A DNA stretch of 64,000 nt from an uncultured candidate division Zixibacteria bacterium (GTDB lineage Bacteria; Zixibacteria; MSB-5A5; SM1-73). Location of the stretch: assembly GCA_903908285.1 (NCBI GenBank), contig CAIVRH010000029.1, positions 102,037 through 166,036 of the forward strand, read 5' to 3'. The position numbers and the translations under genes were made by a program. This document shows, piece by piece, positions 1 to 64,000 of the stretch; position 1 is the first letter of the stretch, and each line of letters opens with the position of its first letter. The notes under the pieces were generated by a model. The model was given only the letters and a program-made list of their open reading frames with translations. It made no database searches and was not told the origin of the DNA.

Positions 1-1726
1 CTATCAATCCATCGTAATTGAAATCATCCGGGATAACCATCGATTCAAGTTTCTTCGCTTTTTCAATTTCCAGGACTTGTCTCTTGATGTACCCCTCATA
101 TTTAATTTCAAGTTCAACTTGTTCATACACTTCCTTTTCAAGCTCCCGCGCTTCCCAATCCACTTCTATTATATCTTTATAGGTAATCTCGGGCATTTTT
201 AATATCTTGGCCAGACAGATCTTTTTATTATTCTCCATTCTTCCAATAAGGTGTTCAAAAGCGGAGATCGAGACAAAGACTCTTCTCAAACGCTTCTTCT
301 CTTTATTAACTCTTTCCATTTTATTCAGATAAGCTTCATAAAGGTTATTTGAAACTAATCCAAATCGATTTCCATATTCCAAAAGCCGCTGATCTGCATT
401 GTCTTCTCGCAAAACTAATCTGTATTCCGCCCGGGATGTGAACATTCGATAAGGTTCCTCCGTCCCTTTGGTAACCAAATCATCTATCAGAACTCCAATA
501 TACGCCTGGCTTCTATCTAAAATGAATGGATTCTCACCTCTTAGCTTCAAAACCGCATTGATCCCTGCCATGATCCCCTGTGCTGCCGCTTCTTCATATC
601 CTGAGGTTCCATTTATCTGGCCTGCGAAGAACAGATTTTCGACTAGTTTTGTTTCAAGGGAATGCTTAAGCTGCGTTGGAGGGAAATAATCGTACTCGAT
701 AGCATAACCTGTCCGCATCATCTGAACATTTTCTAATCCATGAACTGTTCGTAATGCTTTGAGCTGAACATCTTCCGGTAAACTTGTGGCGAAGCCATTG
801 ACATAATATTCGTTGGTACCGATCCCTTCCGGCTCCAAGAAAAGTTGGTGCCTCAGTTTATCTTTGAATTTGACTACTTTATCCTCGATGGACGGACAAT
901 ACCGCGGACCCACACCTTTGATCTTTCCACTATAGAGTGGTGAGCGATCAAGATTATTTAAAATGTACTCATGGGTTTCCTGATTGGTGTAAGTCAAATA
1001 GCAAAGACATTTATTTTGCAGTTCGTTCTTAGTCCGGAGAGAAAACGGTTTGGGAGATTCATCTCCGGGCTGAGGATTGGTCTTGGAGAAATCAATGGTT
1101 CTGCCATCTAATCTGGGCGGTGTACCCGTTTTTAATCGGCCTGCATGAAATCCAAAATTGATCAGATTTTCAGTCAAACCCAATGCAGGAAATTCACCAG
1201 CTCTGCCTGCTGGAAAATGCTCCAACCCTATATGAATCAACCCGTTAAGAAAAGTGCCACAGGTTAGAATCACAGCTTCACCATGATAACCTATCCTGTT
1301 AGCAGTGATAACGCCATATGCTTTTTCATTCTTTACCAGGATCTCAACTATGGTATCCTGTTTGATGAAGAGGTTGTTTTGATTTTCTAAATAATCACGC
1401 ATCACCAATCGATATGCAGATCTGTCGTTCTGGGTCCGGGATGACCATACTGCCGGTCCCTTCTTTTTATTCAGCGTCTTCATTTGAATAGCAGTTTGAT
1501 CCGCCGCCAAACCGATTTCTCCACCCAAAGCATCAATCTCCTTTACCAATTGACCCTTGGCAGATCCGCCAATGGCCGGATTACAAGACATCTGGGCGAT
1601 GGTATCCTTGTTCATGGTGAAAAGGATAGTCTTTTGCCTCATCCGAGCCGCGGCCAGAGCCGCTTCACACCCGGCATGACCGGCGCCTACTACGATTATG
1701 TCAAATTCTTCTTCGTATGTTAACAT
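1..1726 (-). CDS. mnmG: tRNA uridine-5-carboxymethylaminomethyl modification enzyme MnmG (GidA), C-terminally truncated by the window edge
   Basis: Reverse translation starts MLTYEEEFDIIVVGAGHAGCEAALAAARM (FAD dinucleotide fold) and continues with ...RYCPSIEDKVVKF..., typical MnmG/GidA. ATG on the minus strand at 1724-1726. The ORF runs off the window start. Confidence 0.9.
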   Translation of the reverse strand, partial: MLTYEEEFDIIVVGAGHAGCEAALAAARMRQKTILFTMNKDTIAQMSCNPAIGGSAKGQLVKEIDALGGEIGLAADQTAIQMKTLNKKKGPAVWSSRTQNDRSAYRLVMRDYLENQNNLFIKQDTIVEILVKNEKAYGVITANRIGYHGEAVILTCGTFLNGLIHIGLEHFPAGRAGEFPALGLTENLINFGFHAGRLKTGTPPRLDGRTIDFSKTNPQPGDESPKPFSLRTKNELQNKCLCYLTYTNQETHEYILNNLDRSPLYSGKIKGVGPRYCPSIEDKVVKFKDKLRHQLFLEPEGIGTNEYYVNGFATSLPEDVQLKALRTVHGLENVQMMRTGYAIEYDYFPPTQLKHSLETKLVENLFFAGQINGTSGYEEAAAQGIMAGINAVLKLRGENPFILDRSQAYIGVLIDDLVTKGTEEPYRMFTSRAEYRLVLREDNADQRLLEYGNRFGLVSNNLYEAYLNKMERVNKEKKRLRRVFVSISAFEHLIGRMENNKKICLAKILKMPEITYKDIIEVDWEARELEKEVYEQVELEIKYEGYIKRQVLEIEKAKKLESMVIPDDFNYDGLI

Positions 1727-1858
1727 ATCAATATTGATACTACGACTGTTTCACGTGAAACGCAAACCTTATTAGATTTTCCTACCTGTCTATATCATAT
1801 TATAAGGAAACAGGCGGATGATAAAATCCGCCTAGAGCAGGGAACCAAACCAATGCTT

Positions 1859-2380
1859 TTAATATTTCTCCCAATGAAGAATCTCAGATAAGGATTTCTT
1901 CTGCGGTGGTGGTGACCATTTTACCGGTTCGCCTAATGCAATCATCAAGAGCATTCTCTTCTCTCTAGGGACATCCAAAATTTCCTTGAAATGATCTTCG
2001 TGAGGACGCAAACCACCTTCAATCCAACAGCTTCCCCAGCCTAAAGCTCTCGCCGCCAACAGCATATTCACAGTTGCCGATGATCCATCCTCTTTCCAGT
2101 ACTCATTTGTTTCACTTAGAACAACTGCTATTATGGCAGAACATCCGTCAAATTTACCATCTTCATGAGTATTATACTTCCTTCCGGCACTGAAATGATG
2201 TAATATATCATCCAGGGTTTTCTTCTCCGTGACAATCACGAAATCCCATAATTGTCTGTTTACAGCAGAGGGAGCAGCTCTTCCAGCATCCACTATCTTT
2301 TCCAAATCGTTTTTTGGGATTTTTTTACCCGTGAAGGTTCTGATAGTTACTCGAGAGTGAATAGCATCAAATAAATCCAT
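1859..2380 (-). CDS. nitroreductase family protein
   Basis: 173 aa. IHSRVTIRTFTGKKIP...LLAARALGWGSCWIEG is the nitroreductase fold signature. Confidence 0.7.
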   Translation of the reverse strand: MDLFDAIHSRVTIRTFTGKKIPKNDLEKIVDAGRAAPSAVNRQLWDFVIVTEKKTLDDILHHFSAGRKYNTHEDGKFDGCSAIIAVVLSETNEYWKEDGSSATVNMLLAARALGWGSCWIEGGLRPHEDHFKEILDVPREKRMLLMIALGEPVKWSPPPQKKSLSEILHWEKY

Positions 2381-2600
2381 GGAAATCTCCTTTGTTAACC
2401 AGGTTAAATATTGATTTTACACATTTATTGCAGATTACAGAGTGTAAAATGCAAAGTTCAAAATGAAAACCTAAACTTGGATTATTCCAGGAATCTATCT
2501 GCGAACACTTCTTTAATTTTGCATTCTGCACTTTGCAATCTGTACTCTTCATGGAAGTTTTTTAATTTTGCACTCTGTATTCTGCACTGGTTCTTTTATT

Positions 2601-4916
2601 CTATTTGTTCTTAACCTCGCACAGCACCGCATACGCCGGATTCAAAGTCACTTTTTGAGGCTTCATCGGCGCCTGGGGCAATTCGAATTGGTTATGAGGT
2701 TTGTCTACCATTAGGCGCAGTACCGCAAATTGTTCCCCGCCGAAATCCAAAAGCACCGGCACCCACATCTTGAAATCCTTCGATACGTTTTCCTGGGTGA
2801 TCTCGCATTTGACCACATATTTGCCTTCGGTGGTCTCCTCGGTAGTATAGGAAAAATCATAGGTGGGGATCTCCACTCCGTAGACCCACTGGTTGAAGAA
2901 CCAATCCATGTCTTCCCCCATATGTTTTTCCACAATCGCCTGGAAATCAGCGGTGGAGGCGTTCTTCCCCCGGTAAGTCTCCACAAAATCCGCCATCATC
3001 TTAAAAAAACGATCATCACTTTTGGTGTCATAATCCATCATCAAGTTTCGCAGCATGTACAAAACATAAGCTCCTTTTTCGTAAATTAGATTCGAATAAT
3101 CATGGGACTTAGATGAATTAAGACGTTCCCCCAGCCAGATGGGTCCGACTTTGGAACCCTCCTGCCACTTATCCCCCTTTCCTAAAATATCATTACACCA
3201 TTCCTTGAGCTGGTCATGAAAAACGTCTTTATCTTTTATGAACAAGTTAGCGAACCAAACACCGGAAAACTCGGCAAAACCCTCGGAGAGCCAATAATCA
3301 TGATAGCTTTCACATCCCACTATGTTACCCCACCATTGATGCGATACCTCGTGCGCCCGGAATGACATCACCTCAAATTCGGTCTCATGCGTTCCTTCAT
3401 CCGCCACAAAAGCAATCCAGGAGAGACGCAAAAGCCCGGGAAAACCCTCTCCGAAGGAAGAGGGGATCTCCGTGGCTAATATCGAGGGGAAGGGACATTT
3501 CCCATAAACCGTTTGAAAGTAATTGAGACTGTTCACCACGTCTGTGGCTACGCTCTCTTTTGATTTTTTAAATCCCTGATAATATACACTGACTTTTGGT
3601 ACACCCTCTACATTCATGTCGTAGGTCTTAAGATTGCCATAAGTGAATGAAAAATATCTAACCGGAATCTCCTCCACCCATTGAGTACAAAGAGAGTCCC
3701 CCTCCACCCATTCCTTCGTTTTTTCCCCGATGGAAGCCAGCTTGTAACTCTTTGGATATTTATAAGTTATATCATAAGTAGCTCTTTGGTACCCATATCG
3801 CGGATACCAATCAGCGCTGGACTTCATATATAAATCTCCATACTCATCCTGCCTGATTATATCCTTACCGTGGTATTTAAAGTTCAATTTATAAATCTCA
3901 TCTGTCTTTGTCGGCAGGGGAAGTACAACCGAGACCCCATACTGGTCATCTTCCTTGATAAAAGGAAGCGAATCACCCTTATCGTCGGTAATCTTTTCGA
4001 TTCTCAAATCCTTGTACAGATCAAAATTAAGTACTCGCAAACCGTCAACCAAACTTTCAAAGTCGATCTCCACATTGGCGGACAATCTCTCCATTACGTC
4101 GATGGTCACGAACATGGTATAGTGGGTAATTTGGATGTCGTCCTTTTGCTCATGGGGAACGGGGGTGTATCCGGCAGAAGGATTATCTTGATAATCTTTC
4201 TTTTGATGAAACGAGCAAACCCGGTCGCGGGCAGAAATACCAGGTAAATCGACCGGTTTCCTCAAGTTTACCTCCTCTATCTGTTTGGGATCGAAGGTGA
4301 AGAAAAAACGACCCTGCTGGCTGGTGTTGACGTCCGCATACAGAAAACCATGGTTCCTATCCGGATTATTCAACGAAGATGAGGAGTCGGCCAGTACGTC
4401 CTCCATAATGCGACACCAGAGATTCCCACCGGTCTCCTTGACAATATGCTCCGGGCGACTACTGATTATCGACTTGAATTTCCCCGTCACCTCTCCGGCG
4501 ATAAACTTAAGCCGATGCTCCAATTCCTGAGCGGTTGTATCCGAAAACAGAAGATACAGCTCGTCGAATGGCGAGTTTAAGCTATCCTGCCCGGTGAACC
4601 GGTTGAGCTGATATTTCTCGATATCATTGGGGGGAGTGAATTCGAAAATCCCTTCTCCCACAAAGACCGCCCCGATGACCTTTCCGTTCACCGGCTGAGA
4701 AAGGCAGATTTTCCCTTTATTCAGCCGGAAGACCGCCGCATCCCTTACCAATACCAGGCTCTCTACCTCTGCTATTTTATTCCCATCCAAAGACAGTTCC
4801 TTGATCTGGTCATAAACTGTGGTTCCCTGCTGTTTTATTTGTCCCAATACCCTGGTGGGAAGAGATAATAAAATTATCCCGCAGATCAGTATATATTTGA
4901 GTTGTTTCATCACCAC
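2601..4916 (-). CDS. secreted M1-family zinc metallopeptidase (aminopeptidase N-like)
   Basis: N-terminal signal peptide (MKQLKYILICGIILLSLPTRVLGQ). HEVSHQWWGN (HExxH) followed by WLSEGFAEF (gluzincin third ligand Glu). Confidence 0.85.
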   Translation of the reverse strand: MVMKQLKYILICGIILLSLPTRVLGQIKQQGTTVYDQIKELSLDGNKIAEVESLVLVRDAAVFRLNKGKICLSQPVNGKVIGAVFVGEGIFEFTPPNDIEKYQLNRFTGQDSLNSPFDELYLLFSDTTAQELEHRLKFIAGEVTGKFKSIISSRPEHIVKETGGNLWCRIMEDVLADSSSSLNNPDRNHGFLYADVNTSQQGRFFFTFDPKQIEEVNLRKPVDLPGISARDRVCSFHQKKDYQDNPSAGYTPVPHEQKDDIQITHYTMFVTIDVMERLSANVEIDFESLVDGLRVLNFDLYKDLRIEKITDDKGDSLPFIKEDDQYGVSVVLPLPTKTDEIYKLNFKYHGKDIIRQDEYGDLYMKSSADWYPRYGYQRATYDITYKYPKSYKLASIGEKTKEWVEGDSLCTQWVEEIPVRYFSFTYGNLKTYDMNVEGVPKVSVYYQGFKKSKESVATDVVNSLNYFQTVYGKCPFPSILATEIPSSFGEGFPGLLRLSWIAFVADEGTHETEFEVMSFRAHEVSHQWWGNIVGCESYHDYWLSEGFAEFSGVWFANLFIKDKDVFHDQLKEWCNDILGKGDKWQEGSKVGPIWLGERLNSSKSHDYSNLIYEKGAYVLYMLRNLMMDYDTKSDDRFFKMMADFVETYRGKNASTADFQAIVEKHMGEDMDWFFNQWVYGVEIPTYDFSYTTEETTEGKYVVKCEITQENVSKDFKMWVPVLLDFGGEQFAVLRLMVDKPHNQFELPQAPMKPQKVTLNPAYAVLCEVKNK

Positions 4917-5114
4917 ACCCCCTGAATTTGATTAGATTTTTTCCTTACGGCAAACCAGCACCGATTCAAGATAATTTAACCCGAAAAATAATATATGTTC
5001 AGGCTGTATAAAAGTAAAGCAACTTTTCTTTTGACACTTAAGAGCCGTGTAATCAAAGACGATAAGAAAATTAAGCTAAAGGGGCGGAATTCAATATTCA
5101 AAAGGGGGGGTTGT

Positions 5115-5657
5115 ATGAACGGGGCCATGTTTAACAGTTTGGCTCGGTATATAGACAAGAACTATCCACGGGTCTCTTTCTCCGATCTATGCCGGGAAGC
5201 ATCCCTGAAGACCAACGTGTTTGCCGAATTGACTTGGTATCCGGATAAAGATTTCATAAAAGTAATGGAGTTTCTCAGTGAACAGACCGAAACCGATCTT
5301 TCCACCCTTTGGAGGGATTTCGGCCGGGAGACTTTCCATTATTTTGCAGACATATTTGGTGATTACCTGCATGGGATTAAAACCTTTCCCAATCTGATAA
5401 CGAACCTGAATCGGATTCATCAACAGATAAAACGGGATGGATTGGGAACTCCTCCCCTGCTGGAGTTTAAGGAGGCTTCTCCCGATCATTTCGAGATAAG
5501 GTATACCTCCGACAGGAAGCTTTACGATTTCTTCCTGGGAATGCTGGAGGGAGCCACAAAATATTACAAAACAGATACAAAGATTCTGGGGAAAAAGGAG
5601 CGCGGCAAACTCATCGTCACCATAACCACCAAACAGCTGGAGCCAGAACTGGTTTAA
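5115..5657 (+). CDS. stand-alone H-NOX (haem nitric oxide/oxygen-binding) domain protein
   Basis: About 180 aa. Candidate proximal His (NRIHQQI), GTPPLL, and the Y-x-S-x-R haem-propionate motif (IRYTSDRKLYDFFLGMLEGATKYY) in the same spacing as characterised H-NOX proteins. AGGGGG RBS before the ATG at 5115. The annotated ORF start at 4995 is probably too long. Confidence 0.55.
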   Translation: MNGAMFNSLARYIDKNYPRVSFSDLCREASLKTNVFAELTWYPDKDFIKVMEFLSEQTETDLSTLWRDFGRETFHYFADIFGDYLHGIKTFPNLITNLNRIHQQIKRDGLGTPPLLEFKEASPDHFEIRYTSDRKLYDFFLGMLEGATKYYKTDTKILGKKERGKLIVTITTKQLEPELV

Positions 5658-5842
5658 ATTAAGAAGAATATCAAAAGAGGGATAGAAAATGTTGGGGTGG
5701 AACTTCTCCGCTAAAAAGTAGAAGCTCCACCCTTTTATTATTGCCGGTTGGGATTCGGATGGCGATGATGAAGATATATTTTGTGAATTCAAGCCGACGG
5801 ACTTAAAATATGATTTGTATTTCTTATTTCCTCCGATGTTTG

Positions 5843-6625
5843 TCATTTCCTTCTTACCATGAACTCACCAAAGGAAGCGCAAATTTCGAATCCTAATTTT
5901 TCATAGCAGGAAATAGCGCTGTGGTTGTCTGCCTTGACGTTCAAACCGATGCAATCTATATTTTTGGACAGGGATTGACAAAGTTTGGCAGTGACCAGTT
6001 TGCCGTATCCTTTGCCTCTGGATGAAGGATGAGTGGTAATGTTCCCCAAAGCTGCCACCCTGTATTCCTCGGAAAAGACGTGAACCCCGGCAATGCTGAC
6101 CAGTTTACCGTCTTCCCGGATACCGAAATACTGATTGGTTTCCAGCATCCTTGAATCAAACCAATTCCCCGGATAGCTCTCTTCATATAGCTGAATCATA
6201 TCATTTTGATCCAACTTGGATAAACGGATAACCTGTGAGCAATCCAATTTCTTGATCACGGACCGATCCTTCAATGTCATCTTGTAGTGCACACCAAAAG
6301 ATTCGAGTTCGAAGCTGTCCTGAACAACCTTCTCCAATCCGGGGCTGAAATGAGCGTAGAATTTAGCGGGCAAAATAGGGAGAATCGACTTGAGCAAATT
6401 CGCCATGTAAGTCGGTGGTTCCGCCAGCGCCAAAAGTGTCGGCAGTGTTAGTCCGGTGTATAGCAAAGCTATGGCTTGAGGTATCTCATTATCAGTGAGG
6501 GCGTACCGGGTAGTATAGGGCCAAAAGAAATCGTCTAAATCTCCCAGCTCATAGATGTGTAGATCGATATTTTTCCGCAGGAAAAGCTCAATCGTTCTCT
6601 TGTCGTGTAAACATATCACCGGCAT
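5843..6625 (-). CDS. GNAT family N-acetyltransferase
   Basis: The C-terminal half has the acetyl-CoA binding motif RGKGYGKLVTAKLCQ...CYEKLGFE. Confidence 0.65.
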   Translation of the reverse strand: MPVICLHDKRTIELFLRKNIDLHIYELGDLDDFFWPYTTRYALTDNEIPQAIALLYTGLTLPTLLALAEPPTYMANLLKSILPILPAKFYAHFSPGLEKVVQDSFELESFGVHYKMTLKDRSVIKKLDCSQVIRLSKLDQNDMIQLYEESYPGNWFDSRMLETNQYFGIREDGKLVSIAGVHVFSEEYRVAALGNITTHPSSRGKGYGKLVTAKLCQSLSKNIDCIGLNVKADNHSAISCYEKLGFEICASFGEFMVRRK

Positions 6626-6953
6626 TCAGTCACCTTTTGATTGCTTCAACTATTTATAGAGCTTTTCGTCCCTCTTGTCAAGGGAGGACTGGTAGGGATT
6701 AGAGAATTCTGAGGAGCTCGGTCCTCCTGACTAACTACCTAAACTCACCCCTTTGTCCCCTCTCTTTTTAAGAGAGGGGATTTATGGTATTTCTGACCTT
6801 TCTGACCTTATGGTGAGAGTTTTCATTTTTGCTAAAGTGGTCTTGCTGTACAAGCTATGCTGTTCATACAAAAGGAGATAACAGATTTGCCATGCCGGTG
6901 TTTCTGACGTTTCTGACCTTACTGGGCTTTGTTTTTCTAATTTTTTCATCATT

Positions 6954-7496
6954 TTAATGCTTCTTTTGAGATAAAAGGTTGTCATTCCACAGGATAGCGG
7001 AAGAGCCGCTTGATGTTTTTACTTTTGTGAAGCCCAGGGTGGAGAGGAGTCGGCCTATCCGGTGATAAGTGAGCCGGTTTTCTTCGGATTTACCTTGATT
7101 AAAAGTATCGGTAATGGTTTTTACCGGAAGAATGCCATTCTCCACCTGAAACCTCAGCCCAAAAATAGTTGCTTTGATTTGAGACTCGAGGTGGTTGGGA
7201 TCGGGATAATGTTTTGGCAATTCTTCCTGTCTTATGGTTTCTATTTCGTCCCAGATGGATTTTTCGTCCCTATGGGTTTCATTCCCACCCTTAAAAGTTT
7301 CAGCCACCTTCTGTTTAAGCTGGATAGCTTTCAAGACATCCTGGACTCTGGGTTTATAGGAATCTTCATCCAACTTTTTGATGAGTTTATCGATTAAGGT
7401 TTCCAGGAACTTCAACAACTCGGAATCATCCCGTCTACTAGGCTCGGAATTGGAATCGAATGAATGGTCCATATAAATATCCTCGTTCAGTAACAC
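6954..7496 (-). CDS. hypothetical protein
   Basis: 180-aa ORF with coding-like composition. An ATTTTGAAT tandem motif lies immediately upstream. No recognisable domain. Confidence 0.4.
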   Translation of the reverse strand: MLLNEDIYMDHSFDSNSEPSRRDDSELLKFLETLIDKLIKKLDEDSYKPRVQDVLKAIQLKQKVAETFKGGNETHRDEKSIWDEIETIRQEELPKHYPDPNHLESQIKATIFGLRFQVENGILPVKTITDTFNQGKSEENRLTYHRIGRLLSTLGFTKVKTSSGSSAILWNDNLLSQKKH

Positions 7497-7691
7497 ATAA
7501 TGAATTCAAATTTCAAAATTCAAGATTCAAAATTGCAATTCAAAATTCTAAATTACTCATTATATGATTGCAGAAACCGGTTTACCTGCACTTTGCTATT
7601 ATTACTCCCCTCACTAATCCCGCCACTGTCCTTTTCACCATCGAAGTTGTACCGAATTTGTATTGTGGGGGAAAGAGAGAATATGGGGTAG

Positions 7692-7797
7692 AACCCCCCG
7701 AATCCCCCTTGTCAGGGGGATAATCCCCCTAATATCTTTAAAGGGTGAAGTTCCTTAGGATGAACTCCCTGTCAGTGTAACGGAGAGGGGGATAATA
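7692..7797. repeat. family-1 variant element (cccccttgtcaggggga ... ctccctgtcagtgtaacggagaggggga)
   Basis: Two related palindromes. A shorter copy lies at 8201-8235. Confidence 0.55.
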
Positions 7798-7928
7798 CGG
7801 TCAACGGTTCGACTTCCTTCGGCTTTACCTCTGGACATGTCGCTCACCATCTTCGACGGATGAAGCGCCCATACGCCCGGACGGGCCCCGTCTGGGGGCG
7901 CCCGTCTGGACGGATGGAACGGATTAAC

Positions 7929-7958
7929 ATAAAAAACGCCCGAAATAACAGTCGGGCG
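7929..7958 (-). terminator. Rho-independent terminator candidate
   Basis: Perfect 7-bp stem cgcccga/tcgggcg with an 8-nt loop, followed on the minus strand by TTTTTTAT. Confidence 0.45.
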
Positions 7959-8280
7959 CTACGCATACAAATTCTTGCTCGTCATGAACATCTTGTCAGT
8001 GACATTTAGTAAAATGGCAACGGAAATACAAAAGAGGAGTAAACCGAATGGTTCACCCCAGAGGCGTCCTTCGATCCTTCGATAAACTCAGGATGCTGAG
8101 CGAAGTCGAAGCATAAAGCTCAGGACTTCGTAAAGACTCTGCTACGCGGATTGGGTTCTCGTTGGATGATAACATCCAACGAGAGCGGGGCTTTTCGTCC
8201 TTGCAAACCCCCTGTTTCCCCCTTGTCAGGGGGATAAACCAGTATCGTCCTTCTGATAAGGAGGACAGTATGAGGACTTT

Positions 8281-8835
8281 TTACTTCACGACAAAACGCT
8301 CGATCCACTGTTCGAATGCTTGCAGGAATTTCTTCAGGTAATCTCTTGTCGAATCGTTGATCAAATTCCCTTTGTCGTCGAACAAGCTGGCAGCATTGCC
8401 GATGTATGCTTCTGGCTGTCCCATGGTGGGCACGTTGACGAACACCAGAGACTGCCTGAGGTGATGGTTGGCGCCAAAAGCACCGAGCGCACCTGTGGTG
8501 CAGCTGATGACCGCGCCCGGTTTACCGTTCCACGTGTTTTGTCCATATGGACGCGATCCCATATCGATGGCGTTTTTCAAAACGGCGGGAACCGAGCGGT
8601 TATACTCCGGTGTAACAAACAGAACGGCATCGGCCGATTTGACCCTCTGCCTGAATTCGTTCACTTCTTTGGGCGGATTTTCCTCGAGATCTTGATTGTA
8701 GAACGGCAGATTGCCGATTTCGACGATTTCAAGCTTGAGCGATTCCGGCGCCAGAACAATTAATGCTTTTGCTAATTTGCGATTCCACGAATCCCTACGC
8801 AAACTGCCGACAAAGACTGCTACATTCTTGTACAT
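8281..8835 (-). CDS. NADPH-dependent FMN reductase family protein
   Basis: 184 aa. MYKNVAVFVGSLRRDSWNRKLAKA...VLFVTPEYNRSVPAVLKNAIDMGSRPYG is the FMN_red/ChrR/ArsH-type fold. Confidence 0.8.
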   Translation of the reverse strand: MYKNVAVFVGSLRRDSWNRKLAKALIVLAPESLKLEIVEIGNLPFYNQDLEENPPKEVNEFRQRVKSADAVLFVTPEYNRSVPAVLKNAIDMGSRPYGQNTWNGKPGAVISCTTGALGAFGANHHLRQSLVFVNVPTMGQPEAYIGNAASLFDDKGNLINDSTRDYLKKFLQAFEQWIERFVVK

Positions 8836-8872
8836 AACCCTAAAATCCTTTCACCAAAAATAAGACTACATT

Positions 8873-8899
8873 AGAATAGTGTGAGGAGCACGGGATTCC
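8873..8899 (-). repeat. cassette-boundary element (attC-like imperfect palindrome), copy a
   Basis: agaatagtgtgaggagcacgggattcc, about 45 nt downstream of the stop of gene 8942-9322. rc reads GGAATCCCGTGCTCCTCACACTATTCT. Confidence 0.5.
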
Positions 8900-8941
8900 T
8901 ATCTTACTGATAATTGATCACCATATTCAGCTTTGAGTTCT

Positions 8942-9322
8942 TTACGAAGATACCTTTTGCGGAAGGAGCAGATAACCAAAACCGACCGCAAAGAAGAGAT
9001 AGATGATAACGATACCCCAGCCGAGCACATTCAAACCGCCGGAGAGCAAAATTGTCAGTGTGGCCACAAAGGCAACGGCATCATAGACGAATAAAGCCAG
9101 GATGATAGCCCACCGGGTGGCAGATGCTTCTGCGTTTCTGGCAAACCAGGTGAGCATGAGATTGCCGCAAAGTGCCGCCCCGTATTCCCTCGCCAACAGG
9201 GCGGCTCCCGAACCGAAAGAGGCGCCCAGAAGTTTCATAAGCGGTCCCGGCGCAAAGAGCAGGATTGGCGCGAATCCAATACAGACAACTGCCTTGATGA
9301 TCATCAGGGTTTTGAATTTCAT
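8942..9322 (-). CDS. small integral membrane protein
   Basis: 126 aa with four predicted hydrophobic helices. Confidence 0.45.
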   Translation of the reverse strand: MKFKTLMIIKAVVCIGFAPILLFAPGPLMKLLGASFGSGAALLAREYGAALCGNLMLTWFARNAEASATRWAIILALFVYDAVAFVATLTILLSGGLNVLGWGIVIIYLFFAVGFGYLLLPQKVSS

Positions 9323-9365
9323 CGAAACCCTCCCTCTTTTGAAAAGGTTATAGGTATAACTCTAT

Positions 9366-9689
9366 TTAAGCTACCGGACTCCATATATTGGCTGAAAAAG
9401 TGGCTGGTTCGATCAGCAGGTGAAAAGCCGACTGAATTTTCTTCATCCCCTCGTCGTCGAAAATCCTTTTATTTATCTTCTCGCTTTCTGCCAGGTTCTC
9501 GTACTCCCATATTTCAATGTACATGCCGGTCGGTGAACCGTAGGTCTGCTTGAAAAGCTTCCACGATATCACCCCGTCGAAAAGCTGGGCATGATCCTGC
9601 TTGTATTTGACGAACTCGTTCAGCAATGGCGTGAATTCTGCTTTTTTTTCTGCTTTCACAACATACGTTTCCACTACGAAGATACTCAT
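9366..9689 (-). CDS. ABM-like (antibiotic biosynthesis monooxygenase / stress-responsive alpha-beta barrel) protein
   Basis: 107 aa with the ferredoxin-like pattern ...FVKYKQDH...MYIEIWEYENLAESEK... Confidence 0.4.
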   Translation of the reverse strand: MSIFVVETYVVKAEKKAEFTPLLNEFVKYKQDHAQLFDGVISWKLFKQTYGSPTGMYIEIWEYENLAESEKINKRIFDDEGMKKIQSAFHLLIEPATFSANIWSPVA

Positions 9690-9759
9690 CTCTTCACCTC
9701 CTTCAAGCGAATTGAACTGCGCACTTGATAAATGAATGGTATCCGGGGCATGGTTTTCA

Positions 9760-9853
9760 TGATTTGGTGCTTGGTGCCAGCGCTGTTGCCAATTTACGGT
9801 TCCACGACTCCTTACGCAAACTGCCGACGAAGACTGCTAGATTCTTGTTCATA
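9760..9853 (-). pseudogene. degenerate 5' fragment of a FMN-reductase gene
   Basis: rc reads MNKNLAVFVGSLRKESWNRKLATALAPST*. About 85% nucleotide identity to 8760-8835 (the start of the intact FMN-reductase gene). Confidence 0.6.
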
Positions 9854-9940
9854 ATTACCTCTTTATGAAAGAGGATAATCTGTGTCAGGAGCTCGGAACA
9901 CATGACCACCGACTAGATGGAATAAATATATTATCCTTCT

Positions 9941-10510
9941 TCATTTGATTATTATTGGTGGTCCGGTATATGGAGCATAAAAGTCGCCACTTACCCTCAT
10001 TGAGTCACCTCCACCGTACTCACTACCTATCTCCGCGTTGATAGTAAACTGTACCTCGCCTGGGAATCCGCACTTCAGCTTTTGAAAAACAATCCCACCG
10101 TTCGACACTTCCTGCTCATTTGACAATTCGTTGGGAGCATCAACAACATAAAGTAAGACCCCTTTCGGTTGGTCCCATATGAAATAATTGGGGAACTTGA
10201 TCTCCTCGCCTATCTTCACATCGTCGACTACTGCCTGCAAATGCCAACAGGTTTTGCTGTCTGGATAATTGGAATCATAACCTACAAGAACGTTAAGGGT
10301 ATTGGTAGGGATCAAACCTTCTTCCCATTGTCCGCACCAAACTGAAGTCCTGGAGCTAAATACGACTTGGGTTCCGTCGGACCGTGTAAAGATAAGATTA
10401 TTCTTCACTGGACCAGTATCGGAGCGAGAGCTATTCTTGTGACAACCAATTAGATTGAACACGGATAAAACACCCACCAACAATATAATATAATTGTTAA
10501 AACGTAGCAT
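9941..10510 (-). CDS. hypothetical lipoprotein
   Basis: Signal peptide with lipobox (VFNLIGC). 189 aa. Confidence 0.5.
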   Translation of the reverse strand: MLRFNNYIILLVGVLSVFNLIGCHKNSSRSDTGPVKNNLIFTRSDGTQVVFSSRTSVWCGQWEEGLIPTNTLNVLVGYDSNYPDSKTCWHLQAVVDDVKIGEEIKFPNYFIWDQPKGVLLYVVDAPNELSNEQEVSNGGIVFQKLKCGFPGEVQFTINAEIGSEYGGGDSMRVSGDFYAPYTGPPIIIK

Positions 10511-10712
10511 ATTGCCTCCTTTCCATGAGGTAAGAATCCATCTCGTAATCGTGGCTAAGAGTTTTGGCAGGAGTTACAGCTCATGACCTTGTATCTTACC
10601 TTTCAGATCGTATCTTATGATCCGAACTCCTTTTTGAAGTTGAGCGCTGCGAATAGCTCGCACCTAAATATCTACCTCTCAAGAACTCCCACTTTGAATA
10701 CGATCTTCCTGT

Positions 10713-10766
10713 GTTATTTTATCAATCTCCTCTTCATCAGCTTGGTGCCGATGTAGAAAGCGGCAA
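10713..10766 (-). pseudogene. short fragment of an ABC-2 permease 3' end
   Basis: tatcaatctcctcttcatcagcttggtgccgatgtagaaagcggc matches 20545-20600. It is interrupted by a GC-rich palindrome. Confidence 0.5.
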
Positions 10767-10905
10767 TTCTGTAAGGGTCGCACAGACGTGCCCCCAGGCG
10801 GGAGCGTCCGCTCGTCTGGGCATTCATGCGACCCCCGCCTTTAGCGGGGCTGTAAGCCGCGGGCTTGACTTGTGGTGAGTTTATCGAACCATGAATCAAG
10901 CCCCT

Positions 10906-11060
10906 ACTTTATCAATCTTCTCTTCATCAGCCTGATGCCGATGTAGAAAGCGGCGGATTCGAGGAGAATGATGTATAAAAAGTCCATTAAAAGTCCCGGA
11001 GAAGGCTCGCCGGAGAAAGCGGAGCGGGAGATATTGACTACGTGGGTAAGGGGAACTCTT
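10906..11060 (-). pseudogene. degenerate copy of the ABC-2 permease 3' end (about 150 bp)
   Basis: Near-identical to the last ~50 codons of the permease gene at 20545-20700 (…SGEPSPGLALD…YIGIKLMKRRLIK), same orientation. Confidence 0.65.
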
Positions 11061-11189
11061 GATTAGACCTCGCCCCTCTCCCTTTAAGGGTGAACCCCGC
11101 CATATAGATTTTTAATATTTTTCTTACAGAGTGGCTTTAAGACGTGCTGAAAAACTTATTCTGAATTGTAGGGCATACACCTGCTCTAT

Positions 11190-12140
11190 TCAACCATGAA
11201 TGATCTGCTCGAGTAAGAATCCGGAGATATCGGTTTTGATCTGTATCCACAACGGGAGGTGGTCGGAGAGCTGGTAAGTGAATTCCTCTTTTTTCATACC
11301 GTCCGGGAAAAGTTCCTGGATATGGGCTTCGTCTATGAAGAAATCGAGCACGCCCCCTGCATTGCTAAAATTCTCCGGGTAGTTTGGATAATGGAGGATC
11401 TGATCATAGCGTTTACTTTTGGCGAGATCAGTGCCGGGGGCATCGAGGAGCTTATCGGGAATCTTCAGGCCGTATTTGGTGATGGCCTTGAACGTGGGGT
11501 CCTCGCGCGAGGGGATGTTGAAGTCGCCCATGATCATGAAGTCATGGTCTTCTGCAAATTTGTCCAGACGCTTGCCCTCGATCCAGGCGGCCAACATGGC
11601 TATTTCGCCCTCGCGCCCCTCCATGCTGTCGCCCCACCGAATGTGCGTGGTCAGCACCACGAAATCGAAGATGCCGGATTTGAAGGAAGCGAGGTAAGGA
11701 CTTCGCCAAAAGGACTTCTCGGACAAATATTCCTGACCTATTTTCTTGCGCGGCTCGTTCGCCTCGGCGGCCAGTCCGTTGAAGGTGGCAGCCCGCTGGT
11801 CATAAACATAAGCCACGCGTTCCCGGTTGCCGCCTAGGTCGGGGATGACGTCCGAGAAAACCGCGCGCCAGTAAGGTCCGAGGATTTTTAAAACCCGGCC
11901 GAGGTCAGCGAGATTGTCTCGCAATTCAACGATCCCAATCAGATCGAACTGGCCGAGGATTTCCGCAATGTAATGGATGGCCGCTTCACTGCGTGGTGTC
12001 TTGCCAAACTCCCGGATGTTCCAGGTGGCAATATTCAAGGTTTCGTCGAGTTTCGACGAGGGAATTTTCGCTGCCTGAATGCGCTTCTGCAAGGCAATCA
12101 AACCCCGGGCAATGTCCGGAGAAACATCTCCATGTTCCAT
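11190..12140 (-). CDS. endonuclease/exonuclease/phosphatase (EEP) family protein
   Basis: 316 aa. IATWNIREFG near the N-terminus, GDFN, and C-terminal SDHLPLW are the EEP catalytic motifs. No signal peptide. Confidence 0.75.
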   Translation of the reverse strand: MEHGDVSPDIARGLIALQKRIQAAKIPSSKLDETLNIATWNIREFGKTPRSEAAIHYIAEILGQFDLIGIVELRDNLADLGRVLKILGPYWRAVFSDVIPDLGGNRERVAYVYDQRAATFNGLAAEANEPRKKIGQEYLSEKSFWRSPYLASFKSGIFDFVVLTTHIRWGDSMEGREGEIAMLAAWIEGKRLDKFAEDHDFMIMGDFNIPSREDPTFKAITKYGLKIPDKLLDAPGTDLAKSKRYDQILHYPNYPENFSNAGGVLDFFIDEAHIQELFPDGMKKEEFTYQLSDHLPLWIQIKTDISGFLLEQIIHG

Positions 12141-12409
12141 AGGTATCCTCCTTTACCGCTTGTACTACTATTTATCAGTTATATGGAGCATCTAAGCTAC
12201 TAACTGACAATGAATAAGCAGATAGGTCAATTATCCTAAAGGATGATCGACAATTTTTCCCATCCAGCAGTCTTGCAGACATACTTAACCTACTATTACC
12301 GGGTCGTGACAGCACATAACTACCATCGAGCTAACGCAAGAGGGTCAGGTGTAGGTAGAACGTCACCCGGACCCTCCGGTTAGGCCAAATAGAAATAGTA
12401 GAGCAGCCA

Positions 12410-13246
12410 TCAATCAAATTTCAACTCGCGTTTGGTTGCCTCGCATTCCAACTGCGGAGTCTGGTTGTAGTGCCCTGCGTTCAGGTGGGCGCGGATTTTT
12501 GTCAGCACCTGTGCACGGGAAAGCGAATTGTTACAGGCGTACATTTCTTTGCAGAAATAGTAAGTGAACGCCCCATGCCAACCACCGGCGATATGGGCAT
12601 CCGCACTCGTCTGGTCGGCACGGCAGGCAGCCCAGAGGATGTGATGCACGATCCCCTTTTCCAGCAACCCGCGCGCGAGTCCGCGAGATCGCTTCCCTTC
12701 CACCTCGATGAATGCCTCCAACGATGGGGGCGGCAGGTAGCGCGGCGTTCGATCAAGCAGCAGGTCAACCGCCTTGAGTCCCGTACCGCTGTGGCAGGTA
12801 TCCAAGTAAACCTCCAAAAGCACATTGGGAGGAAGCTGGATGAACAAATCTCGCAGCTCGTCATCCACGATGACATGATTCCTGTCCCATTGGTTGCCTG
12901 CCTGGGTCAGGTCATGCGGGCAAAACGCCTCATCCGCACGATCAGGTTCATCGTGGTTTAAATCCGGCACCTGTGTGCCATGACTTGACAGGCTGAATAC
13001 CAAGTAGGAGTATTTGCCTGCTTTTGCGCCATCTACCATGGTTTTGAGGTTGCTCATGATATTGGCTTTTGTGGCTTGTGCATCGTGTAGCTGGGTAATA
13101 TCTGTGCCGGCAAATCCGAGCAGCTTCTGCAGCAAAGCCGACATTTCGTTGGCATCATTGACACAACCTTGCAACGTAGAACCGGGATAGTTCTTGAACT
13201 GATTGATTCCGACACATAGGGCTTTTCTGTTACTAGGCATAAGCAC
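12410..13246 (-). CDS. caspase-like peptidase (family C14)
   Basis: 278 aa. KALCVGINQFKN...LQGCVNDA, catalytic His in SSHGTQ, and catalytic Cys in DTCHSG. No signal peptide. Confidence 0.8.
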   Translation of the reverse strand: MLMPSNRKALCVGINQFKNYPGSTLQGCVNDANEMSALLQKLLGFAGTDITQLHDAQATKANIMSNLKTMVDGAKAGKYSYLVFSLSSHGTQVPDLNHDEPDRADEAFCPHDLTQAGNQWDRNHVIVDDELRDLFIQLPPNVLLEVYLDTCHSGTGLKAVDLLLDRTPRYLPPPSLEAFIEVEGKRSRGLARGLLEKGIVHHILWAACRADQTSADAHIAGGWHGAFTYYFCKEMYACNNSLSRAQVLTKIRAHLNAGHYNQTPQLECEATKRELKFD

Positions 13247-13490
13247 CTCCTTAGGTTGTGCTCGTTGGGATTGACAGGACCGTTCAGTAACGAGCCAGAC
13301 TAAGCCGGTCCCCTTTCATTGAACTTCATCCTCTGACTGATTTTCCCCTCATTTTTACAAAAGCACTCTTTTCCCTGGCATAATGTCAAGCGTCGGTGGC
13401 TGGGTGGGCGCTTTTTCCTCTCCGTCCACGAACACCCGAATCAGGCGACGGTTTAGCTTGACAGCAATTACAGCCTAACTCACTTTTGAC

Positions 13491-14438
13491 TTAAAACTTA
13501 AACTGTCCGGTATCGATCCACTCATTCTTTAGAACTGACCACCAATCAACAGCGAGTCCTTTCAACACATAGTCATAAGGGAGCCAACCATAACCGCCGG
13601 TACCCCATTCTGGACCCCAAGAGTTTCTGATGAGTAAGGCTCCTGTGGTTTCGACACCTCCCGGATTGGTGTTTTTAATCGTCATTCTATCGTCGTAACC
13701 AACGGCATCAATGGCATGACCACCTAAAATCTTCTCTCCGGGTGTGGGAAAAGGTATCTTTCCGGTTGTGGCAGCCTGGGATAAGGAACTATACACCGTA
13801 AAGCCGAACATCGAGGGTAGATAAGCAGCTAAATTTGTCTTGATCCGATTCAGCAGAGCATCCTTAGGAGTTCCAGGCGGATCATAACGGTAGTAGCTAA
13901 TCGCCTTGTAGCTCTGGGCGTAGGCATAGCAGAATGCCGGCGGCTCCAGATCAAAGTGGTAGGTTGGAACAATAGGCTCGCCGATTCCTTTATCGGTGTA
14001 CGGCCAATATTCCTCCGGGGGCACGCCAAATAATACCAATGCGCCCATGGTGGTACGAAGAAAGGCTCCGGTGTCTCCAGACCAGTGTAACATGTTTCGG
14101 GTTGCCTTATAAAGGAAGAGTCTGGAAGCATCAATATGTTTTCCGAAGGCCTTTTTCTCAAAATACTCTACTATTCCAACACCCGCATGGGCCGTGCATG
14201 AACCAAGACTAAGTTGGTTCTCGATAGGAGAGCACCAGGGCCTTAAATCTGCAGATACCGGCAGGCTTACTCCCGCCGGTTCCGCTACTCCTGCTTTCTT
14301 GAGCATGGCCTTAACAGAATCTGCCTGTCCCAAAGCTTTAAGCGTTTCAGGAATATCTTCTTGCTCTACCGTGTGGTCCCTGAAATCGGGATAATCCGGT
14401 AGCCATCCCATTCCCAATTTTTCAATGATCTCAGCCAT
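13491..14438 (-). CDS. papain-like cysteine peptidase (family C1)
   Basis: CSPIENQLSLGSCTAHA (oxyanion Gln plus catalytic Cys), GGHAIDAVGYDD (catalytic His), and NSWGPEWGTGGYGW. The start is taken at the internal ATG at 14438, which has a GGAGGTG RBS; the longer ORF start at 14537 is unlikely. Cytoplasmic. Confidence 0.8.
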   Translation of the reverse strand: MAEIIEKLGMGWLPDYPDFRDHTVEQEDIPETLKALGQADSVKAMLKKAGVAEPAGVSLPVSADLRPWCSPIENQLSLGSCTAHAGVGIVEYFEKKAFGKHIDASRLFLYKATRNMLHWSGDTGAFLRTTMGALVLFGVPPEEYWPYTDKGIGEPIVPTYHFDLEPPAFCYAYAQSYKAISYYRYDPPGTPKDALLNRIKTNLAAYLPSMFGFTVYSSLSQAATTGKIPFPTPGEKILGGHAIDAVGYDDRMTIKNTNPGGVETTGALLIRNSWGPEWGTGGYGWLPYDYVLKGLAVDWWSVLKNEWIDTGQFKF

Positions 14439-15146
14439 AATATACACCTCCAATTCAATTAGGACCTTAGTTTGTCGAGTTTTTCTACCAAAACAACCTA
14501 CAAGACAGCAATCCGCTTTGCTAACTAATCGCTTCACCTCCTTTCAGCGCCAATCATAATGCCGCCTAACTCTGAATATACTGCCCGGTATAACACCCGG
14601 GGTACCGCTCCGAGTGTTATATAATACACAGCAGAAAAAACTGTCTACTTGGTCATATCCGATGAAATATCAGGTGGTCACATCGAGACGCCGGTTTTAT
14701 CGCAGCGTCTTCTTTGCGTCAATAGAGATTCCTTCGTGTCTATTTTTATACAACTAAGTCAAGAACCTGATACCGCTAATATTTATCAAGTTTATAGGGA
14801 CTTAGCCTGCGAACCTATTATAACTACCCCTAATTATATTTCTGTATTCTATTCTTAAAAAATATAGGACTACTGTCAAATTTTGTCAAGCTTTTTTTAT
14901 AATATTTCTGAAAAATCGTTCCTACGGGGCTTGATGCCCCTTCCTCCAACATTGAGGTCTTAAAGACCGAAGGGCAGGATGAAGCTCTCTTGTGCGTTGG
15001 TAACCTATTGAGATTCAACACGAAAACGAGCAGAGTCTACCTTAAGCAGGATTATTTTTGGCATTTATTCAGGGCTTTATATGGGGATATTTATGATTAA
15101 TAATTTCTATCGACTAAGATTAATTGAGGATATTGCTTCCGACCGC

Positions 15147-15296
15147 TATTTTATCAATCTTCTTTTCATCAGCTTGATGCCGATGTAGAAAGCGGCGGTT
15201 TCGAGGAGAACGATGTACAAAAAGTCCAGCGCCAAGCCCGGTGAAGGCTCGCCGGAAAAAGCTCAAGCGGGAGATATTTACTGCGTGGGTAAGGTG
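15147..15296 (-). pseudogene. degenerate copy of the ABC-2 permease 3' end
   Basis: About 150 bp, same orientation, roughly 90% identical to 20545-20700. Confidence 0.65.
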
Positions 15297-15310
15297 GAGA
15301 GTTTTTCTTA

Positions 15311-15375
15311 AACCTCTCCCCCTGTCCTAAGGATCTTCGATATCCCACTCTCCACATTTGTGGAGAGAGGGACTA
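15311..15375. repeat. family-1 variant between the permease fragment and the FMN-reductase fragment
   Basis: aacctctccccctgtcc...cccactctccacatttgtggagagagggac. Confidence 0.55.
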
Positions 15376-15386
15376 TTGGGCGGCCA

Positions 15387-15414
15387 AGAATAGTGTCAGG
15401 AGCACGAGGCTCCT
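15387..15414 (-). repeat. cassette-boundary element, copy b
   Basis: agaatagtgtcaggagcacgaggctcc immediately downstream of the FMN-reductase 5' fragment. rc has a GGAGC-ctcgt-GCTCC hairpin. Confidence 0.5.
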
Positions 15415-15424
15415 AACCTGCAAA

Positions 15425-15533
15425 CTTGCGTGGCTAAGGGCGCCAGCGCGATCAATGCTTTTGCCAATTTGCGATTCCACGAATCCTTCCGCAAACTGCC
15501 GACGAAGACTGCCACATTATAGTTCTTATTCAT
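15425..15533 (-). pseudogene. degenerate 5' fragment of a FMN-reductase gene
   Basis: rc reads MNKNYNVAVFVGSLRKDSWNRKLAKALIALAP... It matches 8735-8835 and is followed by a premature stop. Confidence 0.6.
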
Positions 15534-15544
15534 AATGATCCTTT

Positions 15545-15571
15545 AGAATAGTGTCAGTAGCGCGGGGCTCC
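15545..15571 (-). repeat. cassette-boundary element, copy c
   Basis: agaatagtgtcagtagcgcggggctcc, 5-30 nt downstream of the stop of gene 15576-16046. Confidence 0.5.
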
Positions 15572-15575
15572 AGAC

Positions 15576-16046
15576 CTACTTGCTCTTGCGTGTACACCGC
15601 CCTTTGTGTTTTTTTCTATCCCAAAATAGACTTCGCCAACTTTTAATCTCGAAGGGAACGAGGGCATTGTGCAGAGTTGAAGTACCTCTTGTCCGGACAT
15701 ATCGACCATTTTTCCGGCTCCAACCATGATCGTCGACAATTTTCTCTGCTTCAGAATAAGGCATTCCAAAGGCCCGGGTCTGCAACTCTGTCCCCACATT
15801 CCAAAGATAAACAATGTAGAGATCTGGAATTTTCAGATATTTCTGGTCCGTGAAGAACTCCTCTCCAGAAAAAGACTTCAACTGAAGAGGGAGGGCTCGG
15901 AAACCTTCATCCACGCAATCGGTATAGACGATGAGATCTATCCCTTCGTCAATGTCTGGGCGAGCAAACTTTATTCCCTCTCGGTAAAGCTTCTCTGCAA
16001 CGTAAGCTTCCCCGATTTTTTCGATTTGATGGCTCGATAGTTCCAT
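15576..16046 (-). CDS. small PD-(D/E)xK (Mrr-cat-like) nuclease-fold protein, hypothetical
   Basis: 156 aa. EKIGEAYVAEKLYREG...PDIDEGIDLIVY...LPLQLKS fits the D...D/E-x-K (QxK variant) pattern of Mrr-type catalytic domains. This is a weak call. Confidence 0.35.
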   Translation of the reverse strand: MELSSHQIEKIGEAYVAEKLYREGIKFARPDIDEGIDLIVYTDCVDEGFRALPLQLKSFSGEEFFTDQKYLKIPDLYIVYLWNVGTELQTRAFGMPYSEAEKIVDDHGWSRKNGRYVRTRGTSTLHNALVPFEIKSWRSLFWDRKKHKGRCTRKSK

Positions 16047-16088
16047 TTTATCTTTTCAGACTGGATATCTCGATTAAGACTCTTATCT

Positions 16089-16146
16089 CAAGTGCCCTGC
16101 GCACCTGAAAAACGAATAGTGGCAGGAGCATGAGGTATCTGACATA
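16089..16146 (-). repeat. cassette-boundary element, extended copy d
   Basis: caagtgccctgcgcacctgaaaaacgaatagtggcaggagcatgaggtatctgacata, downstream of the REC gene stop. Confidence 0.5.
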
Positions 16147-16205
16147 ATACAGCTACTAACTACTTTGTAGCAATACAGTTGTTGTAGCTAACTTAGTATT
16201 AGAAC

Positions 16206-16952
16206 TCATGTTGGTTGTTTTTTCCCAACTTTGATAGGATTCGACCGACTCTCTGCAATTGTCGTAATGGATTTTTGCACCAAACTCTCAATGGAGTAAC
16301 AAAACTCTATATTTTGGAAACGTACAATCATAACGTCTTTACTAATATTCTCAACTTGTTCCGGCTTATATGCTGTATAGAAGATAACTGGGAGGTCCCG
16401 AATTACAAGATCATCATGTTTCTCGCGTAGTTCTTTTATTTGCTCCATACCACCGTAGGTAGCATTCCCCTGTTTGTCTCTCCATTGAATATCCGATATA
16501 ATCAAGTCAAAGTCATTATCTTCCTCGATTCTTTTCTTAATGGTTTCCGGTGTGGCTGATATAACCTCAATTCCCAATGCCCTCAACAAGCGCCTCTCAC
16601 CAACAACCACATGTGGATTATCGTCTATCCAGAGGATTCTTCCCCCCTGCGCTTCAGCAATTTTGGAACCCAAACTCGCAAGCAGTCTTCTGAGCTTCTT
16701 AGGTTGAGCATCTAACATTCCATATAACGCTCCCTGAACCTGCGGTTGTTCTAATTGCAACTCGACGCCACCAGCCTTAAAGTATTTCAGTCTTTCCCAA
16801 GGAAGAACCAAGATCAAAACTGCAACAACAAAAAGCACAAGAATAGTGGTATCCATATTGTGACTTGCGATATCATGCATTTTCAACCTCATTAATATAA
16901 TTAACATCGCGAAACCGGTTAGTCCGAACTTTATCCCGAGCCACGTTTTCAT
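16206..16952 (-). CDS. membrane-anchored stand-alone response-regulator receiver (REC) domain protein
   Basis: Two N-terminal transmembrane helices, then a canonical REC: ILWIDDNP (acidic pair), DLIISDIQW (phospho-acceptor Asp), VIFYTAY (Thr), YKP (Lys). No output domain and no kinase nearby. Confidence 0.7.
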   Translation of the reverse strand: MKTWLGIKFGLTGFAMLIILMRLKMHDIASHNMDTTILVLFVVAVLILVLPWERLKYFKAGGVELQLEQPQVQGALYGMLDAQPKKLRRLLASLGSKIAEAQGGRILWIDDNPHVVVGERRLLRALGIEVISATPETIKKRIEEDNDFDLIISDIQWRDKQGNATYGGMEQIKELREKHDDLVIRDLPVIFYTAYKPEQVENISKDVMIVRFQNIEFCYSIESLVQKSITTIAESRSNPIKVGKKQPT

Positions 16953-17090
16953 TTGTTACCCTCGCTTGATTGGTTGACCTAGTAAATGTTTGCTATTCAA
17001 CTATTAACTATATGGTTACTTCATCTCACATTTTTGACACTTACCAGCGACAAAAAGGATTAATGTGCATTGGTTCCAAAGATTCACAGA

Positions 17091-17147
17091 TCAAGTGCCC
17101 TGCGCACCAGACAAATGAATAGTGTCAAGAGCACGGGACTGCTGATC
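17091..17147 (-). repeat. cassette-boundary element, extended copy e
   Basis: tcaagtgccctgcgcaccagacaaatgaatagtgtcaagagcacgggactgctgatc, downstream of the ABC ATPase stop. About 80% identical to copy d. Confidence 0.5.
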
Positions 17148-17208
17148 TACCTACTATTTCGCCTCTCCAATCTGAAACTAAAAATCCTTAATAAATTTTT
17201 TATCTTAA

Positions 17209-19002
17209 TCAGAATTTTGGCAAATTAAACAAGGTGCCAGCCTGTCCCTCATCATTTAGTTCCCTGATAATTTCTTCTTTCTTGAATTCAATAACCTTGT
17301 CATTTTCATCCCTTGGTAAATCTGCAGTAATTATAGTCAAGATGTACTGCAATCCATAGGAACCACAATATTCCCTGACAAGTTCTAGAAAATTATTCTT
17401 CTTTCTGTTATCAAGGCCCTCAAGGATGCCATCATGGTAAACGAATCTGAAAAAAGAGCGTTTTGCATAATTTTTCAATATGGCCAAATCGAAAGCAGCG
17501 CAAAGTAGCTTCTTGTAGGTTGTTCCTCTGCCTTCGCTTGTTGCCTCCATAGTTTTTTCATCATGGACAATATCAGCACTAAAGTCAATATTGCCCATAG
17601 TATTAATCTTAATAGACAATAAAGCTGAAATATTCAAAACTGCTTTGATAATCCTGTCAAAATCATTTCTAATATCGGAATATAAGCTCGCTCCAGCCTT
17701 AATTTGGTCGTTGATATTGTCAACAAGCCCTTTTCTCTTCTGTTCATATCCATCTATCTCTTTTTGTATGACAGCAACTGAATCAAGAGTCTCAAGCTGA
17801 GAATGCAGTCTTACTAAATCAGTCTCCTGGTGCACTAAGCTTTTCTGTAGCAATTTAAACTTATCAAAAGTATCTTCTCCTCGTAATATTCTGAGAAGAT
17901 CCTCTCTTTTTGAATTTAAATCTCTCAGTTGTCCGCATACCGAATCCTGCTCTTGCTTCAAAGTTTGAAGCCTTTCTTTTAGTCTCTTATTTCTTTCAGC
18001 AGAAATATTCTCATTAAATTTTACTAAATCCGTGTAGCCTTTCATCAGTTTATCAGGAAAATGAATCTGTGTTTCCTCAAATATCTGTTTTACTTCATTC
18101 AAGTCAAAATTGACTTTGGCTTCTAGAGCATCCTGAATTTTCTCAATCTCATAATTAATGTTGTAAACCTGATCATTAAGAGAGGCGATTTCAGTCTCAG
18201 TCTTCTCGACTAATTCTTTATTAATACTGAGCTCTTTTTCATAAAAATTAAACCTATCTATCTTTTCATAAGCTTCTTTTATTTCCCTCTGCTTTATTTC
18301 AATGGCTCCTTTTAGCTTGTCATATTCCTCTGTCTTTGTAGTCAAGGTCTTTTTATATTCCGCCTTGTATTTCTCCCTGCTCTCTATTGTCTTATCTATT
18401 TCATATTTCTCTTTCAACAAAGAGTCATCAAAACCCAATAATTTTGCAAGATAAGGCTTCCATTGAGAATGTTCCCCAATGCTGAATTTGCTTATCTGGA
18501 AAACATCTTGATAATCGCTTTGCGTCCTCAAGAAATAAGAAACACCTTTCCGGTAAGGCCATGGTGCTATCGAATCAAGATCAAGATAGGAATTAAGACT
18601 GTCTACCGCCTTCCGGATTGGCATTCCGCTGTAATCCCATTGCTTTTCTCCATGATTTTTAAAATCCTGGAATTTATCGTCATGAATTTTGAAACATATC
18701 TTGGTATTGTTATCAACACATCGTTTGATGGTTAGATATTTACCTGAATTAAGCAGTATCTCCAGATAAAACTCGAATCCCCTGAACTCTTTTTTATTGT
18801 CATAAAGAAAGTGCCCATCTTTCAACTCCTTAAGTAAAAGAAAATCAATAAGATGAATAAGGAGGGTTTTACCTAGATTATGTGAATCTTTATAAGTTTC
18901 CTTGGGTCTTCTGACTTTCCCATAAATTACATTAAAGCCTTCATTAAAGTGGATGGGCTTAAATATCTCGTCTCTGTTTGAATATATCTTGCTTAGTTTC
19001 AT
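17209..19002 (-). CDS. SMC-like ABC ATPase with a long coiled-coil insert (Lamassu LmuB / ABC-3C ATPase-like)
   Basis: 597 aa. N-terminal KLSKIYSNRDEIFKPIHFNEGFNVIYG...SHNLGKT (Walker A). About 300 aa of KE-rich coiled coil. C-terminal ...GRGTTYKKLL...FFRFVYHDGILEGLD (signature / Walker B / D-loop analogues). Confidence 0.6.
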   Translation of the reverse strand: MKLSKIYSNRDEIFKPIHFNEGFNVIYGKVRRPKETYKDSHNLGKTLLIHLIDFLLLKELKDGHFLYDNKKEFRGFEFYLEILLNSGKYLTIKRCVDNNTKICFKIHDDKFQDFKNHGEKQWDYSGMPIRKAVDSLNSYLDLDSIAPWPYRKGVSYFLRTQSDYQDVFQISKFSIGEHSQWKPYLAKLLGFDDSLLKEKYEIDKTIESREKYKAEYKKTLTTKTEEYDKLKGAIEIKQREIKEAYEKIDRFNFYEKELSINKELVEKTETEIASLNDQVYNINYEIEKIQDALEAKVNFDLNEVKQIFEETQIHFPDKLMKGYTDLVKFNENISAERNKRLKERLQTLKQEQDSVCGQLRDLNSKREDLLRILRGEDTFDKFKLLQKSLVHQETDLVRLHSQLETLDSVAVIQKEIDGYEQKRKGLVDNINDQIKAGASLYSDIRNDFDRIIKAVLNISALLSIKINTMGNIDFSADIVHDEKTMEATSEGRGTTYKKLLCAAFDLAILKNYAKRSFFRFVYHDGILEGLDNRKKNNFLELVREYCGSYGLQYILTIITADLPRDENDKVIEFKKEEIIRELNDEGQAGTLFNLPKF

Positions 19003-19015
19003 TTTCTATTATTGT

Positions 19016-19264
19016 TTACGTATTATTTTTACCAATAAATTCCAATGAATCTGTCTGTAAGTGGTATTCGATCATGCCGAGTAAATATAAAAAATCCAAC
19101 GACGGCACAAAAACATGTTTTACATCTTCTCCAATCTTGCCAACCAAATACTGCAATACCTCACTATATTCCATTACTCTGTTATTCTCGAACAGCTTAA
19201 TAAGCATGGAGGATACCCTGACTACAGATAAGTCCAAATCCATATATTTTGTCGGGGTTATCAT
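19016..19264 (-). CDS. small alpha-helical 'middle component' (LmuC-like) of the ATPase module
   Basis: 82-aa ORF tightly sandwiched between the effector and the ATPase: 4-nt overlap upstream and a 13-nt gap downstream, which suggests translational coupling. Confidence 0.35.
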   Translation of the reverse strand: MITPTKYMDLDLSVVRVSSMLIKLFENNRVMEYSEVLQYLVGKIGEDVKHVFVPSLDFLYLLGMIEYHLQTDSLEFIGKNNT

Positions 19265-20199
19265 TTCTTCTCACCTATATCGCAATTACAGTACATATAA
19301 TGCAAAAACACATTTATCAAAGTTCGCGATTCCCTAAGTTCGGGATGCTTGTCAAGTATTGTATCGTAAAGATGCTCAAAAATTTCTTCGAATTTGGCAA
19401 ATTCATTCTTTCTTGTGATTATCTTCCCTTTCAACTCATCAATCGTATTGTAGTAGTAATCTGTATACTTCTTGTTTATCAGCTTCTTTAGGAAAGCTGT
19501 TATTGCATTAAAGGAAGACTCCGAATTTTCCTTGATATATTTAAAATACTCTTCACTCAACTTATTCAGCTCGTTCTTTGTTTCAAGGCTTACATAGTCG
19601 AACGAGTACTTGCTGTCAAATTCCGTAGCAACCTGCTCTCGGTCATTATAAAAAGCTACGATAACATCCCTTATGTCATCAGAGTGTATTCTTAATGGAT
19701 CTCTGAATTTCTCAAGGTTACAAGTTTTTACTATGGCAGGATTCGCATCAAGCCAAAGAGTAATCGCCTCAACTCCAATAATCTCAACATTGGAAATGCT
19801 AAGATTATTCTTGAGATAATCCGTTTGCTGCTGATGTGCTTCAGCAGTAAGTTTTCTGTTTGTGAAAATGAGATAATTATCAACTTCTCCATTTTGTTTT
19901 AACTTCTTAATTTTGGGGATTTCTTTGTCCAATATCTTAGTCTTAAAATCCGCATGAGAACAACTCGAGTTAGGGTTATTAGTCTTTTTTGCCTGAATAA
20001 TAAATTTTCCTGTCCATGGTCTTGCAGCACTTGGATACTGGTTTGAAGTGCCTTCAAACTTCCCATCTCTACCACCATCTGGCCCTTCACTGAAATTTAT
20101 GGTTCCAATTCCCAATATTTTTTGGCAAATATGGATAACCAGATCCTCAAATTTCTGTGTAGAAAGCTCGTGAAGATGATAATCCCTCATTATAAACAC
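19261..20199 (-). CDS. Mrr-type restriction-endonuclease-fold effector protein
   Basis: The N-terminus FEDLVIHICQKILGIGTINFSEGPDGGRDGKFEG...GKFIIQAKK matches the Mrr_cat pattern (F-E-x-L...G...G-DGG-D-G...IQ-x-K). The C-terminal ~170 aa have no recognisable domain. Confidence 0.55.
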   Translation of the reverse strand: MFIMRDYHLHELSTQKFEDLVIHICQKILGIGTINFSEGPDGGRDGKFEGTSNQYPSAARPWTGKFIIQAKKTNNPNSSCSHADFKTKILDKEIPKIKKLKQNGEVDNYLIFTNRKLTAEAHQQQTDYLKNNLSISNVEIIGVEAITLWLDANPAIVKTCNLEKFRDPLRIHSDDIRDVIVAFYNDREQVATEFDSKYSFDYVSLETKNELNKLSEEYFKYIKENSESSFNAITAFLKKLINKKYTDYYYNTIDELKGKIITRKNEFAKFEEIFEHLYDTILDKHPELRESRTLINVFLHYMYCNCDIGEKK

Positions 20200-20541
20200 C
20201 TCTTAACGTATACCAAATTACTTATTAATAAACTTATCTTAAAAAAATAGCTGTTAGATTTTGCCGCTTATTTAATCTATTATATTAGAAAGGAGATAAA
20301 AACCAAGAGAAAAAAGCCACTCAAATCTATATTTTGAAACTTGCCCATATCCAGCTTAAATTTGGAAGATCAGGTGTCATGCACACTTGACAAAAAAAAG
20401 TATCAAGAACACGTATCTCCTCATCTATTATTATCTATTCATAAACTATTATAATCATTCATGCCATCTTGTCAAGCACTTAAGAACAGTAATTATGCGT
20501 TTTTACATAATAATTTTTCTAACAAGCGCGGGCTTCGACCA

Positions 20542-21309
20542 CTACTTTATCAACCTTCTCTTCATCAGCTTGATGCCGATGTAGAAAGCGGCGGATTCAA
20601 GGAGAATGATGTATAAAAAGTCCAGCGCCAAGCCCGGAGAAGGCTCGCCGGAGAAAGCGGAGCGGGAGATATTTACCGCATGGGTAAGAGGAAGGAACTT
20701 GGCGAAGAATTTCATCCAACCGGGGAACCGGTCCAGCGGGAAAAATACTCCGGAGAAAAAGAGCATGGGGGTGATAATCAGCTCGGTATAGTAATTGAAG
20801 AAGTCGAAGTTCGGCGCAAACGAGGTTACGATCATCGCCAGCGAGCCGAACAAGATACCGATGAAAACCATCAAGACCAACAGAAGCAGAACGTTGACTA
20901 TCGAGACCGGATATACATGCATGAAAGTGGCAACCACCAGCATGAGCGACCCGCTGATCAATCCCCGGAAAGCTCCCCAGGCGACCTCTCCGGCTATGGC
21001 ATCCTCTGCGGATACGGGGGTGGCTATCAAAGAGTCGAAGAGCTTCTGGTAGGTGACCTTGACGAAGGTGCCGTATAAACACTCGAAAGTCGACGAGAGC
21101 ATCACCGAAGATACCAAAACGCCGGGGACGAGAAAATTCAGATAGGGCTTCCCGCCGAAATACCCCATATATGCGCCCATGCCGATGCCGAAGGTGATCA
21201 GATAGAAGAGCGGCTGCCCCAGACTGACCACGAAGGTGGTGAGAACGAACCTTTTGTATGAAATAAGGTTCCGGTAAAAGACATAATATATGCGGTAAGA
21301 AAGATTCAT
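20542..21309 (-). CDS. ABC-2 type transporter permease
   Basis: 255 aa with six hydrophobic helices. Paired with the upstream ATP-binding gene. Confidence 0.8.
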   Translation of the reverse strand: MNLSYRIYYVFYRNLISYKRFVLTTFVVSLGQPLFYLITFGIGMGAYMGYFGGKPYLNFLVPGVLVSSVMLSSTFECLYGTFVKVTYQKLFDSLIATPVSAEDAIAGEVAWGAFRGLISGSLMLVVATFMHVYPVSIVNVLLLLVLMVFIGILFGSLAMIVTSFAPNFDFFNYYTELIITPMLFFSGVFFPLDRFPGWMKFFAKFLPLTHAVNISRSAFSGEPSPGLALDFLYIILLESAAFYIGIKLMKRRLIK

Positions 21310-21431
21310 GTTATGCGTCCTTTAGGGGCAAATGAAACCGAACTCACCCCTTTTATTCCCCTCTCTTAAGAAGAGAGGGGATTCAAGAGTCTACCACGCA
21401 GACTAAAGTCTGCGGCTACCAACCCCCCTAC

Positions 21432-22358
21432 CTATTCGATCAAACTCCTGCCGGTTAGCTTGAGAAAAACGTCTTCCAAAGTGGCCGGGCGGTTCAAGAC
21501 GTTCGGAAGGTTGAAATCCACAATTTTCTTCATCAATTCATGCCCGTCCCGGCAGTAAAAGTAGAGAGTATCCCCCACCCGTTCATGTCCGCAAGCGAGG
21601 TCCGCCATCTGGGCGATCAGCTTTTCATCCTCCTCTTTGGCTATCCTTATTTCGACCACTTCCCTGCCGATCTCGTCGGAGATCAACTGACGGGGTGAAC
21701 CCTCTTTTAAGATTCGCCCCTGGTGCATAACCATCAGACGATCGCAAAGCTGTTCCGCCTCTTCCATATATTGAGTGGTGAGCAACAGGGTAGTGCCCCG
21801 GCTTTTAAGCGATCTCAACCTCTCCCAGATCAGATGCCTGGCTTGCGGATCAAGTCCGGTGGTGGGTTCGTCCGCAATGATCAGCTTCGGATTGTTCAGG
21901 AGCGCCCGGGCAACCAGGAGCCGCCGTTTCATTCCGGTGGAAAGCTCGTCGATCTTACTGTTCCGCTTGCTCTCCAGCTCGACGAAATCGATCAGCTCGT
22001 TAACCCTTTTTTTGCTTTCGATGTGCGGGATATCAAAAAACTTGGCGAAGATCATCAGGTTCTCGTAAACCGTCAGGTCGGGGTCCAAGTTGATCTCCTG
22101 CGGTATCACCCCGGTGATCAGCTTGATCTCCCGGTTGTCGATATGCGACGGCTTGCCTAATACCGTTACCGTGCCGGAGGTGATGGGGGAGACGCAGTGA
22201 ATCATCCGGATGGTGGTGGTCTTACCCGCTCCGTTGGGTCCCAGAAAGCCGAAACACTCCCCTTCGTGGATCTCAAATGAAATGCCGTCCACAGCGGTGA
22301 GGTTACCGTATTTTTTGGTAAGATTTTTCGCGACTATCACAGGATTCTTTGAGTTCAT
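21432..22358 (-). CDS. ABC transporter ATP-binding protein
   Basis: Walker A GPNGAGKTTTIRM, signature LSTGMKRRL, Walker B LIIADEPTTGLD. The start is taken at ATG 22358, which has a GGTGG RBS; the longer ORF to 22457 would overlap the upstream gene. Confidence 0.85.
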   Translation of the reverse strand: MNSKNPVIVAKNLTKKYGNLTAVDGISFEIHEGECFGFLGPNGAGKTTTIRMIHCVSPITSGTVTVLGKPSHIDNREIKLITGVIPQEINLDPDLTVYENLMIFAKFFDIPHIESKKRVNELIDFVELESKRNSKIDELSTGMKRRLLVARALLNNPKLIIADEPTTGLDPQARHLIWERLRSLKSRGTTLLLTTQYMEEAEQLCDRLMVMHQGRILKEGSPRQLISDEIGREVVEIRIAKEEDEKLIAQMADLACGHERVGDTLYFYCRDGHELMKKIVDFNLPNVLNRPATLEDVFLKLTGRSLIE

Positions 22359-22374
22359 ATCCGAAAACCACCTT

Positions 22375-22941
22375 TTACAGGTATCGCCTGACCCGGCTGC
22401 AGTAATTCTTATACTCTTCGCCGAACTCCTTGAACAAATGCCATTCCTCTGCAACAACTATTTTGTGGTGAATCCAGATTACGGCTATGGCCAAGAGCAG
22501 GAAAACCGGATTCATGGTGTATAAAACCGAAGCCAGGATTGTTGCGTACACGCCCAGATACATCGGATGCCGGCTGATTTTGTATAAACCGTCCACTTTT
22601 AGACTGGTGCTCTCCTGCGGAGAACCGAGCCGGAAGGAATTCCCCAGCTTCAATCGGCCGGCGAATAATAACAAGAATCCAAAGACCCATAAACCTAAAG
22701 AAATCCACTTAACCGAAACCGGTCTCCTAATAAAAGGAGGGTTGATTCCCCAAGCGGTTAAAACCATAACACCCCACAAAACAACGATCGTATACTTGCT
22801 GACATAAAAGAGGGTTTTGTCTATAGGCGGCTCACCGTCCATATTTATGTTTTTGCGCCGGAACATTTCTCCGCCACCGAACAAAACTATAAGGAACAGA
22901 ACTGGTAATGCTGTTATCACCAGATGTTCAATCACTGCCAC
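22375..22941 (-). CDS. isoprenylcysteine carboxyl methyltransferase (ICMT)/phospholipid methyltransferase family membrane protein
   Basis: GLYKISRHPMYLG ... HHKIVVAEEWHLFKEFGEEYKNYCSRVRRYL is the ICMT/PEMT C-terminal signature. Confidence 0.75.
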   Translation of the reverse strand: MAVIEHLVITALPVLFLIVLFGGGEMFRRKNINMDGEPPIDKTLFYVSKYTIVVLWGVMVLTAWGINPPFIRRPVSVKWISLGLWVFGFLLLFAGRLKLGNSFRLGSPQESTSLKVDGLYKISRHPMYLGVYATILASVLYTMNPVFLLLAIAVIWIHHKIVVAEEWHLFKEFGEEYKNYCSRVRRYL

Positions 22942-23236
22942 TTTCCTCCAATCAAGTTATAATAAATACATCTTTGCCTTGCCCGTCAATGGGGATGTTG
23001 AAAACCCTTTTCAAGGGTATGTGCTTCGTAGGGACAGGGCTTGTTGAGCTTGCGAAATCCCGCTTTTGCGGGGTCCCTGTCCTTACTCTAAAGAGGACAG
23101 CCACAAGGGCTGTCCCTACGATTATCCATATTTTCTAAAAGACACAATAAGATACTTTTCAACAGCCCAGTCCATGCCCTGATTTAAGGTGGGCAGTGCT
23201 ACTCAGTATGGCTATACTCAGAGTGATAGTTATGAT

Positions 23237-24649
23237 TTATTTCCCTATACAAAACTCAGAAAATATCTTATTCAAAATGTCATCCGTTACCGTTTTCCCC
23301 ACCACTTCACCGATGGCATCCAAAGCCCCCTTGACATCCAAAGCCACAAACTCCGGACTCATCTTATTTTTTACGCTATCCATGGCCAGGGACAAGCTCT
23401 TCTTCGCTCTCAAAAGCGCATCCTTGTGCCGGATGCTGGAAAGAAGCACCCCCTGGGTCTGGTCTTTTTGTAAAACCAGTGAGCTTGACACGATCATGTC
23501 CTTCAGACTATCCAGCCCCTCACCTTTTAATGCTGAAACTTTTACAATTGACTTGTCTTTGAGTTTTTCCATATTCTTCCGGACCAAATCCGCTGAAGCT
23601 ATATCGATTTTGTTGAAAACAAGCAGATATTTGTTTTTTAAAGTTATCATTTCCTGCAGGAGATTCAAGTCCTCTTCATTGATTTCAGATGAAGTGTCCA
23701 TGACCAAAAGGAGCAAATCCGCTTCGCCCATTTCGATTTTGGTCCGTTTGATCCCCTCCAACTCGATGATATCTTTGGAGATTCGATAACCCGCAGTGTC
23801 CACCAATCGCACCGGGATTCCTTTGAAATTGGCGAACTCCGAGATCACATCCCGCGTGGTTCCGGGGATAGGGGTCACGATAGCCCGGTCTTCTTTCAAA
23901 AGAGCATTCAGCAGGCTCGATTTCCCCACGTTGGGTTTGCCGATGATGACAACGTTCAAACCTTCTTTAAGGATTTTCCCCTCATTATATGTGGAAAGCA
24001 AGTCGTTGATCTCGTTTTGAATCGATTGAAGCTCTTCGATTACTTTATCCCCCTCTAATGGCTCGATCTCCTCCTCCGAAAAATCTATTTCCACCTCTAA
24101 CCTGGCTAAAAGATCGATCAACCTGTCCCGATATGAATTGATTTTCTCCGAAAGATCCCCCTTTAGATGCTTTAATCCTAGTTTCAATCCCAAATCGGTC
24201 TTTGCCCGGATCACCTCTGCCACTGCCTCTGCTTGAGAGAGATCGATACGGCCGTTTATGAATGCACGCAAGGTGAATTCCCCCGGCTCCGCCAAACGAA
24301 CCCCACATTTCAAGGTTTGCTCCAACACTTTTGAAACCACCAATTGACCCCCGTGACAGCTGATCTCCACCAGATTTTCGGTGGTATAGCTGTTGGGCGC
24401 TTTAAATACAGTAAGAAGAACCTCATCCACGGTATCGCCGGTTTGCGGATCGATTATTTCCCCGTAAGTAACCCGATGAGAACTTATCTGGCTGACCGGC
24501 TTTTCGCCTTTAAAGATTTTCTCTGCAATTTTGACGGCATCCTTCCCCGAAAGGCGAACGATCCCGATACCCCCCTCCCCCAAAGGAGTGGAGATGGCGG
24601 CTATGGTATCCTCAATTGAAGAAAGATTTCCTGTGTTTCCCTTTGACAT
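23237..24649 (-). CDS. mnmE: tRNA modification GTPase MnmE (TrmE)
   Basis: N-terminal DTIAAISTPLGEGGIGIVRLSG, G-domain GKPNVGKSSLLNAL / DTAG, and a C-terminal CIGK motif. The start is taken at the internal ATG 24649; an alternative start is 24697. Confidence 0.9.
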   Translation of the reverse strand: MSKGNTGNLSSIEDTIAAISTPLGEGGIGIVRLSGKDAVKIAEKIFKGEKPVSQISSHRVTYGEIIDPQTGDTVDEVLLTVFKAPNSYTTENLVEISCHGGQLVVSKVLEQTLKCGVRLAEPGEFTLRAFINGRIDLSQAEAVAEVIRAKTDLGLKLGLKHLKGDLSEKINSYRDRLIDLLARLEVEIDFSEEEIEPLEGDKVIEELQSIQNEINDLLSTYNEGKILKEGLNVVIIGKPNVGKSSLLNALLKEDRAIVTPIPGTTRDVISEFANFKGIPVRLVDTAGYRISKDIIELEGIKRTKIEMGEADLLLLVMDTSSEINEEDLNLLQEMITLKNKYLLVFNKIDIASADLVRKNMEKLKDKSIVKVSALKGEGLDSLKDMIVSSSLVLQKDQTQGVLLSSIRHKDALLRAKKSLSLAMDSVKNKMSPEFVALDVKGALDAIGEVVGKTVTDDILNKIFSEFCIGK

Positions 24650-24712
24650 GGAAAAAATATAAGTGTTTTGAGATGGAATGTAAAGAGAAGGAAACAAATA
24701 AACCTCTCCCCC

Positions 24713-24762
24713 TATGTCCCCCTCTCCGTTACACGGAGAGGGGGATTAAAGGGGGTGAGGTT
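24713..24762. repeat. nested-palindrome intergenic element (REP/MITE-like family 1)
   Basis: cctctccccct...tccccctctccgt tac acggagaggggga...agggggtgaggtt: an outer inverted repeat enclosing an inner inverted repeat. Confidence 0.7.
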
Positions 24763-24967
24763 AAGAAAGATTTCCGGAAAAGAAAATGGGCGGGATATTC
24801 GTATGAACGCATACGCGATTCCCGCCCCTATGTTAATGGGATATACCGCAGAGGCATCCTTCGACTTCGCTCAGGACAAAAGTAAAGCCTCTGCTACGCG
24901 GATAGAGTTTTTGTTGGATGATAACATCCAACCAGAGCGGGAAGCAAACCCTTCAACGATTGATTCG

Positions 24968-26635
24968 TTAGCCGCAGGGCACTGGTCCGCTTTTGAATAA
25001 ATAGTTGATCAGATAGACCACATCACCAATACTAATCAACCCATCGGAATTAGCGTCTCCCGCTATAAAAGGATTGGGGACGGGACCACTTTTAAAGAGA
25101 TAGTTAACCACATAGACCACATCCCCCACATCGATCACTTTATCCCCGTTAGCGTCTCCGCATAAATATTCGCTCCCTCCCAGAATCCCCCGGTCGTAAA
25201 CTGAAATCTCCGATGAGTCTTTAGTGCAGGCAAATCCGGCGGAGTCGTGCAGAAATGTGGTCCAGTTGGCGAGTTTTACGTTGTAGCTGCCAGAGGAATA
25301 ATCCGGGTTGGTTTGATCCGGATACCGGGCAATGGGAGTGAGTATGAATTTGGCTGAATACCATGACACCGCCACCGGATCGGTGGAACCTAAGAGCATT
25401 TTCGTATTTTGAACCCAGTTGAGATTATTTGGCCCGTAGGTGGTAGTCCAAGCCGCATCCACGATGCTGAGTCTGGGGAAAGTCGCAGCCATCACCCGTG
25501 CCACCAGGGCATAAGTTCCGAAGAAATAGGTGTTGTGCATGTTGGTCCAGTTTCCGAATCGCTCGGAGGAGTAGGCTGTGGTGAGCATTCCGATCCAGTT
25601 CTTGACCGCAATCGTTGCTCCCGCCAAGCTGTGGGCTTTTAAAACCGGGAAGTCTATTATGCACAACCGGGAATGATCATAGCTTGAAGAGAGAGAATCC
25701 CATACACCGTAACGCATGGAAATATAGTAATCACCGGAAGGAGAGCGGAACTTGGGATAAGTGATCTTGCTGGAACTTTCATAGACATATCCGTCATTAT
25801 AGTCTCCGGTGGAGTATTCGGTGGCAACAACATTCCAGATGTATTTCCAATCGAGATAATATACCGGATACCCTTTGGCACGAAAAGTGTTCACCACATC
25901 CGGGATGGACTGGGCGGTATCTTCCGAGTTGTTATCCTGCTGGTTGATTCCGGTTCCGATGTCCTGGGTATTGTCGCAAACGAGGATTTCACCGGAGAAA
26001 CCGTCGGGATGGTTTAGAATTCGCCAGATCAAACCCTTTACCCGGTCGGCACTGGTGGTGTTTCGTGAAGTCCACTGCCAGTTCCCCTTGATGATTACCA
26101 CGTTATCCGACCCGACAATCCCTTCGGGGTGGACAACTGTTTGATGCAGGTAAGTCCCCTTTTTCTCCATCATCAGAAGCAGGGTGTCGATGGCCGGATC
26201 GGGCAGATATGAGTCGGGCACGGAAGCATTGCCGGCAGCCAGTGATCCGGAGGTGGGGGGAATAGAGTCCAACACAAAAACGGTAGAAACCGGATCGGGA
26301 ACTTCCCAAACCGGAAGCGATGCCAAAGGTTTCACCTGGGATCTGCCAAATTCCGGTAATGCTGCCACAAACCATATAATTCCACCAAGTAGAATCGCGG
26401 CACCACAAAATTTGGCAAATCGACGAAAAAATAAGCTGCCCGCAAAGAACCCTGCCATCGCCAAAAACCAGCTGGCGGCGATGGGCATGGCTGCCCTTTG
26501 ACAGGGATAGGTTAGCCGCTTGGGATTGGTTCCGCTACGGAGCAGAACCCAAAGCAAAGCAACAAATCCGACCAGCCAAATCCAATAATGTTTGATATTG
26601 AAAGTGCGTTTATGTGAATGCATGGCAGACCTCAT
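24968..26635 (-). CDS. DUF362-domain protein with N-terminal transmembrane helices and a C-terminal double dockerin-like repeat
   Basis: IDFPVLKAHSLAGATIAVKNWIG resembles the DUF362 core. The C-terminus reads GDANGDKVIDVGDVVYVVNYLFKSGPVP...GDANSDGLISIGDVVYLINYLFKSGPVPCG, two EF-hand-like dockerin repeats. Confidence 0.55.
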   Translation of the reverse strand: MRSAMHSHKRTFNIKHYWIWLVGFVALLWVLLRSGTNPKRLTYPCQRAAMPIAASWFLAMAGFFAGSLFFRRFAKFCGAAILLGGIIWFVAALPEFGRSQVKPLASLPVWEVPDPVSTVFVLDSIPPTSGSLAAGNASVPDSYLPDPAIDTLLLMMEKKGTYLHQTVVHPEGIVGSDNVVIIKGNWQWTSRNTTSADRVKGLIWRILNHPDGFSGEILVCDNTQDIGTGINQQDNNSEDTAQSIPDVVNTFRAKGYPVYYLDWKYIWNVVATEYSTGDYNDGYVYESSSKITYPKFRSPSGDYYISMRYGVWDSLSSSYDHSRLCIIDFPVLKAHSLAGATIAVKNWIGMLTTAYSSERFGNWTNMHNTYFFGTYALVARVMAATFPRLSIVDAAWTTTYGPNNLNWVQNTKMLLGSTDPVAVSWYSAKFILTPIARYPDQTNPDYSSGSYNVKLANWTTFLHDSAGFACTKDSSEISVYDRGILGGSEYLCGDANGDKVIDVGDVVYVVNYLFKSGPVPNPFIAGDANSDGLISIGDVVYLINYLFKSGPVPCG

Positions 26636-26658
26636 ATTTGCTTGAGGGAGAATTCAAC

Positions 26659-26855
26659 TCGGTCTTTTGTCCGAAAGTCCTGAAAGGACATTTCGGACCT
26701 ACAAACTATCCTGTCTAATATAAATTTAACTGAAAATGGAGAAAAATCAAGGGAAATAATCAGATGTCGGATGTAATCCCTTGATTTATATGGTGTTTGA
26801 AAACATAGAGTTTTGTCCGAAAGTCCTCAAGGACATTTCGGACCTACAAATACTA
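26659..26855 (-). other. structured 5' leader region of the DUF362 gene with two copies of a gtccgaaa...tttcggac palindrome flanking an 8-bp hairpin
   Basis: ttttgtccgaaagtcctgaaaggacatttcggacctacaaa (26660-26700) and ttttgtccgaaagtcctcaaggacatttcggacctacaaa (26811-26853). Between them is tcaagggaaataatcagatgtcggatgtaatcccttga. A third copy of the palindrome lies at 62897-62945. Confidence 0.4.
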
Positions 26856-26902
26856 AAATAGCTTATGATTTAAGATGGAAGGTAAAGAGAAGAAGACAAA
26901 AA

Positions 26903-26960
26903 CCTCACCCCCTTAATCCCCCTCTCCGTGTCACGGAGAGGGGGACACAGGGGGAGAGGT
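26903..26960. repeat. family-1 nested palindrome
   Basis: cctcacccccttaatccccctctccgtgtcacggagagggggacacagggggagaggtt. Confidence 0.7.
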
Positions 26961-27340
26961 TAAAACAGCTCTTCCACTAACCAGACCAATACTATAATGG
27001 AAATTAACGAATCGATCACTACCAGAAGGGAATATCTCACATCACGCCAAGTGACGTCGGTGGAGAATGGGGATTTGGTCAAGAGAAATTTGAATTTTTC
27101 GCCGGTGCGGGTAACTGCTACCTTCTGCCATCCTACAAGCAGTAAACGAACGATTAATATAAAAAGAAGTGCCAAAATAGCTATCTTGTAGCCAGTGAAA
27201 CCAGGCATATAAAATAATTATATCCATGTAAGCTGGGCACAATTGGTATTAACCATGCGGTTCATACCTTGTCCAGTCTTTCGAGAATCCGCCGGGGCTG
27301 GGGAGCCCCGGCTACGATATTATTACCTTCAAACAGATGA

Positions 27341-29860
27341 TTAATTTTCCGTCTCAGTCTCAGACTCAGTCCCAGTGTCGGTCTGGTTTTCAATCCCGGT
27401 ATCAGCTCTGTCCTGATCCTTACCATTCCCTTCCTCGCTCTTCGCTACCCGGGCTACATCCACCACCTTATCGCCGGAATCCAAGTTAATCAACTTCACC
27501 CCCTGGGTGGCTCGACCGATCACCTTGATCTGGGTAACCGGCTGGCGGATGATGATTCCCTTTTGGGTTATCAGCATCAGCTCGTCGTCGGTCACCACTT
27601 CTTTTATAGTGATGACTTTCCCGTTTCTCTCCGTGGCCTTGATGTTGATGATCCCCTTGCCGCCCCGGTTGGTCACCCGGTAATCGGATATGGCGGTTCT
27701 CTTGCCGAAACCATTTTCCGTCACCGAAAGGAGAGTAGTATCCCGTTTCACCACCACCATTCCTATCACCCGGTCTTTCTTCTTCAAAGTGATCCCTTTC
27801 ACCCCGTAAGCCGTTCTTCCCATATCCCGAACCTTACCCTCGGGGAATCTGATGGCCTGCCCTTCTCTGGTACCCAGGATTATATCGCAAGTTCCGTCGG
27901 TGAGCCAAACTTCGATTAGATTATCATCCTCCGGGACGTTCATAGCGTTGATTCCGCCTTTTCGCGGATTGCTGAAGGCAGACAAGAGAGTTTTTTTGAT
28001 GATCCCGTTTTGGGTTGCCATCACCACAAAGTGTTTGTCATCGAATTCCCTCACCGGCACAAAAGCCGCCACCTTCTCTTCTCCAACTAATTCCAGCATA
28101 TTGATGATAGGTTTACCCTTGGCTAATCTGCCGCCCACGGGAATCTCGTGCACCTTGAGCCAGTGGCACCTGCCTTTGGGGGTGAAGAACAGGATATAGT
28201 TATGAGTGGAGGCGATGAATAGATGCTCGACGAAATCCTCATCTTTGGTCTCGATCCCGATCACCCCTCTACCGCCCCGACCCTGTCTGCGGTATGAAGT
28301 AACGCTCAGTCTCTTGATATATCCGGTATGGGTGATGGTGATCACCATGTCCTCTTCGGCAATCAAATCCTCGACCGTAAACTCCTCTTCTTCCTCCGCT
28401 CTGATCTCGGTCCTCCGCTCGTCTCCGTACTTTTTCTTAATTTCCAGCAGTTCCTCTTTGATTATGTTCATTCGCAAGACCTTGCTGGCCAAAATTCCTT
28501 TCAGCTTCTCGATCAGCTGGATCACTTCCAGATATTCCTGCTCGACCTTTTCTCTTTCCAGACCGGTGAGCCTCTGCAAGCGCATATCCAGAATTGCCTG
28601 AGCTTGGATCTCGGAGAGCTTGAACTTCTCCATCAAGCCTTTCCTGGCTTCATCCGGGTTCTTGGATGAGCGGATCAGCTTGATCACCGCATCTATATTA
28701 TCCAATGCAATCTTCAAACCTTCCAGTATATGGGCTCTTTGCTCCGCTTTTTTCAGCTCAAACTGGGTTCTTTTGGTGACCACATCGTGCCGGTGTTCGA
28801 CAAAGAACGCGAGCATCTCTTTAAGCGTCAGCACCTTGGGGGCGCCGTCCACCAAAGCCAGCATGATCACCCCAAAGGTGGTCTGCATCTGGGTGTGTTT
28901 GAACAACTGATTTAAGGCTACCTCCGCCTGAGCATCCCTTTTCAGCTCCACCACAATCCTCATTCCATCCCGGTCCGATTCGTCTCTTAAATCCGAGATA
29001 CCCTCAATTAACTTATCCCGCACCAGATCCACTATCCTTTCCAACAGATTGGTTTTGTTGATCTGATACGGTATCTCGGTGATCACGATGCTTTCCTTGC
29101 CGCTTTTCTGTCTTTCGATACTGGCTTTCGCCCGGATGATCACCCGTCCCCGTCCGGTTTTGTATGCTTCCACTATCCCGTGTTTTCCCTGAATGATCCC
29201 GCCGGTGGGAAAATCCGGACCATGGATATGACCTAAAAGCTCATCCTCCCCCAATTCCGGATCGGCAATCAGAGCCATCAGTGCATCCACCACTTCGTTC
29301 AAGTTATGCGGGGGAATATTGGTCGCCATTCCCACTGCAATGCCGGAAGCGCCGTTGCAAATCAGATTGGGGAACTTGCTGGGCAGAACTACCGGTTCCT
29401 GCCGAGTGTCATCATAATTGGGGATAAATTTGACCGTCTCTTTATCCAAATCCTCCAGCATCTCCATGGCTACATGAGACAGTCTGGCTTCGGTGTATCT
29501 CATCGCTGCCGGAGCATCGCCGTCGACCGAGCCGAAGTTTCCCTGACCATCGACCAGCATATAGCGCATGTTGAAGTCTTGTCCCATCCGCACCAGGGTG
29601 GGGTAGACCACCTGCTCGCCGTGGGGATGATAATTTCCCGAGGTGTCGCCGGCGATCTTGGCGCACTTACGGTGCGGCCTTCCCGGGGACAGGTTCAGAT
29701 CGTTCATCGCCACCATAATCCGCCGGTTGGAGGGCTTCAAGCCATCGCGTACATCCGGCAAAGCTCTGGCGGTGATCACCGACATGGAGTAATCGATGTA
29801 GGAGGATTTCATCTCCTCTTCGATATATACCGGTACTATCTTTTCTCTTTCCATTGCCAT
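27341..29860 (-). CDS. gyrA: DNA gyrase subunit A
   Basis: [28 protein letters not shown], active-site region AAMRYTE, six C-terminal beta-pinwheel repeats and an acidic tail. The QRDR reads [13 protein letters not shown]. Confidence 0.92.
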
Positions 29861-30137
29861 GATATTATTTCCTTGTTTGTGCTATAGTGTCATGCTGAGC
29901 GTAGCGAAGCATCTGTCTTTCAATTCAAAATTTAATAAGAAAAGTGCAAAATTACAATTCAAAAATAAAAATTGTTTGCATTTGCAGATCAAGCTCCCGT
30001 AAAGTACCTGATAATTCATATTTTTTCCAATAACTCAATCTTGAATTTTAAACTGCAATTTTACATTTTGCTTTTTGAATTTTTAACATACCCCCTCATC
30101 CTATATCCTTCTCCCCAATGGGGAGAAGGAAATTCCA

Positions 30138-30197
30138 ACCTCTCCCCCTTAGTCCCCCCTATCTACAAATATGGAGAGGAGAAAACAGGGGAAGGTT
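30138..30197. repeat. family-1 nested palindrome, preceded by a 50-bp AT-rich repeat at 29905-29965
   Basis: cctctcccccttagtcccccctatct...ggagaggag...aggggaaggtt. Confidence 0.65.
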
Positions 30198-30227
30198 AAA
30201 ATAATCCAAAAGGTTTTAAATCATATT

Positions 30228-31862
30228 CTATTTCCGCAGCTGGGCTACCTCCTTCTCCAATGCCGATATCCTTTCCTGTTGATCTTTCACGATCTTCAAA
30301 AGATAAATCGCCACCTTATCGTATTTCACTGCATCCGGCTTGCCTTCACCGTCATGAATCACCAGATCCGGAAGCGCCTGCTCCACCTCTTCTGCGATGA
30401 GGCCAATATCTTCCTCTCCGGTGGTCTTCCAGGTAAATCCCACGGGATTCAAAAGTAGAACTTTCTCCGGATCAATCTCAAGCTCTTTTATCTTCTCTTT
30501 ATATCTTCTGCTCGAATTCTGCTTCCACAGTTTCCCGTTAGCATCCACTAAAACAGCGGCCCCGCCTCCGGTGGGGATCCCTCTCAATCTCGCTGTCCCG
30601 TTAACATCCAGTTTCTCGGTGGGACCGGTTATTCCGATGCCCACGTTGCGACCGGAGGCTTGCATGACGGTGTTGCCTGTTCCAGATTGGATGAAAAGAT
30701 CTCCGTTGTTGGCTTCCAGGTCTATGGCAGCACCATCCGTTCTTAGCATGATCTCTTTTGCCCCGGCCGAGGTTGAAGCTCGCAGACGGATGCGGTTGCC
30801 CACCACGTCCGTCTTGTAGGCAGGAGCGGAGGTGCCGATTCCGACATAGCCACTGTTAGTTATTTCCAATGCTCCTCCCAGGGTTAATAGATGAATGGAA
30901 CCGTTAGGCCGGTTGTTGAAAATACGCATATGATCCGGATAGCTGATGGCTCCTTCATCGTATAGAACCATTCCCGCCAGAGTCCCGTTTTCGTTCTCAA
31001 AGTAGATCCCTTCACTTGAGGATGACCCCGCGTCCAGATTCGTAATTTGTATACCCACTAAATCGTTTTTATCATCCGAGATATGCAGCATTTGTGAAGG
31101 TGACAGCGTACCAATGCCCACATAGCCATTGCTCTCGACTTTCATAAATCCTTCGGCGGCTCCTAAAAAAATGCTACCATTGGTCCTGTTATTCCAAACG
31201 CTCAGTTGATTGGGAAAATAGGAACTTCTCTCATTATTTACATGGATCCCTGCTAGCAACCCCCCTTCAGCCCCGAAGTAGATCCCTTCTTGGGATAAAA
31301 CGCCTGTGTCGGGATTTTCAATGACTATGCCGGCAAAGCCGTTTTTTTTGTCATAAATGTGCAGCTTCACGTGTGAAGAATCTATCCCAATTCCCACATT
31401 ATCGGTACTGGTGGTCAGCCTTATGTCCTCCCCATTATCGGTCCAACCACCGCCAGTAGGGGCAATTGGAGCTATCCTCGCGCTGTCTGCCACCCAGGCA
31501 CGATAAGCATAGCCTGTGCTGGTGATCCTCATGCGGGGCATGGTTTCGGCACCCAATCCGACCTCCAGCCAGTAAGATTGATCGAATGCCAGATTCAAAG
31601 CGCTTACCTTGCCTAAAGCTATATTAAACAAACCGTTCTGAACTTGAACTCCGTTTTGAGTTTCACTCCATTTGAGAGTTCCCCCTGTCGTATCATCGTA
31701 TATTTTGAAGGTCAAATTGTAAGAACCACTCAGGGGAGTACCGGCATCATCCGTAAGCATCCCCTGATAGTTAATCAGCTTAGGAATTTCAGCCAGACTG
31801 ATACCAAAAAACGCAAATGAGATGATTAAACCGGAAAGAATAATATAACGAATCATTACCAA
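30228..31862 (-). CDS. secreted tail-fibre-like surface protein with a C-terminal S74 intramolecular-chaperone (auto-processing) domain
   Basis: Signal peptide. Repeated N[VY]GIG motifs. The C-terminus RRYKEKIKELEIDPEKVLLLNPVGFTWKT...GLIAEEVEQALPDLV...YDKVAIYLLKIVKDQQERISALEKEVAQL matches the endosialidase/tail-fibre chaperone domain. Confidence 0.55.
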   Translation of the reverse strand: MVMIRYIILSGLIISFAFFGISLAEIPKLINYQGMLTDDAGTPLSGSYNLTFKIYDDTTGGTLKWSETQNGVQVQNGLFNIALGKVSALNLAFDQSYWLEVGLGAETMPRMRITSTGYAYRAWVADSARIAPIAPTGGGWTDNGEDIRLTTSTDNVGIGIDSSHVKLHIYDKKNGFAGIVIENPDTGVLSQEGIYFGAEGGLLAGIHVNNERSSYFPNQLSVWNNRTNGSIFLGAAEGFMKVESNGYVGIGTLSPSQMLHISDDKNDLVGIQITNLDAGSSSSEGIYFENENGTLAGMVLYDEGAISYPDHMRIFNNRPNGSIHLLTLGGALEITNSGYVGIGTSAPAYKTDVVGNRIRLRASTSAGAKEIMLRTDGAAIDLEANNGDLFIQSGTGNTVMQASGRNVGIGITGPTEKLDVNGTARLRGIPTGGGAAVLVDANGKLWKQNSSRRYKEKIKELEIDPEKVLLLNPVGFTWKTTGEEDIGLIAEEVEQALPDLVIHDGEGKPDAVKYDKVAIYLLKIVKDQQERISALEKEVAQLRK

Positions 31863-32158
31863 CCTCCTTTGGTGGATTTATTTATCGGATAATGTTTTAC
31901 CTCAAGTAGAAAGATCAAGAATCATACAATGGCCTATTGAAGGTTTGAGCCATATAGTTTTAAAAGGGCCGGGTAACTCTCCTATAAGCGGGGAGATCGT
32001 AATCCAATCCACGGTCTAATGTGACGAGATGGGCATAACCTCGTACCATCTGGTGCAGGGCGTAACGATGCATCCTGTTCTTCAATTCAAAATTTAATAA
32101 GAAAAGTGCAAAATTACAATTCAAAAATCAAAATATTCTGGTAGGAGGGGAAATTCAA

Positions 32159-32232
32159 ACCTCTCCCCCTTAGTCCCCCCTACGGGCGTCTGCCTCTCCG
32201 TTTTACGGAGAGGGGGAGATAGGGGGTGAGGT
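32159..32232. repeat. family-1 nested palindrome, preceded by the same 50-bp AT-rich repeat at 32082-32140
   Basis: cctctcccccttagtcccccctacgggcgtctgcctctccgttttacggagagggggagatagggggtgaggt. Confidence 0.7.
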
Positions 32233-33503
32233 CAGAAAAGTCCCAACTGTTTCGTCTCCGCCTTCTCCTTTTCCGCGAATATCTGAATTTTCCCGTAAAC
32301 CCCGTCATAGCCGGGGATAATTTTCAAATCTCCTTCTCTCACTCTCTTGATTCCTTCAAGTATCTTGGGTGGGGTGTTCTTTTCTAATTCCGGTAAAGGA
32401 AGATCGAACAGTATTCGAAACTCGGAGCCGAAGATGGAAACCAGCCGCAGATACTCGTTATCCACCCCTTTGGTCTCCGTCCCCAAGTTCAATGCTTCCG
32501 CAATTATCTCCATCAGAGGGATCATGTTTTTATACGGAATTGCGCCAGGGGGAGTAAATCCGGATGGCCGATCTGCCAAGCATTCGACCCGGTTCATCAC
32601 TCCGATGGTTAATTTCCTCCCGCAAACCGGGCAGATATTTTTATTCTTTCTCGATTCCGCGGGCGCAAAGAGAATATCACAGCTCCGGTGACCGTCGTAA
32701 TGATATTTCCCCTCCTCCGGGAAGAATTCGATGGTGGAGAGAAATTTGGTCTTATCTTTGGTTCGGATGGCTTGGATGATCTCCTTAAAGTCTAATTCAC
32801 AGTCGAATACATTCGCTTCTCGGCCGATACGGCTGGGAGAATGGGCATCCGAGTTGGAGATCAAGGCAATCTTGTCTAACTTGGACCAGCGCCAGTTCAT
32901 CTGCGGGTCGGAGGATAGGCCGGTTTCGATACAGGAGATGTGTTTGGTCTGCTCCTCGTAGCACTCTTCGATGGAATCGAAGCCGGAATTGGCACCGAAT
33001 ACCGAGAACCACGGGGTCCAGGCATGAGCGGGTACGATGAAACATTCATTCGATATGTCGGTGATGATCTCCACCAATTCCTTGGCGGGAAATCCGAAGA
33101 TCGGCCGACCATCCGAGCCTAATTTCCCAAATTGACGGAGCTCCTCATTTATCTTTTCCACGATCTCAAAGGTGGGGGCAAAGATCATGGTGTGAATTCG
33201 TCTGGAACCGCCCCCCTGCTGAAACATGTTGCTCACCTCGGTGGTGAGCATGAAATGAATTTCGTTTTGCTGACCGTTTCCGACCGACTTTTTATACTCT
33301 TTCTTTAAAGTGAAAAGACCATTCCCGGTTGGCTGTAATTTCTGTCTCAACTCGGTAAAATAAAAAGGATGGGTGAAATCTCCGGTACCCAGCAAGCCCA
33401 CCCCTTTGAGATTAGCCCAGCGAGCCATATTCTCCACATCCATATCCTTGGAGGTGGCTCGGCTGTATTTGGAATGCACGTGAAAATCGGCAATGAATTT
33501 CAT
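32232..33503 (-). CDS. PHP-domain nuclease, endonuclease Q-like
   Basis: ADFHVHSKYSRA...GTGDFTHP is a PHP metal-binding motif. A C-terminal CPVCGRKLTIGVMNRVEC zinc ribbon is present. At 423 aa the size matches EndoQ. Confidence 0.5.
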   Translation of the reverse strand: MKFIADFHVHSKYSRATSKDMDVENMARWANLKGVGLLGTGDFTHPFYFTELRQKLQPTGNGLFTLKKEYKKSVGNGQQNEIHFMLTTEVSNMFQQGGGSRRIHTMIFAPTFEIVEKINEELRQFGKLGSDGRPIFGFPAKELVEIITDISNECFIVPAHAWTPWFSVFGANSGFDSIEECYEEQTKHISCIETGLSSDPQMNWRWSKLDKIALISNSDAHSPSRIGREANVFDCELDFKEIIQAIRTKDKTKFLSTIEFFPEEGKYHYDGHRSCDILFAPAESRKNKNICPVCGRKLTIGVMNRVECLADRPSGFTPPGAIPYKNMIPLMEIIAEALNLGTETKGVDNEYLRLVSIFGSEFRILFDLPLPELEKNTPPKILEGIKRVREGDLKIIPGYDGVYGKIQIFAEKEKAETKQLGLF

Positions 33504-33540
33504 TTTTTATCCTCTATTAACACGATGTCAGATAAATAAT

Positions 33541-35172
33541 TCAATAGTTTTTCCAAGCTTCCTTAATTTTCCAGGATTTGTCGGTTTTAATCTCTTTGAC
33601 CCAAATTTCTGATACCTCATAAGGTTGCATGTCAAATTTGCTCTCCGTTACATAGACCTCATACTTTTTACTTTTCGAGACCGGGATTGTCTTAAAAGGT
33701 GTAGTTTGCTCTTTGACTTCCAATTTATCAATTGCTATCTTACAGTATTTATCTCCACTCTGGATAATGATCTCATTATCGCTCAACCAACCAGGTTTTC
33801 GCCCATTAGCCACGGTTATACGGGCAAGGTTCTGTCCCTTTTTATCTATAGTGTAAAGTGAATTTTTGTTCTCAAATAAAAGCTTTTCATTGTTTGCCAA
33901 CCATTGAGGTTTAGTTCCTCCGGAAGTAGTTAAAGGATAACTCCTAAAGGCAGTTGTGTTCAATATCCATATGTTACTTTTGGTTTCGTAAGCAAGTAAT
34001 AAACCATCAGATGAAAAAGCCAAATTCCGTAATGATTCTATCTCGAGCAGTACAGTTTTGAAGGAATTGTTCTTAAGATTAACCACATTCAAATTACCGA
34101 AAGTTTTATCAATCTTTCCATCCTGGTTAGTATCCTTTTGATATTGAGAGACAAAGAAAATATCCTCCTGATTCGGACTCCAAACCATTTCTGATATGGT
34201 CATTGAATCGTAATGAACCGGGATAAAAGAAGAGTCTGCCAGGACATAAAGCCATATCGCACATTTGTCCTTGATTAAAATTCTGTTTCCATCCTGCGAC
34301 CAAATGAATCGAAGACCGGAAATCGGACCATCCAGCAGAATATACTGCATCTGTTTCACCAATTCAGTGTCACCATGCCAGACTGCTTCATTTAAAACCT
34401 TGGCAGCCCAATCCGGAAGCTCTACCCATCTGGCGAATATTGTCTTGAATATGGATCCAATAAAACGAAACTTGAAGTAAGAATCCGCCTGATATAGAAC
34501 TTTGTCCCCGCCGGGACTTATTATGGGTTCACTGCAGGATGTATCCGGATAACCAGAAAGTACAACAAATGTTCTTTCATCACTCAGGTCTATACAGTTT
34601 ACATCACCGCCTTGGTCAAAAAAGATCTCGTTTGAATTCGGGTGCCATGCCAGTGCACAGGGAAGTAAATCCACTTTAAGAATGGTTTCTTCGAAGGTCG
34701 CTGCATCAATGATCGAAGAAATTCGTTTCCCATCGAAGCCTAACGCTCGGATGAAAAGAAACTTTTTGCTATCGGGAGCCCAGGAAACCATAATGATCGG
34801 ATTATTTCTGTCGTCAAAACCGCCGGAAGGAAAACGGTTAAAGATTTCTTTTGGCAGGGTTTTGTTTACCAAATCAAGAAGATATAGTCCATAATGGGTT
34901 TGAATCAATATTTTGGATTTATCCGGAGAGAGCCAGGAGTTCTCAATATCAAAGGATAATGGTCTCAATTCTTTGGTGTTTATGTCCACGAGAAAGATGT
35001 CACTGTCTTTTAAAGAATCTCCGTATTCCGGCTCCTCAACATTGTAGCAAGATTCAAAAACCACCTTCGTCTCATTTGGGTCCAAAACTGGTCTTTTGTA
35101 AGTTGCCCATTCAGCCATCCAAGCCCTTGATGATGTATTAACCACAGTAATCAAAAGGAATACTAAAACCAT
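33541..35172 (-). CDS. secreted PD40/TolB-like beta-propeller protein (paralog 1)
   Basis: Repeated WSPD/WAPDSKK/WHPNSNEIFF/WSQDGNRIL blades. The likely true start is the internal Met at 35172 (MVLVFLLITVV, signal-like). The ORF caller's start at 35265 lies in a ~58-bp duplicated copy of the PHP gene 5' end. Confidence 0.5.
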   Translation of the reverse strand: MVLVFLLITVVNTSSRAWMAEWATYKRPVLDPNETKVVFESCYNVEEPEYGDSLKDSDIFLVDINTKELRPLSFDIENSWLSPDKSKILIQTHYGLYLLDLVNKTLPKEIFNRFPSGGFDDRNNPIIMVSWAPDSKKFLFIRALGFDGKRISSIIDAATFEETILKVDLLPCALAWHPNSNEIFFDQGGDVNCIDLSDERTFVVLSGYPDTSCSEPIISPGGDKVLYQADSYFKFRFIGSIFKTIFARWVELPDWAAKVLNEAVWHGDTELVKQMQYILLDGPISGLRFIWSQDGNRILIKDKCAIWLYVLADSSFIPVHYDSMTISEMVWSPNQEDIFFVSQYQKDTNQDGKIDKTFGNLNVVNLKNNSFKTVLLEIESLRNLAFSSDGLLLAYETKSNIWILNTTAFRSYPLTTSGGTKPQWLANNEKLLFENKNSLYTIDKKGQNLARITVANGRKPGWLSDNEIIIQSGDKYCKIAIDKLEVKEQTTPFKTIPVSKSKKYEVYVTESKFDMQPYEVSEIWVKEIKTDKSWKIKEAWKNY

Positions 35173-35300
35173 CAACCTTATGAGTCTTTTTACAATCCTT
35201 TTTTCCGTCGTGCAGGTGGCCCGGCTGTATTTGGAATGCACGTGAAAATCGGCTATGAATTTCATTTTATCCTATTTGATTATGAATGTAGTTTGAAGAA

Positions 35301-37016
35301 TCACCAGTTCTTGATGGCTTCTGCTATTTTCCAGGATTTTGAAGTTGCAATTTCCTTCACCCAAATTTCGTTTACTTTTATGGGAGAAAATCCAGATGTG
35401 AATTCTTTTATATAAACCTCATACTTTTCTCCTTTTACTCTTGGGGCTTTTTTAGGAGGAACATTCATTTCGGTTACTCCCAGTTTATCCAAGTTGACCT
35501 TCCAGTATTTCCCCTCGTTTTTTACTGAAATTTCATTATTACTCAGCCAGACTGGTTGCATTGCTTTATCCATAGTCAAACGCATAAGATTCTTACCATC
35601 AACATCAATAGTATAAAGGGAACCTTTTTCCCCGGAATCATAAACCCTTCCTCCATTCTTGAACATGATCTTTTTGTCATTTTTCAGCCATTGCGCATTT
35701 TTTCCACCAAATGGAGTCAATTTACTGGTAATTAGGGTTTCTAGGTTTAGCAACCAGATATTTTCATCCTTTTCAAAAGCCAAAAATTTACCATCAGAAG
35801 AGAAACTGAGAAAATTAATAAGATTTGTCTGTTGTACAAGAACTCTCGGTTTACCCTCCTTTAGGTCCAAGACGTTCAAATTGGTGAAACCTTCAGGCAA
35901 CCAGTCGAATACACCATTACCATTGCGATCATGCCATTCAACAGTCGACAAAAATATTCTCTCAAGTCTCGGATCAAACACAACATCCGCAATGACAGTG
36001 GCAGTATCTCTCCAGAGGGGAGTGAATTTGTCCGCTGTAAGATCATAAATCCAGATTTGATCCTTACCTTTAATTAAGACCCGTTGACCATCCGGAGACC
36101 ACAAAACCTGTATTTTTGCAAAGAAAAAGGGGCGTCCAAAATCTCTTTGAAGCATAACACAATCCATTCGTTTTAAAACATCTTCTCCCCCTTGAGACCA
36201 AAGCAGTTTATTCAATTCTTCATAAGCCCAATCAGGAAGGTCAACCTCTCTGCAGACGATTTTCCGGTTATGTCGACCGGGAGAATGATCCAAGTTTTGG
36301 ATCTTGAAATAATCCATGTATTTATATAACATTTTTTGATTATCCGGACTGATATTAAAAAAATCAAATCTTTCGTCCGGGTTTCCTGAAGCCATAAGAT
36401 CTCTCCTCATTGTCGCTATATCCCAGAAATAGATCTCCGGATATGGTTCAGGCATCAAATAAAGAAAAGCGCTCCCATCCGAAAGCCACTGAAAGGGTAA
36501 ATCGACCAGCACAAAATCTGAGTCTAAAGCCGTCTCTTCAAAGGTCTTGACATTGACGAGCGATGCTTTGGCTTTTCCGGTTGAATCGGACCGGGTTGTC
36601 AAAAGGAACTCCTTACCGGTTGGAGACCAGGAGAATTGTTCGATCTGGCTACCTTCTGCAATTTGTTTTACTTTAGCACCGGTTTCCAAATCCACCAAGA
36701 ACAGCCCGCCAGGCATGGGACATAAGAGTAAGGATTTGTCAGGAGATAGATTCTGTAAACTCGAGGTAGATGTGGTTACACTTTCCAGGTTTTTTCCATC
36801 GATATCAACTATGTAAATATCGTTACCCTGCACGGAGTCATCACAGCCTTCACCTTCGAAAAAATTACATCGTTCAAAAACGACTTTGGATTCATCCGGT
36901 GAAAGATCTAAGTTTTTATATATAGCCCATGAATTCTCAAATGCTCCCGCGATTTGACAGTAAAATAAACTGACTCCAAAAAAGATTAACAGGATCAGCC
37001 ATTTTATGTTTTTCAT
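35301..37016 (-). CDS. secreted PD40/TolB-like beta-propeller protein (paralog 2)
   Basis: Signal peptide. Same repeat architecture and a conserved C-terminus (…IWVKEI.T.KSWKI.EA.KNW) shared with paralog 1. Confidence 0.5.
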   Translation of the reverse strand: MKNIKWLILLIFFGVSLFYCQIAGAFENSWAIYKNLDLSPDESKVVFERCNFFEGEGCDDSVQGNDIYIVDIDGKNLESVTTSTSSLQNLSPDKSLLLCPMPGGLFLVDLETGAKVKQIAEGSQIEQFSWSPTGKEFLLTTRSDSTGKAKASLVNVKTFEETALDSDFVLVDLPFQWLSDGSAFLYLMPEPYPEIYFWDIATMRRDLMASGNPDERFDFFNISPDNQKMLYKYMDYFKIQNLDHSPGRHNRKIVCREVDLPDWAYEELNKLLWSQGGEDVLKRMDCVMLQRDFGRPFFFAKIQVLWSPDGQRVLIKGKDQIWIYDLTADKFTPLWRDTATVIADVVFDPRLERIFLSTVEWHDRNGNGVFDWLPEGFTNLNVLDLKEGKPRVLVQQTNLINFLSFSSDGKFLAFEKDENIWLLNLETLITSKLTPFGGKNAQWLKNDKKIMFKNGGRVYDSGEKGSLYTIDVDGKNLMRLTMDKAMQPVWLSNNEISVKNEGKYWKVNLDKLGVTEMNVPPKKAPRVKGEKYEVYIKEFTSGFSPIKVNEIWVKEIATSKSWKIAEAIKNW

Positions 37017-37176
37017 GAGTTTTCGTAATCTATATTTCGTTTTCTGCTTGATGATAAGTATAAATTATTCTCCACCTCTTGTCAACTTAAACTTGCTCTT
37101 TATTTGTATTGTATTTTCCCCATACCCCCGCAAACTAAAGTTTGCGGCTACAAAGCTCAATTCTCTTTGGGAATGG

Positions 37177-38457
37177 CTAAAAAGAACTCAAAAACTCCCC
37201 CACTGTGAAATGCGAGCCGGTAATGCAGATGATGTCATCGGGTTTGGCATTCTTGAGAGCAAAAAGGTAGGCTTGGTTGATATGTGTGATAATCTCGTAG
37301 GGGGTTTTGGATATTTTCAGAGTTTCTTCCAGTACTTCCGGTTCAGCCGATCTTTTGTAATCCGGTTTGGTGAGAACGATGAATTTAGCTTTAGGACATA
37401 TTTCATTTAACATGGAATGATAATCTTTGTCCTCCATCACACCGAATATGAAGATAATCTTTTTTTCGGGGAAAAACCTATCAAGGGCTTGAATCAAAGT
37501 CTGTATACCCACCGGATTGTGGGCAACATCCAAGAGGACTAGGGGTTCTTTCCGAAAGACTTCCAATCTTCCCCGCCAATTGACTTTTTTCAAACCATCT
37601 CTGATCGCCGGCTCGTCGATTTTCCAGCCCAATAATCTTAATTGGTGAATCGCATTCAAGCAGATGGAAGCATTAAGAACCTGATACTCACCTGTCAAGT
37701 TCAATTCCACCGCTTCGAATTGGTCAGTTTCGGATGAGAAATTGAATTTCGATCCAAAAATTGAGGATTTCAGAATGATGCAATTCGATTTTTCCTGTAC
37801 CACATATAGCTCTGAATCCCTGTCTTTGCAGATAGACTTTATCACCTTTAAAGCCTCCGACTGATCTACTCCGGTGATGGTGGGAATGCCGGTTTTGACA
37901 ATCCCGGCTTTTTCTCCTGCAATTTCAGGAATAGTATCCCCCAGATGCTCGGTATGCTCCAATCCGATGGTGGTAATGATTGACACCAAAGGAGTTATAA
38001 CATTGGTGGCATCCAGCCGGCCTCCGAGGCCAGTCTCAATGACTGCAATGTCTACATTCTTTTCCGCAAAATACCGGAAAGCCAAAGCAGTGGTCACCTC
38101 AAAAAAGGTATAACCGTTTTGGTCAATCTCATCTTTTAATTCCTGCACGAAATCGAAGATGAAGTCTTTTTCTACCGGTTCTTGTCCAACTCTGATTCTC
38201 TCTCGGAAATCCACCAGATGAGGGGAAGTATAAAGGGCGGTTCTGTATCCGGCTTCGCACAGTATGGAGTGAAGCATGGCAGCGACTGAGCCTTTTCCGT
38301 TGGTTCCGGCTATATGAATGGATGGGAATTTCAGATGAGGATTTCCCAGATGCTTCATCAGGGCATTGATATTCGATAGATCCAGCTTCATCCCGAAGCG
38401 CTCGAGATTGTAAAGATAGGAAAGCGCTTCGTCGCAGTCTTTGATATGCATATTCAT
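37177..38457 (-). CDS. folC: bifunctional folylpolyglutamate synthase / dihydrofolate synthase
   Basis: HIAGTNGKGSVAAML is the Mur-ligase P-loop. The size is right at 426 aa and the C-terminal Mur ligase domain is present. Confidence 0.85.
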   Translation of the reverse strand: MNMHIKDCDEALSYLYNLERFGMKLDLSNINALMKHLGNPHLKFPSIHIAGTNGKGSVAAMLHSILCEAGYRTALYTSPHLVDFRERIRVGQEPVEKDFIFDFVQELKDEIDQNGYTFFEVTTALAFRYFAEKNVDIAVIETGLGGRLDATNVITPLVSIITTIGLEHTEHLGDTIPEIAGEKAGIVKTGIPTITGVDQSEALKVIKSICKDRDSELYVVQEKSNCIILKSSIFGSKFNFSSETDQFEAVELNLTGEYQVLNASICLNAIHQLRLLGWKIDEPAIRDGLKKVNWRGRLEVFRKEPLVLLDVAHNPVGIQTLIQALDRFFPEKKIIFIFGVMEDKDYHSMLNEICPKAKFIVLTKPDYKRSAEPEVLEETLKISKTPYEIITHINQAYLFALKNAKPDDIICITGSHFTVGEFLSSF

Positions 38458-38588
38458 GGTTTAATAAGAAAATAATCTGTCCGCTGTCCATCGTCCGTCC
38501 AGACGGACGCCCGTCTGGGCGCCGTCCGCCGCAAAACATGGTTTCAAATACTTAAGCTGTGGACGGTGAATCGAATATCACCAGTGGA

Positions 38589-39320
38589 CTAATCCGTTTC
38601 TTTAGTCGCCCAACACACTTTAAGTCCCACCCAGAATTCGTTTTCATCGTTTATGGTTTGATTGGGGACGATGACGTAATTAACGGAAGGGCTTATGGTT
38701 ATGTTCTTAAGGGCAAAATCGGCAGAGACTCCGAAATTTATGTCTGACCAACCCTGTTCTACTCCAATCTTATGATATTGGTTGGTATAACCAACTGTTA
38801 TTGATGGGTTAAGGGTTTGGTTTTTGATCTGGAAAAGTTGGTTTAATGAGAAAGTGCTGTAAATCCCATCGCCCAGGTTAAAATCATAATAAATGGTCCA
38901 AGTGGGGGAAAAAGGTACGAAACAGACAGTTATACCGGTGTATATCTCCGGAGTGGTGGAACTCCTGTCCGGCCATCCGGTCAAACTGGGGAAAGTATAA
39001 TAACCTCCTCCGGCAGATAAAGTTAACCTATCGAAGAGATCTCGACTATATCCAGCGATCACATCGGCTTCGACAAAATTTGTATCTGCCAAGGCAATTG
39101 CTGACCAAAGGTTAAGCCAGAAGCCACTCTTACCGAAATTTAAAGTACAGGATGGCTGTATGGCCGGTCGGTCGTCAGAGATAGTGTCGAATCCTCTCCA
39201 GATGTATTTCGATACTAATGTGAGATCGCCGCAAAACTCTATCTTTGAAAACGCGGATGAAGGGAACAGAATGAGAAAAAGTCCGGCGTAGACGAAGCGG
39301 GAAGCTTTGTTTCGGATCAT
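38589..39320 (-). CDS. outer-membrane beta-barrel protein, Gcw_chp-like
   Basis: Signal peptide. An N-terminal YIWRGFD motif, and alternating amphipathic strands. Confidence 0.4.
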   Translation of the reverse strand: MIRNKASRFVYAGLFLILFPSSAFSKIEFCGDLTLVSKYIWRGFDTISDDRPAIQPSCTLNFGKSGFWLNLWSAIALADTNFVEADVIAGYSRDLFDRLTLSAGGGYYTFPSLTGWPDRSSTTPEIYTGITVCFVPFSPTWTIYYDFNLGDGIYSTFSLNQLFQIKNQTLNPSITVGYTNQYHKIGVEQGWSDINFGVSADFALKNITISPSVNYVIVPNQTINDENEFWVGLKVCWATKETD

Positions 39321-39471
39321 ACGGAACTAAACCTGTAAAGACGTGTTTTCTTTTAGTATATTGCTCTCCGGTGAAATTTAGTTGAATTCCGGGCTGAAGT
39401 CAATCGTATTCTATTTCTGATGAATGAAAACGGCAGAAGATATTTCCGTTTCGGTAAAAACAACAAAACCG

Positions 39472-39499
39472 TTGACAAAAGCGGATTTTGTGTTAGATT
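39472..39499 (+). promoter_or_regulatory. sigma70-like promoter candidate (TTGACA-16-TAGATT)
   Basis: TTGACA at 39472-39477, then a 16-nt spacer, then TAGATT at 39494-39499. This is about 95 nt upstream of the GTG start, which has an AAGGAGG RBS. Confidence 0.3.
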
Positions 39500-39595
39500 G
39501 TTATAGGCTGAACTCATAAGTAGAATTCGGGTTTGGCCTTTTTATTCGGCTGTTTTACTTGTGGTTAACAATTCAAATCCTTAAGGAGGTTTTAA

Positions 39596-41836
39596 GTGAA
39601 ACGTTTTCTATTTTTTTCTCTATTGGTGTCTTTTGTGTTATCTTTCTGGATCGGGGGTAGCGTCGCCCTTGCCCAAAATCTGAATGCACCTCAAAAAGAA
39701 ACGATCTACACCGACCAAAACACCACCCCCAGCCAATTTCACCAGATGGAAGCAGCCATGAAGCAACAGAGATTGAACGAAATCCGTAAGCTGGGAATTG
39801 CCTTCCCCTTAAAAGAGACTAAGAACCAGAGCGATTTTGATGCCCGGTACTACCGTTTGGATCTTAAACTCAATGACACCACCCAGATTCTGACCGGAGC
39901 AGTATATCTCTACGGAACAGCGTTGATCAACAGCTTCAATGTGGTGGAGCTGAATTTCTTCGATAATGCGCAGATGTATGTGGACTCATGCAAAAGCAAC
40001 AACGGGATTTTATCTTTCAATCGGGGCAGCAACATCCTTCGCATATTTCTGAATGGCACTTATAACTCCGGCCAGCCCTTTGGAGTAACCGTTTACTATC
40101 ACGGCCATCCCCTGGAGGGGGGGCTTCAGTCGTTCGATTGGAGCACCCACGGCAGCCCGTCTGTGCCGATCATCAGCACCTTGAGCGAGCCCTATTTTGC
40201 CCAATCCTGGTGGCCATGTAAAGATCTTCCCCGGGACAAGGCGGATTCGGTTGATATCAATGTGACTGTCCGCAGCGATTTATATGTGGCTTCCAACGGG
40301 CTTTTGAGGGAGATAGTCAACAACGGTTCCACCAAAACTTATAAATGGCACGAGAAGTATCCCATCGCCACCTATTTAGTCATGCTTGCCACAACCAATT
40401 ATTCCATCTTCTCCAACTGGTACCATAATCTGTCCGGCGACTCCATACCGGTGACCTATTACGTATACCCGGAATACTTGTCGCAGGCTCAATCCACTTA
40501 TCCGGTTACCCCATCCATGATCCGATTCTTTGCCGAAACATTCGGTGAATATCCCTGGGTGGAGGAAAAATACGGGATGGCTCATTTCACCTGGGGCGGG
40601 GCGATGGAGCATCAAACCTGCACCAGCATACTGTATAATTGGTATTCCGATTGGGTGATAGCCCACGAGCTGGCTCATCAGTGGTGGGGTGACTATATCA
40701 CCTGCCACAACTGGCATCATATCTGGCTGAATGAGGGATTTGCTTCCTATTGCGAAGCCCTGTGGGAGGAACATCTCGGGGGATCCAGCGGCTATCATTC
40801 CTACATGAACGGCATGCAATTCTTCAGTGGGGGAAGCATCTTCATACAGGATACTACAGATGCTAATGGCATCTTCGGCAACATAGTTTACGATAAAGGA
40901 GCGCAGGTTTTGCATATGCTCAGACATATCGTGGGCGACTCCACCTCCTTCCGGATTTTCAGAGATTTTTATTCCGATCCCCGCTATGCTAACGGGGTGG
41001 CAGAAACCGAGGATTTCCAGGGTATATGTGAAGCCGCTTCCGGCATGGATTTGAATTATTTCTTTCAGGAATGGATTTACGGAACCTACTATCCCAAATA
41101 TCAGTATTCCTTTATGACCGAACCGGCCGGCGGAGGAACGGCTACCGATGTTTACATCCATATCAATCAGACTCAGACCACCAATCCCACTTATTTCACC
41201 ATGCCGATAGATTTGAGGGTCACATCGTCAACCAAAGATACCATTGCAGTTGGTTTCAACGATCCGCGCCACAAAGATTTCAAGGTACGAGTACCCGGCA
41301 CCAATGTCAGTGTGAATTTAGATCCGAATGTCTGGATTTTAAGAACGGTCAGCTCCACCACTTATGGGATGAACATAGTCACCACTGATCTTGAGGCTGC
41401 ATCTCAGTTGTCCGCTTATGCGGAGACCTTAATGGCCAAGGGAGGCACCCTGCCATACAAGTGGAAATTGGACAGCGGAAATCTGCCGGATGGGCTTCAG
41501 CTGGATTCTTTAACCGGAGTAATATCCGGAGTTCCGACGGTAAAAGACAGCTTTGATTTTACGGTAAAGGTAACCGATTCCAGCGCACCGAACAAAACCG
41601 ATACCCAACCGCTTTATATCCTGGTGGGTGATAGTCCGTTCATCCGGGGAGATGTCAACCGCGACGGGTTGGTGGATATAGGTGATGTGATATACCTGAT
41701 CAGTAATCTGTATATTCACGGACCGGATCCTCTGCCCTACGCCGCAGGCGACGTCAATTGTGATGGCATAATTGAGGTGTCGGATATTATCTATCTGATC
41801 AATTATCTGTTTAAATCCGGTCCGGGACCCTGCTAA
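39596..41836 (+). CDS. secreted M1-family metallopeptidase with C-terminal Ig-like and double dockerin-like domains
   Basis: HELAHQWWGD plus WLNEGFASY. An Ig-like segment LPYKWKLDSGNLPDGLQLDSLTGVISG. The C-terminus GDVNRDGLVDIGDVIYLISNLY...GDVNCDGIIEVSDIIYLINYLFKSGPGPC is two dockerin-type Ca-binding repeats. Confidence 0.85.
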   Translation: MKRFLFFSLLVSFVLSFWIGGSVALAQNLNAPQKETIYTDQNTTPSQFHQMEAAMKQQRLNEIRKLGIAFPLKETKNQSDFDARYYRLDLKLNDTTQILTGAVYLYGTALINSFNVVELNFFDNAQMYVDSCKSNNGILSFNRGSNILRIFLNGTYNSGQPFGVTVYYHGHPLEGGLQSFDWSTHGSPSVPIISTLSEPYFAQSWWPCKDLPRDKADSVDINVTVRSDLYVASNGLLREIVNNGSTKTYKWHEKYPIATYLVMLATTNYSIFSNWYHNLSGDSIPVTYYVYPEYLSQAQSTYPVTPSMIRFFAETFGEYPWVEEKYGMAHFTWGGAMEHQTCTSILYNWYSDWVIAHELAHQWWGDYITCHNWHHIWLNEGFASYCEALWEEHLGGSSGYHSYMNGMQFFSGGSIFIQDTTDANGIFGNIVYDKGAQVLHMLRHIVGDSTSFRIFRDFYSDPRYANGVAETEDFQGICEAASGMDLNYFFQEWIYGTYYPKYQYSFMTEPAGGGTATDVYIHINQTQTTNPTYFTMPIDLRVTSSTKDTIAVGFNDPRHKDFKVRVPGTNVSVNLDPNVWILRTVSSTTYGMNIVTTDLEAASQLSAYAETLMAKGGTLPYKWKLDSGNLPDGLQLDSLTGVISGVPTVKDSFDFTVKVTDSSAPNKTDTQPLYILVGDSPFIRGDVNRDGLVDIGDVIYLISNLYIHGPDPLPYAAGDVNCDGIIEVSDIIYLINYLFKSGPGPC

Positions 41837-42237
41837 AATCGTCCACGGTCCACCGCTTTTCATGGCAAGAGATGGATTATACCATGAACCACCATCTGTG
41901 AGCTTTGAACTAAACTAAGGGGGAGCATCATATAGCCCCGATCTCGAAGGTTATGGGATCGGGGCATTTTTTTGGTGATCCAACCTGATGCCTCCGTTCC
42001 TTTGAGATCCAACCAATGCCTAACGTGGCTCATCCCTTCTGCAGGTGAAACTGTTCGACTCATACCGGAGAAAGAAAATCAAATATTAATGCAGTATTCC
42101 ACTCACTCCGACTCTCTGATCGAAGGGAAAGAGAAATCTGTTATCGTACTTCTCTTATGACCGGGTGAGGTTCTTTTCTTTGCTCTTCCGGAGGGAGCAT
42201 GATAACTAAAAGGATGAGTCAACGAGGAGACTAAAAT

Positions 42238-42270
42238 GTAAGACCCCCGTAAAAAATGCGGGGGTCTTAC
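42238..42270 (-). terminator. bidirectional Rho-independent terminator hairpin
   Basis: Perfect 12-bp stem gtaagacccccg / cgggggtcttac with a 9-nt loop, 9 nt downstream of the PPIase stop. Confidence 0.55.
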
Positions 42271-42278
42271 ACGAACAG

Positions 42279-42920
42279 CTATGTCGGGACATGTTGCTTC
42301 TTCTCGTATACCTTGGTCATTGTCACCTTGTCCACAGGAACATCTCCCGGACCGGTTTTTACCGCTGCGATCTTGTCCACTGTGTCCATCCCCTGGATCA
42401 CCTTGCCGAAGACCACGTAGTTATTGTCTAAGCTGGGGAGTTCTTTTAAACAGATATAGAACTGGCTTCCGGCCGAGTTCGGATCCTGCGAACGCGCCAT
42501 CCCCAGAAAGCCCCGTAGATGTTTGGTGCTGGCTTTCTCGAAAGGTATGGAATATCCCGGGCCGCCGGTTCCATCACCGGCCGGGTCACCACCCTGGATC
42601 ACAAAATTAGGGATAATACGATGGAAGGTGAGTCCATCGTAAAAGCCGCTGTTGGTCAATCTCAGGAAATTCTCCGCCGTCTTGGGAGTTTCCTTCCAGA
42701 AAAGCTCCAACTCGATGGGTCCATAGTTGGTCTCCATCACCACGATCGGATTCTTGTCCCGCACTATCGGCTCCTGCGAAATGGGTTTGGTTTCCGGCGC
42801 CTTAGTCTCTGCTACCTGGGCCGGCTGCTCCTCCGCTTTCTGGGTTTTCACTTCCTCCTTTTTGCCGCAGCTAATAAGGAAAAAGAGTGCTAAAACCGAG
42901 AGGATGAAAATCTTTTTCAT
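42279..42920 (-). CDS. cyclophilin-type peptidyl-prolyl cis-trans isomerase lipoprotein
   Basis: Lipobox LISCGKK. FHRIIPNFVIQGGDP...GGPGY is the cyclophilin signature. Confidence 0.85.
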   Translation of the reverse strand: MKKIFILSVLALFFLISCGKKEEVKTQKAEEQPAQVAETKAPETKPISQEPIVRDKNPIVVMETNYGPIELELFWKETPKTAENFLRLTNSGFYDGLTFHRIIPNFVIQGGDPAGDGTGGPGYSIPFEKASTKHLRGFLGMARSQDPNSAGSQFYICLKELPSLDNNYVVFGKVIQGMDTVDKIAAVKTGPGDVPVDKVTMTKVYEKKQHVPT

Positions 42921-42953
42921 CTCTCCTCCTAAGATTAGATGGTAAATAATCTA

Positions 42954-44543
42954 TTACTTTTTTCCGTCCAAGATCTGCTCCACCTCTTTTTTCTCAAAGT
43001 CCATCACCCAGGGAATGCCGGATATCTCTGTTGCCTCTTTAGTCAAGGAAGCGATATCGTCTCGGGTGATATATTCCAAAGCGAATTTCCGATTGCCACT
43101 CATCAGCTGTCTTAAGCCCTGAGCCAGCCTCTGCGCGTAGGTGTAGAGTCCCATAGCGCCGGGGGGGACCTTCTTGAAGGCGGCCTCGCCCAGCTTCCGC
43201 TTCAACTCCGGAGCGGTGACAAAGATCTCCTCCGGGGTATTGCCGAATCTCTCGATGAATACCGGGACCATTCCTTCGTTGATTCTTTTGCCGATGGTCT
43301 TCCCCACCATGGCGGCGGCGATGAAACCTCGGGCCATTCCGATCAGCTTGAAATAAGGGGCGCCCAAGGCCAACCCTTTCATGATCTGATCTTCAAAGGT
43401 AAAACCGCCGGCTATCGCGATATCCGGGACATATTCACCCTTCTTGGCCAGCCGGTCCGCATATTGATACAGAAGCGAATGCAGTTCCACGGAAGGGATT
43501 CCCCATTCGTTCATCATCCTCCACGGGCTCATTCCGGTTCCGCCACCCGCACCGTCGACCGTCAACAGATCGAGTTTGGCCATAGAGGCGAACTTGATCG
43601 CCCGAGCCAAATCCACCGGACGGTAAGCTCCGGTCTTTAAGAAAATATGCTTTGCTCCCAAGTCTCTCAGTTCTTTGACTCTCTTCATGAACCCTTCCTC
43701 GGTTACCATTCCGACCCGGGAATGCCTTTCGAACTCCTTGAAGCTCCCCTGCTTGAAAGCTTCGATATTGGCCGGATCCAGCGGGTCAGGCAGGACCACG
43801 TATCCTCTTTTCTTCAACAGCTGGGCTTTCTCCAGGTTGCTGATTTTGACTTCTCCGCCGATATCCTTGGCTCCCTGTCCCCATTTCAGCTCCACCACCT
43901 CCACCCCCAGTTTGGTCAGCCCGTATTCCAAGACACCCAGCATGGTATCTTCCACGTTGGCCTGAAGGACGATGGCGCCGTATCCATCCTGCTGCCAATC
44001 TTTGTACAGCTTCACCCTCCAGGAAAGATCCGGAGCATGCTTCACTTTTCCATTCTCGATCACCGACTCCACATCCATTCCCACCACGTTTTCCCCGATG
44101 GTCAGAGGAAATCCGGCTAAGGCGGCACCTATTGCCAAACCTTCCCAGTTATTCTTAGCGATGTTGGTCGAGCCCAATCCGGGAATGATGAAGGGAAGCC
44201 TGACTTTGATCTTGGGATCGTTCCCGATCCTTGTCTCCAGTTTCACATTAGGAAAGATAGCCACATTGGAATCCTCGGCAATTCCTTTGGCTCCTACTGC
44301 CGTACCCATGATGGTAAAATGGGACAGATCCACCGGGTAGTTCTTTTCGGAGGCTGCGGTGATGATCCCGAAGGGTTGAGGATAGATCACCTCCGCTCCC
44401 CGGTAGGCCGATTTTCCGATCTCGCACATTCCAATACACCCGTCCACGCAGGTGACGCACATTCCGCTGAATGGACTGACCGATTCCTCAGTCCGGTTTT
44501 TGGTTAATGTCGCGGCGGTTGCATTAAGTCTGGTTAACGACAT
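42954..44543 (-). CDS. glutamate synthase FMN-binding (GltB central domain) family protein
   Basis: 529 aa. GAGGGTGMSPW sits in a TIM-barrel FMN domain. An N-terminal Cys cluster CVTCVDGCIGMC is present. No amidotransferase domain. Confidence 0.7.
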   Translation of the reverse strand: MSLTRLNATAATLTKNRTEESVSPFSGMCVTCVDGCIGMCEIGKSAYRGAEVIYPQPFGIITAASEKNYPVDLSHFTIMGTAVGAKGIAEDSNVAIFPNVKLETRIGNDPKIKVRLPFIIPGLGSTNIAKNNWEGLAIGAALAGFPLTIGENVVGMDVESVIENGKVKHAPDLSWRVKLYKDWQQDGYGAIVLQANVEDTMLGVLEYGLTKLGVEVVELKWGQGAKDIGGEVKISNLEKAQLLKKRGYVVLPDPLDPANIEAFKQGSFKEFERHSRVGMVTEEGFMKRVKELRDLGAKHIFLKTGAYRPVDLARAIKFASMAKLDLLTVDGAGGGTGMSPWRMMNEWGIPSVELHSLLYQYADRLAKKGEYVPDIAIAGGFTFEDQIMKGLALGAPYFKLIGMARGFIAAAMVGKTIGKRINEGMVPVFIERFGNTPEEIFVTAPELKRKLGEAAFKKVPPGAMGLYTYAQRLAQGLRQLMSGNRKFALEYITRDDIASLTKEATEISGIPWVMDFEKKEVEQILDGKK

Positions 44544-44705
44544 ACACTTGCTCCTTTCAATTTATGAATAATTCTCTTTTTCTGCGAATCTTGTCATTGG
44601 TTTTAACGGTTGCAAAATTCATTTCCACGTCAATTGATGGAAGCTTGCAGATGAGAATAAAAACGACTTCGATTCACCCGTCTTGAGCTTCGACACCAAA
44701 ATCGA

Positions 44706-45386
44706 TTATTTCTTCTTAACCTCCTCCTTCAAACACTGACAGCAAGGATCCAAATAACACAACGCATCCTCGTATTCCTCCAGGCAGACCGGCGAAACAT
44801 TCAAGCAGGAACCGCAAACCACCCCCGGAGCATCCGGTCCCTGGCAGCGAAGCTGGCAGGCCGGGCAGATATACATGCATCCTCCGCACAGCCGGCATTC
44901 TTCGGATCGAATATCAAAAGGCGTGGTGATCTTCCGGGTTTCCCCTCGGTTCACGAAACCGATGGCTTTGCCGGACATCTGTTCGGAACACATCCGGACG
45001 CATAACCCGCACAGGATACAATCGTCATGCCGCACTTTGAACCGGGTTTTCTGGACTTCCATGGAAGCCGCCAGATCCTGGATGGTTTTAGAATCCGGGC
45101 AGGTGGCCAAGAGAAGCTCTACCACCATCTTGCGCGCGGCACTCACCCTGCGGGTGTGGGTCCTGACCTCCAAGCCCTCTTCGGCCGGATAGGTGCAGGA
45201 TGAGACCAGCTTGGCGTTTGGCCCGGTCCCAATCTCGACCAAGCAGAGCCGGCACGCCCCGTAAGGGGACAATCCTTCATAGTGGCACAGGGTGGGTATG
45301 GGAAGCCCGTAAAAACGCGCGGTTTCGAGCAAAGTCCACCCCTCTTCGGCTTGTACATCCACTCCATTCAGTTTTAATTTCAACAT
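44706..45386 (-). CDS. [2Fe-2S]/[4Fe-4S] ferredoxin protein resembling the NuoG/HydA N-terminus
   Basis: N-terminal 2Fe-2S ferredoxin fold (CHYEGLSPYGACRLC), followed by CxxCxxC clusters. Confidence 0.6.
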   Translation of the reverse strand: MLKLKLNGVDVQAEEGWTLLETARFYGLPIPTLCHYEGLSPYGACRLCLVEIGTGPNAKLVSSCTYPAEEGLEVRTHTRRVSAARKMVVELLLATCPDSKTIQDLAASMEVQKTRFKVRHDDCILCGLCVRMCSEQMSGKAIGFVNRGETRKITTPFDIRSEECRLCGGCMYICPACQLRCQGPDAPGVVCGSCLNVSPVCLEEYEDALCYLDPCCQCLKEEVKKK

Positions 45387-45423
45387 AGGTTTTTCCTTTA
45401 TCTTGCGCTTTATAGATTACGAT

Positions 45424-48400
45424 CTAGTCGATTTCTTCAGGTTCCAGCTCGCATCGCAGACAACGCCTGGCCTCCTGCATCGCCATCTTTTCATCCAATC
45501 CCAATTCCACCTCTTTGAAGCTTTTATGCCTCTCTTCAATTGAGAGAGAGGGCATATCCGGCCGCTCAAGGGAAGCTAATTCCTCTTCGGTCAATTCCAG
45601 CGCTTCAACTAAAATAGAGGGCTTGGTGACTTCATAGGTTCGGGCCATGCTTTCCCCCTTCAAATATCTGTCGATGGATTCGGATGCGACCTTGCCCGCA
45701 GCCATAGCCTCTACCACTGTGTTGGCGCCGGTCACCACATCCCCACCCGCAAATACCCCCTCCTTATTGGTAAGCAAAGTTTCCGGATTCACCAGGATGG
45801 TTCCGCTCTTGGAAATATCCACGCCGCAGTCCTCCGACAAGAATGAAGTGTCCGGTTGTTCTCCAATGGCCAAAATCAAAGTATCCAATTCGATTTTAAA
45901 CTCGGATCCGGGAACAGGAACGGGTCTTCTTCGCCCGCTTTCATCCGGTTCTCCCATCTCCATCCGGATGCATTCAATACCAACCAATTTACCGTTCTCT
46001 CTTATAACTTTCACCGGCGCAGTCAATAATTTGATGTCGATCCCCTCTTCCAAAGCATCCTCCACCTCTTTTTTACCTCCTCTTTCTTTGAAAGCGGGCA
46101 TCTCGGTTTTGGTTCGTCGATAGATGATGCTTACTTTCTCGCAACCGGGAAGTCGGATCGATACTCTGGAAGAATCGACCGCCGCATTTCCCCCGCCGAT
46201 GATCCCGACTCTTTTACCGATTTTGGCCTCTTTCCCCAAATTGACTGCAATCAGGAATTTCATTGATTCCAAAACTCCTTCCCCCTCTTCCCCCGGAATT
46301 CCCAATTTCCAGCTCTTGTAAGCACCGGTAGCGATGAATACCGCTTGATACCCTTTCTTAAAAAGTTCATCCAAGGAGAAATCCTTACCCAATGCTTGAT
46401 TGGTCTTTATGGTCACGCCTGCCGATTTAATAGCTTCGATGTCTGCATTGAGCATCTTCCGGGGAAGCCGGTGTTCAGGAATTCCCAATGCCAGCATCCC
46501 TCCGGCCACCGGTGCGGACTCGTAAATCGTCACCTCATATCCTTTTTGAGCCAAATAGAATCCACAGGTCAGACCGGACGGACCCGAACCGATAATGGCC
46601 ACTTTCTCCTCCCGGGTTTTTTGGAACCCCTTCTTCGGTCTGATCCCATGGGCTGTGGCATAATCCATGGCAAATCTTTTCAGAGCCCGGATGGAAATGG
46701 GATCGCCCGATTCTCCGGCCCGGCACTTGGACTCACAGGGATGATGACATACCCGGGCACAGATCGAGGGCAGAGGATTATCCTTAAGGATGATCTCCGC
46801 GGCTTTGGCAAATTCGCCCCGGGCGATCAAAGCGATATATACGCATCCCTCCTGGTTGATGGGACAGGTGTGCTGGCAGGGGGAGGAAATGATCTTCTTA
46901 CAAACTACCGCCGGACATCTTTTGTATTTAATGTGAGCTTCATATTCGTCTCGAAAGTACCTTAAAGTACTGAGGACCGGATTAGGTGCGCTCTGTCCCA
47001 AACCACACATGGTGCTGTCCTTGACCGTCCGGGCCAACTCTTCCAGAAGCTGAATATCTGCCATGGTTCCTTTTCCATCAGTTATATCCGTCACGATCTC
47101 CAACATTCTGACGATCCCCTCCCGGCAGGTGAAGCATTTACCGCAGGATTCGTCTTTGAGGAAGTTGAGGAAGTATTTGGCCACATCCACCATGCAGGTA
47201 TCCTCGTCCATCACCACCATGCCGCCGGAACCCATCATGGATCCGACCTCGGTCAGCTTCTCATAATCCACCGGCAGATCCAAAAGCTTGGCCGGCATAC
47301 AGCCGCCCGATGGTCCGCCGGTTTGAACCGCCTTGAACTTTTTCCCTTTGGGGATACCGCCGCCGATATCTTCTATGATCTCCCGGAGTTTTATCCCCAT
47401 GGGAACTTCCACCAAACCGGTATTGTTTATTTTCCCCACTAACGAGAATATTTTCGTTCCTTTACTGGTTTCTGTACCAATCCGCGAAAACCAATCTGCT
47501 CCGTTTTTTATTATTAAAGGAATATTGGCCCAAGTTTCTACGTTGTTTATGTTGGTGGGTTTGCCCCACAGTCCTTTTTGCACCGGATAAGGGGGTCTCT
47601 GCCTGGGTTCACCAAATCTTCCCTCTACCGAAGCAATCAGAGCTGTCTCCTCGCCGCATACGAAGGCACCCGCACCTTTGACGATATTTATATCGAAATT
47701 AAAGCCTGAACCCAATATGTCTTCACCCAAAAGCCCGAATTGCTTGGCTTGATCTATAGCCAAGGAAATGTTTTTTACAGCTAAAGGATATTCATTCCTC
47801 ACATAAATGTAACCCTCTTTAGCCCCTATGGCCAAAGCACCGATTAACATCCCTTCCAGAACAGCATGGGGGTTCCCTTCCAAAAGGCTTCGGTCCATGT
47901 AAGCACCCGGATCACCTTCATCCGCATTGCAGATTAAGTATTTTACATCCCCTTTTGATTTCTTGCAGAATTCCCATTTGTAGGCGGTAGGAAATCCCGC
48001 CCCCCCTCTTCCTCTTAAACCCGATTGTTTCACGGTAGAAATTATTTCTTCGGGAGATGAGCTGCTCAAAACTTTGATAAAGGCTTTATAACCCCCTACC
48101 GCCAGATAATCATTAATATTCTCCGGGTCGATGAAGCCGTTATTCTCAAAGATAATTCTCTGTTGTTTTTTATAAAAAGGTACGTCTTTCTCATGTACTA
48201 TTTTTTCCCCGGTGTTCGGATCGATATAAAGTAAGCGATCGATCACTCGGTTATTAACGATAGACTCCGACACTATCTCCGGTATGTCTTCGATCTTTAC
48301 TTTCTGGTAGAATATCCCCGCCGGATGAATAACTACGATTGGACCCCGCTCGCAAAAACCGTGACATCCTGTCGCTCTGATGTTTACTTTATCATTTAAG

Positions 48401-48585
48401 CTCTTTTTGTTAATCTCATCCGAAAATGCTTTTACCACCTTCTCGCAACCGTAAGCATGACAGCCCGTTCCACTGCATACGGTGATACAGGGTTTTTTAT
48501 CGGCGCTTCTTTCCCTCATCTTAGTCTCGATGATGTTCTTCAGGTCCTCTATGGTTTTCATCTTGATAGCCTTTCTTTGTGGCAC
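45424..48585 (-). CDS. fusion of NuoF-like NADH-binding flavoprotein (51-kDa subunit) with GltD-like FAD/NAD(P) oxidoreductase
   Basis: 1053 aa. N-terminal thioredoxin-like 2Fe-2S. NuoF motif [13 protein letters not shown]. 4Fe-4S ferredoxin. C-terminal GltD-like [29 protein letters not shown]... Confidence 0.8.
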   Translation of the reverse strand: [1053 protein letters not shown]

Positions 48586-48597
48586 GAATGAATGATT

Positions 48598-49005
48598 CTA
48601 ATTACTTTTTAAAAATCGCGAATATTTATCGTAGAATGCTCTGATTTCTGTATCCAAATCTTCAAACTCTATCAGATGCTTCTTGCAACCTCTACGGGAG
48701 CATATCTGGACCGTACCACCCTCGGCAAATCTCATGGGGATCATGGGAGCTTCACACAGCTCACAGATGCGGGTGGATTTAAGTTCCTTCTGGCAGTGGG
48801 GGCAAAAGAAGGAAGCCACCTTCCTATCGGGAACGAAAACATCGGTCTCAATATTATAGCTTCCGTACAAAGAAGAAAAATAAAGAAAGCCTTTCTTTTT
48901 TTCGTAGCCTATAGACACTTTCACACTGGGATGTTCATCGATCTTGTGGGTCTCGTCCATCAAACTTTTCCCACAATGTGGACATTTGATATTCAACTGA
49001 ATCAT
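48598..49005 (-). CDS. zinc-ribbon protein
   Basis: About 135 aa taken from the internal Met. Four CxxC pairs (CPHCGKS, CPHCQKE, CELCEAP, CSRRGC). Confidence 0.35.
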   Translation of the reverse strand: MIQLNIKCPHCGKSLMDETHKIDEHPSVKVSIGYEKKKGFLYFSSLYGSYNIETDVFVPDRKVASFFCPHCQKELKSTRICELCEAPMIPMRFAEGGTVQICSRRGCKKHLIEFEDLDTEIRAFYDKYSRFLKSN

Positions 49006-49040
49006 AATAATTCTCCCCGAATGTTTGAAAGAAATATCGA

Positions 49041-49607
49041 TTAGTTTTCTCCCTTTGATTTGTATTTCTCCAGAACCGCATCCACCTTTCGGGTGGCCAT
49101 CTGCCCGTGATATTCTCCATCCACCACCATGATCGGTCCCAGGGCACACGCCCCTAGGCAGTTGACCGTTTCTAGAGTGAACATTTTATCCTCGGTCGTC
49201 TCTCCTCTTTTAACGTTCAATCTCTTTTTAACCTCTCCCAATATGTTTTTTGCTCCCCTCACATGGCAAGCAGTTCCCAAACAGATTGTAACTAAATATT
49301 TACCCCTGGGTTTGAGACTGAAAGATTTGTAAAAGGTGGCCATGCTATAGACGTTGATCAAGGGTATCTTCAATTTTTCTGCAACACTCTTAAGAGCATC
49401 CGGAGGAAGATAATTGAATTCATCCTGTATGTCTTGCAAAATGGCAATCAAAGCTCCACCTGCTCCCTGATATTTATCAACGATGGTTGATACTTTCTTC
49501 AAATCCACATCCATTGTTTGTCTCTCCTTTCCGATAACTTGCAGATTCATATACGCAAGATCAAAAGACCTTGTGAAAATATTCTCAAATATAACATTTC
49601 CCCTCAT
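49041..49607 (-). CDS. NuoE-like (24-kDa, thioredoxin-like 2Fe-2S) NADH dehydrogenase subunit
   Basis: TICLGTACHVRGAKNIL...CLGACALGPIMVVDGEYHG is the NuoE signature. Confidence 0.7.
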   Translation of the reverse strand: MRGNVIFENIFTRSFDLAYMNLQVIGKERQTMDVDLKKVSTIVDKYQGAGGALIAILQDIQDEFNYLPPDALKSVAEKLKIPLINVYSMATFYKSFSLKPRGKYLVTICLGTACHVRGAKNILGEVKKRLNVKRGETTEDKMFTLETVNCLGACALGPIMVVDGEYHGQMATRKVDAVLEKYKSKGEN

Positions 49608-49831
49608 TTTGTCAAAGTTTTTTTCAACTTTCCGTTATCGGAATTAAATGGTAATTGGAGATGGTTTGGCTTTATCTTTTCTGGTTTGAATCTGGCGAAG
49701 CCATTACCAATTATCCTCATCTGCCCATGAAACCATCCCGGTTTTGCCAAAAAAACAGCGCCCAACTTATTATATTCAAATAAGTTGAGCGCCGGTATTC
49801 TAATCGCTGTCAAACCTTGTTTGGAGAAAGG

Positions 49832-51100
49832 TTATGCGTAAACCCCTCTCAGCATGGATACATCCATCACTCTTTTGATGGCCAGCATAAAGGCAGCGAT
49901 GCGCATGTTTACTCTCTTGGTCATAGAGATTTCCAAAACATCCCTGAAGGAATTCTTCATTATCTCTTCCAATCTTTGGTTGACCTCTCTTTCGCTCCAG
50001 AACAACCCCATCCGATCCTGCACCCACTCAAAGTAGGAGACCGTTACACCGCCCGCATTGCATAAGATGTCCGGGATGATAAACACGCCGTTTTTGTCCA
50101 GTATCTTGTCGGCTTTCGGAATTATCGGTCCATTGGCTCCTTCCGCTACGATCTTTGCCCTGATTTTAGGTGCATTCTCCTCGGTGATCTGATTTTCCAG
50201 GGCAGCGGGAACTAATATATCGCACTCCAGCTCCAGAATATCCTCATTCGAGATCGGTTTGGTGCCGGGGAATTTGACGACACTTTTGGTCTTTTTTACA
50301 TGTTGCAGAAGCTTTTTGATATCGATTCCGTTTTTATTGATTATCCCGCCTTTGACATCGGAAACCGCAATGATCTTACAGCCGTCGTCATAAAGCAGGT
50401 CCGCCGCCACCGAGCCGACGTTTCCGAACCCCTGTACCGCCACCGTGGCTCCTTCCATGTTGATATCCATATGTTTTGCCGCCTCCCGAATCGTAAAGAG
50501 AACACCTCTGCCGGTAGCCTCTCTTCTTCCCAGTGATCCGCCTAAAGAAATCGGTTTTCCGGTAACCACCGAGGTGACGGTATGCCGGGAGTGCATGCTG
50601 TAGGTGTCCATGATCCAGGCCATGGTCTGTTCATTGGTATTCACATCCGGGGCGGGAACATCGAGTTCCGGTCCTAATATGTCGATCAAATCCGCGGTAT
50701 ATCTCCGGGTCAACCTTTCCAATTCTCCCTGGGACATCTTGAGGGGATCACAGGTGATACCTCCTTTTCCGCCTCCGAACGGGATTCCCACTACCGCGCA
50801 CTTCCAGGTCATCCAAGCGGCCAGAGCTTTAACCTCGTCCAAGGTCACATCCTGATGATAGCGGATCCCTCCCTTAGCCGGTCCCCGGGTTATGGAATGC
50901 TGGACTCTGTAACCGGTGAAAACCTGGAAGCTGCCATCATCCATGCGAACCGGCAGGTTTACTATAACCACCCGGCGGGGTTGTTTGATCACCTCAAGCC
51001 AAGCCGGGTTAACCTGCATCCGCTTGGCCGCCTCATCGAACTGGATCATGGCGTTTTGAAACGAACTGATTTCGATATCGGTACTTTTTAACCGAGCCAT
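49832..51100 (-). CDS. gdhA: glutamate dehydrogenase (Glu/Leu/Phe/Val dehydrogenase family)
   Basis: KGGIRYH...[11 protein letters not shown] active-site motifs. 422 aa. Confidence 0.9.
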
Positions 51101-51387
51101 GTTTCATCCTTTCTTTTTATAAGGTTTTATAGTTTCCTGCTATTCTGATATCTAAAATAAGCCATATAGATTAGCTATATACGCTAAAGAAATATAGAAG
51201 ACTGATTTCATTTTAACTTTTTTAATATCCCTCAAAAAAGGATATTCAAAACACCCGGTAAGTATATGTCCAAATATAACTTGCAAAGCAGGGAGCCGGA
51301 AGGAAATTCTTGGCATGAAGGGATATTTCACCTAACCATACAAATGGATATTGGAATCAAGCAAAATTTAATCGATCCTCTTGGGTT

Positions 51388-51786
51388 TTATTTTTCCATA
51401 TCTTCCTTTCGAGGTAACAGCTCATTTAAATCGCCTCGCACAAACTGTAAATCTCTTTTGATGATCAAAAGGTCGTTTTTTATATCTTCACTGTAGTCTT
51501 CATCATCCGAAATGTTTTTTTGCATATCCACCAGTCGCGATTCAGTCCGGGATACTATGTTTTCCAGTCCCCGGATCACCTCATGGGATTTTGCCATCTC
51601 CTTTTTCAGCTCCAGCAGCTCTTCCTTAAAGCCCTGTCCCCCGGTATTCATCTGAGCCACCAGACTGTGAAGCCCGCCGATACGTTCATAGATCACCTTA
51701 AGCGCTTCCTCTATCATGATCCCTAATGCTTCGACGGCATCGCCCACCTCTTCAATGTCTTCCCTGTCTTCTCTTTCAACGGTCAT
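51388..51786 (-). CDS. coiled-coil hypothetical protein
   Basis: 132 aa. Charged heptad-rich sequence. No known domain. Confidence 0.3.
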   Translation of the reverse strand: MTVEREDREDIEEVGDAVEALGIMIEEALKVIYERIGGLHSLVAQMNTGGQGFKEELLELKKEMAKSHEVIRGLENIVSRTESRLVDMQKNISDDEDYSEDIKNDLLIIKRDLQFVRGDLNELLPRKEDMEK

Positions 51787-51941
51787 ATAACTCTCTTATA
51801 ACCAAACCCAACCCCACTTTTCCCCCCTCTCCATTTCAGAGAGAGGCAAAGGGGAAGGGGTAATGACTGATCCTGCCGGTAATACTGGACCTCCGTCACC
51901 TTATGTGTATTACCATTATATCCTTGACACTGATTTCATCT

Positions 51942-52910
51942 TCAACTCCCCGGGTGAATCTTCCGGGGGATTTCGGTCCTCTTCTCCTGCATCGACCATT
52001 GCACAATCGATTTGATCTCCTTGAATCTGGTTCCGCTGGAGGGAGCACCCAAAACTACCGCGATGATCTCCTCTCCGTCCTCCCCCTGAACCAATGTGCC
52101 CAGGCAATATCCCGACGCTCCGTTATAACCGGTTTTCCCGCATTTTACGCTCCCGGTGCAACCCGGAGGCAGGGAGGTATATAAAAGTTTATTGGTGCTT
52201 TTGATCTGGTGCATTCTCTTTCGTTTACTCATTGAGCAGAATTGATAGGTAGTTTTCCCCATGATGGAGGCGATCAGGCTCTCTTTTTGGGCAAAGTACA
52301 AGAGCCGGGCACAATCTAAGGCGGTAGACCGGTTATTGGTATCCAAACCGGTCGGTTCAAAAAAGCGGGTATTCAAAAGCCCTATCTTTTTCGCTTTCTG
52401 GTTCATGTGAGCGATAAACTCATCCGCGGAGAGACCACACGAACGGGACAGGGTCCGGGTGGCGCGGTTGTTTGAACTCATCAAACTGGCGTGCAAAAGA
52501 TCATACAGGGTGAAGGATTCCTTGATTTTGAGCTGGGACCATCCGGCCCCTATCGCATCCTCCGTGCTGATGGTGGCGGTATCATATAAATCGGGATGGG
52601 TTTCCAAAAACACCAGGGCGGTCATCAACTTGGACAGGCTGGCGATGGGGAGTGTTCTCTCCATGTTTTTCTCAAACAATATCTCTTCCCTTTGGGCATC
52701 CAGCACCACCGCGGCTTCCGACTTGATGATCAAATTGCCGCTCTCCTTCGCCTTTTCACTTATCTGCACGGTTTGAAGAGGCAGCTTCTCCTTGTGAAGG
52801 AAGCCTAACCCTTCCATTCGGTTGGATGCCCAAAACCAGCTGTCACAGGCGATCTTCGAAACTGCCAGCACCACGAAGACTAAAACGATAAAGAATACTA
52901 TTTTTTTCAA
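51942..52910 (-). CDS. D-alanyl-D-alanine carboxypeptidase (S11 family)
   Basis: Signal/transmembrane N-terminus. SxxK (ASLSKLMTA), SxN (SSNNRA) and KTG (CGKTGYNG) motifs. Confidence 0.8.
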   Translation of the reverse strand: MKKIVFFIVLVFVVLAVSKIACDSWFWASNRMEGLGFLHKEKLPLQTVQISEKAKESGNLIIKSEAAVVLDAQREEILFEKNMERTLPIASLSKLMTALVFLETHPDLYDTATISTEDAIGAGWSQLKIKESFTLYDLLHASLMSSNNRATRTLSRSCGLSADEFIAHMNQKAKKIGLLNTRFFEPTGLDTNNRSTALDCARLLYFAQKESLIASIMGKTTYQFCSMSKRKRMHQIKSTNKLLYTSLPPGCTGSVKCGKTGYNGASGYCLGTLVQGEDGEEIIAVVLGAPSSGTRFKEIKSIVQWSMQEKRTEIPRKIHPGS

Positions 52911-53256
52911 AGGTATCGTCTCCTCACTCCGCCAACGAAGCTTTTTCCACCTTCCTGATTATATACAAAATATCCCGTCTGAAGTTTTAGATTGATCCGG
53001 CTTATCTTGCCTTGCCTTTTTGTTTATTTGAAATCTGACCTTCCCGCACTTAGGACAGATCCATTTCCTTTGTTTATGAAAAGTTCTTTTTATCTCTTTC
53101 ATCTCTATTTTACATTTACGGCAGCGCATAGTCAAGAAATAATTCAAAAACAACTCTGGCCGGGAGGGGATGATTCTTCCTCTGCCTAATTTCTTTTGAC
53201 CATCACCGGGACTGAGTACCGGGGTCGAACCAAGTAACGCCTAAGTCTAATATATA

Positions 53257-54303
53257 TTATCGGCTTCTTAAGAATTCCATCGCATTAATCAGATCTTCGC
53301 ATCCGAATCTGACCGGATCCACGGTGGGAAGCTCGGTTTCGTCTTCGATCCTCTCGATCTCCCTTCTGGCTTCGTCATCGCTTAAGTGAGAAGTGTTTAA
53401 AGATATTCCGATTACCTTGGAGGGTTTGACCGGTTTGGCGATTTCCTCGTGCAATTGGGCTAATTCGGAGAGTGACGGAATCTTCACCCGGTAGTTTTTT
53501 ATCCTTTCCCTTCCCGGGTAATGACACAAAACCATGGCATCGGGCAAGGAGCCATGGATCAAAGCCAGGGAGACTCCGGAATAACCCGGATGGATGATGG
53601 TCCCCTGTCCCTCCACGCAAAGTAAATCGTAATAGTTGGATTTCTCGATAAGGAATTCCTCGATGGCTCCGGACATGAAGTCGCCGATCACCGAATCGAT
53701 GGGCACTCCCTCTCCGGCGATCACTATCCCGGTTTGACCGGTAGCGATAAATAATGAATTCCATTCAAATTTCCGGGCTTGTCTTGCCAGCTCGAATGCC
53801 GTAACCATCTTTCCCGTTTTGCAGTCGGTGCCCACCGTCAGAATCACCTGGGATTTGATCAAGGATGGATCACCGGTGGAAACTTTATTGTATGGTTTTG
53901 ATTCGCGCAGGTCGTGTATTTTTACTCTCATCCGCAAAGCCAGAGCAGAGAGTTCGGGATCATCGTTCAACATGTCATGTAGTCCACTGATAATATCCAG
54001 TCCATTCTCCATGGCTTGTTTGATTACCTCTCTCCATTCCGAAGGAAGCTTCCCTCCTCTCGGAGCAATCCCGATCAAGAGCGCATTGGGTTGGATTTTC
54101 AGCGAATCCGCAATCTTTGCGACAATGGGGATCTCCCCTCCAAATCCCAATATCTGCTGAACGGTCTTACCTGCCTTGGTGGAATCCAGAATTGCCACTA
54201 CCTCTTCGGGTTTATACATGATCAAACCGGTGGCAGTTTTTGCTTCCAAACCACCGAAGTAACCTTCGGTCAAGATCACTATGCGTCGTTTTTTCTCGTG
54301 CAT
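53257..54303 (-). CDS. DUF1611-domain protein
   Basis: RIVILTEGYFGGLEAKTATGLIMYKPEEVVAILD...LLIGIAPRGGKLP..W...GLDIISGLH matches the DUF1611 family. Confidence 0.7.
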   Translation of the reverse strand: MHEKKRRIVILTEGYFGGLEAKTATGLIMYKPEEVVAILDSTKAGKTVQQILGFGGEIPIVAKIADSLKIQPNALLIGIAPRGGKLPSEWREVIKQAMENGLDIISGLHDMLNDDPELSALALRMRVKIHDLRESKPYNKVSTGDPSLIKSQVILTVGTDCKTGKMVTAFELARQARKFEWNSLFIATGQTGIVIAGEGVPIDSVIGDFMSGAIEEFLIEKSNYYDLLCVEGQGTIIHPGYSGVSLALIHGSLPDAMVLCHYPGRERIKNYRVKIPSLSELAQLHEEIAKPVKPSKVIGISLNTSHLSDDEARREIERIEDETELPTVDPVRFGCEDLINAMEFLRSR

Positions 54304-54326
54304 GGTTTTGATATATTTTGTTTTCC

Positions 54327-54425
54327 ACCCTCTCTCTGACTCTCCTCCACGGACGTGCCCGTATGGGCGTCAAGGGAGAGAGAATCTACCTACCTCCTCC
54401 CTTTACGGGAGTGGGGGAGGGTGAT
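54327..54425. repeat. composite element: family-1 arms enclosing a GC-rich family-2 palindrome
   Basis: ccctctctctgactctcctccacggacgtgcccgtatgggcgtcaagggagagaga...cctcctccctttacgggagtgggggagggtg. Confidence 0.6.
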
Positions 54426-54584
54426 GAAAAGTTCAAAATTCAAAGATTCAATTCAAAAATCAAAATTTGCAACCAGATTCTTTTCTTTCTAATCTTGAAT
54501 TTTGCATTGTAATTTTTCGTTTTGCTCTTTGAATTTTGAATTATACTAGATCTCGTTCTTTCTCTTCTCGATCAACCAAATCGT

Positions 54585-56261
54585 CTATTTCAAGAGAACC
54601 ATCTTTTTTGAAGATGTATACTCTCCTGTTTTCAACTGATAAAAATAAACTCCGCTAGACAATTGCACGCCTCTATCATTCATCCCATCCCATTTGACGG
54701 TGTAATCTCCCGCCCATTTGGATTCATCCACCAGAGTTCTCACCTTTTGACCAAGAAGATTATAGATTTTCAAGGTGGTGGGGATGGGAACTTTGATCTT
54801 TAAACCTTGAACTTTGAACTTTATTGTGGTATTGGGATTAAACGGATTCGGATAATTCTGGGAAAGAACAAATTCCGAAGGCTTACTTGAGCTTTCGGTT
54901 TCATCCTCCACCGCGCTTGGGTTTTGAATATACTTGAGGGTGACGCAATCCATTCCGGTACTGTTACCCAAGCTGCTTCCGGTCACATAGACATGGCCCG
55001 AATCGTCCACCGCTACAGCGCAGGCAGAGTCGGTGGCGATGGCCGGTCCGTCGTATCTGGCTACCCAGGCGGTATCTCCATTGGAAGTATACTTAATGGT
55101 GGCATAATCCTTGGAATTTCCACTGCCATAGCTATATCCAGTCACATACACGTTTCTGGAACTATCCACAGCTATGGCGAGTGCTTCATCTTCGCTGTTT
55201 CCCGGTCCATTGTATCTTCTCACCCAGGCAGTATCCCCGCTGGGAAGATATTTGATGGTGGCAAAGTCGTAGTTAGTCCCATAACCATAACTAAATCCGG
55301 TCACGTAGACATTGCCAGAACCGTCCACGGTAATAGCAGTAGCGTCATCGACTTGGTTATCCGGTCCATTGTATCTTCTCACCCAGGCAGTGTCCCCGTT
55401 GGGAAGATACTTGATGGTGGCGAAGTCGTTGCTGGTCCCGTTGCCATAGCTAAATCCGGTCACATAGACATTGCCCGAACCATCTACAACTATGGCGTTA
55501 GCTTCGTCCCACAGGTTTCCCGTTCCGTTGTATCTTCTTACCCAAGCTGTATCTCCATCCGACTCATACATTATGGTGGCATAGTCTACATCTGTTATAC
55601 TACCTTTGCTATATCCGGTCACATAAGAGTTACCGGAATTATCCACGACTATGGCGTAAGCCTTATCGGTTCCGTTTCCCGGCCCATTGTATCTTCTCAC
55701 CCACGCGGTATCTCCGTTAGGTTGATATTTAACGGTGGCATAATCCTCAACGGTTCCGCTGCCATTGCTGTATCCGGTCACATAGACATTGTCCGAATCG
55801 TCCACCGCTATGGCCTCTGCCAAATCGGTGGAAACAAGGCCGTATCTTCTCACCCAGGCGGTATCTCCGTTGAGATAGTACTTTATGGTGACATAGTCAT
55901 AGAGAGTCCCACTGTCGTAACTGCGCCCCGTTACATACACACGACCGGAATTATCGACAACCATAGCAGTAACCCGGTCCCAGTAGTTGTCTGGCCCGTT
56001 GTATGTCCGCACCCAGGCAGTGTCTCCGTTCGATTTATACTTTATGGTAAGGTAATCTTCGAACGTTCCACTGCCGGTAGTATAACCGGCGACGTAAACA
56101 TGTCCCGCATGACCTATGGCGATGGCAGAACCCGCATCCGAAGAGTCCATTACACCGTTGAACCTTCTTACCCAGGCGGTGTCTACGGACTGGGCGAACA
56201 CCGGCGCGACCCACGATACAAACAGTACCATCCAAAAAACCATCCTTAAAGGTTTGGGCAT
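54585..56261 (-). CDS. secreted SBBP beta-propeller-repeat protein with a T9SS C-terminal sorting domain (paralog 1)
   Basis: Signal peptide. About ten ~46-aa repeats (DTAWVRRYNGPGN...SGNVYVTGYS.GSGT.DYATIKY). The C-terminus LSQNYPNPFNP.TTIKFKV...IYNLLGQKVRTLV...SGVYFYQLK...KKMVLLK is a T9SS CTD. Confidence 0.75.
   Translation of the reverse strand: MPKPLRMVFWMVLFVSWVAPVFAQSVDTAWVRRFNGVMDSSDAGSAIAIGHAGHVYVAGYTTGSGTFEDYLTIKYKSNGDTAWVRTYNGPDNYWDRVTAMVVDNSGRVYVTGRSYDSGTLYDYVTIKYYLNGDTAWVRRYGLVSTDLAEAIAVDDSDNVYVTGYSNGSGTVEDYATVKYQPNGDTAWVRRYNGPGNGTDKAYAIVVDNSGNSYVTGYSKGSITDVDYATIMYESDGDTAWVRRYNGTGNLWDEANAIVVDGSGNVYVTGFSYGNGTSNDFATIKYLPNGDTAWVRRYNGPDNQVDDATAITVDGSGNVYVTGFSYGYGTNYDFATIKYLPSGDTAWVRRYNGPGNSEDEALAIAVDSSRNVYVTGYSYGSGNSKDYATIKYTSNGDTAWVARYDGPAIATDSACAVAVDDSGHVYVTGSSLGNSTGMDCVTLKYIQNPSAVEDETESSSKPSEFVLSQNYPNPFNPNTTIKFKVQGLKIKVPIPTTLKIYNLLGQKVRTLVDESKWAGDYTVKWDGMNDRGVQLSSGVYFYQLKTGEYTSSKKMVLLK
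54789..54822 (-). repeat. heptanucleotide tandem tract (4 units) inside the CTD of paralog 1
   Basis: The coding strand reads TTCAAAG TTCAAGG TTTAAAG ATCAAAG and encodes KFKVQGLKIKV. Confidence 0.7.
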
Positions 56262-56366
56262 GATACTAACTCCTTTTTTAACCTACTCTATTCAATTCTG
56301 TAGCGGTTCGATTCATCGAACCCGCCAGGTCGCATAAATGCCCAGACGGGCACGTCCGTGCGACCG

Positions 56367-56570
56367 CTACTTTAATAAAACCATCTTCTTCGCTGATACA
56401 TTCTCTCCAACTTTTAACTGATAAAAATAAACTCCGCTCGATAATGGCTCGCCTTTATCATTCTTTCCATCCCATTGGACAGCGTAGTTCCCAGCCAATT
56501 TGGGTTCATCCACCAACACCCTCACCACCTCCCCAAGAATGTTGTAGATTTTTAGGGTGGTGGGGACGGG
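56367..56570 (-). other. out-of-frame T9SS C-terminal sorting domain of paralog 2
   Basis: A complete CTD coding sequence directly downstream of the (TTCAAAG)2 tract, reached by a +2 / -1 shift. Confidence 0.65.
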
Positions 56571-58050
56571 AACTTTGAACTTTGAACTTTATTGTGGTGG
56601 CAGGATTAAATGGATTAGGATAATTCTGGGAGAGAGCAAATTCCGAAGGCTTTCTTGAGCTTTCGGTTTCGTCTTCTACAGCGCTGGGGCTTTGAAAATA
56701 CTTTATAGTGGCACAATCCTCGCTTGTCCCGTTACCTATACTGCTTCCGGTTACATAGACATTGCCCGAATCGTCCACCGCTACGGCACAGGCAGAATCG
56801 ATGGAGTTGACCGGTCCGTCATATCTGGCCACCCAGGAGGAATCTCCATTGGAATCATACTTTATGGTGGCATAATCCTTGGAAGTCCCACTGCCATAGC
56901 TATACCCGGTCACATAGACATTGCCGGAACCATCCAACGCTAATGCCCTAGCTTCATCATGGTTGTTTCCCGGTCCGATGTATCTTCTCAGCCAGAGAGT
57001 ATCTCCATTGGAAGCATACTTGATGGTGACATAATATGAGGCCACCCCTGACTCGTTGCTCAACCCGGTCACATAAACGTTGCCGGAACCGTCAACGGCT
57101 ATAGCATTAGCGTTATCGACTTGGTTATATGTTCCATTGTATCTTCTCACCCAGGCAGTATCCCCGTTGGGATGATACTTGATGGTGGCATAGTCGTTGT
57201 TTGTCGTCATGCCGACACTATACCCGGTCACATAAGCGAAACCCGAATCATCTACGGCTATGGCAGTAGCCACGTCCCCCATGAAGCCAGCTGGTCCGTT
57301 GTATCTTCTTACCCAGGCAGTATCTCCGTTAGGTTTATACTTTATGGTGGCATAGTCAAAGCCTGTTCCACTGCCAGTACTCCTTCCGGTCACATATACA
57401 TTTCCGGAGCCATCCACCGCTAGGGCGCGAGCCCAATCTTCACCGTTTCCCGGTCCATTGTATCTTCTCACCCAAGCGGTATCACCATTGGGATGATATT
57501 TTATGGTAGCATAGTCCATACCGGTCCCGCTACCGGTGCTGTAGCCGGTCACACAGACGTTGCCGGAATTGTCTACCACTATGGCACCTGCGTTATCATA
57601 GGAGCTTGGGTTGTATCTTCTCACCCAGGCAGTATCACCGTTGGGATAGTACTTTATAGTGACATAATCGGAGAGCGTCCCAGTACTTTGACTGTACCCA
57701 GTTACATACACCCGACCGGAATCATCGATAGCTATAGCGTTAGCCCGATCCCAGAGGTTGGCAGTCCCGTTGTAGGTTCGTACCCAGGCAGTGTCTCCGT
57801 TAGAGTCATACTTTATGGTGAGGTAGTCATCCTGAATTTCTACGCTGTCAATACAATAACCGGCGATGTAGACATGTCCAGAGTGATCTACGACGATGGC
57901 AGAACCACCATCCGAGGAGTTTGCCTTACCGTTGTATCTTTTCACCCAGGCAGTATCAACGGATGCACCGTGAACGGATTGGGCAAACTCCGGACCAACT
58001 AAAAACAGTAACAGCACTGCTGCTAAAATCATATTTAAAGCTTTTAACAT
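56506..58050 (-). CDS. SBBP beta-propeller-repeat protein with its T9SS CTD truncated by a frameshift in a heptanucleotide tract (paralog 2)
   Basis: Same repeat architecture. The ORF ends as ...TTIKFKVQSSRPHHPKNL... An intact CTD (PVPTTLKIYNILGEVVRVLVDEPKLAGNYAVQWDGKNDKGEPLSSGVYFYQLKVGENVSAKKMVLLK*) continues in the +2 frame down to 56367. Confidence 0.7.
   Translation of the reverse strand: MLKALNMILAAVLLLFLVGPEFAQSVHGASVDTAWVKRYNGKANSSDGGSAIVVDHSGHVYIAGYCIDSVEIQDDYLTIKYDSNGDTAWVRTYNGTANLWDRANAIAIDDSGRVYVTGYSQSTGTLSDYVTIKYYPNGDTAWVRRYNPSSYDNAGAIVVDNSGNVCVTGYSTGSGTGMDYATIKYHPNGDTAWVRRYNGPGNGEDWARALAVDGSGNVYVTGRSTGSGTGFDYATIKYKPNGDTAWVRRYNGPAGFMGDVATAIAVDDSGFAYVTGYSVGMTTNNDYATIKYHPNGDTAWVRRYNGTYNQVDNANAIAVDGSGNVYVTGLSNESGVASYYVTIKYASNGDTLWLRRYIGPGNNHDEARALALDGSGNVYVTGYSYGSGTSKDYATIKYDSNGDSSWVARYDGPVNSIDSACAVAVDDSGNVYVTGSSIGNGTSEDCATIKYFQSPSAVEDETESSRKPSEFALSQNYPNPFNPATTIKFKVQSSRPHHPKNLQHSWGGGEGVGG
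56571..56590 (-). repeat. heptanucleotide tandem tract (2 units) inside paralog 2, the frameshift site
   Basis: TTCAAAG TTCAAAG only. This is 14 nt shorter than in paralogs 1 and 3. Confidence 0.7.
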
Positions 58051-58367
58051 GATTTCCCTCCATGTTTTTTGATTATTTATCGCTATCCATCTTCATCCTT
58101 CTCCCGCTTGCAGTGAATCTGTCGAATCTTCCAAGGGGAAAGACGATGACAATGTATGATACAAAATGAAAAATGCAAGCAGACGCTTGCCCCCAGACGG
58201 GAGCGTCCGCTCGTCCGGGCAAAGATGCAGTTTTAGAATCAAAATTACTTTGAATTGTCTTTACTGAATCTTCAATTTTGAATTTTATACTGTGATTTTT
58301 CATTTTGCTCTTTGAATTTTGAATTGTATTTGACCTCCTTCTTTTTCAACTCCATTAAATTAAACGA

Positions 58368-60053
58368 CTATTTTAAGAGGACCATTTTCTTCGCCAAAGT
58401 ATTTTCTCCCACTTTCAATAGATAAAAATATACTCCGCTGGCTAATTGCTCGCCCTGATCATTCTTCCCATTCCACTGAACTGTATAGTCTCCAGCCCAT
58501 TTGGGTTCATCTACCAGAGTCCTTACCTTTTGACCAAGAAGGTTATAGATTCTTAAGGTGGTGTGGAGGGGAACTTTGAACCTTGAACCTTGAACCTTGA
58601 ACTTTATTGTAGTGGTCGGGTTGAACGGATTGGGGTAATTCTGGGAGAGAGAAAACTCCGATGGTTTTTCCGAACTTTCGACTTCATCTCCCACCCCGCT
58701 TGGATTCTTGACATACTTTATGGTGGTATAGTCCGTGTAGGTCAAACTATTATAGCTGGTTCCGGTTACGTAAACATTGCACGAATCATCGACAGCTAAT
58801 GCAGAAGCCGCGTCCGTATTGTTCGCCGGGCTGTTGTATCTTATCACCCAAGCAGTGTCCCCATTCGGATAATACTTTATGGTGGTATAGTCATCGCCTG
58901 TCTCACTGCCGCCGTAACTACGTCCGGTCACATAGATATTGTCAGAATCATCAACCGCTATGGCCCGAGCCCCGTCTTCGCCGTTTCCCGGTCCCTCGTA
59001 TATCCTCACCCATAGAGAATCCCCCTCGGAATTATACTTTATCGTGGCATAGCCGGTGTTGTCATCACCGGTGTAACTGCTTCCGGTTACGTAGACATTA
59101 TCCAAATGATCTAAAACCATAGCGTAGGCGTTATCAGTGGAGTTATACATTCCATTATATCTTCTCACCCAGGCAGTGTCTCCATTCGAATAATATTTGA
59201 TGATGGTATAATCGTTATCTGTTACGGCATCATAACTATATCCACACACATATACATTATTAGAGCCATCCAGGGCTATCGCACTGGGATAATCATCGAG
59301 ATTCCCCGGTCCGTTGTATCTTCTTACCCAGACCGTATCACCCTGTGGTGTATATCTGATGGTGGTAAAATCATAGCCTGTCCCGATCCCCTGGCTATAT
59401 CCGGTTACGTACACGTAGCCGGAATCGTCCACGGTCAGGGCAAAAGCCATATCATAAGAGTTGGCCGGTCCATTATATCTTCTCACCCAGACCGTGTCTC
59501 CGTTGGGATTATACTTGATGGTGGCATAGTCCCAATTTGTATCGCTGACTTTACTATTTCCGGTCACATAGACATAGTTGGAATCATCTACCGCTACGGC
59601 AATAGCATCATCATCCAAGTTCCCCGGTCCGTTGTATCTTTGAACCCAAGCAACATCTCCATTGGGAAGATACCTGATAGTAGCATAATCATAAGAAGTT
59701 CCAAGCCCGTAACTCGCTCCGGTCACGTAGACATTGCCGGAACCATCTACCGCTAGACCATTGGCCGCATCATCGAGGTTCCCCAGTCCATTATATCTTC
59801 TCACCCAGGCAGTATCCCCGTTGGAGTAATACTTGATGGTGGCATAGTCATAATCTGTGCCGCTGCCTTTGCTATATCCGGTCACATAAACATTACCTGA
59901 GCCATCTACGGCGGTGGCTGAAACATATTCTTCGTTATTTCCCGGTCCGTTGTATGTCCGCACCCAAGCGGTATCAACCGACTCGGCAAAGGTTGGACCG
60001 ACTAACAACAACAATAAAACCAGTCCCAAAACAACCTTTAGTGGTTTTAACAT
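58368..60053 (-). CDS. secreted SBBP beta-propeller-repeat protein with T9SS C-terminal sorting domain (paralog 3)
   Basis: Signal peptide, SBBP repeats, and an intact CTD (…TTIKFKVQGSRFKVPLHTTLRIYNLLGQKVRTLV…KKMVLLK). Confidence 0.75.
   Translation of the reverse strand: MLKPLKVVLGLVLLLLLVGPTFAESVDTAWVRTYNGPGNNEEYVSATAVDGSGNVYVTGYSKGSGTDYDYATIKYYSNGDTAWVRRYNGLGNLDDAANGLAVDGSGNVYVTGASYGLGTSYDYATIRYLPNGDVAWVQRYNGPGNLDDDAIAVAVDDSNYVYVTGNSKVSDTNWDYATIKYNPNGDTVWVRRYNGPANSYDMAFALTVDDSGYVYVTGYSQGIGTGYDFTTIRYTPQGDTVWVRRYNGPGNLDDYPSAIALDGSNNVYVCGYSYDAVTDNDYTIIKYYSNGDTAWVRRYNGMYNSTDNAYAMVLDHLDNVYVTGSSYTGDDNTGYATIKYNSEGDSLWVRIYEGPGNGEDGARAIAVDDSDNIYVTGRSYGGSETGDDYTTIKYYPNGDTAWVIRYNSPANNTDAASALAVDDSCNVYVTGTSYNSLTYTDYTTIKYVKNPSGVGDEVESSEKPSEFSLSQNYPNPFNPTTTIKFKVQGSRFKVPLHTTLRIYNLLGQKVRTLVDEPKWAGDYTVQWNGKNDQGEQLASGVYFYLLKVGENTLAKKMVLLK
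58572..58605 (-). repeat. heptanucleotide tandem tract (4 units) inside paralog 3
   Basis: TTCAAGG TTCAAGG TTCAAGG TTCAAAG. Confidence 0.7.
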
Positions 60054-60091
60054 TGTATACCTCCTTGTTTACGACCTTTTTGCTTCTTTCA

Positions 60092-60248
60092 CCCTCTCCC
60101 TTTATCCCTCTCCCACGGACGTGCCCCCAGACGGGAGCGCTGCGCGGGCACCGTCCGCTCGTCTGGGCATCGAGGGAGAGGGGAAATCAAAATCTCACCC
60201 CTGCCCTCTCTCCCTATTGAGGAGAGAGGGACCAAGGGGGAGAGGTTA
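60092..60248. repeat. composite family-1/family-2 element (two nested units)
   Basis: ccctctccctttatccctctcccacggacgtgcccccagacgggagcgctgcgcgggcaccgtccgctcgtctgggcatcgagggagagggg... ctcacccctgccctctctccctattgaggagagagggaccaagggggagaggtt. Confidence 0.65.
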
Positions 60249-60842
60249 TTTAATAATGTGTAAAAAATCTCCCAAAAGAAACTGCATTCTTCCGATCAGA
60301 AGTGAAATCCGGGACATGACCGTGTAGCCGAAAGTGGCTCCGAAGAAAATCATTAGAAACCAGGTGCCCATCTTGGCAGTTGCGCCAAACCAGCCTTTGT
60401 GCTCCTTAGAGAAGAAGAAATAAGCCAAAGTCGATGCGATTCCCAAAAAAATGATGATCCCGTCTATGCTGGCAAAATCTTTCATGGATGCCTGCATCTG
60501 GCTGAACAATCTTGCCTGGATGGTGGCGGGTATGGCCACGCCCGCTCCTGCTCCGATGATCAAAGCTATGGATATCCGGGAAAGCCAGGTATATCTCGGA
60601 AAAAATCTCAGCAGCATGAAAATCCCCAGGATGCCCGGTATAATATAACCCAATTCCCCCTGTTTGAAAACAGGATTTACCAGTTTGGGCATAAGGGTGG
60701 TGTTTACCGCCATGACCAAAACATATCCCACTGATATGCCTACCAATAGATGCTCGGCGAATTTGTAAAAGGGATTGTCCTTATACAAAAACGAGAAGAT
60801 GCATAGGGTAAGGAAAGTGGCAATTAGAGTTTCGATGTTCAT
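60246..60842 (-). CDS. integral membrane protein, hypothetical
   Basis: About six hydrophobic helices. The start is probably the internal MNIETL at 60842. Confidence 0.45.
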   Translation of the reverse strand: MNIETLIATFLTLCIFSFLYKDNPFYKFAEHLLVGISVGYVLVMAVNTTLMPKLVNPVFKQGELGYIIPGILGIFMLLRFFPRYTWLSRISIALIIGAGAGVAIPATIQARLFSQMQASMKDFASIDGIIIFLGIASTLAYFFFSKEHKGWFGATAKMGTWFLMIFFGATFGYTVMSRISLLIGRMQFLLGDFLHIIK

Positions 60843-61029
60843 AGTTTGTCCCGTCCGCCGACTGTCGTCCGCCGACCGCAGCAAAAACTTTAATATTTGG
60901 TTTTGCGGCGGACAGCGGACGGTTGACTGCGGACAATCTTATATTCTCACTGTTAAGTTTCCCAGCCACTTCAGTGGCGTATTTTATGAACCTGACTGAA
61001 GTCAGTTGGAATATGTCCACAGTCCACAG

Positions 61030-61881
61030 CTAAAGCGGTTTTGCTGTGGACCGTGGACTATCGACCGTGGACGTTTTTCTCCTTAAGAAATAAACCACAT
61101 TTCCCCAAACGATTATAAGAACTATGACCAGATGACTCACCGACTGCGCATCCATCCCCTTTTGACCCATCCCCGGTTTTTCAAGCAGAATTTCGTATTC
61201 TGCCGCACCTTTCAGCCCGCCTAACAGCCCGACCATTTGACCGGAGGAGAGAAACGGATAGAAACTGGTGGCCATCACCGCAGTGGTGGCACAGGCGAAT
61301 TTAGGGTGATAGCGCGAGACCGCATAATCCACCCAGGTAACCGGCAGATCACCGTCCGCTACGGAAATTATCAATTTGACTTCGTTATAGTTTTTGATAT
61401 CCTTCATCATCGGAATCCGGTCCAAAGAAGTGTTATTGTAATCCTGCGGAAAAACTCTTTTTATCTCCTCTCCCATTCCCAAGATAGCCGACTGGGCTTG
61501 CGGTCTGTATCCCAAAAACACATAATCCTCCCCATAATTAGCCTGATATTCGTTAGCGGTTTCCCTTAAGAGCTGCTCTCCGATTGCGGTTCCCTCTGCC
61601 ATAAGCGCCAGGGTGATCACCTTGAGTTTTTTCTGAAAACAATGGCGCAATATTGCTTGAGCCATCGGCTTAACCTCAGGTAGAGACGAAGCCTCGTGGT
61701 CAAAGGAGATCATCATCACCGAACCGGAGTCCAATTGCTCGATGCTTTCATATACATTCCTCACCTCGGTGGTGACCTGGTTGGGCAGTCCGATTTTGAT
61801 CACCAGAGGAATGGCGACGGAAAGAGCGATTAAGACGAATATCAATTGTCGAGACAACATTCTAGGTAATTTAAAATTCAA
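61030..61881 (-). CDS. membrane-anchored hypothetical protein
   Basis: N-terminal transmembrane anchor, a ~230-aa soluble domain, and a C-terminal transmembrane helix. Confidence 0.45.
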   Translation of the reverse strand: MNFKLPRMLSRQLIFVLIALSVAIPLVIKIGLPNQVTTEVRNVYESIEQLDSGSVMMISFDHEASSLPEVKPMAQAILRHCFQKKLKVITLALMAEGTAIGEQLLRETANEYQANYGEDYVFLGYRPQAQSAILGMGEEIKRVFPQDYNNTSLDRIPMMKDIKNYNEVKLIISVADGDLPVTWVDYAVSRYHPKFACATTAVMATSFYPFLSSGQMVGLLGGLKGAAEYEILLEKPGMGQKGMDAQSVSHLVIVLIIVWGNVVYFLRRKTSTVDSPRSTAKPL

Positions 61882-62152
61882 AGTTAAAAATTAAAAATTG
61901 CAATTCAAAATCCAAAATTATTACTGTCTTATAAAGGTTCTCACAATTTAATTTTTGATTCTATCTTTTCTGTTCCCCCTAACTACCGCCTTTGGTGGTT
62001 CGACTTCCTTCGGCTTCGCCTCTGGATAAATCGCTCACCATCCTGAGCAAATCGAAGGACGGGATTTTCTACCTACCCTCTCCCCGATGGGGAGAGGGAA
62101 TGTATTTCATCAAATTTGAACCTTGGATTAAAATTTTGCAATCTGTATATGT

Positions 62153-62794
62153 TTATTTCTTTCCAAGATACGTTCTCTCAATCCCCAGGATTATCCTCAA
62201 CGACGTGGAGATGGTTCCCAGCCCGATTCCGATGTAGAGACCTCTTTTGGCGGCCATGCTGGGGGTGTTCAAAATCCAGTTGGCGGAATCCGGAATCCAA
62301 TGGGAGATGAAACTGCCCAACGGAACGCGTCCTAACATGACGATGACCGCGACTAGAAGCAGCAGACCCGCTTCCCAGCTCCGGGCACGGAAACCCCGGT
62401 AGGCTGCCGATGCCACGAAGAATGCCAAAAGCGAGAACATGGTGGATTGCATCGGGGCTTGTATGGTATTGAACATCCACAGGAAGGGCGTTCTCTCTCC
62501 GGTTCCTTTCCAAAAACCAAAGATGACCATGACCACCAGTCCCGCCAAGCCGATCAGATTATATCCCCAGCCGGATTGAGTCCGGGTGATCTTCTTTGAG
62601 CTTAGTTTAACATAACTGATTACTCCAACCAGCAGGGTGAAAACGAAGATGATCTGCATCCAGTCTAAGACCGTCTGATAGGCGGAAACAGACACCCGGT
62701 GCGGAACAAAGAACTGCACCAGCATGAAGGCACCGAAGATAAAACAAACGATGATAGGAATGATTCTTTGCATGTTAAGCAGAGTAAAATTCAA
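62153..62794 (-). CDS. integral membrane protein, hypothetical
   Basis: 213 aa with 5-6 hydrophobic helices. Confidence 0.45.
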   Translation of the reverse strand: MNFTLLNMQRIIPIIVCFIFGAFMLVQFFVPHRVSVSAYQTVLDWMQIIFVFTLLVGVISYVKLSSKKITRTQSGWGYNLIGLAGLVVMVIFGFWKGTGERTPFLWMFNTIQAPMQSTMFSLLAFFVASAAYRGFRARSWEAGLLLLVAVIVMLGRVPLGSFISHWIPDSANWILNTPSMAAKRGLYIGIGLGTISTSLRIILGIERTYLGKK

Positions 62795-62963
62795 AAAGAA
62801 AAATTTAAAAGCAAAATCAAAAAATAGCGGAACTCAAAACATAAACTCTATCTCGATATATCACGGCATCTGAAAGAATATAGTATTTCAGACCTTTATT
62901 TCTCTTTTTGTCCGAAAGCCCATAGCGGGGCATTTCGGACCTACATGGAATTTTGAATTTCCT

Positions 62964-64000
62964 TCATCCTACATTAAAAAACTCAATAATCTTATTGAAG
63001 CCCAATATTCCCGCAACACCTCCAAGTAATATCAGAAAGACTATGACCACCTTTAACCAATCCTGACCTTTGATGCTACCCAAAACCTGTTTATCCTGGG
63101 ACAAATACCCGCTGGCGACGAAAAGCTCTTCACCGATCAAAGTATAATCGCACGCAACAATAAAAAAGGCAAGTTGGATGGTGGAATCGGTTCCGGCGAT
63201 CTGAAAAGCTCCGATAGAGTTGCCGGTTTCAGCCAAGATCAGCGCTTCGGCTTCGAATGTCCCCAAGAACATGTTGGTGGCGGGAAGCTGTCGGGTCATG
63301 ATCCCATCCACTGCCGCTGCGTAACCAAACTGGCTCTGGGTGACAAAGAATATGTTATCGGGATGGTATGCCTCGGGATGACCTGCCCGGGAACATGCCT
63401 CTTTGACCACCTCCTGGGCAGTAGTCATCACCACCGGATCATAGTTGGGGAATATCAGAGGAGTATTGTATTCTGCGGTCTTCTCCGCCACACTGGAAAG
63501 AATATTCATGGATGCCATGGTGGCAACCCGGTCCATCTTTCCCAAACCCGCAGAGTAGAGTATCGGCTTTCCCATTTCGGTGGCCCGGCCGATGGCATCA
63601 TCGATGGCTTGTAGACCGGAGATGGGTCTGATATAAAGCTTTTTGGCTTTTTTGGCATACCGGACGAATCCGAGTATAAATATGAAAGAAATGATTACAC
63701 CCAAAAGGACGTTGACTCGCTGGGTATGAAACCATTGGCCGCGGGAGATTACCGGACCAGTTATGGGAGAAACCAAGACATCCGCTCCCTTTCTGTATTT
63801 CAGAAGATAGGAATATCTTATGCCATCCTTAACACCGGTATCGATGTATGTTGTCTCTTTTGACGAGACTTTCGCCACCAACTGAAAATTCTCATCCATG
63901 TCTGTTGCTCTCCAGATTTCATATTCACTGATGGCGGGGTCTTCGGACAAACCTTCCAAAGCCAGGGTGATGCTTTCACCCTTGTCGTTGGGAGTATCCA
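62964..64000 (-). CDS. FN3-like / transmembrane hypothetical protein, 5' end beyond the window
   Basis: The reading frame stays open to the window edge; the caller's start at 63959 is a TTG codon. N-terminal FN3-like segment (YEIWRATDMDENFQLVAKV...YSYLL), one transmembrane helix, and a C-terminal transmembrane helix. Confidence 0.45.
   Translation of the reverse strand, partial: DTPNDKGESITLALEGLSEDPAISEYEIWRATDMDENFQLVAKVSSKETTYIDTGVKDGIRYSYLLKYRKGADVLVSPITGPVISRGQWFHTQRVNVLLGVIISFIFILGFVRYAKKAKKLYIRPISGLQAIDDAIGRATEMGKPILYSAGLGKMDRVATMASMNILSSVAEKTAEYNTPLIFPNYDPVVMTTAQEVVKEACSRAGHPEAYHPDNIFFVTQSQFGYAAAVDGIMTRQLPATNMFLGTFEAEALILAETGNSIGAFQIAGTDSTIQLAFFIVACDYTLIGEELFVASGYLSQDKQVLGSIKGQDWLKVVIVFLILLGGVAGILGFNKIIEFFNVG

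What the first reader, a model, noticed from the sequence alone, without database searches (positions are those of the whole stretch)
15387..17147. Conserved attC-like imperfect palindrome downstream of every cassette gene in module B
A 27-60 bp element with core AGAATAGTG[T/G]CA[G/A]GAGCA[C/T]G[A/G]GG occurs shortly after the stop codon of each consecutive same-strand gene. On the gene strand it reads GGAGC-n5-GCTCC-TGACACTATTCT. Copies lie at 8873-8899 (after gene 8942-9322), 15387-15414 (after the FMN-reductase fragment), 15545-15571 (after 15576-16046), 16089-16146 (after the REC gene) and 17091-17147 (after the ATPase), with a partial copy near 9873-9900. Same-orientation genes each followed by a conserved imperfect inverted repeat resemble an integron cassette array, although no intI is present in the window. 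Alternatively the element is a family-specific terminator or REP.
Basis: seen in the sequence. Interest (0 to 1): 0.6.

Follow-up and report, generated by a model that had tools for sequence, protein, structure and literature searches.

The report
REP-like hairpins delimiting swappable gene cassettes
The repeated motif is real, but it is not an integron site: it is a decayed copy of a REP-type hairpin repeat from Zixibacteria, linked to a RAYT transposase, that follows each gene in runs of accessory genes and marks the points where those genes are swapped between strains.

Summary
Five copies lie at the stated coordinates (0 expected by chance), and I found four weaker ones.

The 27-60 bp motif is one half of a ~70-nt element, on the gene (-) strand: GTAG-GTCAGGAGC-CCCGT-GCTCCTGAC-ACTATTCATTT-GTCAGGTGC-GCAGG-GCACCTGAC-CTAC. 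This is a GTAG-tagged REP doublet, like a REPIN. It occurs only in Zixibacteria-type genomes: 286 copies in 116 loci.

- **Arrangement:** copies form co-oriented arrays (161 neighbouring pairs on the same strand, 8 opposite; median spacing 654 bp), usually with one co-oriented small gene between them.
- **Cassette turnover:** in close relatives the same ABC-2-permease to FMN-reductase interval holds 0, 3, 5 or about 12 genes. Shared cassettes lose homology inside the element in 51 of 55 cases.
- **Not an attC:** it has no RYYYAAC/GTTRRRY boxes, and no IntI lies near any array.
- **Linked recombinase:** the only one found is a RAYT (HUH Y1 transposase). Its own flanking hairpins share the GTCAGG/CCTGAC stem, and in some relatives it sits at the end of such an array.

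The mechanism is inferred: RAYT nicking next to hairpin 1, or homologous recombination between copies. The window's own copies are mostly decayed.

The parts
20448..20475 (-). Perfect sigma-70-type promoter (TTGACA-16-TATAAT) just downstream of the ABC-2 permease stop, reading into the array. It is conserved at the same place in relatives.
   Evidence: 12 of 12 consensus positions; the same CTTGACAAG..TATAAT/TATGAT block follows ABC2 in L144, L145, L147 and L152.
20363..20432 (-). Degenerate two-hairpin element copy that opens the array, upstream of the ABC-3C cassette.
   Evidence: nhmmer E=6.8e-6. It aligns with a well-preserved full copy at the same position relative to the homologous cassette in L052.
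17117..20394 (-). Cassette holding a three-gene ABC-3C defence module: Mrr_cat+CTD12 19261-20199, MC8 19016-19264, DUF2326 ATPase 17209-19002.
   Evidence: Pfam. It is 88.8% identical over 3.3 kb to L052:242-3521, which is also bounded by elements, and the homology ends exactly at TATTC.
17080..17155 (-). Full element copy with hairpin 1, spacer ACTATTCATTT and hairpin 2.
   Evidence: 70.4 bits. Fold z -2.0.
16114..17116 (-). Cassette holding a membrane-anchored receiver-domain protein (16206-16952).
   Evidence: Pfam Response_reg. Bounded by elements.
16077..16148 (-). Full element copy with a degenerate left arm.
   Evidence: 47.8 bits. Fold z -2.7.
15546..16113 (-). Cassette holding a DUF4365-like protein (15576-16046). 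Its TAG stop is the TAG of the element's GTAG tag.
15546..15586 (-). Half copy: hairpin 1 plus ACACTATTCT, followed by the FMN-reductase 5' fragment.
15439..15535 (-). Duplicated 5' fragment (~97 nt) of the FMN reductase gene.
   Evidence: the repeat finder family D10. 88.75% identical to 8747-8826.
15387..15424 (-). Half copy with the best hairpin in the window. It is followed directly by a second, unrelated palindromic repeat ('REP-G', about 15298-15386).
   Evidence: the only copy flagged as terminator-like.
15143..15297 (-). Duplicated 3' fragment (~155 nt including the stop) of the ABC-2 permease gene. Further copies lie at 10901-11055 and 10715-10764.
   Evidence: the repeat finder families D6/D15 and alignment A2.
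9882..9907 (-). Weak partial hairpin-1 copy in front of the second FMN-reductase 5' fragment (9764-9860).
   Evidence: nhmmer E=0.065, alignment and family D10.
9704..9753 (-). Degenerate copy: decayed hairpin 1, CATTCATTT and a hairpin-2 remnant.
   Evidence: nhmmer E=5.1e-6.
8879..9703 (-). Cassette holding two genes: a NIPSNAP-like protein (9366-9689) and a 126-aa membrane protein (8942-9322). Homologues of the membrane protein are cassettes in L024, L077 and L081.
   Evidence: cluster 2.
8874..8913 (-). Half copy immediately upstream of the intact FMN reductase gene (8281-8835). The same arrangement is seen in relatives.
   Evidence: L152, L147 and L144 all have a half copy in front of FMN_red.
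6712..6739 (-). Doubtful, strongly decayed hairpin-1-like copy after the 180-aa ORF (6954-7496).
   Evidence: the repeat finder family D13 at 62% identity. nhmmer E=2.2, not significant.

Best explanation
The motif is the conserved half of a REP-type palindromic repeat.

**Structure.** The unit is a GTAG-tagged 9-bp-stem hairpin with the tail ACACTATTC. It is usually paired head-to-head with a second, related hairpin to give a ~70-nt REPIN-like doublet.

**Which system it belongs to.** The repeat goes with a RAYT (REP-associated HUH/Y1 tyrosine transposase) system of Zixibacteria.

**What it does in these genomes.** It sits at the 3' end of each unit, usually one small gene, in long co-oriented runs of accessory genes. 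It is the joint at which units are gained, lost and exchanged, so the arrays behave like integron cassette arrays without being integrons.

**Most likely mechanism.**
1. On single-stranded DNA the RAYT recognises the GTCAGG/CCTGAC-stem hairpin.
2. It nicks a few bases 3' of it, after ACAC-TATTC.
3. Two co-oriented sites allow the segment between them to be excised as a circle carrying one rebuilt site.
4. That circle re-inserts at the TATTC of another site, which extends an array in one orientation.

**Shown here:** the family and its anatomy; the arrays and their polarity; cassette turnover at one locus; breakpoints inside the element; the sharp TATTC edge of half copies; and the RAYT-stem association.

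**Inferred:** that the RAYT acts on these copies, the nick position, and circular intermediates.

The window's own copies are mostly decayed relics, and the window encodes no RAYT.
For: **Family and anatomy.**
- 26 exact matches to the pattern fall in Zixibacteria or 'Ignavibacteria'-labelled MAGs, several contigs per genome.
- 98 metagenome loci also carry it.
- It fits the published description of GTAG REPs: doublets with GTAG on the outside and a conserved spacer, and a TAG that supplies the stop codon of the flanking ORF (PMC3733652).

**Arrays.**
- There are 286 copies. Neighbouring copies are on the same strand in 161 cases and on opposite strands in 8. Median spacing is 654 bp.
- Of 150 intervals, the largest ORF is co-oriented in 123, opposite in 15 and absent in 12.

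**Turnover at the window's own locus.** In relatives with at least 90% identical ABC2, the order is ABC2, promoter, then 0 genes (L152), 3 (L144), 5 (L147/L148) or about 12 (window), then a half element and FMN_red. The cassettes between are non-homologous and element copies follow them.

**Other conserved loci with different cassettes:** L026 vs L070, L006 vs L119, L074 vs L096.

**Same cassette in different neighbourhoods.** 51 of 55 homology breakpoints lie inside the element. One 260-aa gene follows at least three different upstream cassettes, each time with the junction ...ACACTATTC|(T/C)ATG; two further copies show the same junction.

**RAYT link.**
- L013:23-505 has Y1_Tnp just below Pfam's cut-off (21.5 bits against 23).
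- It has 310 homologues, several named RayT by JGI.
- HUH (HIH) and the Tyr of NYIHHNPV align with E. coli TnpA-REP, PDB 4ER8, E=1.3e-6.
- In 8 genomic contexts, at 57-100% protein identity, the gene is flanked by GTCAGGTC...GACCTGAC hairpins; one context has the variant GCCAGGTC.
- All 6 loci of the close homologues have element copies within 4 kb. In L013 and L143 a co-oriented cassette array ends at the RAYT.
- L142 (RAYT, HNOB, peptidase M1) is syntenic with the window's array end.
Against: - No RAYT is present in the window (tblastn). Whether the source genome has one could not be tested.
- The hairpins flanking the RAYT share the stem but not the loop or tail of the array element, so 'cognate' is an inference.
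- Two other RAYT genes near arrays (L021 and L068) are flanked by different REP families.
- Distant RAYT homologues (L154, L155) have no adjacent cassette array.
- There is almost no compensatory variation in the stems. The outer arms decay while the inner arms and spacer stay conserved. That suits a double-stranded protein-binding site at least as well as a hairpin substrate.
- Many 'half' copies are full copies split by insertion of another repeat with a target duplication of ACTATTC. That removes part of the argument for a crossover at TATTC.
- One lineage (L140) carries the doublet reversed relative to the genes and with another spacer.
- The duplicated ABC2 3' and FMN_red 5' fragments in the window point to growth by homologous, Campbell-type integration of whole locus copies rather than single-cassette insertion.
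- Breakpoints inside a 70-nt repeat are also what RecA-mediated exchange between copies would give.
Confidence: 0.55

Rival explanations
1. The element is a passive REP and exchange happens by homologous recombination. It spreads into extragenic DNA after genes in poorly constrained accessory regions, perhaps acting as an mRNA 3' stabiliser. Cassette-like turnover arises because the many ~70-nt near-identical copies, and the duplicated gene ends, serve as portable homology for RecA-mediated deletion, duplication and uptake of DNA from relatives. No site-specific enzyme moves the genes.
For: - There is no compensatory change and the copies simply decay.
- The window array contains three ABC2 3' fragments and two FMN_red 5' fragments, 85-90% identical to the resident genes. 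That is as expected if whole locus copies from relatives were integrated by single crossovers.
- Breakpoints inside the repeat fit homologous exchange equally well.
- Orthologous copies are inherited vertically, for example after the first ABC2 gene in L147, L148 and L152.
Against: - 97 half copies end at the same base (TATTC), and many have a start codon or ribosome-binding site close behind. A 260-aa gene shows the identical junction behind at least three different cassettes.
- Orientation bias is extreme: 161 to 8 between copies, and 123 to 15 relative to ORFs.
- Copies are confined to arrays and absent from ~50 kb of core genes in the window.
- Array loci are enriched for RAYT genes.
Confidence: 0.22
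2. The conserved centre, GTGCTCCTGACAC-TATTCAT-TTGTCAGGTGCGC, is a double-stranded core site for a tyrosine recombinase encoded elsewhere. It has 13-bp inverted arms around a 7-bp overlap, like lox, FRT or dif. Cassettes are excised and integrated by conventional site-specific recombination within the overlap.
For: - The inner arms and spacer are the best-conserved part, while the outer arms decay without compensation.
- The asymmetric spacer gives the site a polarity that matches the strict co-orientation.
- Half copies keep the left arm plus TATTC.
- One XerD-like gene lies 4 kb from an array in L127, and another lies ~4 kb beyond FMN_red in L152.
Against: - Only one tyrosine recombinase turned up in ~720 kb of array-flanking DNA. 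It scores 248 bits against E. coli XerD, so it looks like the housekeeping Xer protein.
- Cassettes that lack hairpin 2, and so lack the right arm, still show the exact TATTC junction.
- L140 has a different spacer.
Confidence: 0.08
3. This is a true but highly divergent integron (CALIN). The elements are attC sites of an unusual sequence type, recombined by an integron integrase encoded elsewhere in the genome.
For: - The arrangement matches: co-oriented arrays, cassette-sized spacing, and sites that start at or near the stop codon.
- The cassette functions are integron-like.
- A promoter reads into the array.
- Arrays lacking a nearby integrase are common among integrons (CALIN; PMC4889954).
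- The consensus can fold as one long imperfect hairpin of attC-like length with three mismatches.
Against: - There is no R''/R' (AAC/GTT) signature.
- The outermost inverted repeats have the opposite polarity to R''/R'.
- The junction lies in the apical loop of the long fold, with ~35 nt of conserved sequence after it, rather than 6 nt from the 3' end.
- attC sites are conserved in structure rather than in sequence; this element shows the opposite.
- No IntI lies next to any of the arrays.
Confidence: 0.06
4. The element is a lineage-specific intrinsic terminator or RNA-processing hairpin placed after each gene, with no role in DNA rearrangement.
For: It is a GC-rich hairpin directly after stop codons, on the sense strand, followed by a partly U-rich tail (UAUUCAUUUGU). 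Copy 15387 passes the terminator scan.
Against: - Only 1 of about 9 window copies passes, and terminator-like sites are not enriched (19 against 15.6 expected).
- A terminator does not explain the second hairpin, the GTAG/CTAC ends, the restriction to variable arrays, or breakpoints inside the element.
- There is no Rfam match.
- An RNA role could coexist with the DNA role.
Confidence: 0.05

Closest known systems
REP / REPIN-RAYT systems: GTAG-tagged REPs of Proteobacteria, the E. coli REP/BIME with TnpA-REP, and the Pseudomonas fluorescens REPINs
   Same: - A short GC-rich imperfect palindrome with a GTAG tag.
- Head-to-head doublets with a conserved spacer, able to fold as two hairpins or one long one.
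- Extragenic position, with the TAG often used as the stop codon.
- A single-copy HUH/Y1 transposase whose gene is flanked by hairpins of the same stem.

Sources: PMC3733652, the REPIN definition in PMC3337134 (abstract), and PDB 4ER8.
   Different: - The copies are not scattered singly through the genome. They are concentrated in co-oriented arrays with one accessory gene per interval.
- The inter-copy segments turn over as units.
- The host phylum, Zixibacteria, is new for this kind of element as far as the searched literature shows.
- The RAYT-flanking hairpins differ from the array copies in loop and tail.
Integron gene-cassette arrays and CALINs (clusters of attC sites lacking an integron integrase)
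   Same: - Co-oriented arrays of small genes, though some cassettes carry promoter-like sequences of their own.
- An imperfect palindrome after each ORF, and cassette-sized spacing.
- Toxin-antitoxin, GNAT and ORFan content.
- Strain-specific cassette sets at a fixed locus behind a promoter.
- Frequent absence of a neighbouring integrase (PMC4889954).
   Different: - No R''/L''/L'/R' boxes and no AAC/GTT triplets.
- The junction is in the centre of the palindrome.
- Sequence, not structure, is conserved.
- No IntI was found; the associated enzyme is a HUH transposase, not a tyrosine recombinase.
IS200/IS605-family single-strand transposition (IS608, ISDra2) and the non-autonomous elements derived from them
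   Same: The substrate has the same logic: a subterminal hairpin with a cleavage site a few bases away on the same strand; insertion 3' of a short specific sequence (here TATTC); and a Y1 HUH enzyme related to RAYTs. This comparison rests on my own knowledge of IS608; the protein relationship is shown by Pfam Y1_Tnp.
   Different: - The units carry ordinary cargo genes and no transposase.
- One site type in direct repeat would serve as both ends.
- The units are stacked in tandem.
- None of this is demonstrated for any known IS200/IS605 element, as far as I know.
Xer-dependent modules (pdif modules of Acinetobacter plasmids)
   Same: Genes bracketed by short recombinase core-type sites, with modules found in different contexts (own knowledge).
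   Different: pdif sites are 11-6-11 XerC/XerD sites in alternating orientation. Here all sites are co-oriented and the sequence is unrelated to dif. Xer involvement was not tested.

Membership tests
Integron attC site / CALIN | Inverse core R'' (RYYYAAC) at the 5' end and core R' (GTTRRRY) at the 3' end, with conserved AAC/GTT triplets (own knowledge of the attC consensus; R and L boxes as in PMC4889954) | tested here: not met
   The family consensus has no AAC or GTT on either strand. R''...R' pairs 45-150 nt apart occur around 2 of 278 copies per strand, against 2.8 in shuffles.
Integron attC site / CALIN | Structure conserved rather than sequence: a folded hairpin with R and L boxes, an unpaired central spacer, extrahelical bases, and the recombination point at the base (G|TT of R') | tested here: not met
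   The consensus folds as a long hairpin with 3 mismatches. However, sequence is highly conserved, pairs break without compensation, and the junction (TATTC|) lies in the apical loop with ~35 conserved nt after it.
Integron attC site / CALIN | At least two co-oriented sites within 4 kb, each following a cassette ORF | tested here: met
   161 neighbouring pairs on the same strand and 8 on opposite strands. Median spacing 654 bp. ORFs co-oriented 123 to 15.
Integron attC site / CALIN | An integron integrase (IntI) next to the array or elsewhere in the genome | tested here: inconclusive
   None in the window. phmmer with XerD over all six-frame ORFs of ~720 kb of array loci found none beside an array; the one XerD-like gene it found lies 4 kb away. 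Whole genomes could not be searched.
REP / REPIN (GTAG-tagged) | A short imperfect palindrome with a GC-rich stem and a GTAG tetranucleotide at one end | tested here: met
   9-bp stem and 5-nt loop. The GTAG/CTAC positions pair in 64-85% of copies not used for seeding. Single-hairpin copies GTAG-HP-CTAC also exist.
REP / REPIN (GTAG-tagged) | [quoted passage not shown] | tested here: met
   156 of 286 copies are doublets with GTAG on the outside and the spacer ACTATTCATTT. Definitions.
REP / REPIN (GTAG-tagged) | Extragenic position close to the 3' ends of genes, with the TAG often used as the stop codon | tested here: met
   In a quarter of cassettes the stop codon lies within the element's 5' tag (stop to TATTC distance of 40 nt or less; median 67 nt). 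The window gene 15576-16046 stops on the tag.
REP / REPIN (GTAG-tagged) | Many copies dispersed around the genome | tested here: inconclusive
   Two to three array loci per MAG were hit. L147 has 14 copies in 17 kb. The window's core ~50 kb has none. Copy number per complete genome could not be counted.
REP / REPIN (GTAG-tagged) | A RAYT gene flanked by its cognate REPs | tested here: inconclusive
   A RAYT clade is flanked in 8 contexts by hairpins with the same GTCAGG(TC)/(GA)CCTGAC stem but other loops. Array-type copies lie within 4 kb in all 6 loci of the close homologues. The window itself has no RAYT.
IS200/IS605-type transposon | A tnpA (Y1) gene inside the element, between left- and right-end hairpins | tested here: not met
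   The cassettes carry unrelated cargo. The 206-aa protein with a faint TnpA similarity has no HUH motif and no Pfam hit.
Intrinsic terminator | A GC-rich hairpin followed directly by a U-run | tested here: not met
   Only copy 15387 passes. Sites are not enriched over shuffles.

The most novel reading that the evidence does not exclude
Zixibacteria carry a gene-cassette capture platform that does the job of an integron with different machinery. A domesticated HUH/Y1 transposase (RAYT) replaces the integron integrase, and a REP hairpin with a nick site (GTCAGG-stem hairpin plus ACAC-TATTC) replaces attC. Single-gene units are excised as single-stranded circles and stacked in one orientation behind a promoter. 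This would give REP/RAYT systems, whose function is still debated, a concrete role in assembling accessory and defence gene arrays.
Probability: 0.25. Interest if true: 0.9.

Novelty: new variant of a known kind. Interest (0 to 1): 0.6.

Why it matters
REP sequences and their RAYT transposases are widespread, but what they do for the cell remains unclear. Integrons are so far the only well-understood system that stacks single-gene cassettes.

Here a REP-type element marks the boundaries of exchangeable gene units. These include toxin-antitoxin genes and a complete ABC-3C defence module. The units sit at a fixed chromosomal locus whose content differs between close relatives, and the RAYT gene lies at the end of such arrays in some genomes.

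If the RAYT really moves these units, this would be a second, independently evolved cassette system. It would also give RAYTs a function. If it does not, the arrays still show how short repeats organise a hot spot of gene turnover in an uncultured phylum. Either way it is a warning that attC-like arrays without the attC signature should not be called integrons.

Tried and rejected
- **Known RNAs.** Rfam at gathering threshold over the whole window and at E<=1 over 15000-17600 gave nothing. There are no tRNA or tmRNA genes that could act as integration targets.
- **Recombinase in the window.** Pfam on the large ORFs found no integrase, transposase or resolvase.
- **Strain variants of the source contig.** The contigs recovered via the FMN_red and ABC2 proteins are 99.96-100% identical to the window over the aligned parts. 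The only difference is a 79-nt divergent tail on L004, probably an assembly artefact.
- **Recombinases next to arrays.** The faint TnpA-like hit on a 206-aa cassette protein was false: no HUH motif and no Pfam hit.
- **Half copies as attL/attR-like products.** I first read the two kinds of half copy, which share TATTC, as products of recombination. Most of the right-half copies turned out to be full copies split by another repeat with a target duplication, so I withdrew that argument.
- **Covariation.** There are very few compensatory changes in either the two-hairpin or the long-hairpin model.
- **Promoter readings.** Sigma-54 and sigma-70 readings of the motif did not fit by inspection.
- **Phage or satellite origin.** The exact core has no match in viral contigs.
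- **dif similarity.** The GGTGCGCA in hairpin 2 matches only the XerC-arm start of E. coli dif (from memory), and the rest does not. I did not pursue it.
- **Generality beyond this lineage.** Distant RAYT homologues (L154, L155) keep the stem hairpins but have no adjacent cassette array.


Full report
**1. The observation**

The core AGAATAGTGKCARGAGCAYGRGG occurs at 8873, 15387, 15545, 16113 and 17116 and nowhere else in the window. No shuffle gave a hit. On the gene (-) strand the five copies fit CYCRNGCTMYTSMCACTATTC exactly.

A profile built later from full-length relatives also finds:
- two degenerate copies that were missed (9704-9753 and 20363-20432);
- a doubtful one at 6712-6739.

All are on the - strand, which carries nearly all the genes. 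All lie between 6.7 and 20.4 kb. The remaining ~50 kb holds core genes such as mnmE, gyrA and glutamate dehydrogenase and has no copy.

**2. The context in the window**

The copies lie between an intact ABC-2 permease gene (20542-21309) and an intact NADPH-dependent FMN reductase gene (8281-8835). The interval contains, in order along the - strand:
- a three-gene ABC-3C defence module;
- a receiver-domain protein;
- a DUF4365-like protein;
- papain-like and caspase-like peptidases;
- an endo/exonuclease-phosphatase family protein;
- several proteins with no family match.

It also contains two extra copies of the first ~97 nt of the FMN reductase gene and three copies of the last 50-155 nt of the permease gene. 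No integrase, transposase, tRNA gene or Rfam family is present.

**3. The element is larger and belongs to a family**

A scan of one genome per species found the motif repeatedly in Zixibacteria MAGs, and in MAGs labelled 'uncultured Ignavibacteria', on several contigs per genome. About 15 further hits in unrelated phyla match the number expected by chance. A metagenome scan gave 98 more loci.

The full unit, read on the gene strand, is:

(A)GTAGTAG-GTCAGGAGC-CCCGT-GCTCCTGAC-ACTATTCATTT-GTCAGGTGC-GCAGG-GCACCTGAC-CTACGAGGCT

So two related 9-bp-stem hairpins face each other across an asymmetric 11-nt spacer, with GTAG...CTAC on the outside. As ssDNA the consensus folds as one long hairpin at -24.9 kcal/mol, z -6.5. 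The window's copies fold poorly and most are no better than shuffles, so they are decayed.

Of 286 copies in 116 loci:
- 156 are full doublets;
- 98 are hairpin 1 plus ACACTATTC(T) only;
- 21 are the right half only;
- a few are single hairpins of the form GTAG-hairpin-CTAC.

This anatomy matches published GTAG-tagged REPs: head-to-head dimers with conserved spacers, able to fold separately or as one stem-loop, whose TAG often provides the stop codon of the flanking ORF (PMC3733652). It also matches the definition of a REPIN.

**4. The arrays**

Neighbouring copies are on the same strand 161 times and on opposite strands 8 times. Median spacing is 654 bp, interquartile range 478-995. In 150 inter-copy segments the largest ORF is co-oriented with the element in 123, opposite in 15 and absent in 12. 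The ORF usually ends just before or inside the element's 5' tag.

The 100 distinct cassette proteins include BrnT and ParE toxins, SAM methyltransferases, GNAT acetyltransferases, alpha/beta hydrolases and restriction-like nucleases. Only 55 Pfam families were hit across the 100 proteins. This is the profile typical of integron cassettes. No gene family recurs at array borders, so arrays sit at many different chromosomal places.

**5. The segments behave as units**

*The window's own locus.* The permease belongs to a 90%-identity cluster whose one organism-labelled member is annotated Candidatus Zixiibacteriota. In relatives from that cluster the same interval reads as follows:
- L152: permease, conserved promoter, half element, FMN reductase, with no gene in between;
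- L144: three genes in between;
- L147/L148: five genes in between (BrnT/BrnA, a 161-aa protein, a SIR2-like protein, a 235-aa protein);
- the window: about twelve.

The flanks are 83-89% identical. The interior is non-homologous apart from one BrnA segment shared by L144, L145 and L147. Element copies follow the cassettes; L147 has 14 copies along 17 kb of co-oriented genes and none among the opposite-strand core genes beyond.

*Other conserved loci.* Three more also hold different cassettes between conserved flanks.

*The same cassette in different neighbourhoods.* The window's ABC-3C module (17117-20394) is 88.8% identical over 3.3 kb to L052:242-3521. There it is also bracketed by elements and has a different downstream neighbour, with no homology in the short upstream stretch available; the homology stops exactly at TATTC. 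Over all homologous cassette pairs whose neighbours differ, 51 of 55 breakpoints lie inside the element. Only 4 lie in the unique intergenic DNA around it. These pairs are not all independent.

*A repeated exact junction.* A 260-aa gene follows at least three different upstream cassettes, each time with the junction ...CCTGACACTATTC|(T/C)ATG; two further copies show the same junction.

**6. It is not an attC**

- The consensus has neither AAC nor GTT. RYYYAAC...GTTRRRY pairs are at chance level.
- The outer inverted repeats have the wrong polarity.
- The junction is in the centre of the palindrome, with ~35 conserved nt after it.
- The stems show decay, not compensation. The inner arms and spacer are the most conserved part.
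- No integron integrase lies in the window or beside any array. phmmer with XerD over ~720 kb found one Xer-like gene 4 kb from one array. A second Xer-like gene lies ~4 kb beyond FMN_red in L152.
- The cassette-array resemblance to CALINs (PMC4889954) is therefore functional, not membership.

**7. The linked enzyme**

L013 carries a 160-aa Y1-transposase-like gene directly after a variant element at the end of a co-oriented array. Its Pfam Y1_Tnp score is just below the curated cut-off.
- It has 310 homologues, several named 'REP element-mobilizing transposase RayT'.
- It keeps the HUH motif (HIH) and the tyrosine of NYIHHNPV.
- Its only match among solved structures is E. coli TnpA-REP, 4ER8.

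In eight genomic contexts, at 57-100% protein identity, the gene is flanked on both sides by hairpins with the stem GTCAGGTC/GACCTGAC; one context has the variant GCCAGGTC. This is the same stem base as the array element.

All six loci of the close homologues have array-type copies within 4 kb. In L143 a cassette array (a 204-aa protein, a peptidase-M78/DUF4411 pair, a 207-aa protein, a methyltransferase) ends at the RAYT. On the other side, seen in L142, come HNOB and peptidase M1, the same genes that flank the window's array at ~70% nucleotide identity.

The window itself has no RAYT. Two other RAYT genes near arrays carry other REP families, so these genomes hold several REP/RAYT pairs.

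**8. Mechanism**

The data show that the element is the joint of exchangeable units and that half copies end sharply at TATTC. I infer that the RAYT nicks ssDNA a few bases 3' of hairpin 1. Two co-oriented sites would then allow excision of a circle and its re-insertion at another site. This is the IS608-type substrate logic, with one site type serving as both ends (own knowledge of IS200/IS605).

The main rival is that the repeats only provide homology for RecA-mediated exchange. Four points support the rival:
- the duplicated permease and reductase fragments in the window, which look like Campbell-type integration of whole locus copies from relatives;
- the absence of covariation;
- the fact that many half copies are full copies split by another repeat with a target duplication;
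- a lineage in which the doublet is reversed and has another spacer.

A double-stranded 13-7-13 tyrosine-recombinase core site is a further possibility that the conservation pattern allows. A plain terminator role is unlikely: only one of about nine window copies passes the scan, and there is no enrichment.

**9. Verdict**

The integron interpretation holds for how the locus is organised but fails the membership test.

What goes beyond known REP biology is the arrangement as polarised, integron-like arrays whose inter-repeat segments turn over as cassettes, with the RAYT at the array end in some genomes. I found no description of this in the searched literature. That search covers open-access papers only.

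Noticed in passing
window 15298-15386, 6742-6779, 7765-7809, 21341-21378, 24693-24762, 26893-26962, 32165-32234, 60192-60248; also many related loci: A second palindromic repeat family ('REP-G': ..AACTCACCCC..CCCCCTCTCC-loop-GGAGAGGGGG..GGGGGAGAGGTYT..) is scattered through the window, including between core genes. In related loci it is repeatedly inserted exactly into the spacer of the main element, with a duplication of ACTATT(C). That insertion creates most of the 'half' copies.
   Followed up: partly
window 10780-10829, 58179-58228, 60127-60176; L009, L019 and L024 hairpin-2 loops; flanks of the RAYT-like gene in L021 (3620-3660, 4240-4275): A third repeat family (..GCCCCCAGGCGGGAGCGTCCGCTCGTCTGGGC.. 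/ CCCGGYCTG hairpins) is found inside the loops of hairpin 2 in some copies. It resembles the hairpins that flank a different RAYT-like gene. These genomes seem to hold several REP/RAYT pairs nested in one another.
   Followed up: partly
window 9764-9860 and 15439-15535 (FMN_red 5' fragments); 10715-10764, 10901-11055 and 15143-15297 (ABC-2 permease 3' fragments): Both genes that flank the array are partly duplicated inside it. The break positions are shared (reductase after about codon 32; permease 155 nt before the stop, each time abutting a REP-G end). The fragments are 85-90% identical to the intact genes. The array looks assembled from at least three tandem copies of the whole locus, possibly taken from relatives. 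How the joints formed is unexplained.
   Followed up: partly
window 20448-20475 (- strand); L144, L145, L147, L152 just after ABC2: A perfect TTGACA-16-TATAAT promoter sits between the permease stop and the first cassette. It is conserved in relatives whatever the first cassette is, in a position like the cassette promoter (Pc) of an integron. Several cassettes in other loci carry similar CTTGACA...TATAAT sequences of their own.
   Followed up: partly
window 11190-14537 (- strand): Three neighbouring genes encode a papain-family C1 peptidase, a caspase-family C14 peptidase and an endonuclease/exonuclease/phosphatase protein. They lie inside the variable region with no element copies between them. 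This could be a multi-gene defence or cell-death module carried as one unit.
   Followed up: no
window 54400-60100 (- strand): Three tandem paralogous genes (54585-56261, 56506-58050, 58368-60053) are built from 159-nt (53-aa) SBBP beta-propeller repeats and carry type IX secretion sorting tails. They account for the largest direct-repeat families in the window.
   Followed up: no
window 7494-7553, 29913-29972, 32075-32134, 54424-54540, 58274-58323, 61859-61918: An A/T-rich repeated motif (..AATTCAAAATT..GCAATTCAAAA..) recurs in intergenic DNA upstream of several - strand genes. It may be a shared regulatory or promoter-region element.
   Followed up: no
L068 9914-10213 and 10718-10771: A RAYT gene is preceded by three tandem 100-nt units, each holding a two-hairpin REP (GTAGCGTCCGAGCTTGTCTCGGACG-AGGG-GCGTCACACACGGAGTTGTGACGCTAC), and is followed by a fourth copy. 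The GTAG, two hairpins, CTAC architecture is the same as the element studied here, but the sequence differs.
   Followed up: partly
L004 4753-4831: One metagenome contig that is otherwise 99.96% identical to the window diverges inside the Mrr_cat gene for its last 79 nt. This is either a chimeric assembly end or a strain variant at the start of the ABC-3C cassette.
   Followed up: no

Follow-up and report, generated by a model that had tools for sequence, protein, structure and literature searches.

Three tightly packed genes in the window (the whole stretch of DNA that was analysed, 64,000 nucleotides) quite probably encode a three-gene anti-phage system of the ABC-3C/Lamassu family, possibly also active against plasmids, with an Mrr-type nuclease as its effector. 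Within a large, catalogued family the system is an ordinary member: RefSeq already annotates the trio, and it is the sequence that is new and not the subtype. An earlier note on this DNA had proposed a new subtype; this proposal was abandoned, as every part was assigned to a pre-existing family, the same architecture was present in RefSeq plasmids, and the ATPase family DUF2326 comprised 2,317 clusters at 50% identity. As a defence system the module adds little, being one more case of the widespread and catalogued ABC-3C/Lamassu architecture. The cassette, at 3.3 kb, is nevertheless compact and has boundaries of its own, which makes it a convenient candidate for the testing of its branch (DUF2326/MC8/Mrr-CTD12), of which no experimentally tested member was found in the literature searched.

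The following features were assigned to the operon.

19261..20190, minus strand: effector gene (LmuA-like), 309 aa (from the list of open reading frames and homologue lengths)
19016..19264, minus strand: middle component gene (LmuC-like adaptor), 82 aa, ABC-3C MC8 family (from the list of open reading frames and Pfam)
17209..19002, minus strand: SMC/Rad50-like ABC ATPase gene (LmuB-like sensor), 597 aa, DUF2326/YydD family
20448..20475, minus strand: candidate promoter-like site TTGACA-16-TATAAT, 12/12 consensus match (from a consensus scan)

The genes were arranged in the order effector, adaptor, ATPase, all on the minus strand, as one tight operon. It is clear from the reading-frame list and the sequence itself that this arrangement was described correctly in the earlier note: the three genes are co-directional, the effector stop overlaps the start of the middle gene by 4 nt in an ATGA (GAG AAG AAA TGA / ATG ATA ACC), and a 13-nt spacer (ACAATAATAGAAA) separates the 82-aa gene from the ATG of the ATPase gene. 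The effector, given there as 312 aa, does have a listed reading frame of that length (19261-20199, minus strand) opening with the GTG at 20199. However, almost all effector homologues were 309 aa long and it is the 309-aa form that public gene calls record, so that the start is probably the ATG at 20190, with the GTG as an alternative start. Judged by the low dN/dS against a 91%-identical copy in another locus, L001 (0.068 for the effector, 0.074 for the middle gene and 0.099 for the ATPase), all three are real genes. The GC content of the module was 0.34-0.365 vs about 0.46 in the flanks, and the candidate promoter was located about 260 nt upstream of the effector start, just beyond the shared cassette. 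A downstream ORF was considered as a shared fourth component and rejected; the one here (248 aa) was unrelated to the one in L001 (205 aa), indicating that a conserved fourth gene is absent.

The assignment to ABC-3C was made with family definitions taken from Pfam descriptions and citing papers. The combination of DUF2326, MC8 and Mrr-CTD12 corresponds to an ABC-3C type of Krishnan, Burroughs, Iyer & Aravind (2020), represented in Pfam by PF10088, PF20295 and PF20279. All the defining features were found here, namely a linked co-directional trio, a coiled-coil ABC ATPase, an MC-family middle protein and an effector fused to a CTD. The identification of the trio as an effector, a small middle protein and a coiled-coil ABC ATPase of ABC-3C/Lamassu with Mrr was thus borne out, with Mrr_cat and CTD12, MC8 and DUF2326 all matched above their gathering thresholds. 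In the literature ABC-3C has been equated with type II Lamassu, and a preprint assigns CTD12 to the type I Lamassu protein BcLmuA and an MC family to VcLmuC. The DUF2326 cluster had a defence score of 0.487 with q = 0 (Millman et al., 2022, Table S1).

The N-terminus of the effector (about residues 7-125) carried an Mrr-type PD-(D/E)xK nuclease domain, and the proposed check with the Mrr_cat profile gave a match (6.2e-6, 26.8 bits against a cut-off of 21). The motifs quoted for this region, FEDL, GPDGGRDG and IIQAKK, were all present; D38, G39, D42, Q66 and K68 were invariant in 27 homologues with identity down to 41%. In total, 728 effector homologues were found, mostly of 309 aa. The C-terminus (about residues 165-306) matched ABC-3C CTD12 with 8.6e-31 and 107.8 bits (cut-off 25) and is predicted, from the analogy with Lamassu, to act as a docking or oligomerisation domain. 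Foldseek gave no match at E<=0.001 for the effector; weak matches were obtained with the N-terminal region of Avs4 and with the REase folds of EcoT38I, FokI and Mus81, and none was significant between the CTD and solved LmuA, so that the link between CTD12 and LmuA comes from Pfam and the statement in the preprint. The 82-aa middle protein was identified as Pfam MC8 (1.7e-13, 50.9 bits, cut-off 25), with weaker matches to MC6 and MC7.

The ATPase was matched by Pfam DUF2326, and its AlphaFold (AF2) model (pLDDT 87.7) showed a head, a coiled coil and a head. The coiled-coil insert reported earlier was seen as an antiparallel one, but its length was about 265 aa (about residues 193-456) and not about 300; its apex (residues ~295-340) was conserved and without Cys. 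In the split head, the quoted SHNLGKT (residues 40-46) was found within the Walker A D39-S-H-N-L-G-K45-T46, and a Q-loop was located around R159/Q161. The C-terminal stretch quoted as a signature/Walker B region, FVYHDGILEGLD (residues 520-531), contains the Walker B, F-V-Y-H-D524-G525, followed by E528 and D531; the signature-like motif T488-S-E-G-R-G493 (T488-S-E-x-x-G493), however, is separate from it. Both nucleotide-binding motifs thus depart from the short-Lamassu consensus, which is Gx4GK[S/T] for Walker A and hhhhD[Q/S/T/E] for Walker B (PMC12663957), whereas the present ATPase has DSHNLGKT and VYHD524-G525. D39 was nearly invariant, and the deviant forms were shared nearly throughout 30 homologues with identity down to 41%. 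The Asp that replaces the first Gly of the P-loop and the D-G of the Walker B, which has no catalytic Glu at +1, suggest an ATPase that binds ATP with slow or regulated hydrolysis.

The relation of this ATPase to LmuB was found to be indirect at the profile level. The earlier note had proposed searches with LmuB/SMC-like and DUF3732 profiles. Pfam DUF3732 did not match at E<=1, and a PADLOC LmuB model matched in the coiled coil alone (E 0.0058). PADLOC LmuA models did not match the effector, nor did PDC-M68A, and LmuC models did not match the 82-aa protein. Among PADLOC models, the candidate PDC-M68B fitted the ATPase best (2.2e-60, full length). On the other hand, the ATPase of the Burkholderia orthologue matched the PADLOC LmuB model PDLC03859 almost along its entire length (2.7e-10), and DUF2326 ATPases of the MC6/CTD10 type matched PADLOC LmuB at 6e-12 to 8e-15. 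The match of the Burkholderia orthologue supports homology of our ATPase to LmuB transitively, though not direct membership in that profile. When PDB sequences were searched by phmmer with each protein and by hmmsearch with the family profiles, coiled-coil noise and no Lamassu chain was obtained; the link to solved Lamassu therefore needed fold comparison rather than sequence alone. Such comparison placed the ATPase closest to solved LmuB, and the best Foldseek match of the model was YydD (3e-22). Current PADLOC models thus do not recognise the DUF2326/MC8/Mrr-CTD12 branch as Lamassu, which is where its fold, partners and context put it.

The closest known systems were the RefSeq-annotated DUF2326/MC8/Mrr-CTD12 examples on Burkholderia sp. 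PAMC 26561 plasmid NZ_CP014311 and on Agrobacterium pAt plasmids, where the architecture is labelled 'ABC-three component system protein / middle component 8 / DUF2326'. They share with the present system the three genes, their order, the Pfam families and the sizes (about 309-321, 82 and about 597 aa). The Burkholderia copy was 36% identical in the effector, 37% in the middle component (annotated 'ABC-three component system middle component 8') and, by tblastn, 35.7% in the ATPase. An upstream HTH regulator of that copy is absent here, and otherwise no structural difference was seen. The present system differs from the plasmid copies in belonging to a Zixibacteria-like MAG and in being a cassette bounded by lineage-specific repeats.

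The E. coli O150:H5 SE15 Lamassu-Mrr (system SG108) likewise consists of three genes, with an Mrr_cat N-terminus, a small middle protein and an SMC-like ATPase, and its effector also has a GxxGDxGxD...QxK-type motif. This system has been validated, acting by abortive infection with all three components needed (Millman et al., 2022). Its LmuA, however, is 379 aa long with CTD6 and its LmuC is a 168-aa wHTH protein of MC2 (Pfam), against CTD12 and MC8 here; in LmuB, SE15 combines a canonical P-loop, GESDTGKS, with a CxxC hook, where the present ATPase has a deviant Walker A and an apex without Cys. When the present families were aligned by hhalign with SE15 LmuA and LmuB (first 400 aa), the matches were marginal, with E values of 0.075 (effector) and 0.0013 (ATPase head). 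On these sequence comparisons, the present system is a branch different from SE15 Lamassu-Mrr. The short (type II) Lamassu systems V. cholerae DdmABC (PDB 9uxl/9uxh) and Salmonella LmuACB (9hqu) have the LmuA-LmuC-LmuB composition, but the V. cholerae effector is Cap4 with CTD7 and its adaptor MC3, whereas Mrr with CTD12 and MC8 are found here; short-Lamassu LmuB is of DUF3732 and our ATPase of DUF2326, and the sequence identity is about 12-13%. Type I Lamassu of Bacillus cellulasensis NIO-1130 (PDB 9ux7) consists of two genes, LmuA and LmuB, and lacks a middle component; it combines a Cap4 effector, not Mrr, with a DUF3732-type LmuB. YydB of B. subtilis is presumably a phosphoesterase-type effector. 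YydD of the same YydB-YydC-YydD set (PDB-Dev-type model 9a6c) is the name-giving DUF2326 ATPase. In the core PDC-M68 examples the ATPase is accompanied by MC6 and a CTD10 effector, unlike the MC8 and CTD12 (with no M68A match) of the present system.

For Lamassu, an LmuA1B2C1 core and a mechanism of sequestration, release and tetramer formation have been described in the literature. By analogy with the V. cholerae, Salmonella and Bacillus Lamassu complexes, from which we infer complex make-up, trigger, oligomerisation and abortive infection, two ATPase subunits would meet at the head-distal apex of the coiled coils, where the adaptor and the CTD12 of the effector would bind and a single effector would be held as an inactive monomer. 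Detection of an invader's free DNA ends or replication intermediates by the ATPase heads would then release the effector. Once free, it would oligomerise through its CTD, its Mrr nuclease would degrade DNA indiscriminately, and the infected cell would die or stall before completion of the phage cycle.

The trio was present in all of the relatives' loci inspected (12/12: L001-L009, L036, L037 and L035, the last being the window's own contig). It recurred in many phyla and on plasmids and was conserved down to about 36-43% identity. Its neighbours included a type III R-M system in L006, DpnI and a Polbeta/HEPN gene pair in L005 and, in a Woesearchaeota MAG (L036), HsdR on one side and HsdS/M on the other, next to GmrSD and Cas1. 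From genome to genome the trio moves as one unit, and it is often placed among restriction and other defence genes. Other relatives were carried by conjugative plasmids and had TA genes, HipA and RelB among them, as neighbours, and this, together with the location of the cassette in a mobile-looking array and the action of V. cholerae DdmABC (type II Lamassu) against both phages and plasmids, would fit a module directed mainly against plasmids and other mobile elements, or an addiction or stabilisation module that keeps the cassette or island, rather than a primarily anti-phage one. We regard such a role as unlikely, as R-M, GmrSD, Cas1 and DpnI make the relatives' contexts classical anti-phage islands and where Lamassu-family systems have been tested and worked, the outcome was phage defence.

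The departure of the P-loop and Walker B from canonical forms could also be taken as the mark of a dead ATPase in a decaying or inactive passenger, with the operon kept by hitch-hiking. This is very improbable: the deviations, nearly invariant among the homologues, are a family trait and not decay, and the dN/dS of 0.07-0.10 in all three genes and the intact ORFs in many genomes argue in the same direction. A housekeeping SMC/Rad50-like ATPase of repair or chromosome maintenance (SbcC/RecN-type) with accessory proteins is scarcely credible. NCBIfam Rad50, TrlF and ASRP matched far below cut-off and in the coiled coil, no Mre11/SbcD partner was found, and the partners that are there carry the ABC-3C-specific MC8 and CTD12. 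The low GC, the portable cassette, its other location in close relatives and the patchy distribution including plasmids likewise speak against housekeeping. The earlier note had named a grouping with RecN/SbcC-type proteins and conserved non-defence neighbours as grounds for rejecting a defence system; no RecN/SbcC match above cut-off was obtained, and the relatives' neighbours vary and are often defence genes.

The module is also a portable cassette, with the following extent and boundaries.

17117..20419, minus strand: portable 3.3-kb cassette with the three genes (from the extent of nucleotide homology to other metagenomes)
20367..20429, minus strand: upstream boundary element, a degenerate ~65-nt double-hairpin repeat (nhmmer repeat profile E 9.4e-7; aligned with the L001 boundary)
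17087..17151, minus strand: downstream boundary element, a full ~65-nt double-hairpin repeat (nhmmer E 2.3e-20)

By blastn, 88.8% identity was observed over 3,305 nt to L001-L004, and the homology stopped at both ends. None of the tested L001 flanking genes was found in the window; in other metagenomes the cassette occupies another genomic position. The downstream repeat lies about 58 nt after the ATPase stop, and the homology to L001 breaks at its centre, after CTATTC.

A joint reading, that the repeats are sites of an undescribed integron-like cassette capture and that the DUF2326/MC8/CTD12 branch is a mechanistically distinct Lamassu relative, is doubtful. From its sequence, with the invariant Asp-for-Gly P-loop and the D-G Walker B, this distinct branch might have an ATP-binding but non-hydrolysing sensor. 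If integron-like capture did take place at the repeats, defence cassettes such as the 3.3-kb one would be shuffled by it, and if the arrays were a recombination platform, the idea of integrons as defence-gene banks would reach an uncultivated phylum and non-canonical sites. No integrase was seen near the repeats, and the XerD-like protein of L001 gave no tblastn match in the window. The repeats were rejected as classical attC sites: GTTRRRY/RYYYAAC boxes were missing, single copies folded no better than shuffles, and almost no covariation was present in the alignment.

In Zixibacteria-like MAGs, the palindromic ~65-nt repeats were observed in same-orientation arrays with a spacing of 0.5-1 kb, each after a small ORFan, in an integron-like layout. 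The large ORFs beside such arrays in other MAGs were ordinary genes (GNAT, PGA_cap, TPR and catalase). When an empty site was sought, the two other contigs with the identical permease, L033 and L034, were found to be fragments of the same arrangement.

The three minus-strand genes reported by the earlier note were all present in the ORF listing:

17209-19002, minus strand, ATPase gene (597 aa)
19016-19264, minus strand, middle-component gene (82 aa)
19261-20199, minus strand, effector gene (312 aa if the start is GTG)

The ATGA stop/start overlap between the effector and 82-aa genes and the 13-nt spacer before the ATPase gene were read in the sequence, and every motif previously quoted for the module proteins was found. 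Because effector homologues were nearly all of 309 aa and public gene calls also recorded a 309-aa form, translation of the effector probably starts at the ATG at 20190, not at the GTG. The GC content of the module was 0.34-0.365 as against about 0.46 in its surroundings. Another metagenome holds a copy with 91% identity, against which the three module genes gave dN/dS values of 0.068, 0.074 and 0.099; purifying selection acts on all three.

All three module proteins were assigned to Pfam families created for ABC-three-component systems: the effector to Mrr_cat (6.2e-6, above gathering) and CTD12 (8.6e-31), the 82-aa protein to MC8 (1.7e-13) and the ATPase to DUF2326 (1.4e-26). The proposed reading as a Lamassu/ABC-3C-like system with an Mrr-type nuclease was thus essentially correct, but the claim of a new subtype did not hold, since every component belongs to an existing ABC-3C family and RefSeq already labels the trio. 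When 27 effector homologues with identities as low as 41% were aligned, D38, G39, D42, Q66 and K68 proved invariant; these residues are the D...QxK core of a PD-(D/E)xK nuclease of the Mrr type. Foldseek matches to the effector model (pLDDT 80.7) were weak throughout, the best being Avs4, whose N-terminal part was the aligned region, and restriction-endonuclease folds. A word-indexed search returned 728 effector homologues.

In the AlphaFold2 model of the ATPase (pLDDT 87.7, pTM 0.71), the ABC head is in two halves, separated by antiparallel helices of about 265 aa. Among 30 homologues, its P-loop (D39-S-H-N-L-G-K-T) carried a nearly invariant Asp at the first Walker A glycine position, and its Walker B (V-Y-H-D524-G525) was followed by invariant E528 and D531; it may be speculated that this D-G Walker B and Asp P-loop make ATP hydrolysis slow or regulated. 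The coiled-coil apex showed a conserved cluster (F299, E310, L319, Y323, L326, F329, N330 and R337) and contained no cysteines, hence no zinc hook. Foldseek against the PDB placed the B. subtilis YydD-YydB integrative model first (3e-22), followed by type II Lamassu LmuB chains and then Smc and Rad50; no Lamassu protein among PDB chains was found by sequence and profile searches with the module proteins. As to a housekeeping origin, no NCBIfam model exceeded its cut-off, and the Rad50, TrlF and ASRP matches lay far below threshold and within the coiled coil only. The word-indexed search gave 1,204 ATPase homologues, all those listed being named or typed DUF2326/YydD, and an exhaustive profile search gave 2,317 clusters (50% identity level), of which 711 had values below 1e-30.

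ABC-3C systems are counted within the Lamassu family, and type II Lamassu is ABC-3C (reviews and structural papers). In the Lamassu literature, LmuC of the V. cholerae type II system is MC3 and the C-terminal domain of its LmuA is CTD7, while that of the type I BcLmuA of Bacillus cellulasensis is CTD12, a domain shared with our effector. The best PADLOC model for the ATPase was the candidate PDC-M68B (2.2e-60, full length); LmuB models reached its coiled coil only (E 0.0058), and the LmuA and LmuC models did not match the module proteins. The Burkholderia orthologue of the ATPase, however, matched PADLOC LmuB PDLC03859 nearly full-length (2.7e-10), and DUF2326 ATPases of the MC6/CTD10 type match LmuB at about 1e-12 to 1e-15; through this orthologue there exists a transitive, sequence-level link from the module ATPase to LmuB. 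On the other hand, the ATPase departs in both motifs from the short-Lamassu consensus (Walker A Gx4GK[S/T]; Walker B hhhhD[Q/S/T/E]; PMC12663957). The only validated Mrr subtype, that of E. coli SE15, combines an Mrr + CTD6 effector, a 168-aa MC2 wHTH and an LmuB with canonical P-loop and CxxC, whereas our module has Mrr + CTD12, an 82-aa MC8 and an ATPase with neither feature; hhalign between the module families and the SE15 proteins was marginal. The module was therefore filed as a member of the ABC-3C/Lamassu family in the broad sense, in the DUF2326/MC8/CTD12 branch. This branch has been catalogued computationally, and no experimental test of it was found in the literature searched. Millman et al. 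(2022) give the DUF2326 cluster a defence score of 0.487 (q = 0) and flag it as having had no known defence role before.

The trio of about 309, 82 and about 597 aa was found in every relative inspected. It adjoined a type III R-M system in one locus (L006) and DpnI with a Polbeta/HEPN gene pair in another (L005), and it also occurred in a Fimbriimonadaceae MAG. Burkholderia and Agrobacterium carry the trio on conjugative plasmids, and there the RefSeq labels already read 'ABC-three component system protein', 'ABC-three component system middle component 8' and 'DUF2326 domain-containing protein'. A 52%-identical trio in a Woesearchaeota MAG (L036, 2774-9548; JGI 3300051636), by which the module crosses the bacteria-archaea boundary, was embedded in a type I R-M locus, with an HSDR_N-domain gene on one side and HsdS/HsdM on the other, and with GmrSD and Cas1 close by, which makes it a clear example of 'guilt by embedding'. 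Co-inheritance and defence context were observed, as were the set of parts, the conservation of the catalytic residues and that of the apex.

For stoichiometry, trigger, oligomerisation and cell death, we infer a mechanism from solved Lamassu complexes. Two ATPase subunits would meet at the head-distal coiled coil, where the middle component and the effector CTD would dock and keep one effector monomer inactive. Binding of DNA ends or replication intermediates by the heads would set the effector free to oligomerise via its CTD, and the nuclease would then cut DNA and abort infection.

The genomic setting of the cassette was a more unusual aspect of the finding than the defence module. Nucleotide homology to the copies in other metagenomes (L001-L004) was 88.8% from 17117 to 20419 and stopped at both ends, and the flanking genes were unrelated between the window and L001. 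Both ends fell in copies of an element of about 65 nt (consensus GTAGGTCAGGAGCCC-CGTGCTCCTGACA-CTATTCATT-TGTCAGGTGCGCAGGGCACCTGACCTAC; core CGTGCTCCTGACACTATTC|ATTTGTCAGGTGCGCAGGGCAC), which can be read as two 9-bp hairpins or as a single imperfect palindrome of 28 nt. Downstream of the cassette, homology broke at the element centre, after CTATTC, and many element copies were left halves only, broken at the same point. A profile search located seven copies in the window:

8871-8908, minus strand, element copy
9706-9757, minus strand, element copy
15387-15422, minus strand, element copy
15546-15580, minus strand, element copy
16083-16146, minus strand, element copy
17087-17151, minus strand, element copy
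20367-20429, minus strand, element copy

Exact matches to the left arm came almost only from Zixibacteria MAGs and MAGs labelled 'uncultured Ignavibacteria', which points to the host lineage. In Zixibacteria-like MAGs (loci L013-L032) the profile found same-orientation arrays spaced at 0.5-1 kb, in which every copy comes just after a small ORF that no Pfam family matches; L032, for example, has five copies within 2.6 kb. This layout is integron- or CALIN-like, and the element may accordingly be read as an integron-like recombination site; against this, it lacks attC R-boxes (GTTRRRY), and no integrase was found near the cassette or the arrays in the window and array loci searched. Alternatively, it may be a repeat of the REP/BIME type that does no more than attract recombination. 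The element alignment showed almost no covariation.

A candidate promoter (20448-20475, minus strand; TTGACA-16-TATAAT, 12/12 sigma-70 consensus) was observed between the permease stop and the upstream cassette repeat; as it lies outside the segment common to L001-L004, expression of the cassette may depend on a promoter in the flank.

Between the ABC-2 permease and FMN-reductase genes, copies of one end of each gene were found at 83-94% identity: the permease 3' end (20532-20693) recurred at 15135-15321 and 10901-11076, with a partial copy at 10715-10764, and the FMN-reductase 5' end (8747-8851) recurred at 15439-15544 and 9782-9854. Since the ends of both flanking genes recur between them, the intervening 11.7 kb or so seems to consist of two or three modules inserted one after another, with duplicated flank fragments at the borders of each, and the defence cassette would be part of the first. 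Directly downstream of the ATPase gene, a 248-aa protein (16206-16952, minus strand) occupied its own repeat-bounded cassette; its N terminus appeared hydrophobic by eye, its receiver-domain match (Response_reg) was sub-threshold (1.6e-6; 28.7 bits, cut-off 30.2), it had no PADLOC match and it was unrelated to the ORF after the cassette in L001. The next cassette encoded a 156-aa protein (15576-16046, minus strand) with a weak sub-threshold match to DUF4365 (5.7e-4), a domain that the validated defence system 'Divona' from Vibrio integron cassettes is reported to contain (10.1101/2024.07.02.601686). The neighbouring inserted module (11190-14537, minus strand) had a higher GC of about 0.52 and may be another conflict system:

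11190-12140, minus strand, endonuclease/exonuclease/phosphatase-family protein
12410-13246, minus strand, caspase-like Peptidase_C14 (PADLOC 'caspase', 1.6e-16)
13491-14537, minus strand, papain-family Peptidase_C1

Elsewhere in the window, a second family of short, partly palindromic repeats (about 40-100 nt), with no relation to the cassette element, was intergenic around MnmE, DUF362/dockerin and gyrA (24664-24764, 26866-26963 and 32193-32240). Furthermore, self-comparison of the window revealed three tandem paralogues of about 1.6 kb on the minus strand at 54585-60053 (54585-56261, 56506-58050 and 58368-60053), 68-77% mutually identical and with internal repeats in a register of about 160 nt.

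Follow-up and report, generated by a model that had tools for sequence, protein, structure and literature searches.

The three genes described here belong to a very common gene type, encoding an SBBP beta-propeller followed by a T9SS C-terminal sorting domain (CTD), and the only unusual point about them is that the middle copy, P2, is without its tail after a 14-base slip in a 7-base repeat. The array consists of ordinary genes of this type plus one copy probably inactivated recently by slippage, and the locus probably arose when a single gene was triplicated in tandem, specifically in the lineage of this uncultured Zixibacteria genome. The window that we analyzed is a 64-kb stretch of this genome, in which three adjacent ORFs (P1, P2, and P3), all on the minus strand and 514 to 561 aa long, were confirmed at the limits originally predicted. 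The encoded proteins have 63 to 71% identity to each other, indicating that they are paralogues. The main features of the array are as follows.

54585..56261, minus strand: P1, 558 aa; matches to SBBP (117 bits), Por_Secre_tail (31.0 bits; cut-off, 27), TIGR04183 (33.6 bits; cut-off, 23), FlgD_ig, and CHU_C
56193-56261, minus strand: P1 signal peptide (residues 1-23)
P1, about residues 26-449: eight-bladed SBBP propeller, followed by an acidic/Ser linker
54588-54860, minus strand: P1 type A T9SS CTD (about residues 468-558)
56506..58050, minus strand: P2, frame-0 ORF of 514 aa; signal peptide and complete eight-repeat SBBP propeller (131 bits)
58368..60053, minus strand: P3, 561 aa; signal peptide (residues 1-23) and eight-bladed SBBP propeller (residues 26-449)
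P3, residues 451-463: linker, modeled at low confidence; residues 467-559: CTD beta-sandwich
54924..56249, plus strand: antisense ORF, 441 aa, across P1

The long antisense ORF had also been noted before; it is present, but we judge it to be spurious because it is contained entirely in the coding region of P1, for which the family evidence on the opposite strand is strong.

The expectation that these proteins are SBBP beta-propellers was borne out in all three, with matches to the Pfam profile PF06739 of 117 to 131 bits against a cut-off of 20.5 (E values of 1e-34 to 1e-39). The signal peptide expected on each protein can likewise be read from the sequence, and all three are Sec/SPI-like (a K-containing n-region, a hydrophobic core, and xFA|Q/E). 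The repeats themselves had been described as about ten units of about 46 aa, which needs revision: there are eight per protein at a spacing of 51 to 54 aa, and Tandem Repeats Finder, independently of the protein repeat count, returned a DNA period of 159 to 162 nt (53 to 54 aa). An AlphaFold2 model of P3 (mean pLDDT of 83.9, pTM of 0.74) has 32 strands in 8 groups of 4, corresponding to an eight-bladed propeller, together with a seven-strand Ig-like C-terminal sandwich. The predicted domain layout of each gene would thus be a Sec/SPI signal peptide, an eight-bladed SBBP ("delta-60") propeller of 8 x ~53 aa, a short acidic/Ser-rich linker, and an Ig-like type A T9SS CTD of ~90 aa.

The only solved SBBP-type propeller structure is that of CylK (PDB 7FH6 and 7RON), a Friedel-Crafts alkylating enzyme of Cylindrospermum licheniforme, and its seven-bladed propeller was the best PDB match both by sequence (hmmsearch E value of 5e-30, profile positions 178-410) and by fold (Foldseek E value of 2e-21). 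Propeller enzymes are also numerous among the other fold neighbours (lyases, glycoside hydrolases, DFPase, and paraoxonase), so the array proteins could act as secreted enzymes instead of as adhesins or binding modules. We regard this as quite improbable: the CylK match is confined to the propeller scaffold, with 19 to 23% identity and a TM-score of 0.52, and CylK has an extra N-terminal Ca-binding domain, required for its active site, that is absent here, while it lacks a signal peptide or CTD context. Furthermore, the invariant propeller columns are scaffold residues (D-T-x-W, V-T-G, and Y-x-T-I-K-Y), whereas the loop positions vary, and there is no obvious conserved cluster of polar residues; no evidence was found here for the same chemistry as CylK. 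Two other families offer partial likenesses. The LipL53-family SBBP lipoproteins of Leptospira (NCBIfam NF047494) have the same repeat type and match over most of the propeller, but the scores (121 to 140 bits) are far under the equivalog cut-off of 400 bits, the lipobox cysteine is absent here, and LipL53 has no T9SS CTD. PorZ of P. gingivalis (PDB 5M11), ranked 6th by fold (E value of 2e-10), also places beta-propeller(s) before a type A CTD, but it is a T9SS component with two propellers of a different family (TM-score of 0.34), and no sequence-level match to it was found.

A T9SS-type CTD had been predicted on each protein. This holds for P1 and P3, the only copies with the domain in frame, where PF18962, TIGR04183, FlgD_ig, and CHU_C all scored over their cut-offs; it fails for the frameshifted P2, whose 514-aa ORF gave no CTD family match in Pfam and TIGR04183 profile searches, although an orthologue with a full CTD (P0122) indicates that P2 descends from a CTD-bearing gene. 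The Por_Secre_tail scores are barely over the Pfam cut-off (27.6 to 31.0 versus 27), those of FlgD_ig are slightly higher, and an hmmsearch against PDB sequences matched the tail to the PorU CTD as well as to the FlgD Ig domain. No paper linking Zixibacteria with T9SS was found in the literature searched, and we therefore infer the export route from the P. gingivalis/F. johnsoniae paradigm. By this analogy, Sec would export the protein, which would fold in the periplasm; the CTD would then be recognised by the T9SS translocon and cleaved off, leaving the propeller attached to, or released from, the cell surface, where it could act as a putative binding platform. Only the fold class and the loop variability suggest a binding function, and CylK, the closest relative with a solved structure, is an enzyme.

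Zixibacteria may instead lack T9SS, in which case the FlgD-Ig/CHU_C-like domain would have another role, such as cell-envelope attachment or a different export route. Consistent with this, no T9SS core gene (GldK/L/M/N, SprA/Sov, PorV, PorU, or PorZ) was present among the ~50 ORFs of the window or in the 10 kb past its left end, the literature search gave no paper on T9SS in Zixibacteria, FlgD_ig scores slightly above Por_Secre_tail, the exported proteins of this organism include some with dockerin type I tails, and dockerin replaces the CTD in some SBBP homologues. The portion of the genome inspected amounts to only ~74 kb, however, and the curated cut-offs of both TIGR04183 and PF18962 were passed by a domain that is strictly C-terminal on a protein with a Sec signal peptide and that terminates in the customary K-x-x-L-L-K type motif. 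The identical architecture is found in Bacteroidota whose T9SS is known, and T9SS is counted among the features of the FCB superphylum (PMC11205867). We consider a role outside T9SS unlikely on these grounds.

The P2 lesion lies in a heptanucleotide tract (ARGTTCA) that has 3 units in P2 versus 5 in P1 and P3.

54788..54822, minus strand: P1 CTD tract, 5 imperfect units (AAGTTCA AAGTTCA AGGTTTA AAGATCA AAGTTCC), encoding KFKVQGLKIKVP; period 7, 5.0 copies
56569..56589, minus strand: P2 tract and frameshift site, 3 units (AAGTTCA AAGTTCA AAGTTCC), shortened by 14 nt relative to P1, P3, and the orthologues
58570..58604, minus strand: P3 CTD tract, 5 near-perfect units (AAGTTCA AGGTTCA AGGTTCA AGGTTCA AAGTTCC), encoding KFKVQGSRFKVP; period 7, 96% matches
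56367..56588, minus strand: P2 CTD remainder in the +1 frame, 73 open codons from 56588 down to 56370 ('SSKFKVPVPTTLKIYNILGEVVRVLVDEPKLAGNYAVQWDGKNDKGEPLSSGVYFYQLKVGENVSAKKMVLLK'), with a stop at 56367-56369

The P2 ORF departs from the CTD frame after 'NPFNPATTIKFKVQSS' (residue ~494), and its last 22 residues, ending in 'RPHHPKNLQHSWGGGEGVGG', are unrelated to the CTD. When the frame is repaired, the P2 CTD has 78 to 79% identity to those of P1 and P3, and its dN/dS (0.10 to 0.17) is not above that of P1 versus P3 (0.11). The orthologue P0122, which is 90% identical to P2, carries 'KFKVQGSKFKVP' with 5 units and the full CTD, and the orthologue DNA of three further loci (L207, L208, and L210) also has 5 units each. 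Two units (14 nt) of the original five would accordingly be missing from the P2 tract, which codes for the first CTD loop, likely through replication slippage. As predicted from its reading frame, the P2 product keeps the signal peptide and propeller but has lost CTD strands beta2-beta7, so that its export by T9SS should not be expected; in P. gingivalis, RgpB stays in the periplasm when its CTD lacks the 2 C-terminal residues, and the targeting signal of HBP35 lies within the last 22 residues (PMC11285876). Because the CTD remainder is undecayed and the 90%-identical orthologue is intact, the loss appears to be recent, and it also appears to be fixed in the population. The 3-unit allele is identical in L081, L082, and further contigs from several independent assemblies, and the frameshifted members of the P2 cluster (at least 90% identity; 514 or 508 aa; ~10 contigs from several samples) all share it, with the limit that these are consensus assemblies in which minority in-frame variants could be hidden.

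Tetra- to heptanucleotide tracts act as contingency loci in surface-protein genes of Neisseria, Haemophilus, and Helicobacter, and the array resembles these in having a short tandem repeat within a surface-protein ORF where a change in unit number (here of two) shifts the frame. The tract could therefore be a phase-variation switch, in which slipped-strand mispairing couples or uncouples each propeller paralogue and its CTD, turning surface display ON or OFF, with P2 caught in the OFF state. The repeat is perfect in P2, 96% matched in P3, and a perfect 5x repeat in L210; exactly two units separate P2 from its 90% orthologue; the P2 CTD is fully kept in the +1 frame with an omega as low as in the intact copies; and other passenger domains of the lineage have CTDs with the same tract. 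Yet the tracts are short (3 to 5 units) and degenerate in P1, L207, and L208, and 5 units are kept in P1, P3, and four orthologues at 60 to 80% identity, a conservation of length across species unlike that of contingency genes. Within-population polymorphism was likewise not seen, given the single allele of the ~10 frameshifted contigs; a tract scan of metagenomes returned 120 loci, 0 of them in a CTD context; and the tract sits at the 3' end, where a shift removes the sorting domain and not the whole protein. Such a switch is thus an unlikely explanation, and reversible phase variation at P2 is possible but unsupported.

It is far less probable still that P2 gains its CTD during translation, by programmed +1 frameshifting of the ribosome within the tract or immediately beyond it. 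Reading in the +1 frame is uninterrupted from 56588 to the normal end of the CTD, and slipping at any point of the tract would yield a plausible CTD (e.g., ...TTIKFKVQ-VPVPTTLKIYN), but no slippery or hungry codon can be recognised, and the position at which a shift would restore the fold has neither a stimulatory Shine-Dalgarno-like sequence nor a stop. The frame-0 stop comes 22 codons too late, such that a shift there would leave nonsense for strands beta2-beta3, and the in-frame CTD of the orthologue argues against frameshifting as the ancestral mode. Slippage inactivation remains our preferred account of P2.

The original prediction also viewed the genes as a diversifying, antigenic-variation family, a view for which our data give no support. 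Pairwise dN/dS among P1, P2, and P3 is 0.18 to 0.28 (dS of 0.7 to 1.6) and therefore gives no sign of diversifying selection, and no recombinase, invertase, or silent cassette was found nearby among the ORFs of the window. One face of the propeller, on which the A-B and C-D loops lie, evolves faster than the rest; these loops have 39 to 58% amino acid identity and an omega of 0.24 to 0.61, below 1 even in the most variable of them, compared to 65 to 75% identity and an omega of 0.16 to 0.27 for the propeller strands. The loop differences would be compatible with different ligand specificities under overall purifying selection.

SBBP homologues are abundant across FCB-group phyla (>7,900 at an E value of ≤1e-10), the nearest being 70 to 80% identical and from Zixibacteria MAGs. 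The taxon is further supported by GyrA, whose cluster at ≥90% identity contains a protein named Candidatus Zixiibacteriota. Signal peptide, SBBP propeller, and CTD occur in the same order in proteins combining PF06739 with PF18962/TIGR04183 from Zixibacteria, Ignavibacteria, WOR-3, Latescibacteria, KSB1, and Bacteroidota, including the cultured genera Niastella, Longitalea, and Paraflavisolibacter. In Bacteroidota, Ignavibacteria, and WOR-3, the majority of homologues measure ~900 to 980 aa, about twice the length of the short eight-blade form seen here, and the array further differs in its CTD subtype, with a longer first loop encoded by the heptanucleotide repeat, and in its one frameshifted copy. 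Tandem arrays of two or three SBBP genes were present at 6 of 80 related loci (e.g., L066). The syntenic locus L208/L209 has one SBBP gene between a 208-aa gene and DUF1611, which points to lineage-specific duplication in the array, and a closer relative has at least two SBBP genes and the start of a third.

The spacers contain three further elements.

54420..54550, minus strand: conserved AT-rich element downstream of P1 and upstream of the DUF1611 gene; 23-nt core at 54520-54542
58220..58335, minus strand: homologous AT-rich element downstream of P3; 23-nt core at 58303-58325
60126..60167, no strand assigned: GC-rich palindromic (REP-like) element upstream of P3

The near-identical 3' flank noted earlier for P1 and P3 was recovered, its 23-nt sequence AATTCAAAATTCAAAGAGCAAAA occurring exactly twice, at these two cores (chance expectation of 0), within ~105 to 150 nt of homologous AT-rich intergenic sequence. 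This flank appears to have been duplicated along with the gene. We rejected it as a hallmark of a variation system, as the same sequence lies downstream of a single-copy orthologue in another genome: the element after P1 shares ~90% identity with the sequence following the L208 orthologue, with one compensatory pair change. It forms an imperfect ~34-bp hairpin (arms at 54432-54466 and 54506-54540; MFE of -26.4 kcal/mol, z of -2.7), and the element after P3 folds no better than shuffles (z of +0.16). Related copies of the REP-like element are present in every array spacer, at 54351-54367, 56341-56357, and 58192-58208 (12 matches versus 3.2 expected).

The locus probably encodes three Sec/T9SS-routed, eight-bladed propeller binding proteins, of which the middle copy (P2) has recently been disabled for export; its notable feature is a heptanucleotide-encoded loop in the C-terminal sorting domain (CTD), together with a slippage deletion that removes this domain from the middle paralogue. 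The three adjacent SBBP ORFs of the original prediction were recovered at the limits it gave:

54585-56261, minus strand: P1, 558 aa
56506-58050, minus strand: P2, 514 aa
58368-60053, minus strand: P3, 561 aa

All three proteins match the SBBP model PF06739 far above its Pfam gathering cutoff of 20.5 bits (117.2 bits for P1, 131.4 for P2, and 127.3 for P3; E values of 1e-34 to 1e-39), with five to six individually significant stretches in each. The repeat architecture first proposed, about ten units of ~46 aa, is wrong, since each protein splits at a D-T-A-W-V anchor into eight repeats spaced 51 to 54 residues apart, and Tandem Repeats Finder, which is independent of that anchor, gave DNA periods of 159 to 162 nt within each gene; the corrected architecture is 8 x 53 aa. 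The delta-60 repeat model TIGR02608 (cutoff, 76.5 bits) was barely exceeded by P1 (77.2 bits), with P2 and P3 under it (65.1 and 56.7 bits). Sec/SPI-like signal peptides, also part of the earlier reading, can be read from the sequence of all three proteins; they end in xFA before Q or E and have no lipobox cysteine (e.g., MLKPLKVVLGLVLLLLLVGPTFA followed by ES, in which the n-region is basic, the hydrophobic core spans 12 residues or more, and positions -3 and -1 hold small residues). The long antisense ORF at 54924-56249 does exist, and we likewise judge it spurious.

AlphaFold2, given an alignment of 16 sequences, predicts P3 (mean pLDDT 83.9, pTM 0.74) to have 32 beta-strands in residues 26 to 449, arranged as eight four-strand units in a closed propeller, followed by a disordered linker (residues 451 to 463) and a seven-strand C-terminal sandwich (residues 467 to 559; pLDDT 74 to 88 in most blocks). 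The CTD of P. gingivalis cargo proteins is a 3+4 sandwich whose inter-strand loops vary widely (PMC11285876), and the fold predicted for the P3 CTD matches it; the profile of the family also matches the PorU CTD (6ZA2) and the FlgD Ig domain. The only solved relatives detectable by sequence were the CylK propeller (E value of 5e-30), FlgD Ig domains, and the PorU CTD, and a Foldseek search with the P3 model returned propellers as its top matches, with CylK first (E value of 2e-21, TM 0.52) and PorZ sixth. Identity with the Leptospira LipL53 family of SBBP lipoproteins (equivalog NF047494) was considered and rejected; P1 to P3 score 121 to 140 bits against a cutoff of 400, and the cysteine of the LipL53 lipobox is missing from their signal peptides.

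The CTD of P1 scored 33.6 bits with TIGR04183 (cutoff, 23) and 31.0 bits with PF18962 (cutoff, 27), and that of P3 scored 29.7 and 27.6 bits; both C termini also exceed the curated cutoffs for FlgD_ig and CHU_C, and in both proteins the domain stops 3 residues short of the C terminus. The expectation that each of the three proteins carries a T9SS CTD thus stands for P1 and P3 and fails for P2, whose annotated frame had no match to PF18962, TIGR04183, FlgD_ig, or CHU_C in Pfam and NCBIfam profile searches. A CTD could be found in P2 only across a frameshift. Just after the NPFNP-TTI codons of the CTD stands a tandem 7-nt repeat (ARGTTCA) that encodes the first loop of the domain:

54788-54822, minus strand: P1 tract, five units, imperfect
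56569-56589, minus strand: P2 tract, three units (AAGTTCA AAGTTCA AAGTTCC)
58570-58604, minus strand: P3 tract, five units (AAGTTCA AGGTTCA AGGTTCA AGGTTCA AAGTTCC)

P2 has no CTD match because its tract is 14 nt shorter and the frame is lost: frame 0 runs on as ...KFKVQSSRPHHPKNLQHSWGGGEGVGG and then stops, and the remainder of the CTD lies in the +1 frame as 73 open codons (...KFKVPVPTTLKIYNILGEVVRVLVDEPKLAGNYAVQWDGKNDKGEPLSSGVYFYQLKVGENVSAKKMVLLK) with a stop at 56367-56369. P2 is therefore better annotated as a frameshifted gene than as a shorter paralogue. In P. gingivalis, removal of two C-terminal residues from the RgpB CTD leaves the protein stuck in the periplasm (PMC11285876); the P2 product is without CTD strands beta2 to beta7, and we infer that it should not be a T9SS substrate. 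The heptanucleotide-encoded loop of this CTD subtype is a mutational hot spot able to strip the sorting domain from its cargo. Programmed frameshifting that restores the P2 CTD is scarcely credible, as no slippery site exists where a shift would restore the fold.

An assembly error was ruled out as the source of the frameshift, the identical allele being present in independent assemblies from different samples. The three-unit P2 tract recurs in two near-identical contigs, L081 (ERZ27313154; 100% identity over 10 kb) and L082 (ERZ18628054; 99.96% identity), and the cluster of proteins with at least 90% identity to P2 consists of products of 514 or 508 aa, encoded on about ten contigs, and of one 565-aa protein from a JGI sample, P0122. 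Up to the tract, P0122 and P2 share 90% identity; P0122 then continues in frame (KFKVQGSKFKVPVHTTLKIYD...) to a normal CTD end; its array is syntenic, with a P3 orthologue adjoining it. Orthologous DNA on contigs L207, L208/L209, and L210 has five tract units each (perfect in L210), and the five-unit peptide is present in the protein orthologues P0015, P0045, and P0117. Five units, in frame, are therefore the ancestral state, and the P2 allele of the window is derived from it by the loss of two units, now fixed in the population.

A tandem 7-nt repeat inside an ORF, where a difference of 14 nt (three units in P2 versus five in P1, P3, and the orthologues) shifts the frame, is also what reversible phase variation of P2 would use. 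However, P2 has three units in all of the near-identical assemblies, which are consensus assemblies in which minority alleles are invisible, the difference in unit number is seen only between ~90%-identical orthologues (P2 and P0122), and the five-unit tract is kept across species. We therefore regard phase variation as unlikely, and the lack of any sign of ongoing length variation argues for a one-off slippage event over an active switch. A broader version, in which the CTD-loop heptamer repeat of Zixibacteria and their relatives is a slippage-prone switch that reversibly uncouples particular cargoes (one of the three propellers in this array) from their secretion signal, is a long shot; if true, surface display would be phase variable at the level of the sorting domain and not of the whole protein. 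Length heterogeneity of the tract, if present in reads, would for the first time hint that Zixibacteria use simple-sequence phase variation and that regulation can act at the T9SS signal.

A metagenome scan for the tract (ARGTTCAARGTTCAARGTTC) found at least 120 loci, none in a CTD context among the matches listed, a result that was uninformative. A CTD-only protein search, whose candidates were mostly short or partial and did not include P3 itself, showed the KFKVQGS[RK]FKVP loop attached to other passenger domains as well. Two homologous proteins, P0020 and P0182, one an SBBP protein and the other with a different passenger, have an extra insert of ~19 aa in the same CTD loop (QNKAVDGSQFMVHSPVPTT and HGKAADGSQFIVHSPVHTT); it looks like a duplicated or inserted module, and the loop thus tolerates large length changes. 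Stand-alone T9SS-type CTD-only ORFs of ~100 aa were seen on two long Zixibacteria contigs, L203 (1866-4294), where the ORF shares 4 nt with the end of a 712-aa gene, and L205 (2387-4306), where it lies 207 nt beyond the end of a 468-aa gene. They may be cargo genes broken by a frameshift or passenger/CTD pairs that are genuinely split, and they could also belong to the putative switch.

The original prediction viewed the array as a diversifying family of the kind found at adhesin or antigenic-variation loci. The pairwise dN/dS comparison that it proposed, made after repair of the P2 frame, gave the following values, with codons also partitioned by modelled secondary structure:

P1 and P2: 71% protein identity, dS 0.68, dN/dS 0.28
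P1 and P3: 63% protein identity, dS 1.58, dN/dS 0.18
P2 and P3: 64% protein identity, dS 1.44, dN/dS 0.19
A-B and C-D loops (one propeller face): 39 to 58% amino acid identity, omega 0.24 to 0.61
Strands: 65 to 75% amino acid identity, omega 0.16 to 0.27
B-C and D-A loops: 55 to 72% amino acid identity, omega 0.11 to 0.24
CTD: 78 to 79% amino acid identity, omega 0.10 to 0.17

Positive selection was not detected among P1 to P3 by this coarse test, in which dS is near saturation (dN/dS of 0.18 to 0.28, with loops at no more than 0.61), and no recombinase or invertase adjoins the array; the locus qualifies neither as a contingency locus nor as one for antigenic variation. Once its frame is repaired, the CTD of P2 is under the same constraint as those of P1 and P3. 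The faster-evolving propeller face is the probable ligand-binding surface in the model, and we think it rather improbable that the propellers are enzymatic rather than binding.

At the syntenic locus of a relative, in the order DUF6754 ... 208-aa gene, SBBP, DUF1611, Peptidase_S11, only one SBBP gene is present (P0045, with 70% identity to P3), so the three-gene array is a lineage-specific tandem expansion. Such arrays are not rare, with two to three adjacent SBBP copies in 6 of 80 related loci. More than 7,900 of the 8,000 candidates scored were homologues at an E value of 1e-10 or below, the combination of SBBP repeats and CTD is shared with cultured Bacteroidota, and NCBI already has names for the family ("SBBP repeat-containing protein" and "T9SS type A sorting domain-containing protein"). 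In one lineage of an uncultured phylum, the locus expands a widespread and functionally uncharacterized class of surface or secreted propellers, and its value is mostly one of annotation. Upstream of the array (60246-63959) are four co-oriented membrane-protein genes, one encoding DUF6754 (62964-63959; E value of 9e-107) and three without a family match; the DUF6754 gene and the 213-aa gene are syntenic with the SBBP locus in L208.

The near-identical 3' flank described for paralogues 1 and 3 was confirmed, the 23-nt core AATTCAAAATTCAAAGAGCAAAA being present at exactly two sites of the window, one downstream of P1 and one downstream of P3 (chance expectation, 0). The two downstream regions align for ~150 nt past the stop codon, and P2 is without the flank. 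In L207 and L208 the orthologues are likewise followed by the AT-rich flank, and the L208 flank is ~90% identical to that of P1 whereas the proteins are only ~64% identical. The P1 copy can form an imperfect hairpin of ~34 bp (z score of -2.7) that is retained in L208 with one compensatory change; the P3 copy has none (z score of +0.16). The flank is thus conserved intergenic DNA that was copied together with the gene; it may serve as a terminator, or as a regulatory hairpin in front of the gene that follows. We rejected it as a marker of a variation cassette, since homologous intergenic DNA is also present at the relative's single-copy locus. An Rfam search over the whole window gave no match, and a scan for sigma-70 promoters and terminators was informative only in placing one terminator-like hairpin after P3, at 58175-58190.

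Among ~50 ORFs of the 64-kb window scanned with NCBIfam and Pfam, and in 10 kb past its left end, no T9SS component (GldK/L/M/N, SprA/Sov, PorV, or PorU) was found, and no paper linking Zixibacteria with T9SS was found in the literature searched. Possession of a T9SS has been cited as a characteristic of the FCB superphylum (PMC11205867). GyrA falls in a cluster of at least 90% identity with a protein named Candidatus Zixiibacteriota, and the nearest named SBBP relatives are from Zixibacteria. We give little credence to the alternative that the CTD is not used for T9SS in this organism. Two other proteins of the window end in dockerin type I domains:

24968-26635: DUF362 plus dockerin
39596-41836: Peptidase_M1, He_PIG, and dockerin

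On several Zixibacteria SBBP propellers of ~512 to 535 aa (P0055 to P0057 and P0100), dockerin replaces the T9SS CTD, which suggests that this lineage has two address tags that can stand in for each other at the C terminus.

Two kinds of intergenic repeat were also noted, the first a REP-like, GC-rich palindromic family built on CCCGTCTGGG / CCCAGACG and GGGAGAGGG / CCCTCTCCC, and the second AT-rich heptad tracts of five to eight (A/T)TTTTGA(A) units on the coding strand, full of TTTG motifs:

7876-7910, 10793-10820, 38510-38519, 54351-54367, 56341-56357, 58192-58208, and 60126-60167: REP-like copies
60092-60182 and 62076-62098: GGGAGAGGG palindromes
7503-7554, 61868-61911, and 54428-54467: AT-rich heptad tracts

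The REP-like motifs had 12 matches versus 3.2 expected and 6 versus 0.85 expected, and each spacer of the array contains a copy, so these elements may have mediated the tandem duplication. The AT-rich tracts immediately precede the start codons of the genes at 6954-7496 and 61030-61881, and they also lie upstream of the DUF1611 gene; we presume that they could be arrays of Bacteroidetes-type promoter elements. A GTCCACG/GTCCACA heptamer hairpin (61015-61072) straddles the stop codon of the gene at 61030-61881, which therefore ends in ...STVDSPRSTAKPL, resembling the alternative CTD-loop variant YTVHSPRSTVHS of the homologues P0031 and P0080. This hints at heptamer repeats of two flavors, located in intergenic DNA as well as within CTD loops.

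The window is otherwise housekeeping DNA (gyrA, mnmE, folC, gdh, Hox-type hydrogenase, NuoF-like genes, an ABC transporter, and peptidases). A 544-aa protein amid these genes (30228-31862) has a tail-fiber-like architecture: its N-terminal part matches the Bdellovibrio "mosaic adhesive trimer" fiber family, and its C-terminal domain is Peptidase_S74 (endosialidase chaperone). Genes for a caspase-like Peptidase_C14 (12410-13246) and a papain-like Peptidase_C1 (13491-14537) adjoin each other. A low-GC island at 16000-20200 (0.34 to 0.39, versus ~0.46 elsewhere) holds defense-like genes (the last two entries below) together with a response-regulator gene:

16206-16952: PhyR-like response-regulator domain protein
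17209-19002: TrlF-like AAA ATPase
19261-20199: Mrr_cat nuclease fused to CTD12 of ABC-3C systems

Follow-up and report, generated by a model that had tools for sequence, protein, structure and literature searches.

The middle one of three tandem genes for SBBP beta-propeller proteins in an uncultured Zixibacteria bacterium (par2) is shorter than its neighbours by two units of a 7-nt repeat and has thereby lost the reading frame of its T9SS sorting domain (CTD); from sequence comparison, we consider it probable that par2 has lost its function through a recent frameshift, now fixed in the species. The locus lies in a 64,000-nt stretch of DNA, hereafter the window, and all positions are counted from its first letter. 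The host is assigned to Zixibacteria, a member of the FCB group, by the GyrA encoded in the same window, which shares 77-89% identity with proteins named Candidatus Zixiibacteriota. One review places the T9SS in the FCB superphylum (PMC12398890), contrary to the abstracts of other papers, which call it restricted to Bacteroidetes. No T9SS machinery genes (PorK/L/M/N, SprA, PorU/V) were found within the 64-kb window.

The three paralogs are arranged head-to-tail on the minus strand:
54585-56261, minus strand: par1, intact ORF of 558 aa, SBBP and T9SS CTD
56506-58050, minus strand: par2, shortened ORF of 514 aa, SBBP, without CTD match
58368-60053, minus strand: par3, intact ORF of 561 aa, SBBP and T9SS CTD

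All three share a Sec-type signal peptide and multiple SBBP repeats, the latter visible in the DNA as a 159-nt period and matched by PF06739 above the gathering score (E-values of 2.8e-34, 1e-38 and 1.9e-37 for par1, par2 and par3, respectively). The C-termini of par1 and par3 matched TIGR04183, the T9SS type A sorting domain, with 33.6 and 29.7 bits (curated cut-off 23). The par2 ORF as it stands gave no CTD match in profile searches (TIGR04183 / PF18962), in keeping with the claim of a preliminary description of this DNA that the truncated product lacks the sorting domain.

In each of the three genes a TTCAARG repeat of 7 nt sits in the first loop of the CTD, and Tandem Repeats Finder delimited the arrays as follows:
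54788-54822, minus strand: par1 period-7 array, 5.0 copies, 78% matches, degenerate, encoding KFKVQGLKIKV
56570-56590, minus strand: par2 heptamer tract AAAGTTCAAAGTTCAAAGTTC, 3.0 copies, 100% matches
58571-58602, minus strand: par3 period-7 array, 4.6 copies, 96% matches, encoding KFKVQGSRFKV

The 3.0 copies counted for par2 correspond to two full TTCAAAG units and shared flanks. The pattern GTTCAARGTTCAAR, with at most one mismatch, occurred 7 times in the window against 0.13 expected, so the heptamer array is not a chance feature. When the three 3' ends were aligned, a single clean gap of 14 nt appeared in par2, within the array, while column identity elsewhere was 86%; the par2 tract is thus two units shorter than those of its paralogs and orthologs, and this is the site of the frameshift. 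Past the gap, the par2 frame reads SSRPHHPKNLQHSWGGGEGVGG and ends at 56506, such that the ORF closes with ...KFKVQSSRPHHPKNLQHSWGGGEGVGG (stop TGA at 56506-56508) and the truncated product has the tail ...KFKVQSSRPHHPK. From its N-terminus, par2 comprises a Sec signal peptide, the SBBP beta-propeller and a linker, followed by the first CTD strand (NYPNPFNPATTIKF) and an out-of-frame tail of 23 residues. Judged from this alignment, the par2 frameshift is the loss of two heptamer units, and the preliminary description, which had reported the shared repeat, the 14-nt deficit of par2 and the departure of its ORF from the frame, was accurate on each of these points.

The rest of the sorting domain persists in the other frame:
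56367-56588, minus strand: par2 CTD remnant in the +1 frame, open after TAA (56589-56591) to TAG (56367-56369)

This +1 frame encodes the remaining T9SS type A sorting domain, SSKFKVPVPTTLKIYN...KKMVLLK*, and reads PVPTTLKIYNILGEVV...KKMVLLK* down to 56367, the peptide in the CTD frame being VPVPTTLKIYNILGEVVR.... Taken alone, the remnant matched TIGR04183 with 30.7 bits (E = 2.3e-7; curated cut-off 23) and was also matched by PF13860 and PF13585. Neither a stop codon nor an indel was found in it, and the distance from LKIY to the stop is 189 nt, equal to that in all relatives. An intact CTD in the other frame had indeed been claimed for this gene, as had the arithmetic of a 7-nt unit, which we likewise recovered: par2 rebuilt with 0-7 units was in frame at 1, 4 or 7 units only. 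Loss of one further unit would restore the frame, and the predicted loop length is tolerated by other CTDs, as in a gene of another CTD family that carries one unit in frame (L017).

In the sequence as it stands, the remnant and the par2 ORF are unjoined. Programmed +1 ribosomal frameshifting within the array (for example by Lys-tRNA moving from AAA to AAG at AAA-G) would join propeller and CTD as ...TTIKFKFKVPVPTTLKIYN..., and the +1 frame opens just before the array, after the TAA at 56589-56591, such that a shift anywhere there would complete the domain. However, the frameshift is not conserved, the orthologs and paralogs being all in frame; upon reading, the site shows no stop, no obviously rare codon and no upstream Shine-Dalgarno-like stimulator; and an Rfam scan of the whole window returned zero matches. 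We therefore regard recoding as very unlikely.

The short tract is present wherever this species has been assembled. At least 7 contigs, drawn from several ENA assemblies, encode the exact 514-aa par2 product, and the same DNA recurs in L002, L003, L007 and L008, the record names of which have two formats (k141_ and scaffold_) that may stand for two assemblers. At consensus level, the 2-unit tract occurs in L001-L003 and L006-L008, and all contigs of the species carry it. Two of these come from strains distinct from the window by SNPs: the strain of L007 has 6 SNPs in par2 and 7 in par3 (98.7% identity over 4.4 kb), and that of L008 has 2 and 7, respectively. The 2-unit tract is unchanged in both, as is the par3 array, and the par1 and par3 arrays are invariant across strains of the species. 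Nor was an in-frame par2 allele of this species present in a collection of 15 billion proteins. These counts are to be read with the provisos that assemblies are consensus sequences, at which level minority unit-number alleles are invisible, and that several assemblies may share a project or reads, given that L002 and L003 have the same end point, and likewise L007 and L008.

The same comparison bears on the possibility, also raised in the preliminary description, that the tract length is an assembly or sequencing error and that the true genome has four units. Tandem repeats and paralogous CTDs can mislead assemblers, and contigs do break near the locus (L002 and L003 at 58324, L007 and L008 at 56511). 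Yet the same 2-unit tract was recovered under two naming styles, from several samples and in SNP-distinct strains; the flanks of the tract are specific to par2, arguing against a chimera of paralogs; and no contig end falls at the tract. An artefact of this sort is so improbable that we set it aside. We also considered the contig ends as a sign of heterogeneity in the tract and rejected this, as they lie 59 nt (56511) and ~1.7 kb (58324) from the coding tract, and thus reflect variation elsewhere.

The four-unit state is ancestral. Gene 1 of locus L005, the syntenic ortholog of par2 (followed by the par1 ortholog P0049), has flanks nearly identical to those of par2, carries four units and is in frame, and par2 shows the 14-nt gap against it. 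Of the four proteins in the 90% cluster of par2, three come from this species (514, 514 and 508 aa) and share the frameshifted tail, while the fourth (P0121; 565 aa), from another JGI sample and a ~90% identical organism, has KFKVQGSKFKV and a full CTD; its length equals that predicted for par2 with four units. The four-unit peptide also occurs in P0017 (82% identical, from the syntenic locus L004), P0040, P0049 and P0055, with P0121 and P0040 compared as proteins only. Such relatives identify the 2-unit state as derived by deletion.

Wider comparison indicated that array length is stable among relatives. Exact-pattern scans for CTDs starting with PFNPxxxIKFKV plus the first unit, one each in JGI metagenome contigs and GTDB species genomes, yielded 13 loci. 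Loci L010-L014, L016 and L020-L022 have four units. Among the scan loci and those derived from proteins, all 15 in-frame relatives that could be read as DNA have exactly four units, and in 13 of these genes NYPNPF lies exactly 273 nt from the stop. The fourteenth (L014) is in frame and shares both this array and the 189-nt core of the CTD; in the fifteenth (L004 gene 1), an insertion of 57 nt follows the four-unit array. Relatives known as proteins alone have the same four-unit peptide in four of four cases. Unit-number variation among orthologs was thus not observed, the exceptions being par2 itself, L015 (two units, out of frame) and L017 (one unit). L015 is an unrelated small CTD gene of ~150 codons; we considered it as an independent OFF allele and rejected it, as it has a second frameshift away from any repeat and is probably, by its sequence, a decaying gene. 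A census of other frameshifted alleles with synthetic out-of-frame tails as query returned only small ORFs, which are translated long (GTTCAAR)n satellites, and missed par2's own product, so that it is uninformative on recurrence.

How old is the event? The dN/dS of the remnant was 0.12 against L005 gene 1, the closest relative with DNA (dS 0.63), which equals that of in-frame pairs; nearly all of the remnant's history was therefore spent under selection, and the frameshift is recent. Lineage-specific changes in the remnant amount to 4 synonymous and 4 nonsynonymous, a ratio like that of other genes and without power to detect relaxed selection, and on sequence grounds a dN/dS of this size fits a recent pseudogene and a still selected remnant alike. 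The preliminary description had taken the intact downstream frame as an argument against an old pseudogene. The intact frame is no evidence of selection, because the strains sharing the frameshift diverge by at most 0.4% in these genes, and about one substitution or fewer is thus expected in the ~200-nt remnant.

Recency also limits what can be said of a benefit of the truncation itself, i.e. that a propeller without CTD, periplasmic or retained, is useful, and that the frameshift is a fixed new localisation and no defect. In its favour, fixation extends across strains, neither a stop codon nor an indel interrupts the par2 body, the ATG has a good ribosome-binding site (GGAGG) 6 nt in front of it, and other C-termini do occur on SBBP proteins, such as dockerin in P0078 and P0113. 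Against it, the time is too short to tell selection from drift, with 1 synonymous and 4 nonsynonymous codon changes in par2 within the species (too few for a selection test on the body), and no CTD-less form comparable to par2 was found among the relatives, the close homologs all keeping their CTD. Selection for the truncated form therefore appears quite unlikely to us, somewhat more so than the alternatives considered below. Two CTD-less homologs (P0078 and P0113) were examined as possible frameshifts and rejected, since they have dockerin domains at their ends.

The reading we favour, that of a young fixed defect, would run as follows. Ancestral par2 contained a four-unit array encoding KFKVQGSKFKV, as its relatives still do, and a single event of slipped-strand mispairing, or a deletion between direct repeats, may have taken out two 7-nt units (14 nt) in an ancestor of the sampled strains, with subsequent fixation. 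Frame was lost past the first beta-strand of the T9SS sorting domain, which would leave at most a Sec-exported propeller protein without this domain. T9SS cargo is described as requiring both a Sec signal and a CTD for transfer across the outer membrane (PMC12618676), and the par2 product would accordingly undergo neither T9SS passage through the outer membrane nor anchoring; it presumably stays in the periplasm or is degraded. The downstream CTD would still be perfect for want of time to decay, and with two intact paralogs flanking par2, its loss would be tolerated.

The preliminary description had gone further and proposed that gain and loss of units switch the CTD on and off, thereby toggling secretion and surface anchoring. 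A slow form of such a contingency switch would have a slippage-prone array that is kept, with par2 in an OFF state that reverts by loss of one or gain of two units and with T9SS export of par2 toggled in subpopulations. That the unit length is no multiple of 3 and that an intact CTD awaits in the other frame are compatible with this proposal. However, copy number was constant wherever it was examined: two units in all contigs and cluster members of the species at consensus level, with ON and OFF alleles not found together in one lineage; four in all 15 in-frame relatives read as DNA; and no change in the par1 and par3 arrays between strains. The population and ortholog comparison, run at assembly level, thus gave no length heterogeneity, not even among strains with 2-6 SNPs in par2, and we would expect switching to be absent below that level as well. 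The tract, moreover, is short. Its 3.0 perfect copies (21 nt) just reach a permissive threshold of three or more heptamers (PMC2651432) and lie far below the 13-53 units of proven cases, or roughly 10-50 copies if proven heptamer switches are taken broadly.

Conservation of the array at the nucleotide level speaks on the other side. Across 13 in-frame loci, pairs with the same amino acid used the same codon in a fraction of 0.85 in the array together with PVPTT and of 0.53 in the rest of the CTD (permutation p < 1e-4), and with the five protein-derived loci only the values were 0.93 versus 0.67 (p = 0.007). Within the array, Val is GTT in 23/23 cases, Ser is TCA in 12/12 and Phe is TTC in 22/23, whereas other codons dominate elsewhere in the domain. 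Furthermore, in L010, L011 and L014 one position of the unit has changed in three units together (TTCAAAA/TTCAAGA for TTCAAGG/TTCAAAG). Synonymous conservation and concerted change of units together suggest a constraint or a turnover process acting on the nucleotide sequence. They hint that the repeat is maintained or turned over, and in this they count against a young defect, as do the second out-of-frame two-unit allele in L015 and the length of the remaining tract, which is just at the permissive threshold for simple sequence repeats (SSRs).

Heptamers recur in other settings as well. A second type of CTD found in these genomes (L009 / P0027 and the second gene of L020) carries a different heptamer, CACCGTC x4.1, at the equivalent point of the loop. 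In L004 gene 1 and in the upstream gene of L009 the loop is duplicated and contains an extra array, GTTCAYR x3.3. Intergenic heptamer arrays of AATTCAA type are present in this genome, and an unrelated contig (L023) contains an intergenic (GTTCAAG)27 satellite. One further element is listed as context:
54428-54542, no strand assigned: AT-rich inverted repeat in the 3' region of par1, with AATTCAA-type heptamers

This element lies in the par1 3' UTR; its hairpin has a predicted energy of -27.2 kcal/mol (z = -2.1), and its distal arm shows 83-94% complementarity to the arrays in the par1 and par2 coding sequences. RNA pairing between array and 3' UTR arm was rejected as a general mechanism, being present for par1 and having no counterpart at par3 (z = +0.8) or par2.

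In light of these data, two related alternatives retain some weight. For a switch, synonymous conservation, concerted unit change, the other heptamer type at the same loop position (L009 and L020), a further frameshifted two-unit allele (L015) and precedents for coding heptamers (neuO and hmw1a, see below) can be set against constancy of copy number, a tract of 3 copies and the apparent decay of L015; on balance we hold the proposal of a switch to be improbable. More broadly, the array may be a functional nucleotide element, either a slow export switch or a site of binding or pairing akin to the AATTCAA arrays of the neighbouring UTRs, with par2 as one of its OFF states and no accident. This wider proposal, which draws on synonymous conservation, concerted units, the second heptamer, the two out-of-frame alleles and the complementarity of the UTR arm, is in our view just as doubtful as the switch. 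The young fixed defect remains our preferred reading, its main weakness being that minority revertants escape notice in consensus assemblies.

Several known systems offer comparisons. In Neisseria, opa genes have a CTCTT pentamer in the region encoding the signal peptide, with long, hypermutable tracts and, as is generally described, both ON and OFF cells in every population. Akin to opa, the repeat in par2 lies in a part that encodes an export signal and decides on production of a surface protein, but neither a long hypermutable tract nor coexistence of ON and OFF was seen at par2. The O-acetyltransferase gene neuO of phage CUS-3 in E. coli K1 undergoes phase variation through an AAGACTC heptamer in the 5' coding region, with 3-53 units among 64 genomes (66% OFF) and mixed unit numbers that can be measured in a single culture (PMC13001214). 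As in neuO, a 7-nt tandem repeat within coding sequence permits full length at certain unit numbers only; as opposed to neuO, the par2 tract is very short, is fixed (two units in the species, four in relatives) and affects a C-terminal secretion signal and not a region near the N-terminus. In Haemophilus influenzae, hmw1a has an intragenic (AATTTTG)14 tract with a frameshift, and 7-bp repeats lie in the promoters of hmw1a and hmw2a (PMC2651432). Here, too, a heptamer SSR is associated with a gene for an adhesin-like surface protein and a change in repeat length is taken as the cause of the frameshift, whereas hmw tracts have 13-38 copies and vary between strains (PMC2651432) and that of par2 has 3 copies without strain difference.

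The closest likeness is to pseudogenes that arise by slippage or direct-repeat deletion in redundant families, with one fixed indel, intact neighbours and an otherwise undecayed sequence; the sole oddity of par2 among such ordinary cases is the deep conservation of the repeat within this CTD family. Cyanobacterial STRR are heptamer direct repeats of intergenic regions. TAACTGA heptamer direct repeats are likewise intergenic and are described from Beggiatoaceae, Cyanobacteria and Bacteroidetes (PMC4679880). The present genome, too, has short intergenic arrays of a single heptamer (AATTCAA type), but as opposed to these non-coding repeats, the related unit of the CTD array forms an in-frame part of a protein domain.

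Taken together, par2 represents an already known kind of event in a new setting, namely a pseudogene frameshifted at a short tandem repeat. To our knowledge, no description exists of a secretion signal under simple-sequence phase variation, either in T9SS cargo or in Zixibacteria. As it stands, the case is one of an ordinary slippage frameshift that inactivates one copy of a redundant family, and in annotation par2 is best marked as frameshifted and its CTD remnant left without a gene call. The finding would gain greater weight if unit changes proved reversible in reads or if a function were established for the array as a nucleotide element. The array of the CTD resembles the intergenic heptamer arrays of the same genome, and a 7-nt array preserved at synonymous sites across deeply diverged genomes may be the sign of a regulatory or mutational feature so far unrecognised.

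The heptamer array (TTCAARG) in the first loop of the T9SS C-terminal sorting domain (CTD) of the SBBP beta-propeller genes is conserved well beyond its peptide. Across the arrays at window 54788-54822 and 58571-58602 and those of the compared loci L004, L005, L010-L014, L016 and L020-L022, the same-codon fraction was 0.85 in the array and the PVPTT codons that follow it, as opposed to 0.53 in the remainder of the CTD (permutation p < 1e-4); within the array every Val is encoded by GTT and every Ser by TCA. This pattern of codon use suggests either a constraint acting at the nucleotide level or homogenisation of the units. When the array DNA of L010, L011 and L014 was compared with that of L012, L013 and L020, units 2-4 were seen to have changed in concert: their final base is A in the former group (TTCAAAA / TTCAAGA) and G in other lineages, so that the peptide QNSRFKI replaces QGSKFKV.

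Other repeats were recorded as well, both at the CTD loop and between genes. A second CTD type bears a different heptamer at the equivalent loop position, the loop is duplicated in some paralogs and then carries a further array, and the intergenic regions of the window hold AT-rich arrays and, flanking the paralogs on either side, a GC-rich repeat. These features, together with two further predicted proteins of the window that terminate in dockerin type I domains rather than T9SS CTDs, are listed here.

Repeat arrays and dockerin-ended proteins
L009 1946-1974, and the second CTD gene of L020 (CTD ends at 5287): CACCGTC x4.1, second CTD type
L004 2877-2899; L009 65-87: GTTCAYR x3.3, duplicated loops
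Window 54428-54542, 58265-58329, 7503-7554, 61868-61917, 29924-30086, 32086-32133: AATTCAA-type arrays, intergenic
Window 54340-54372, 56340-56366, 58188-58217, 60111-60139: GC-rich repeat (...CACGGACGTGCCCGTCTGGGC...), both orientations
L023 3162-3352 (JGI Ga0326727_10001479): (GTTCAAG)27.3 satellite on an unrelated contig, within a large intergenic region
Window 24968-26635 and 39596-41836: dockerin-ended predicted proteins, one with DUF362 and one M1 peptidase with a He_PIG domain

The element AATTCAAAATTCAAAGAGCAAAA.GAAAAAT.ACA is present 3' of both the first (par1) and the third (par3) paralog. Its copy downstream of par1 is an inverted repeat with 35-nt arms (hairpin -27 kcal/mol, z = -2.1), the distal arm of which shows 83-94% complementarity to the arrays inside the coding sequences of par1 and the middle paralog (par2). 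Just past the L023 satellite related contigs end or diverge, and many short public 'hypothetical proteins' (P0124-P0156) are translated (GTTCAAG)-like arrays. Dockerin also ends two SBBP homologs, P0078 and P0113.

Contigs of the same species break at shared positions: L007 and L008 both end at window 56511, within the out-of-frame CTD remnant of par2 and 59 nt off its tract, and L002 and L003 both begin at window 58324, within the AT-rich array of the intergenic region 5' of par2. Such coincidence suggests strain-level structural variants or re-assembly of the same reads; within each pair the contig names differ in format.

The locus L004 (JGI 3300037878) of a relative, compared with window 53257-60053, has two rather than three paralogs in the syntenic position, and its second gene, P0017, joins a par2-like N-terminus to a par1-like CTD. 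The CTD of P0121 likewise resembles that of P0017. The homolog P0040 has a par1-like N-terminus, yet its overall identity to par2 is 75%. This mosaic structure of the propeller family implies that its paralogs have exchanged segments by recombination or gene conversion. In L007, four SNPs fall inside 8 nt of par2 (window 57200-57207, codons 282-284) and change TTN to LSS, a cluster that looks like a short gene-conversion tract rather than independent mutations.
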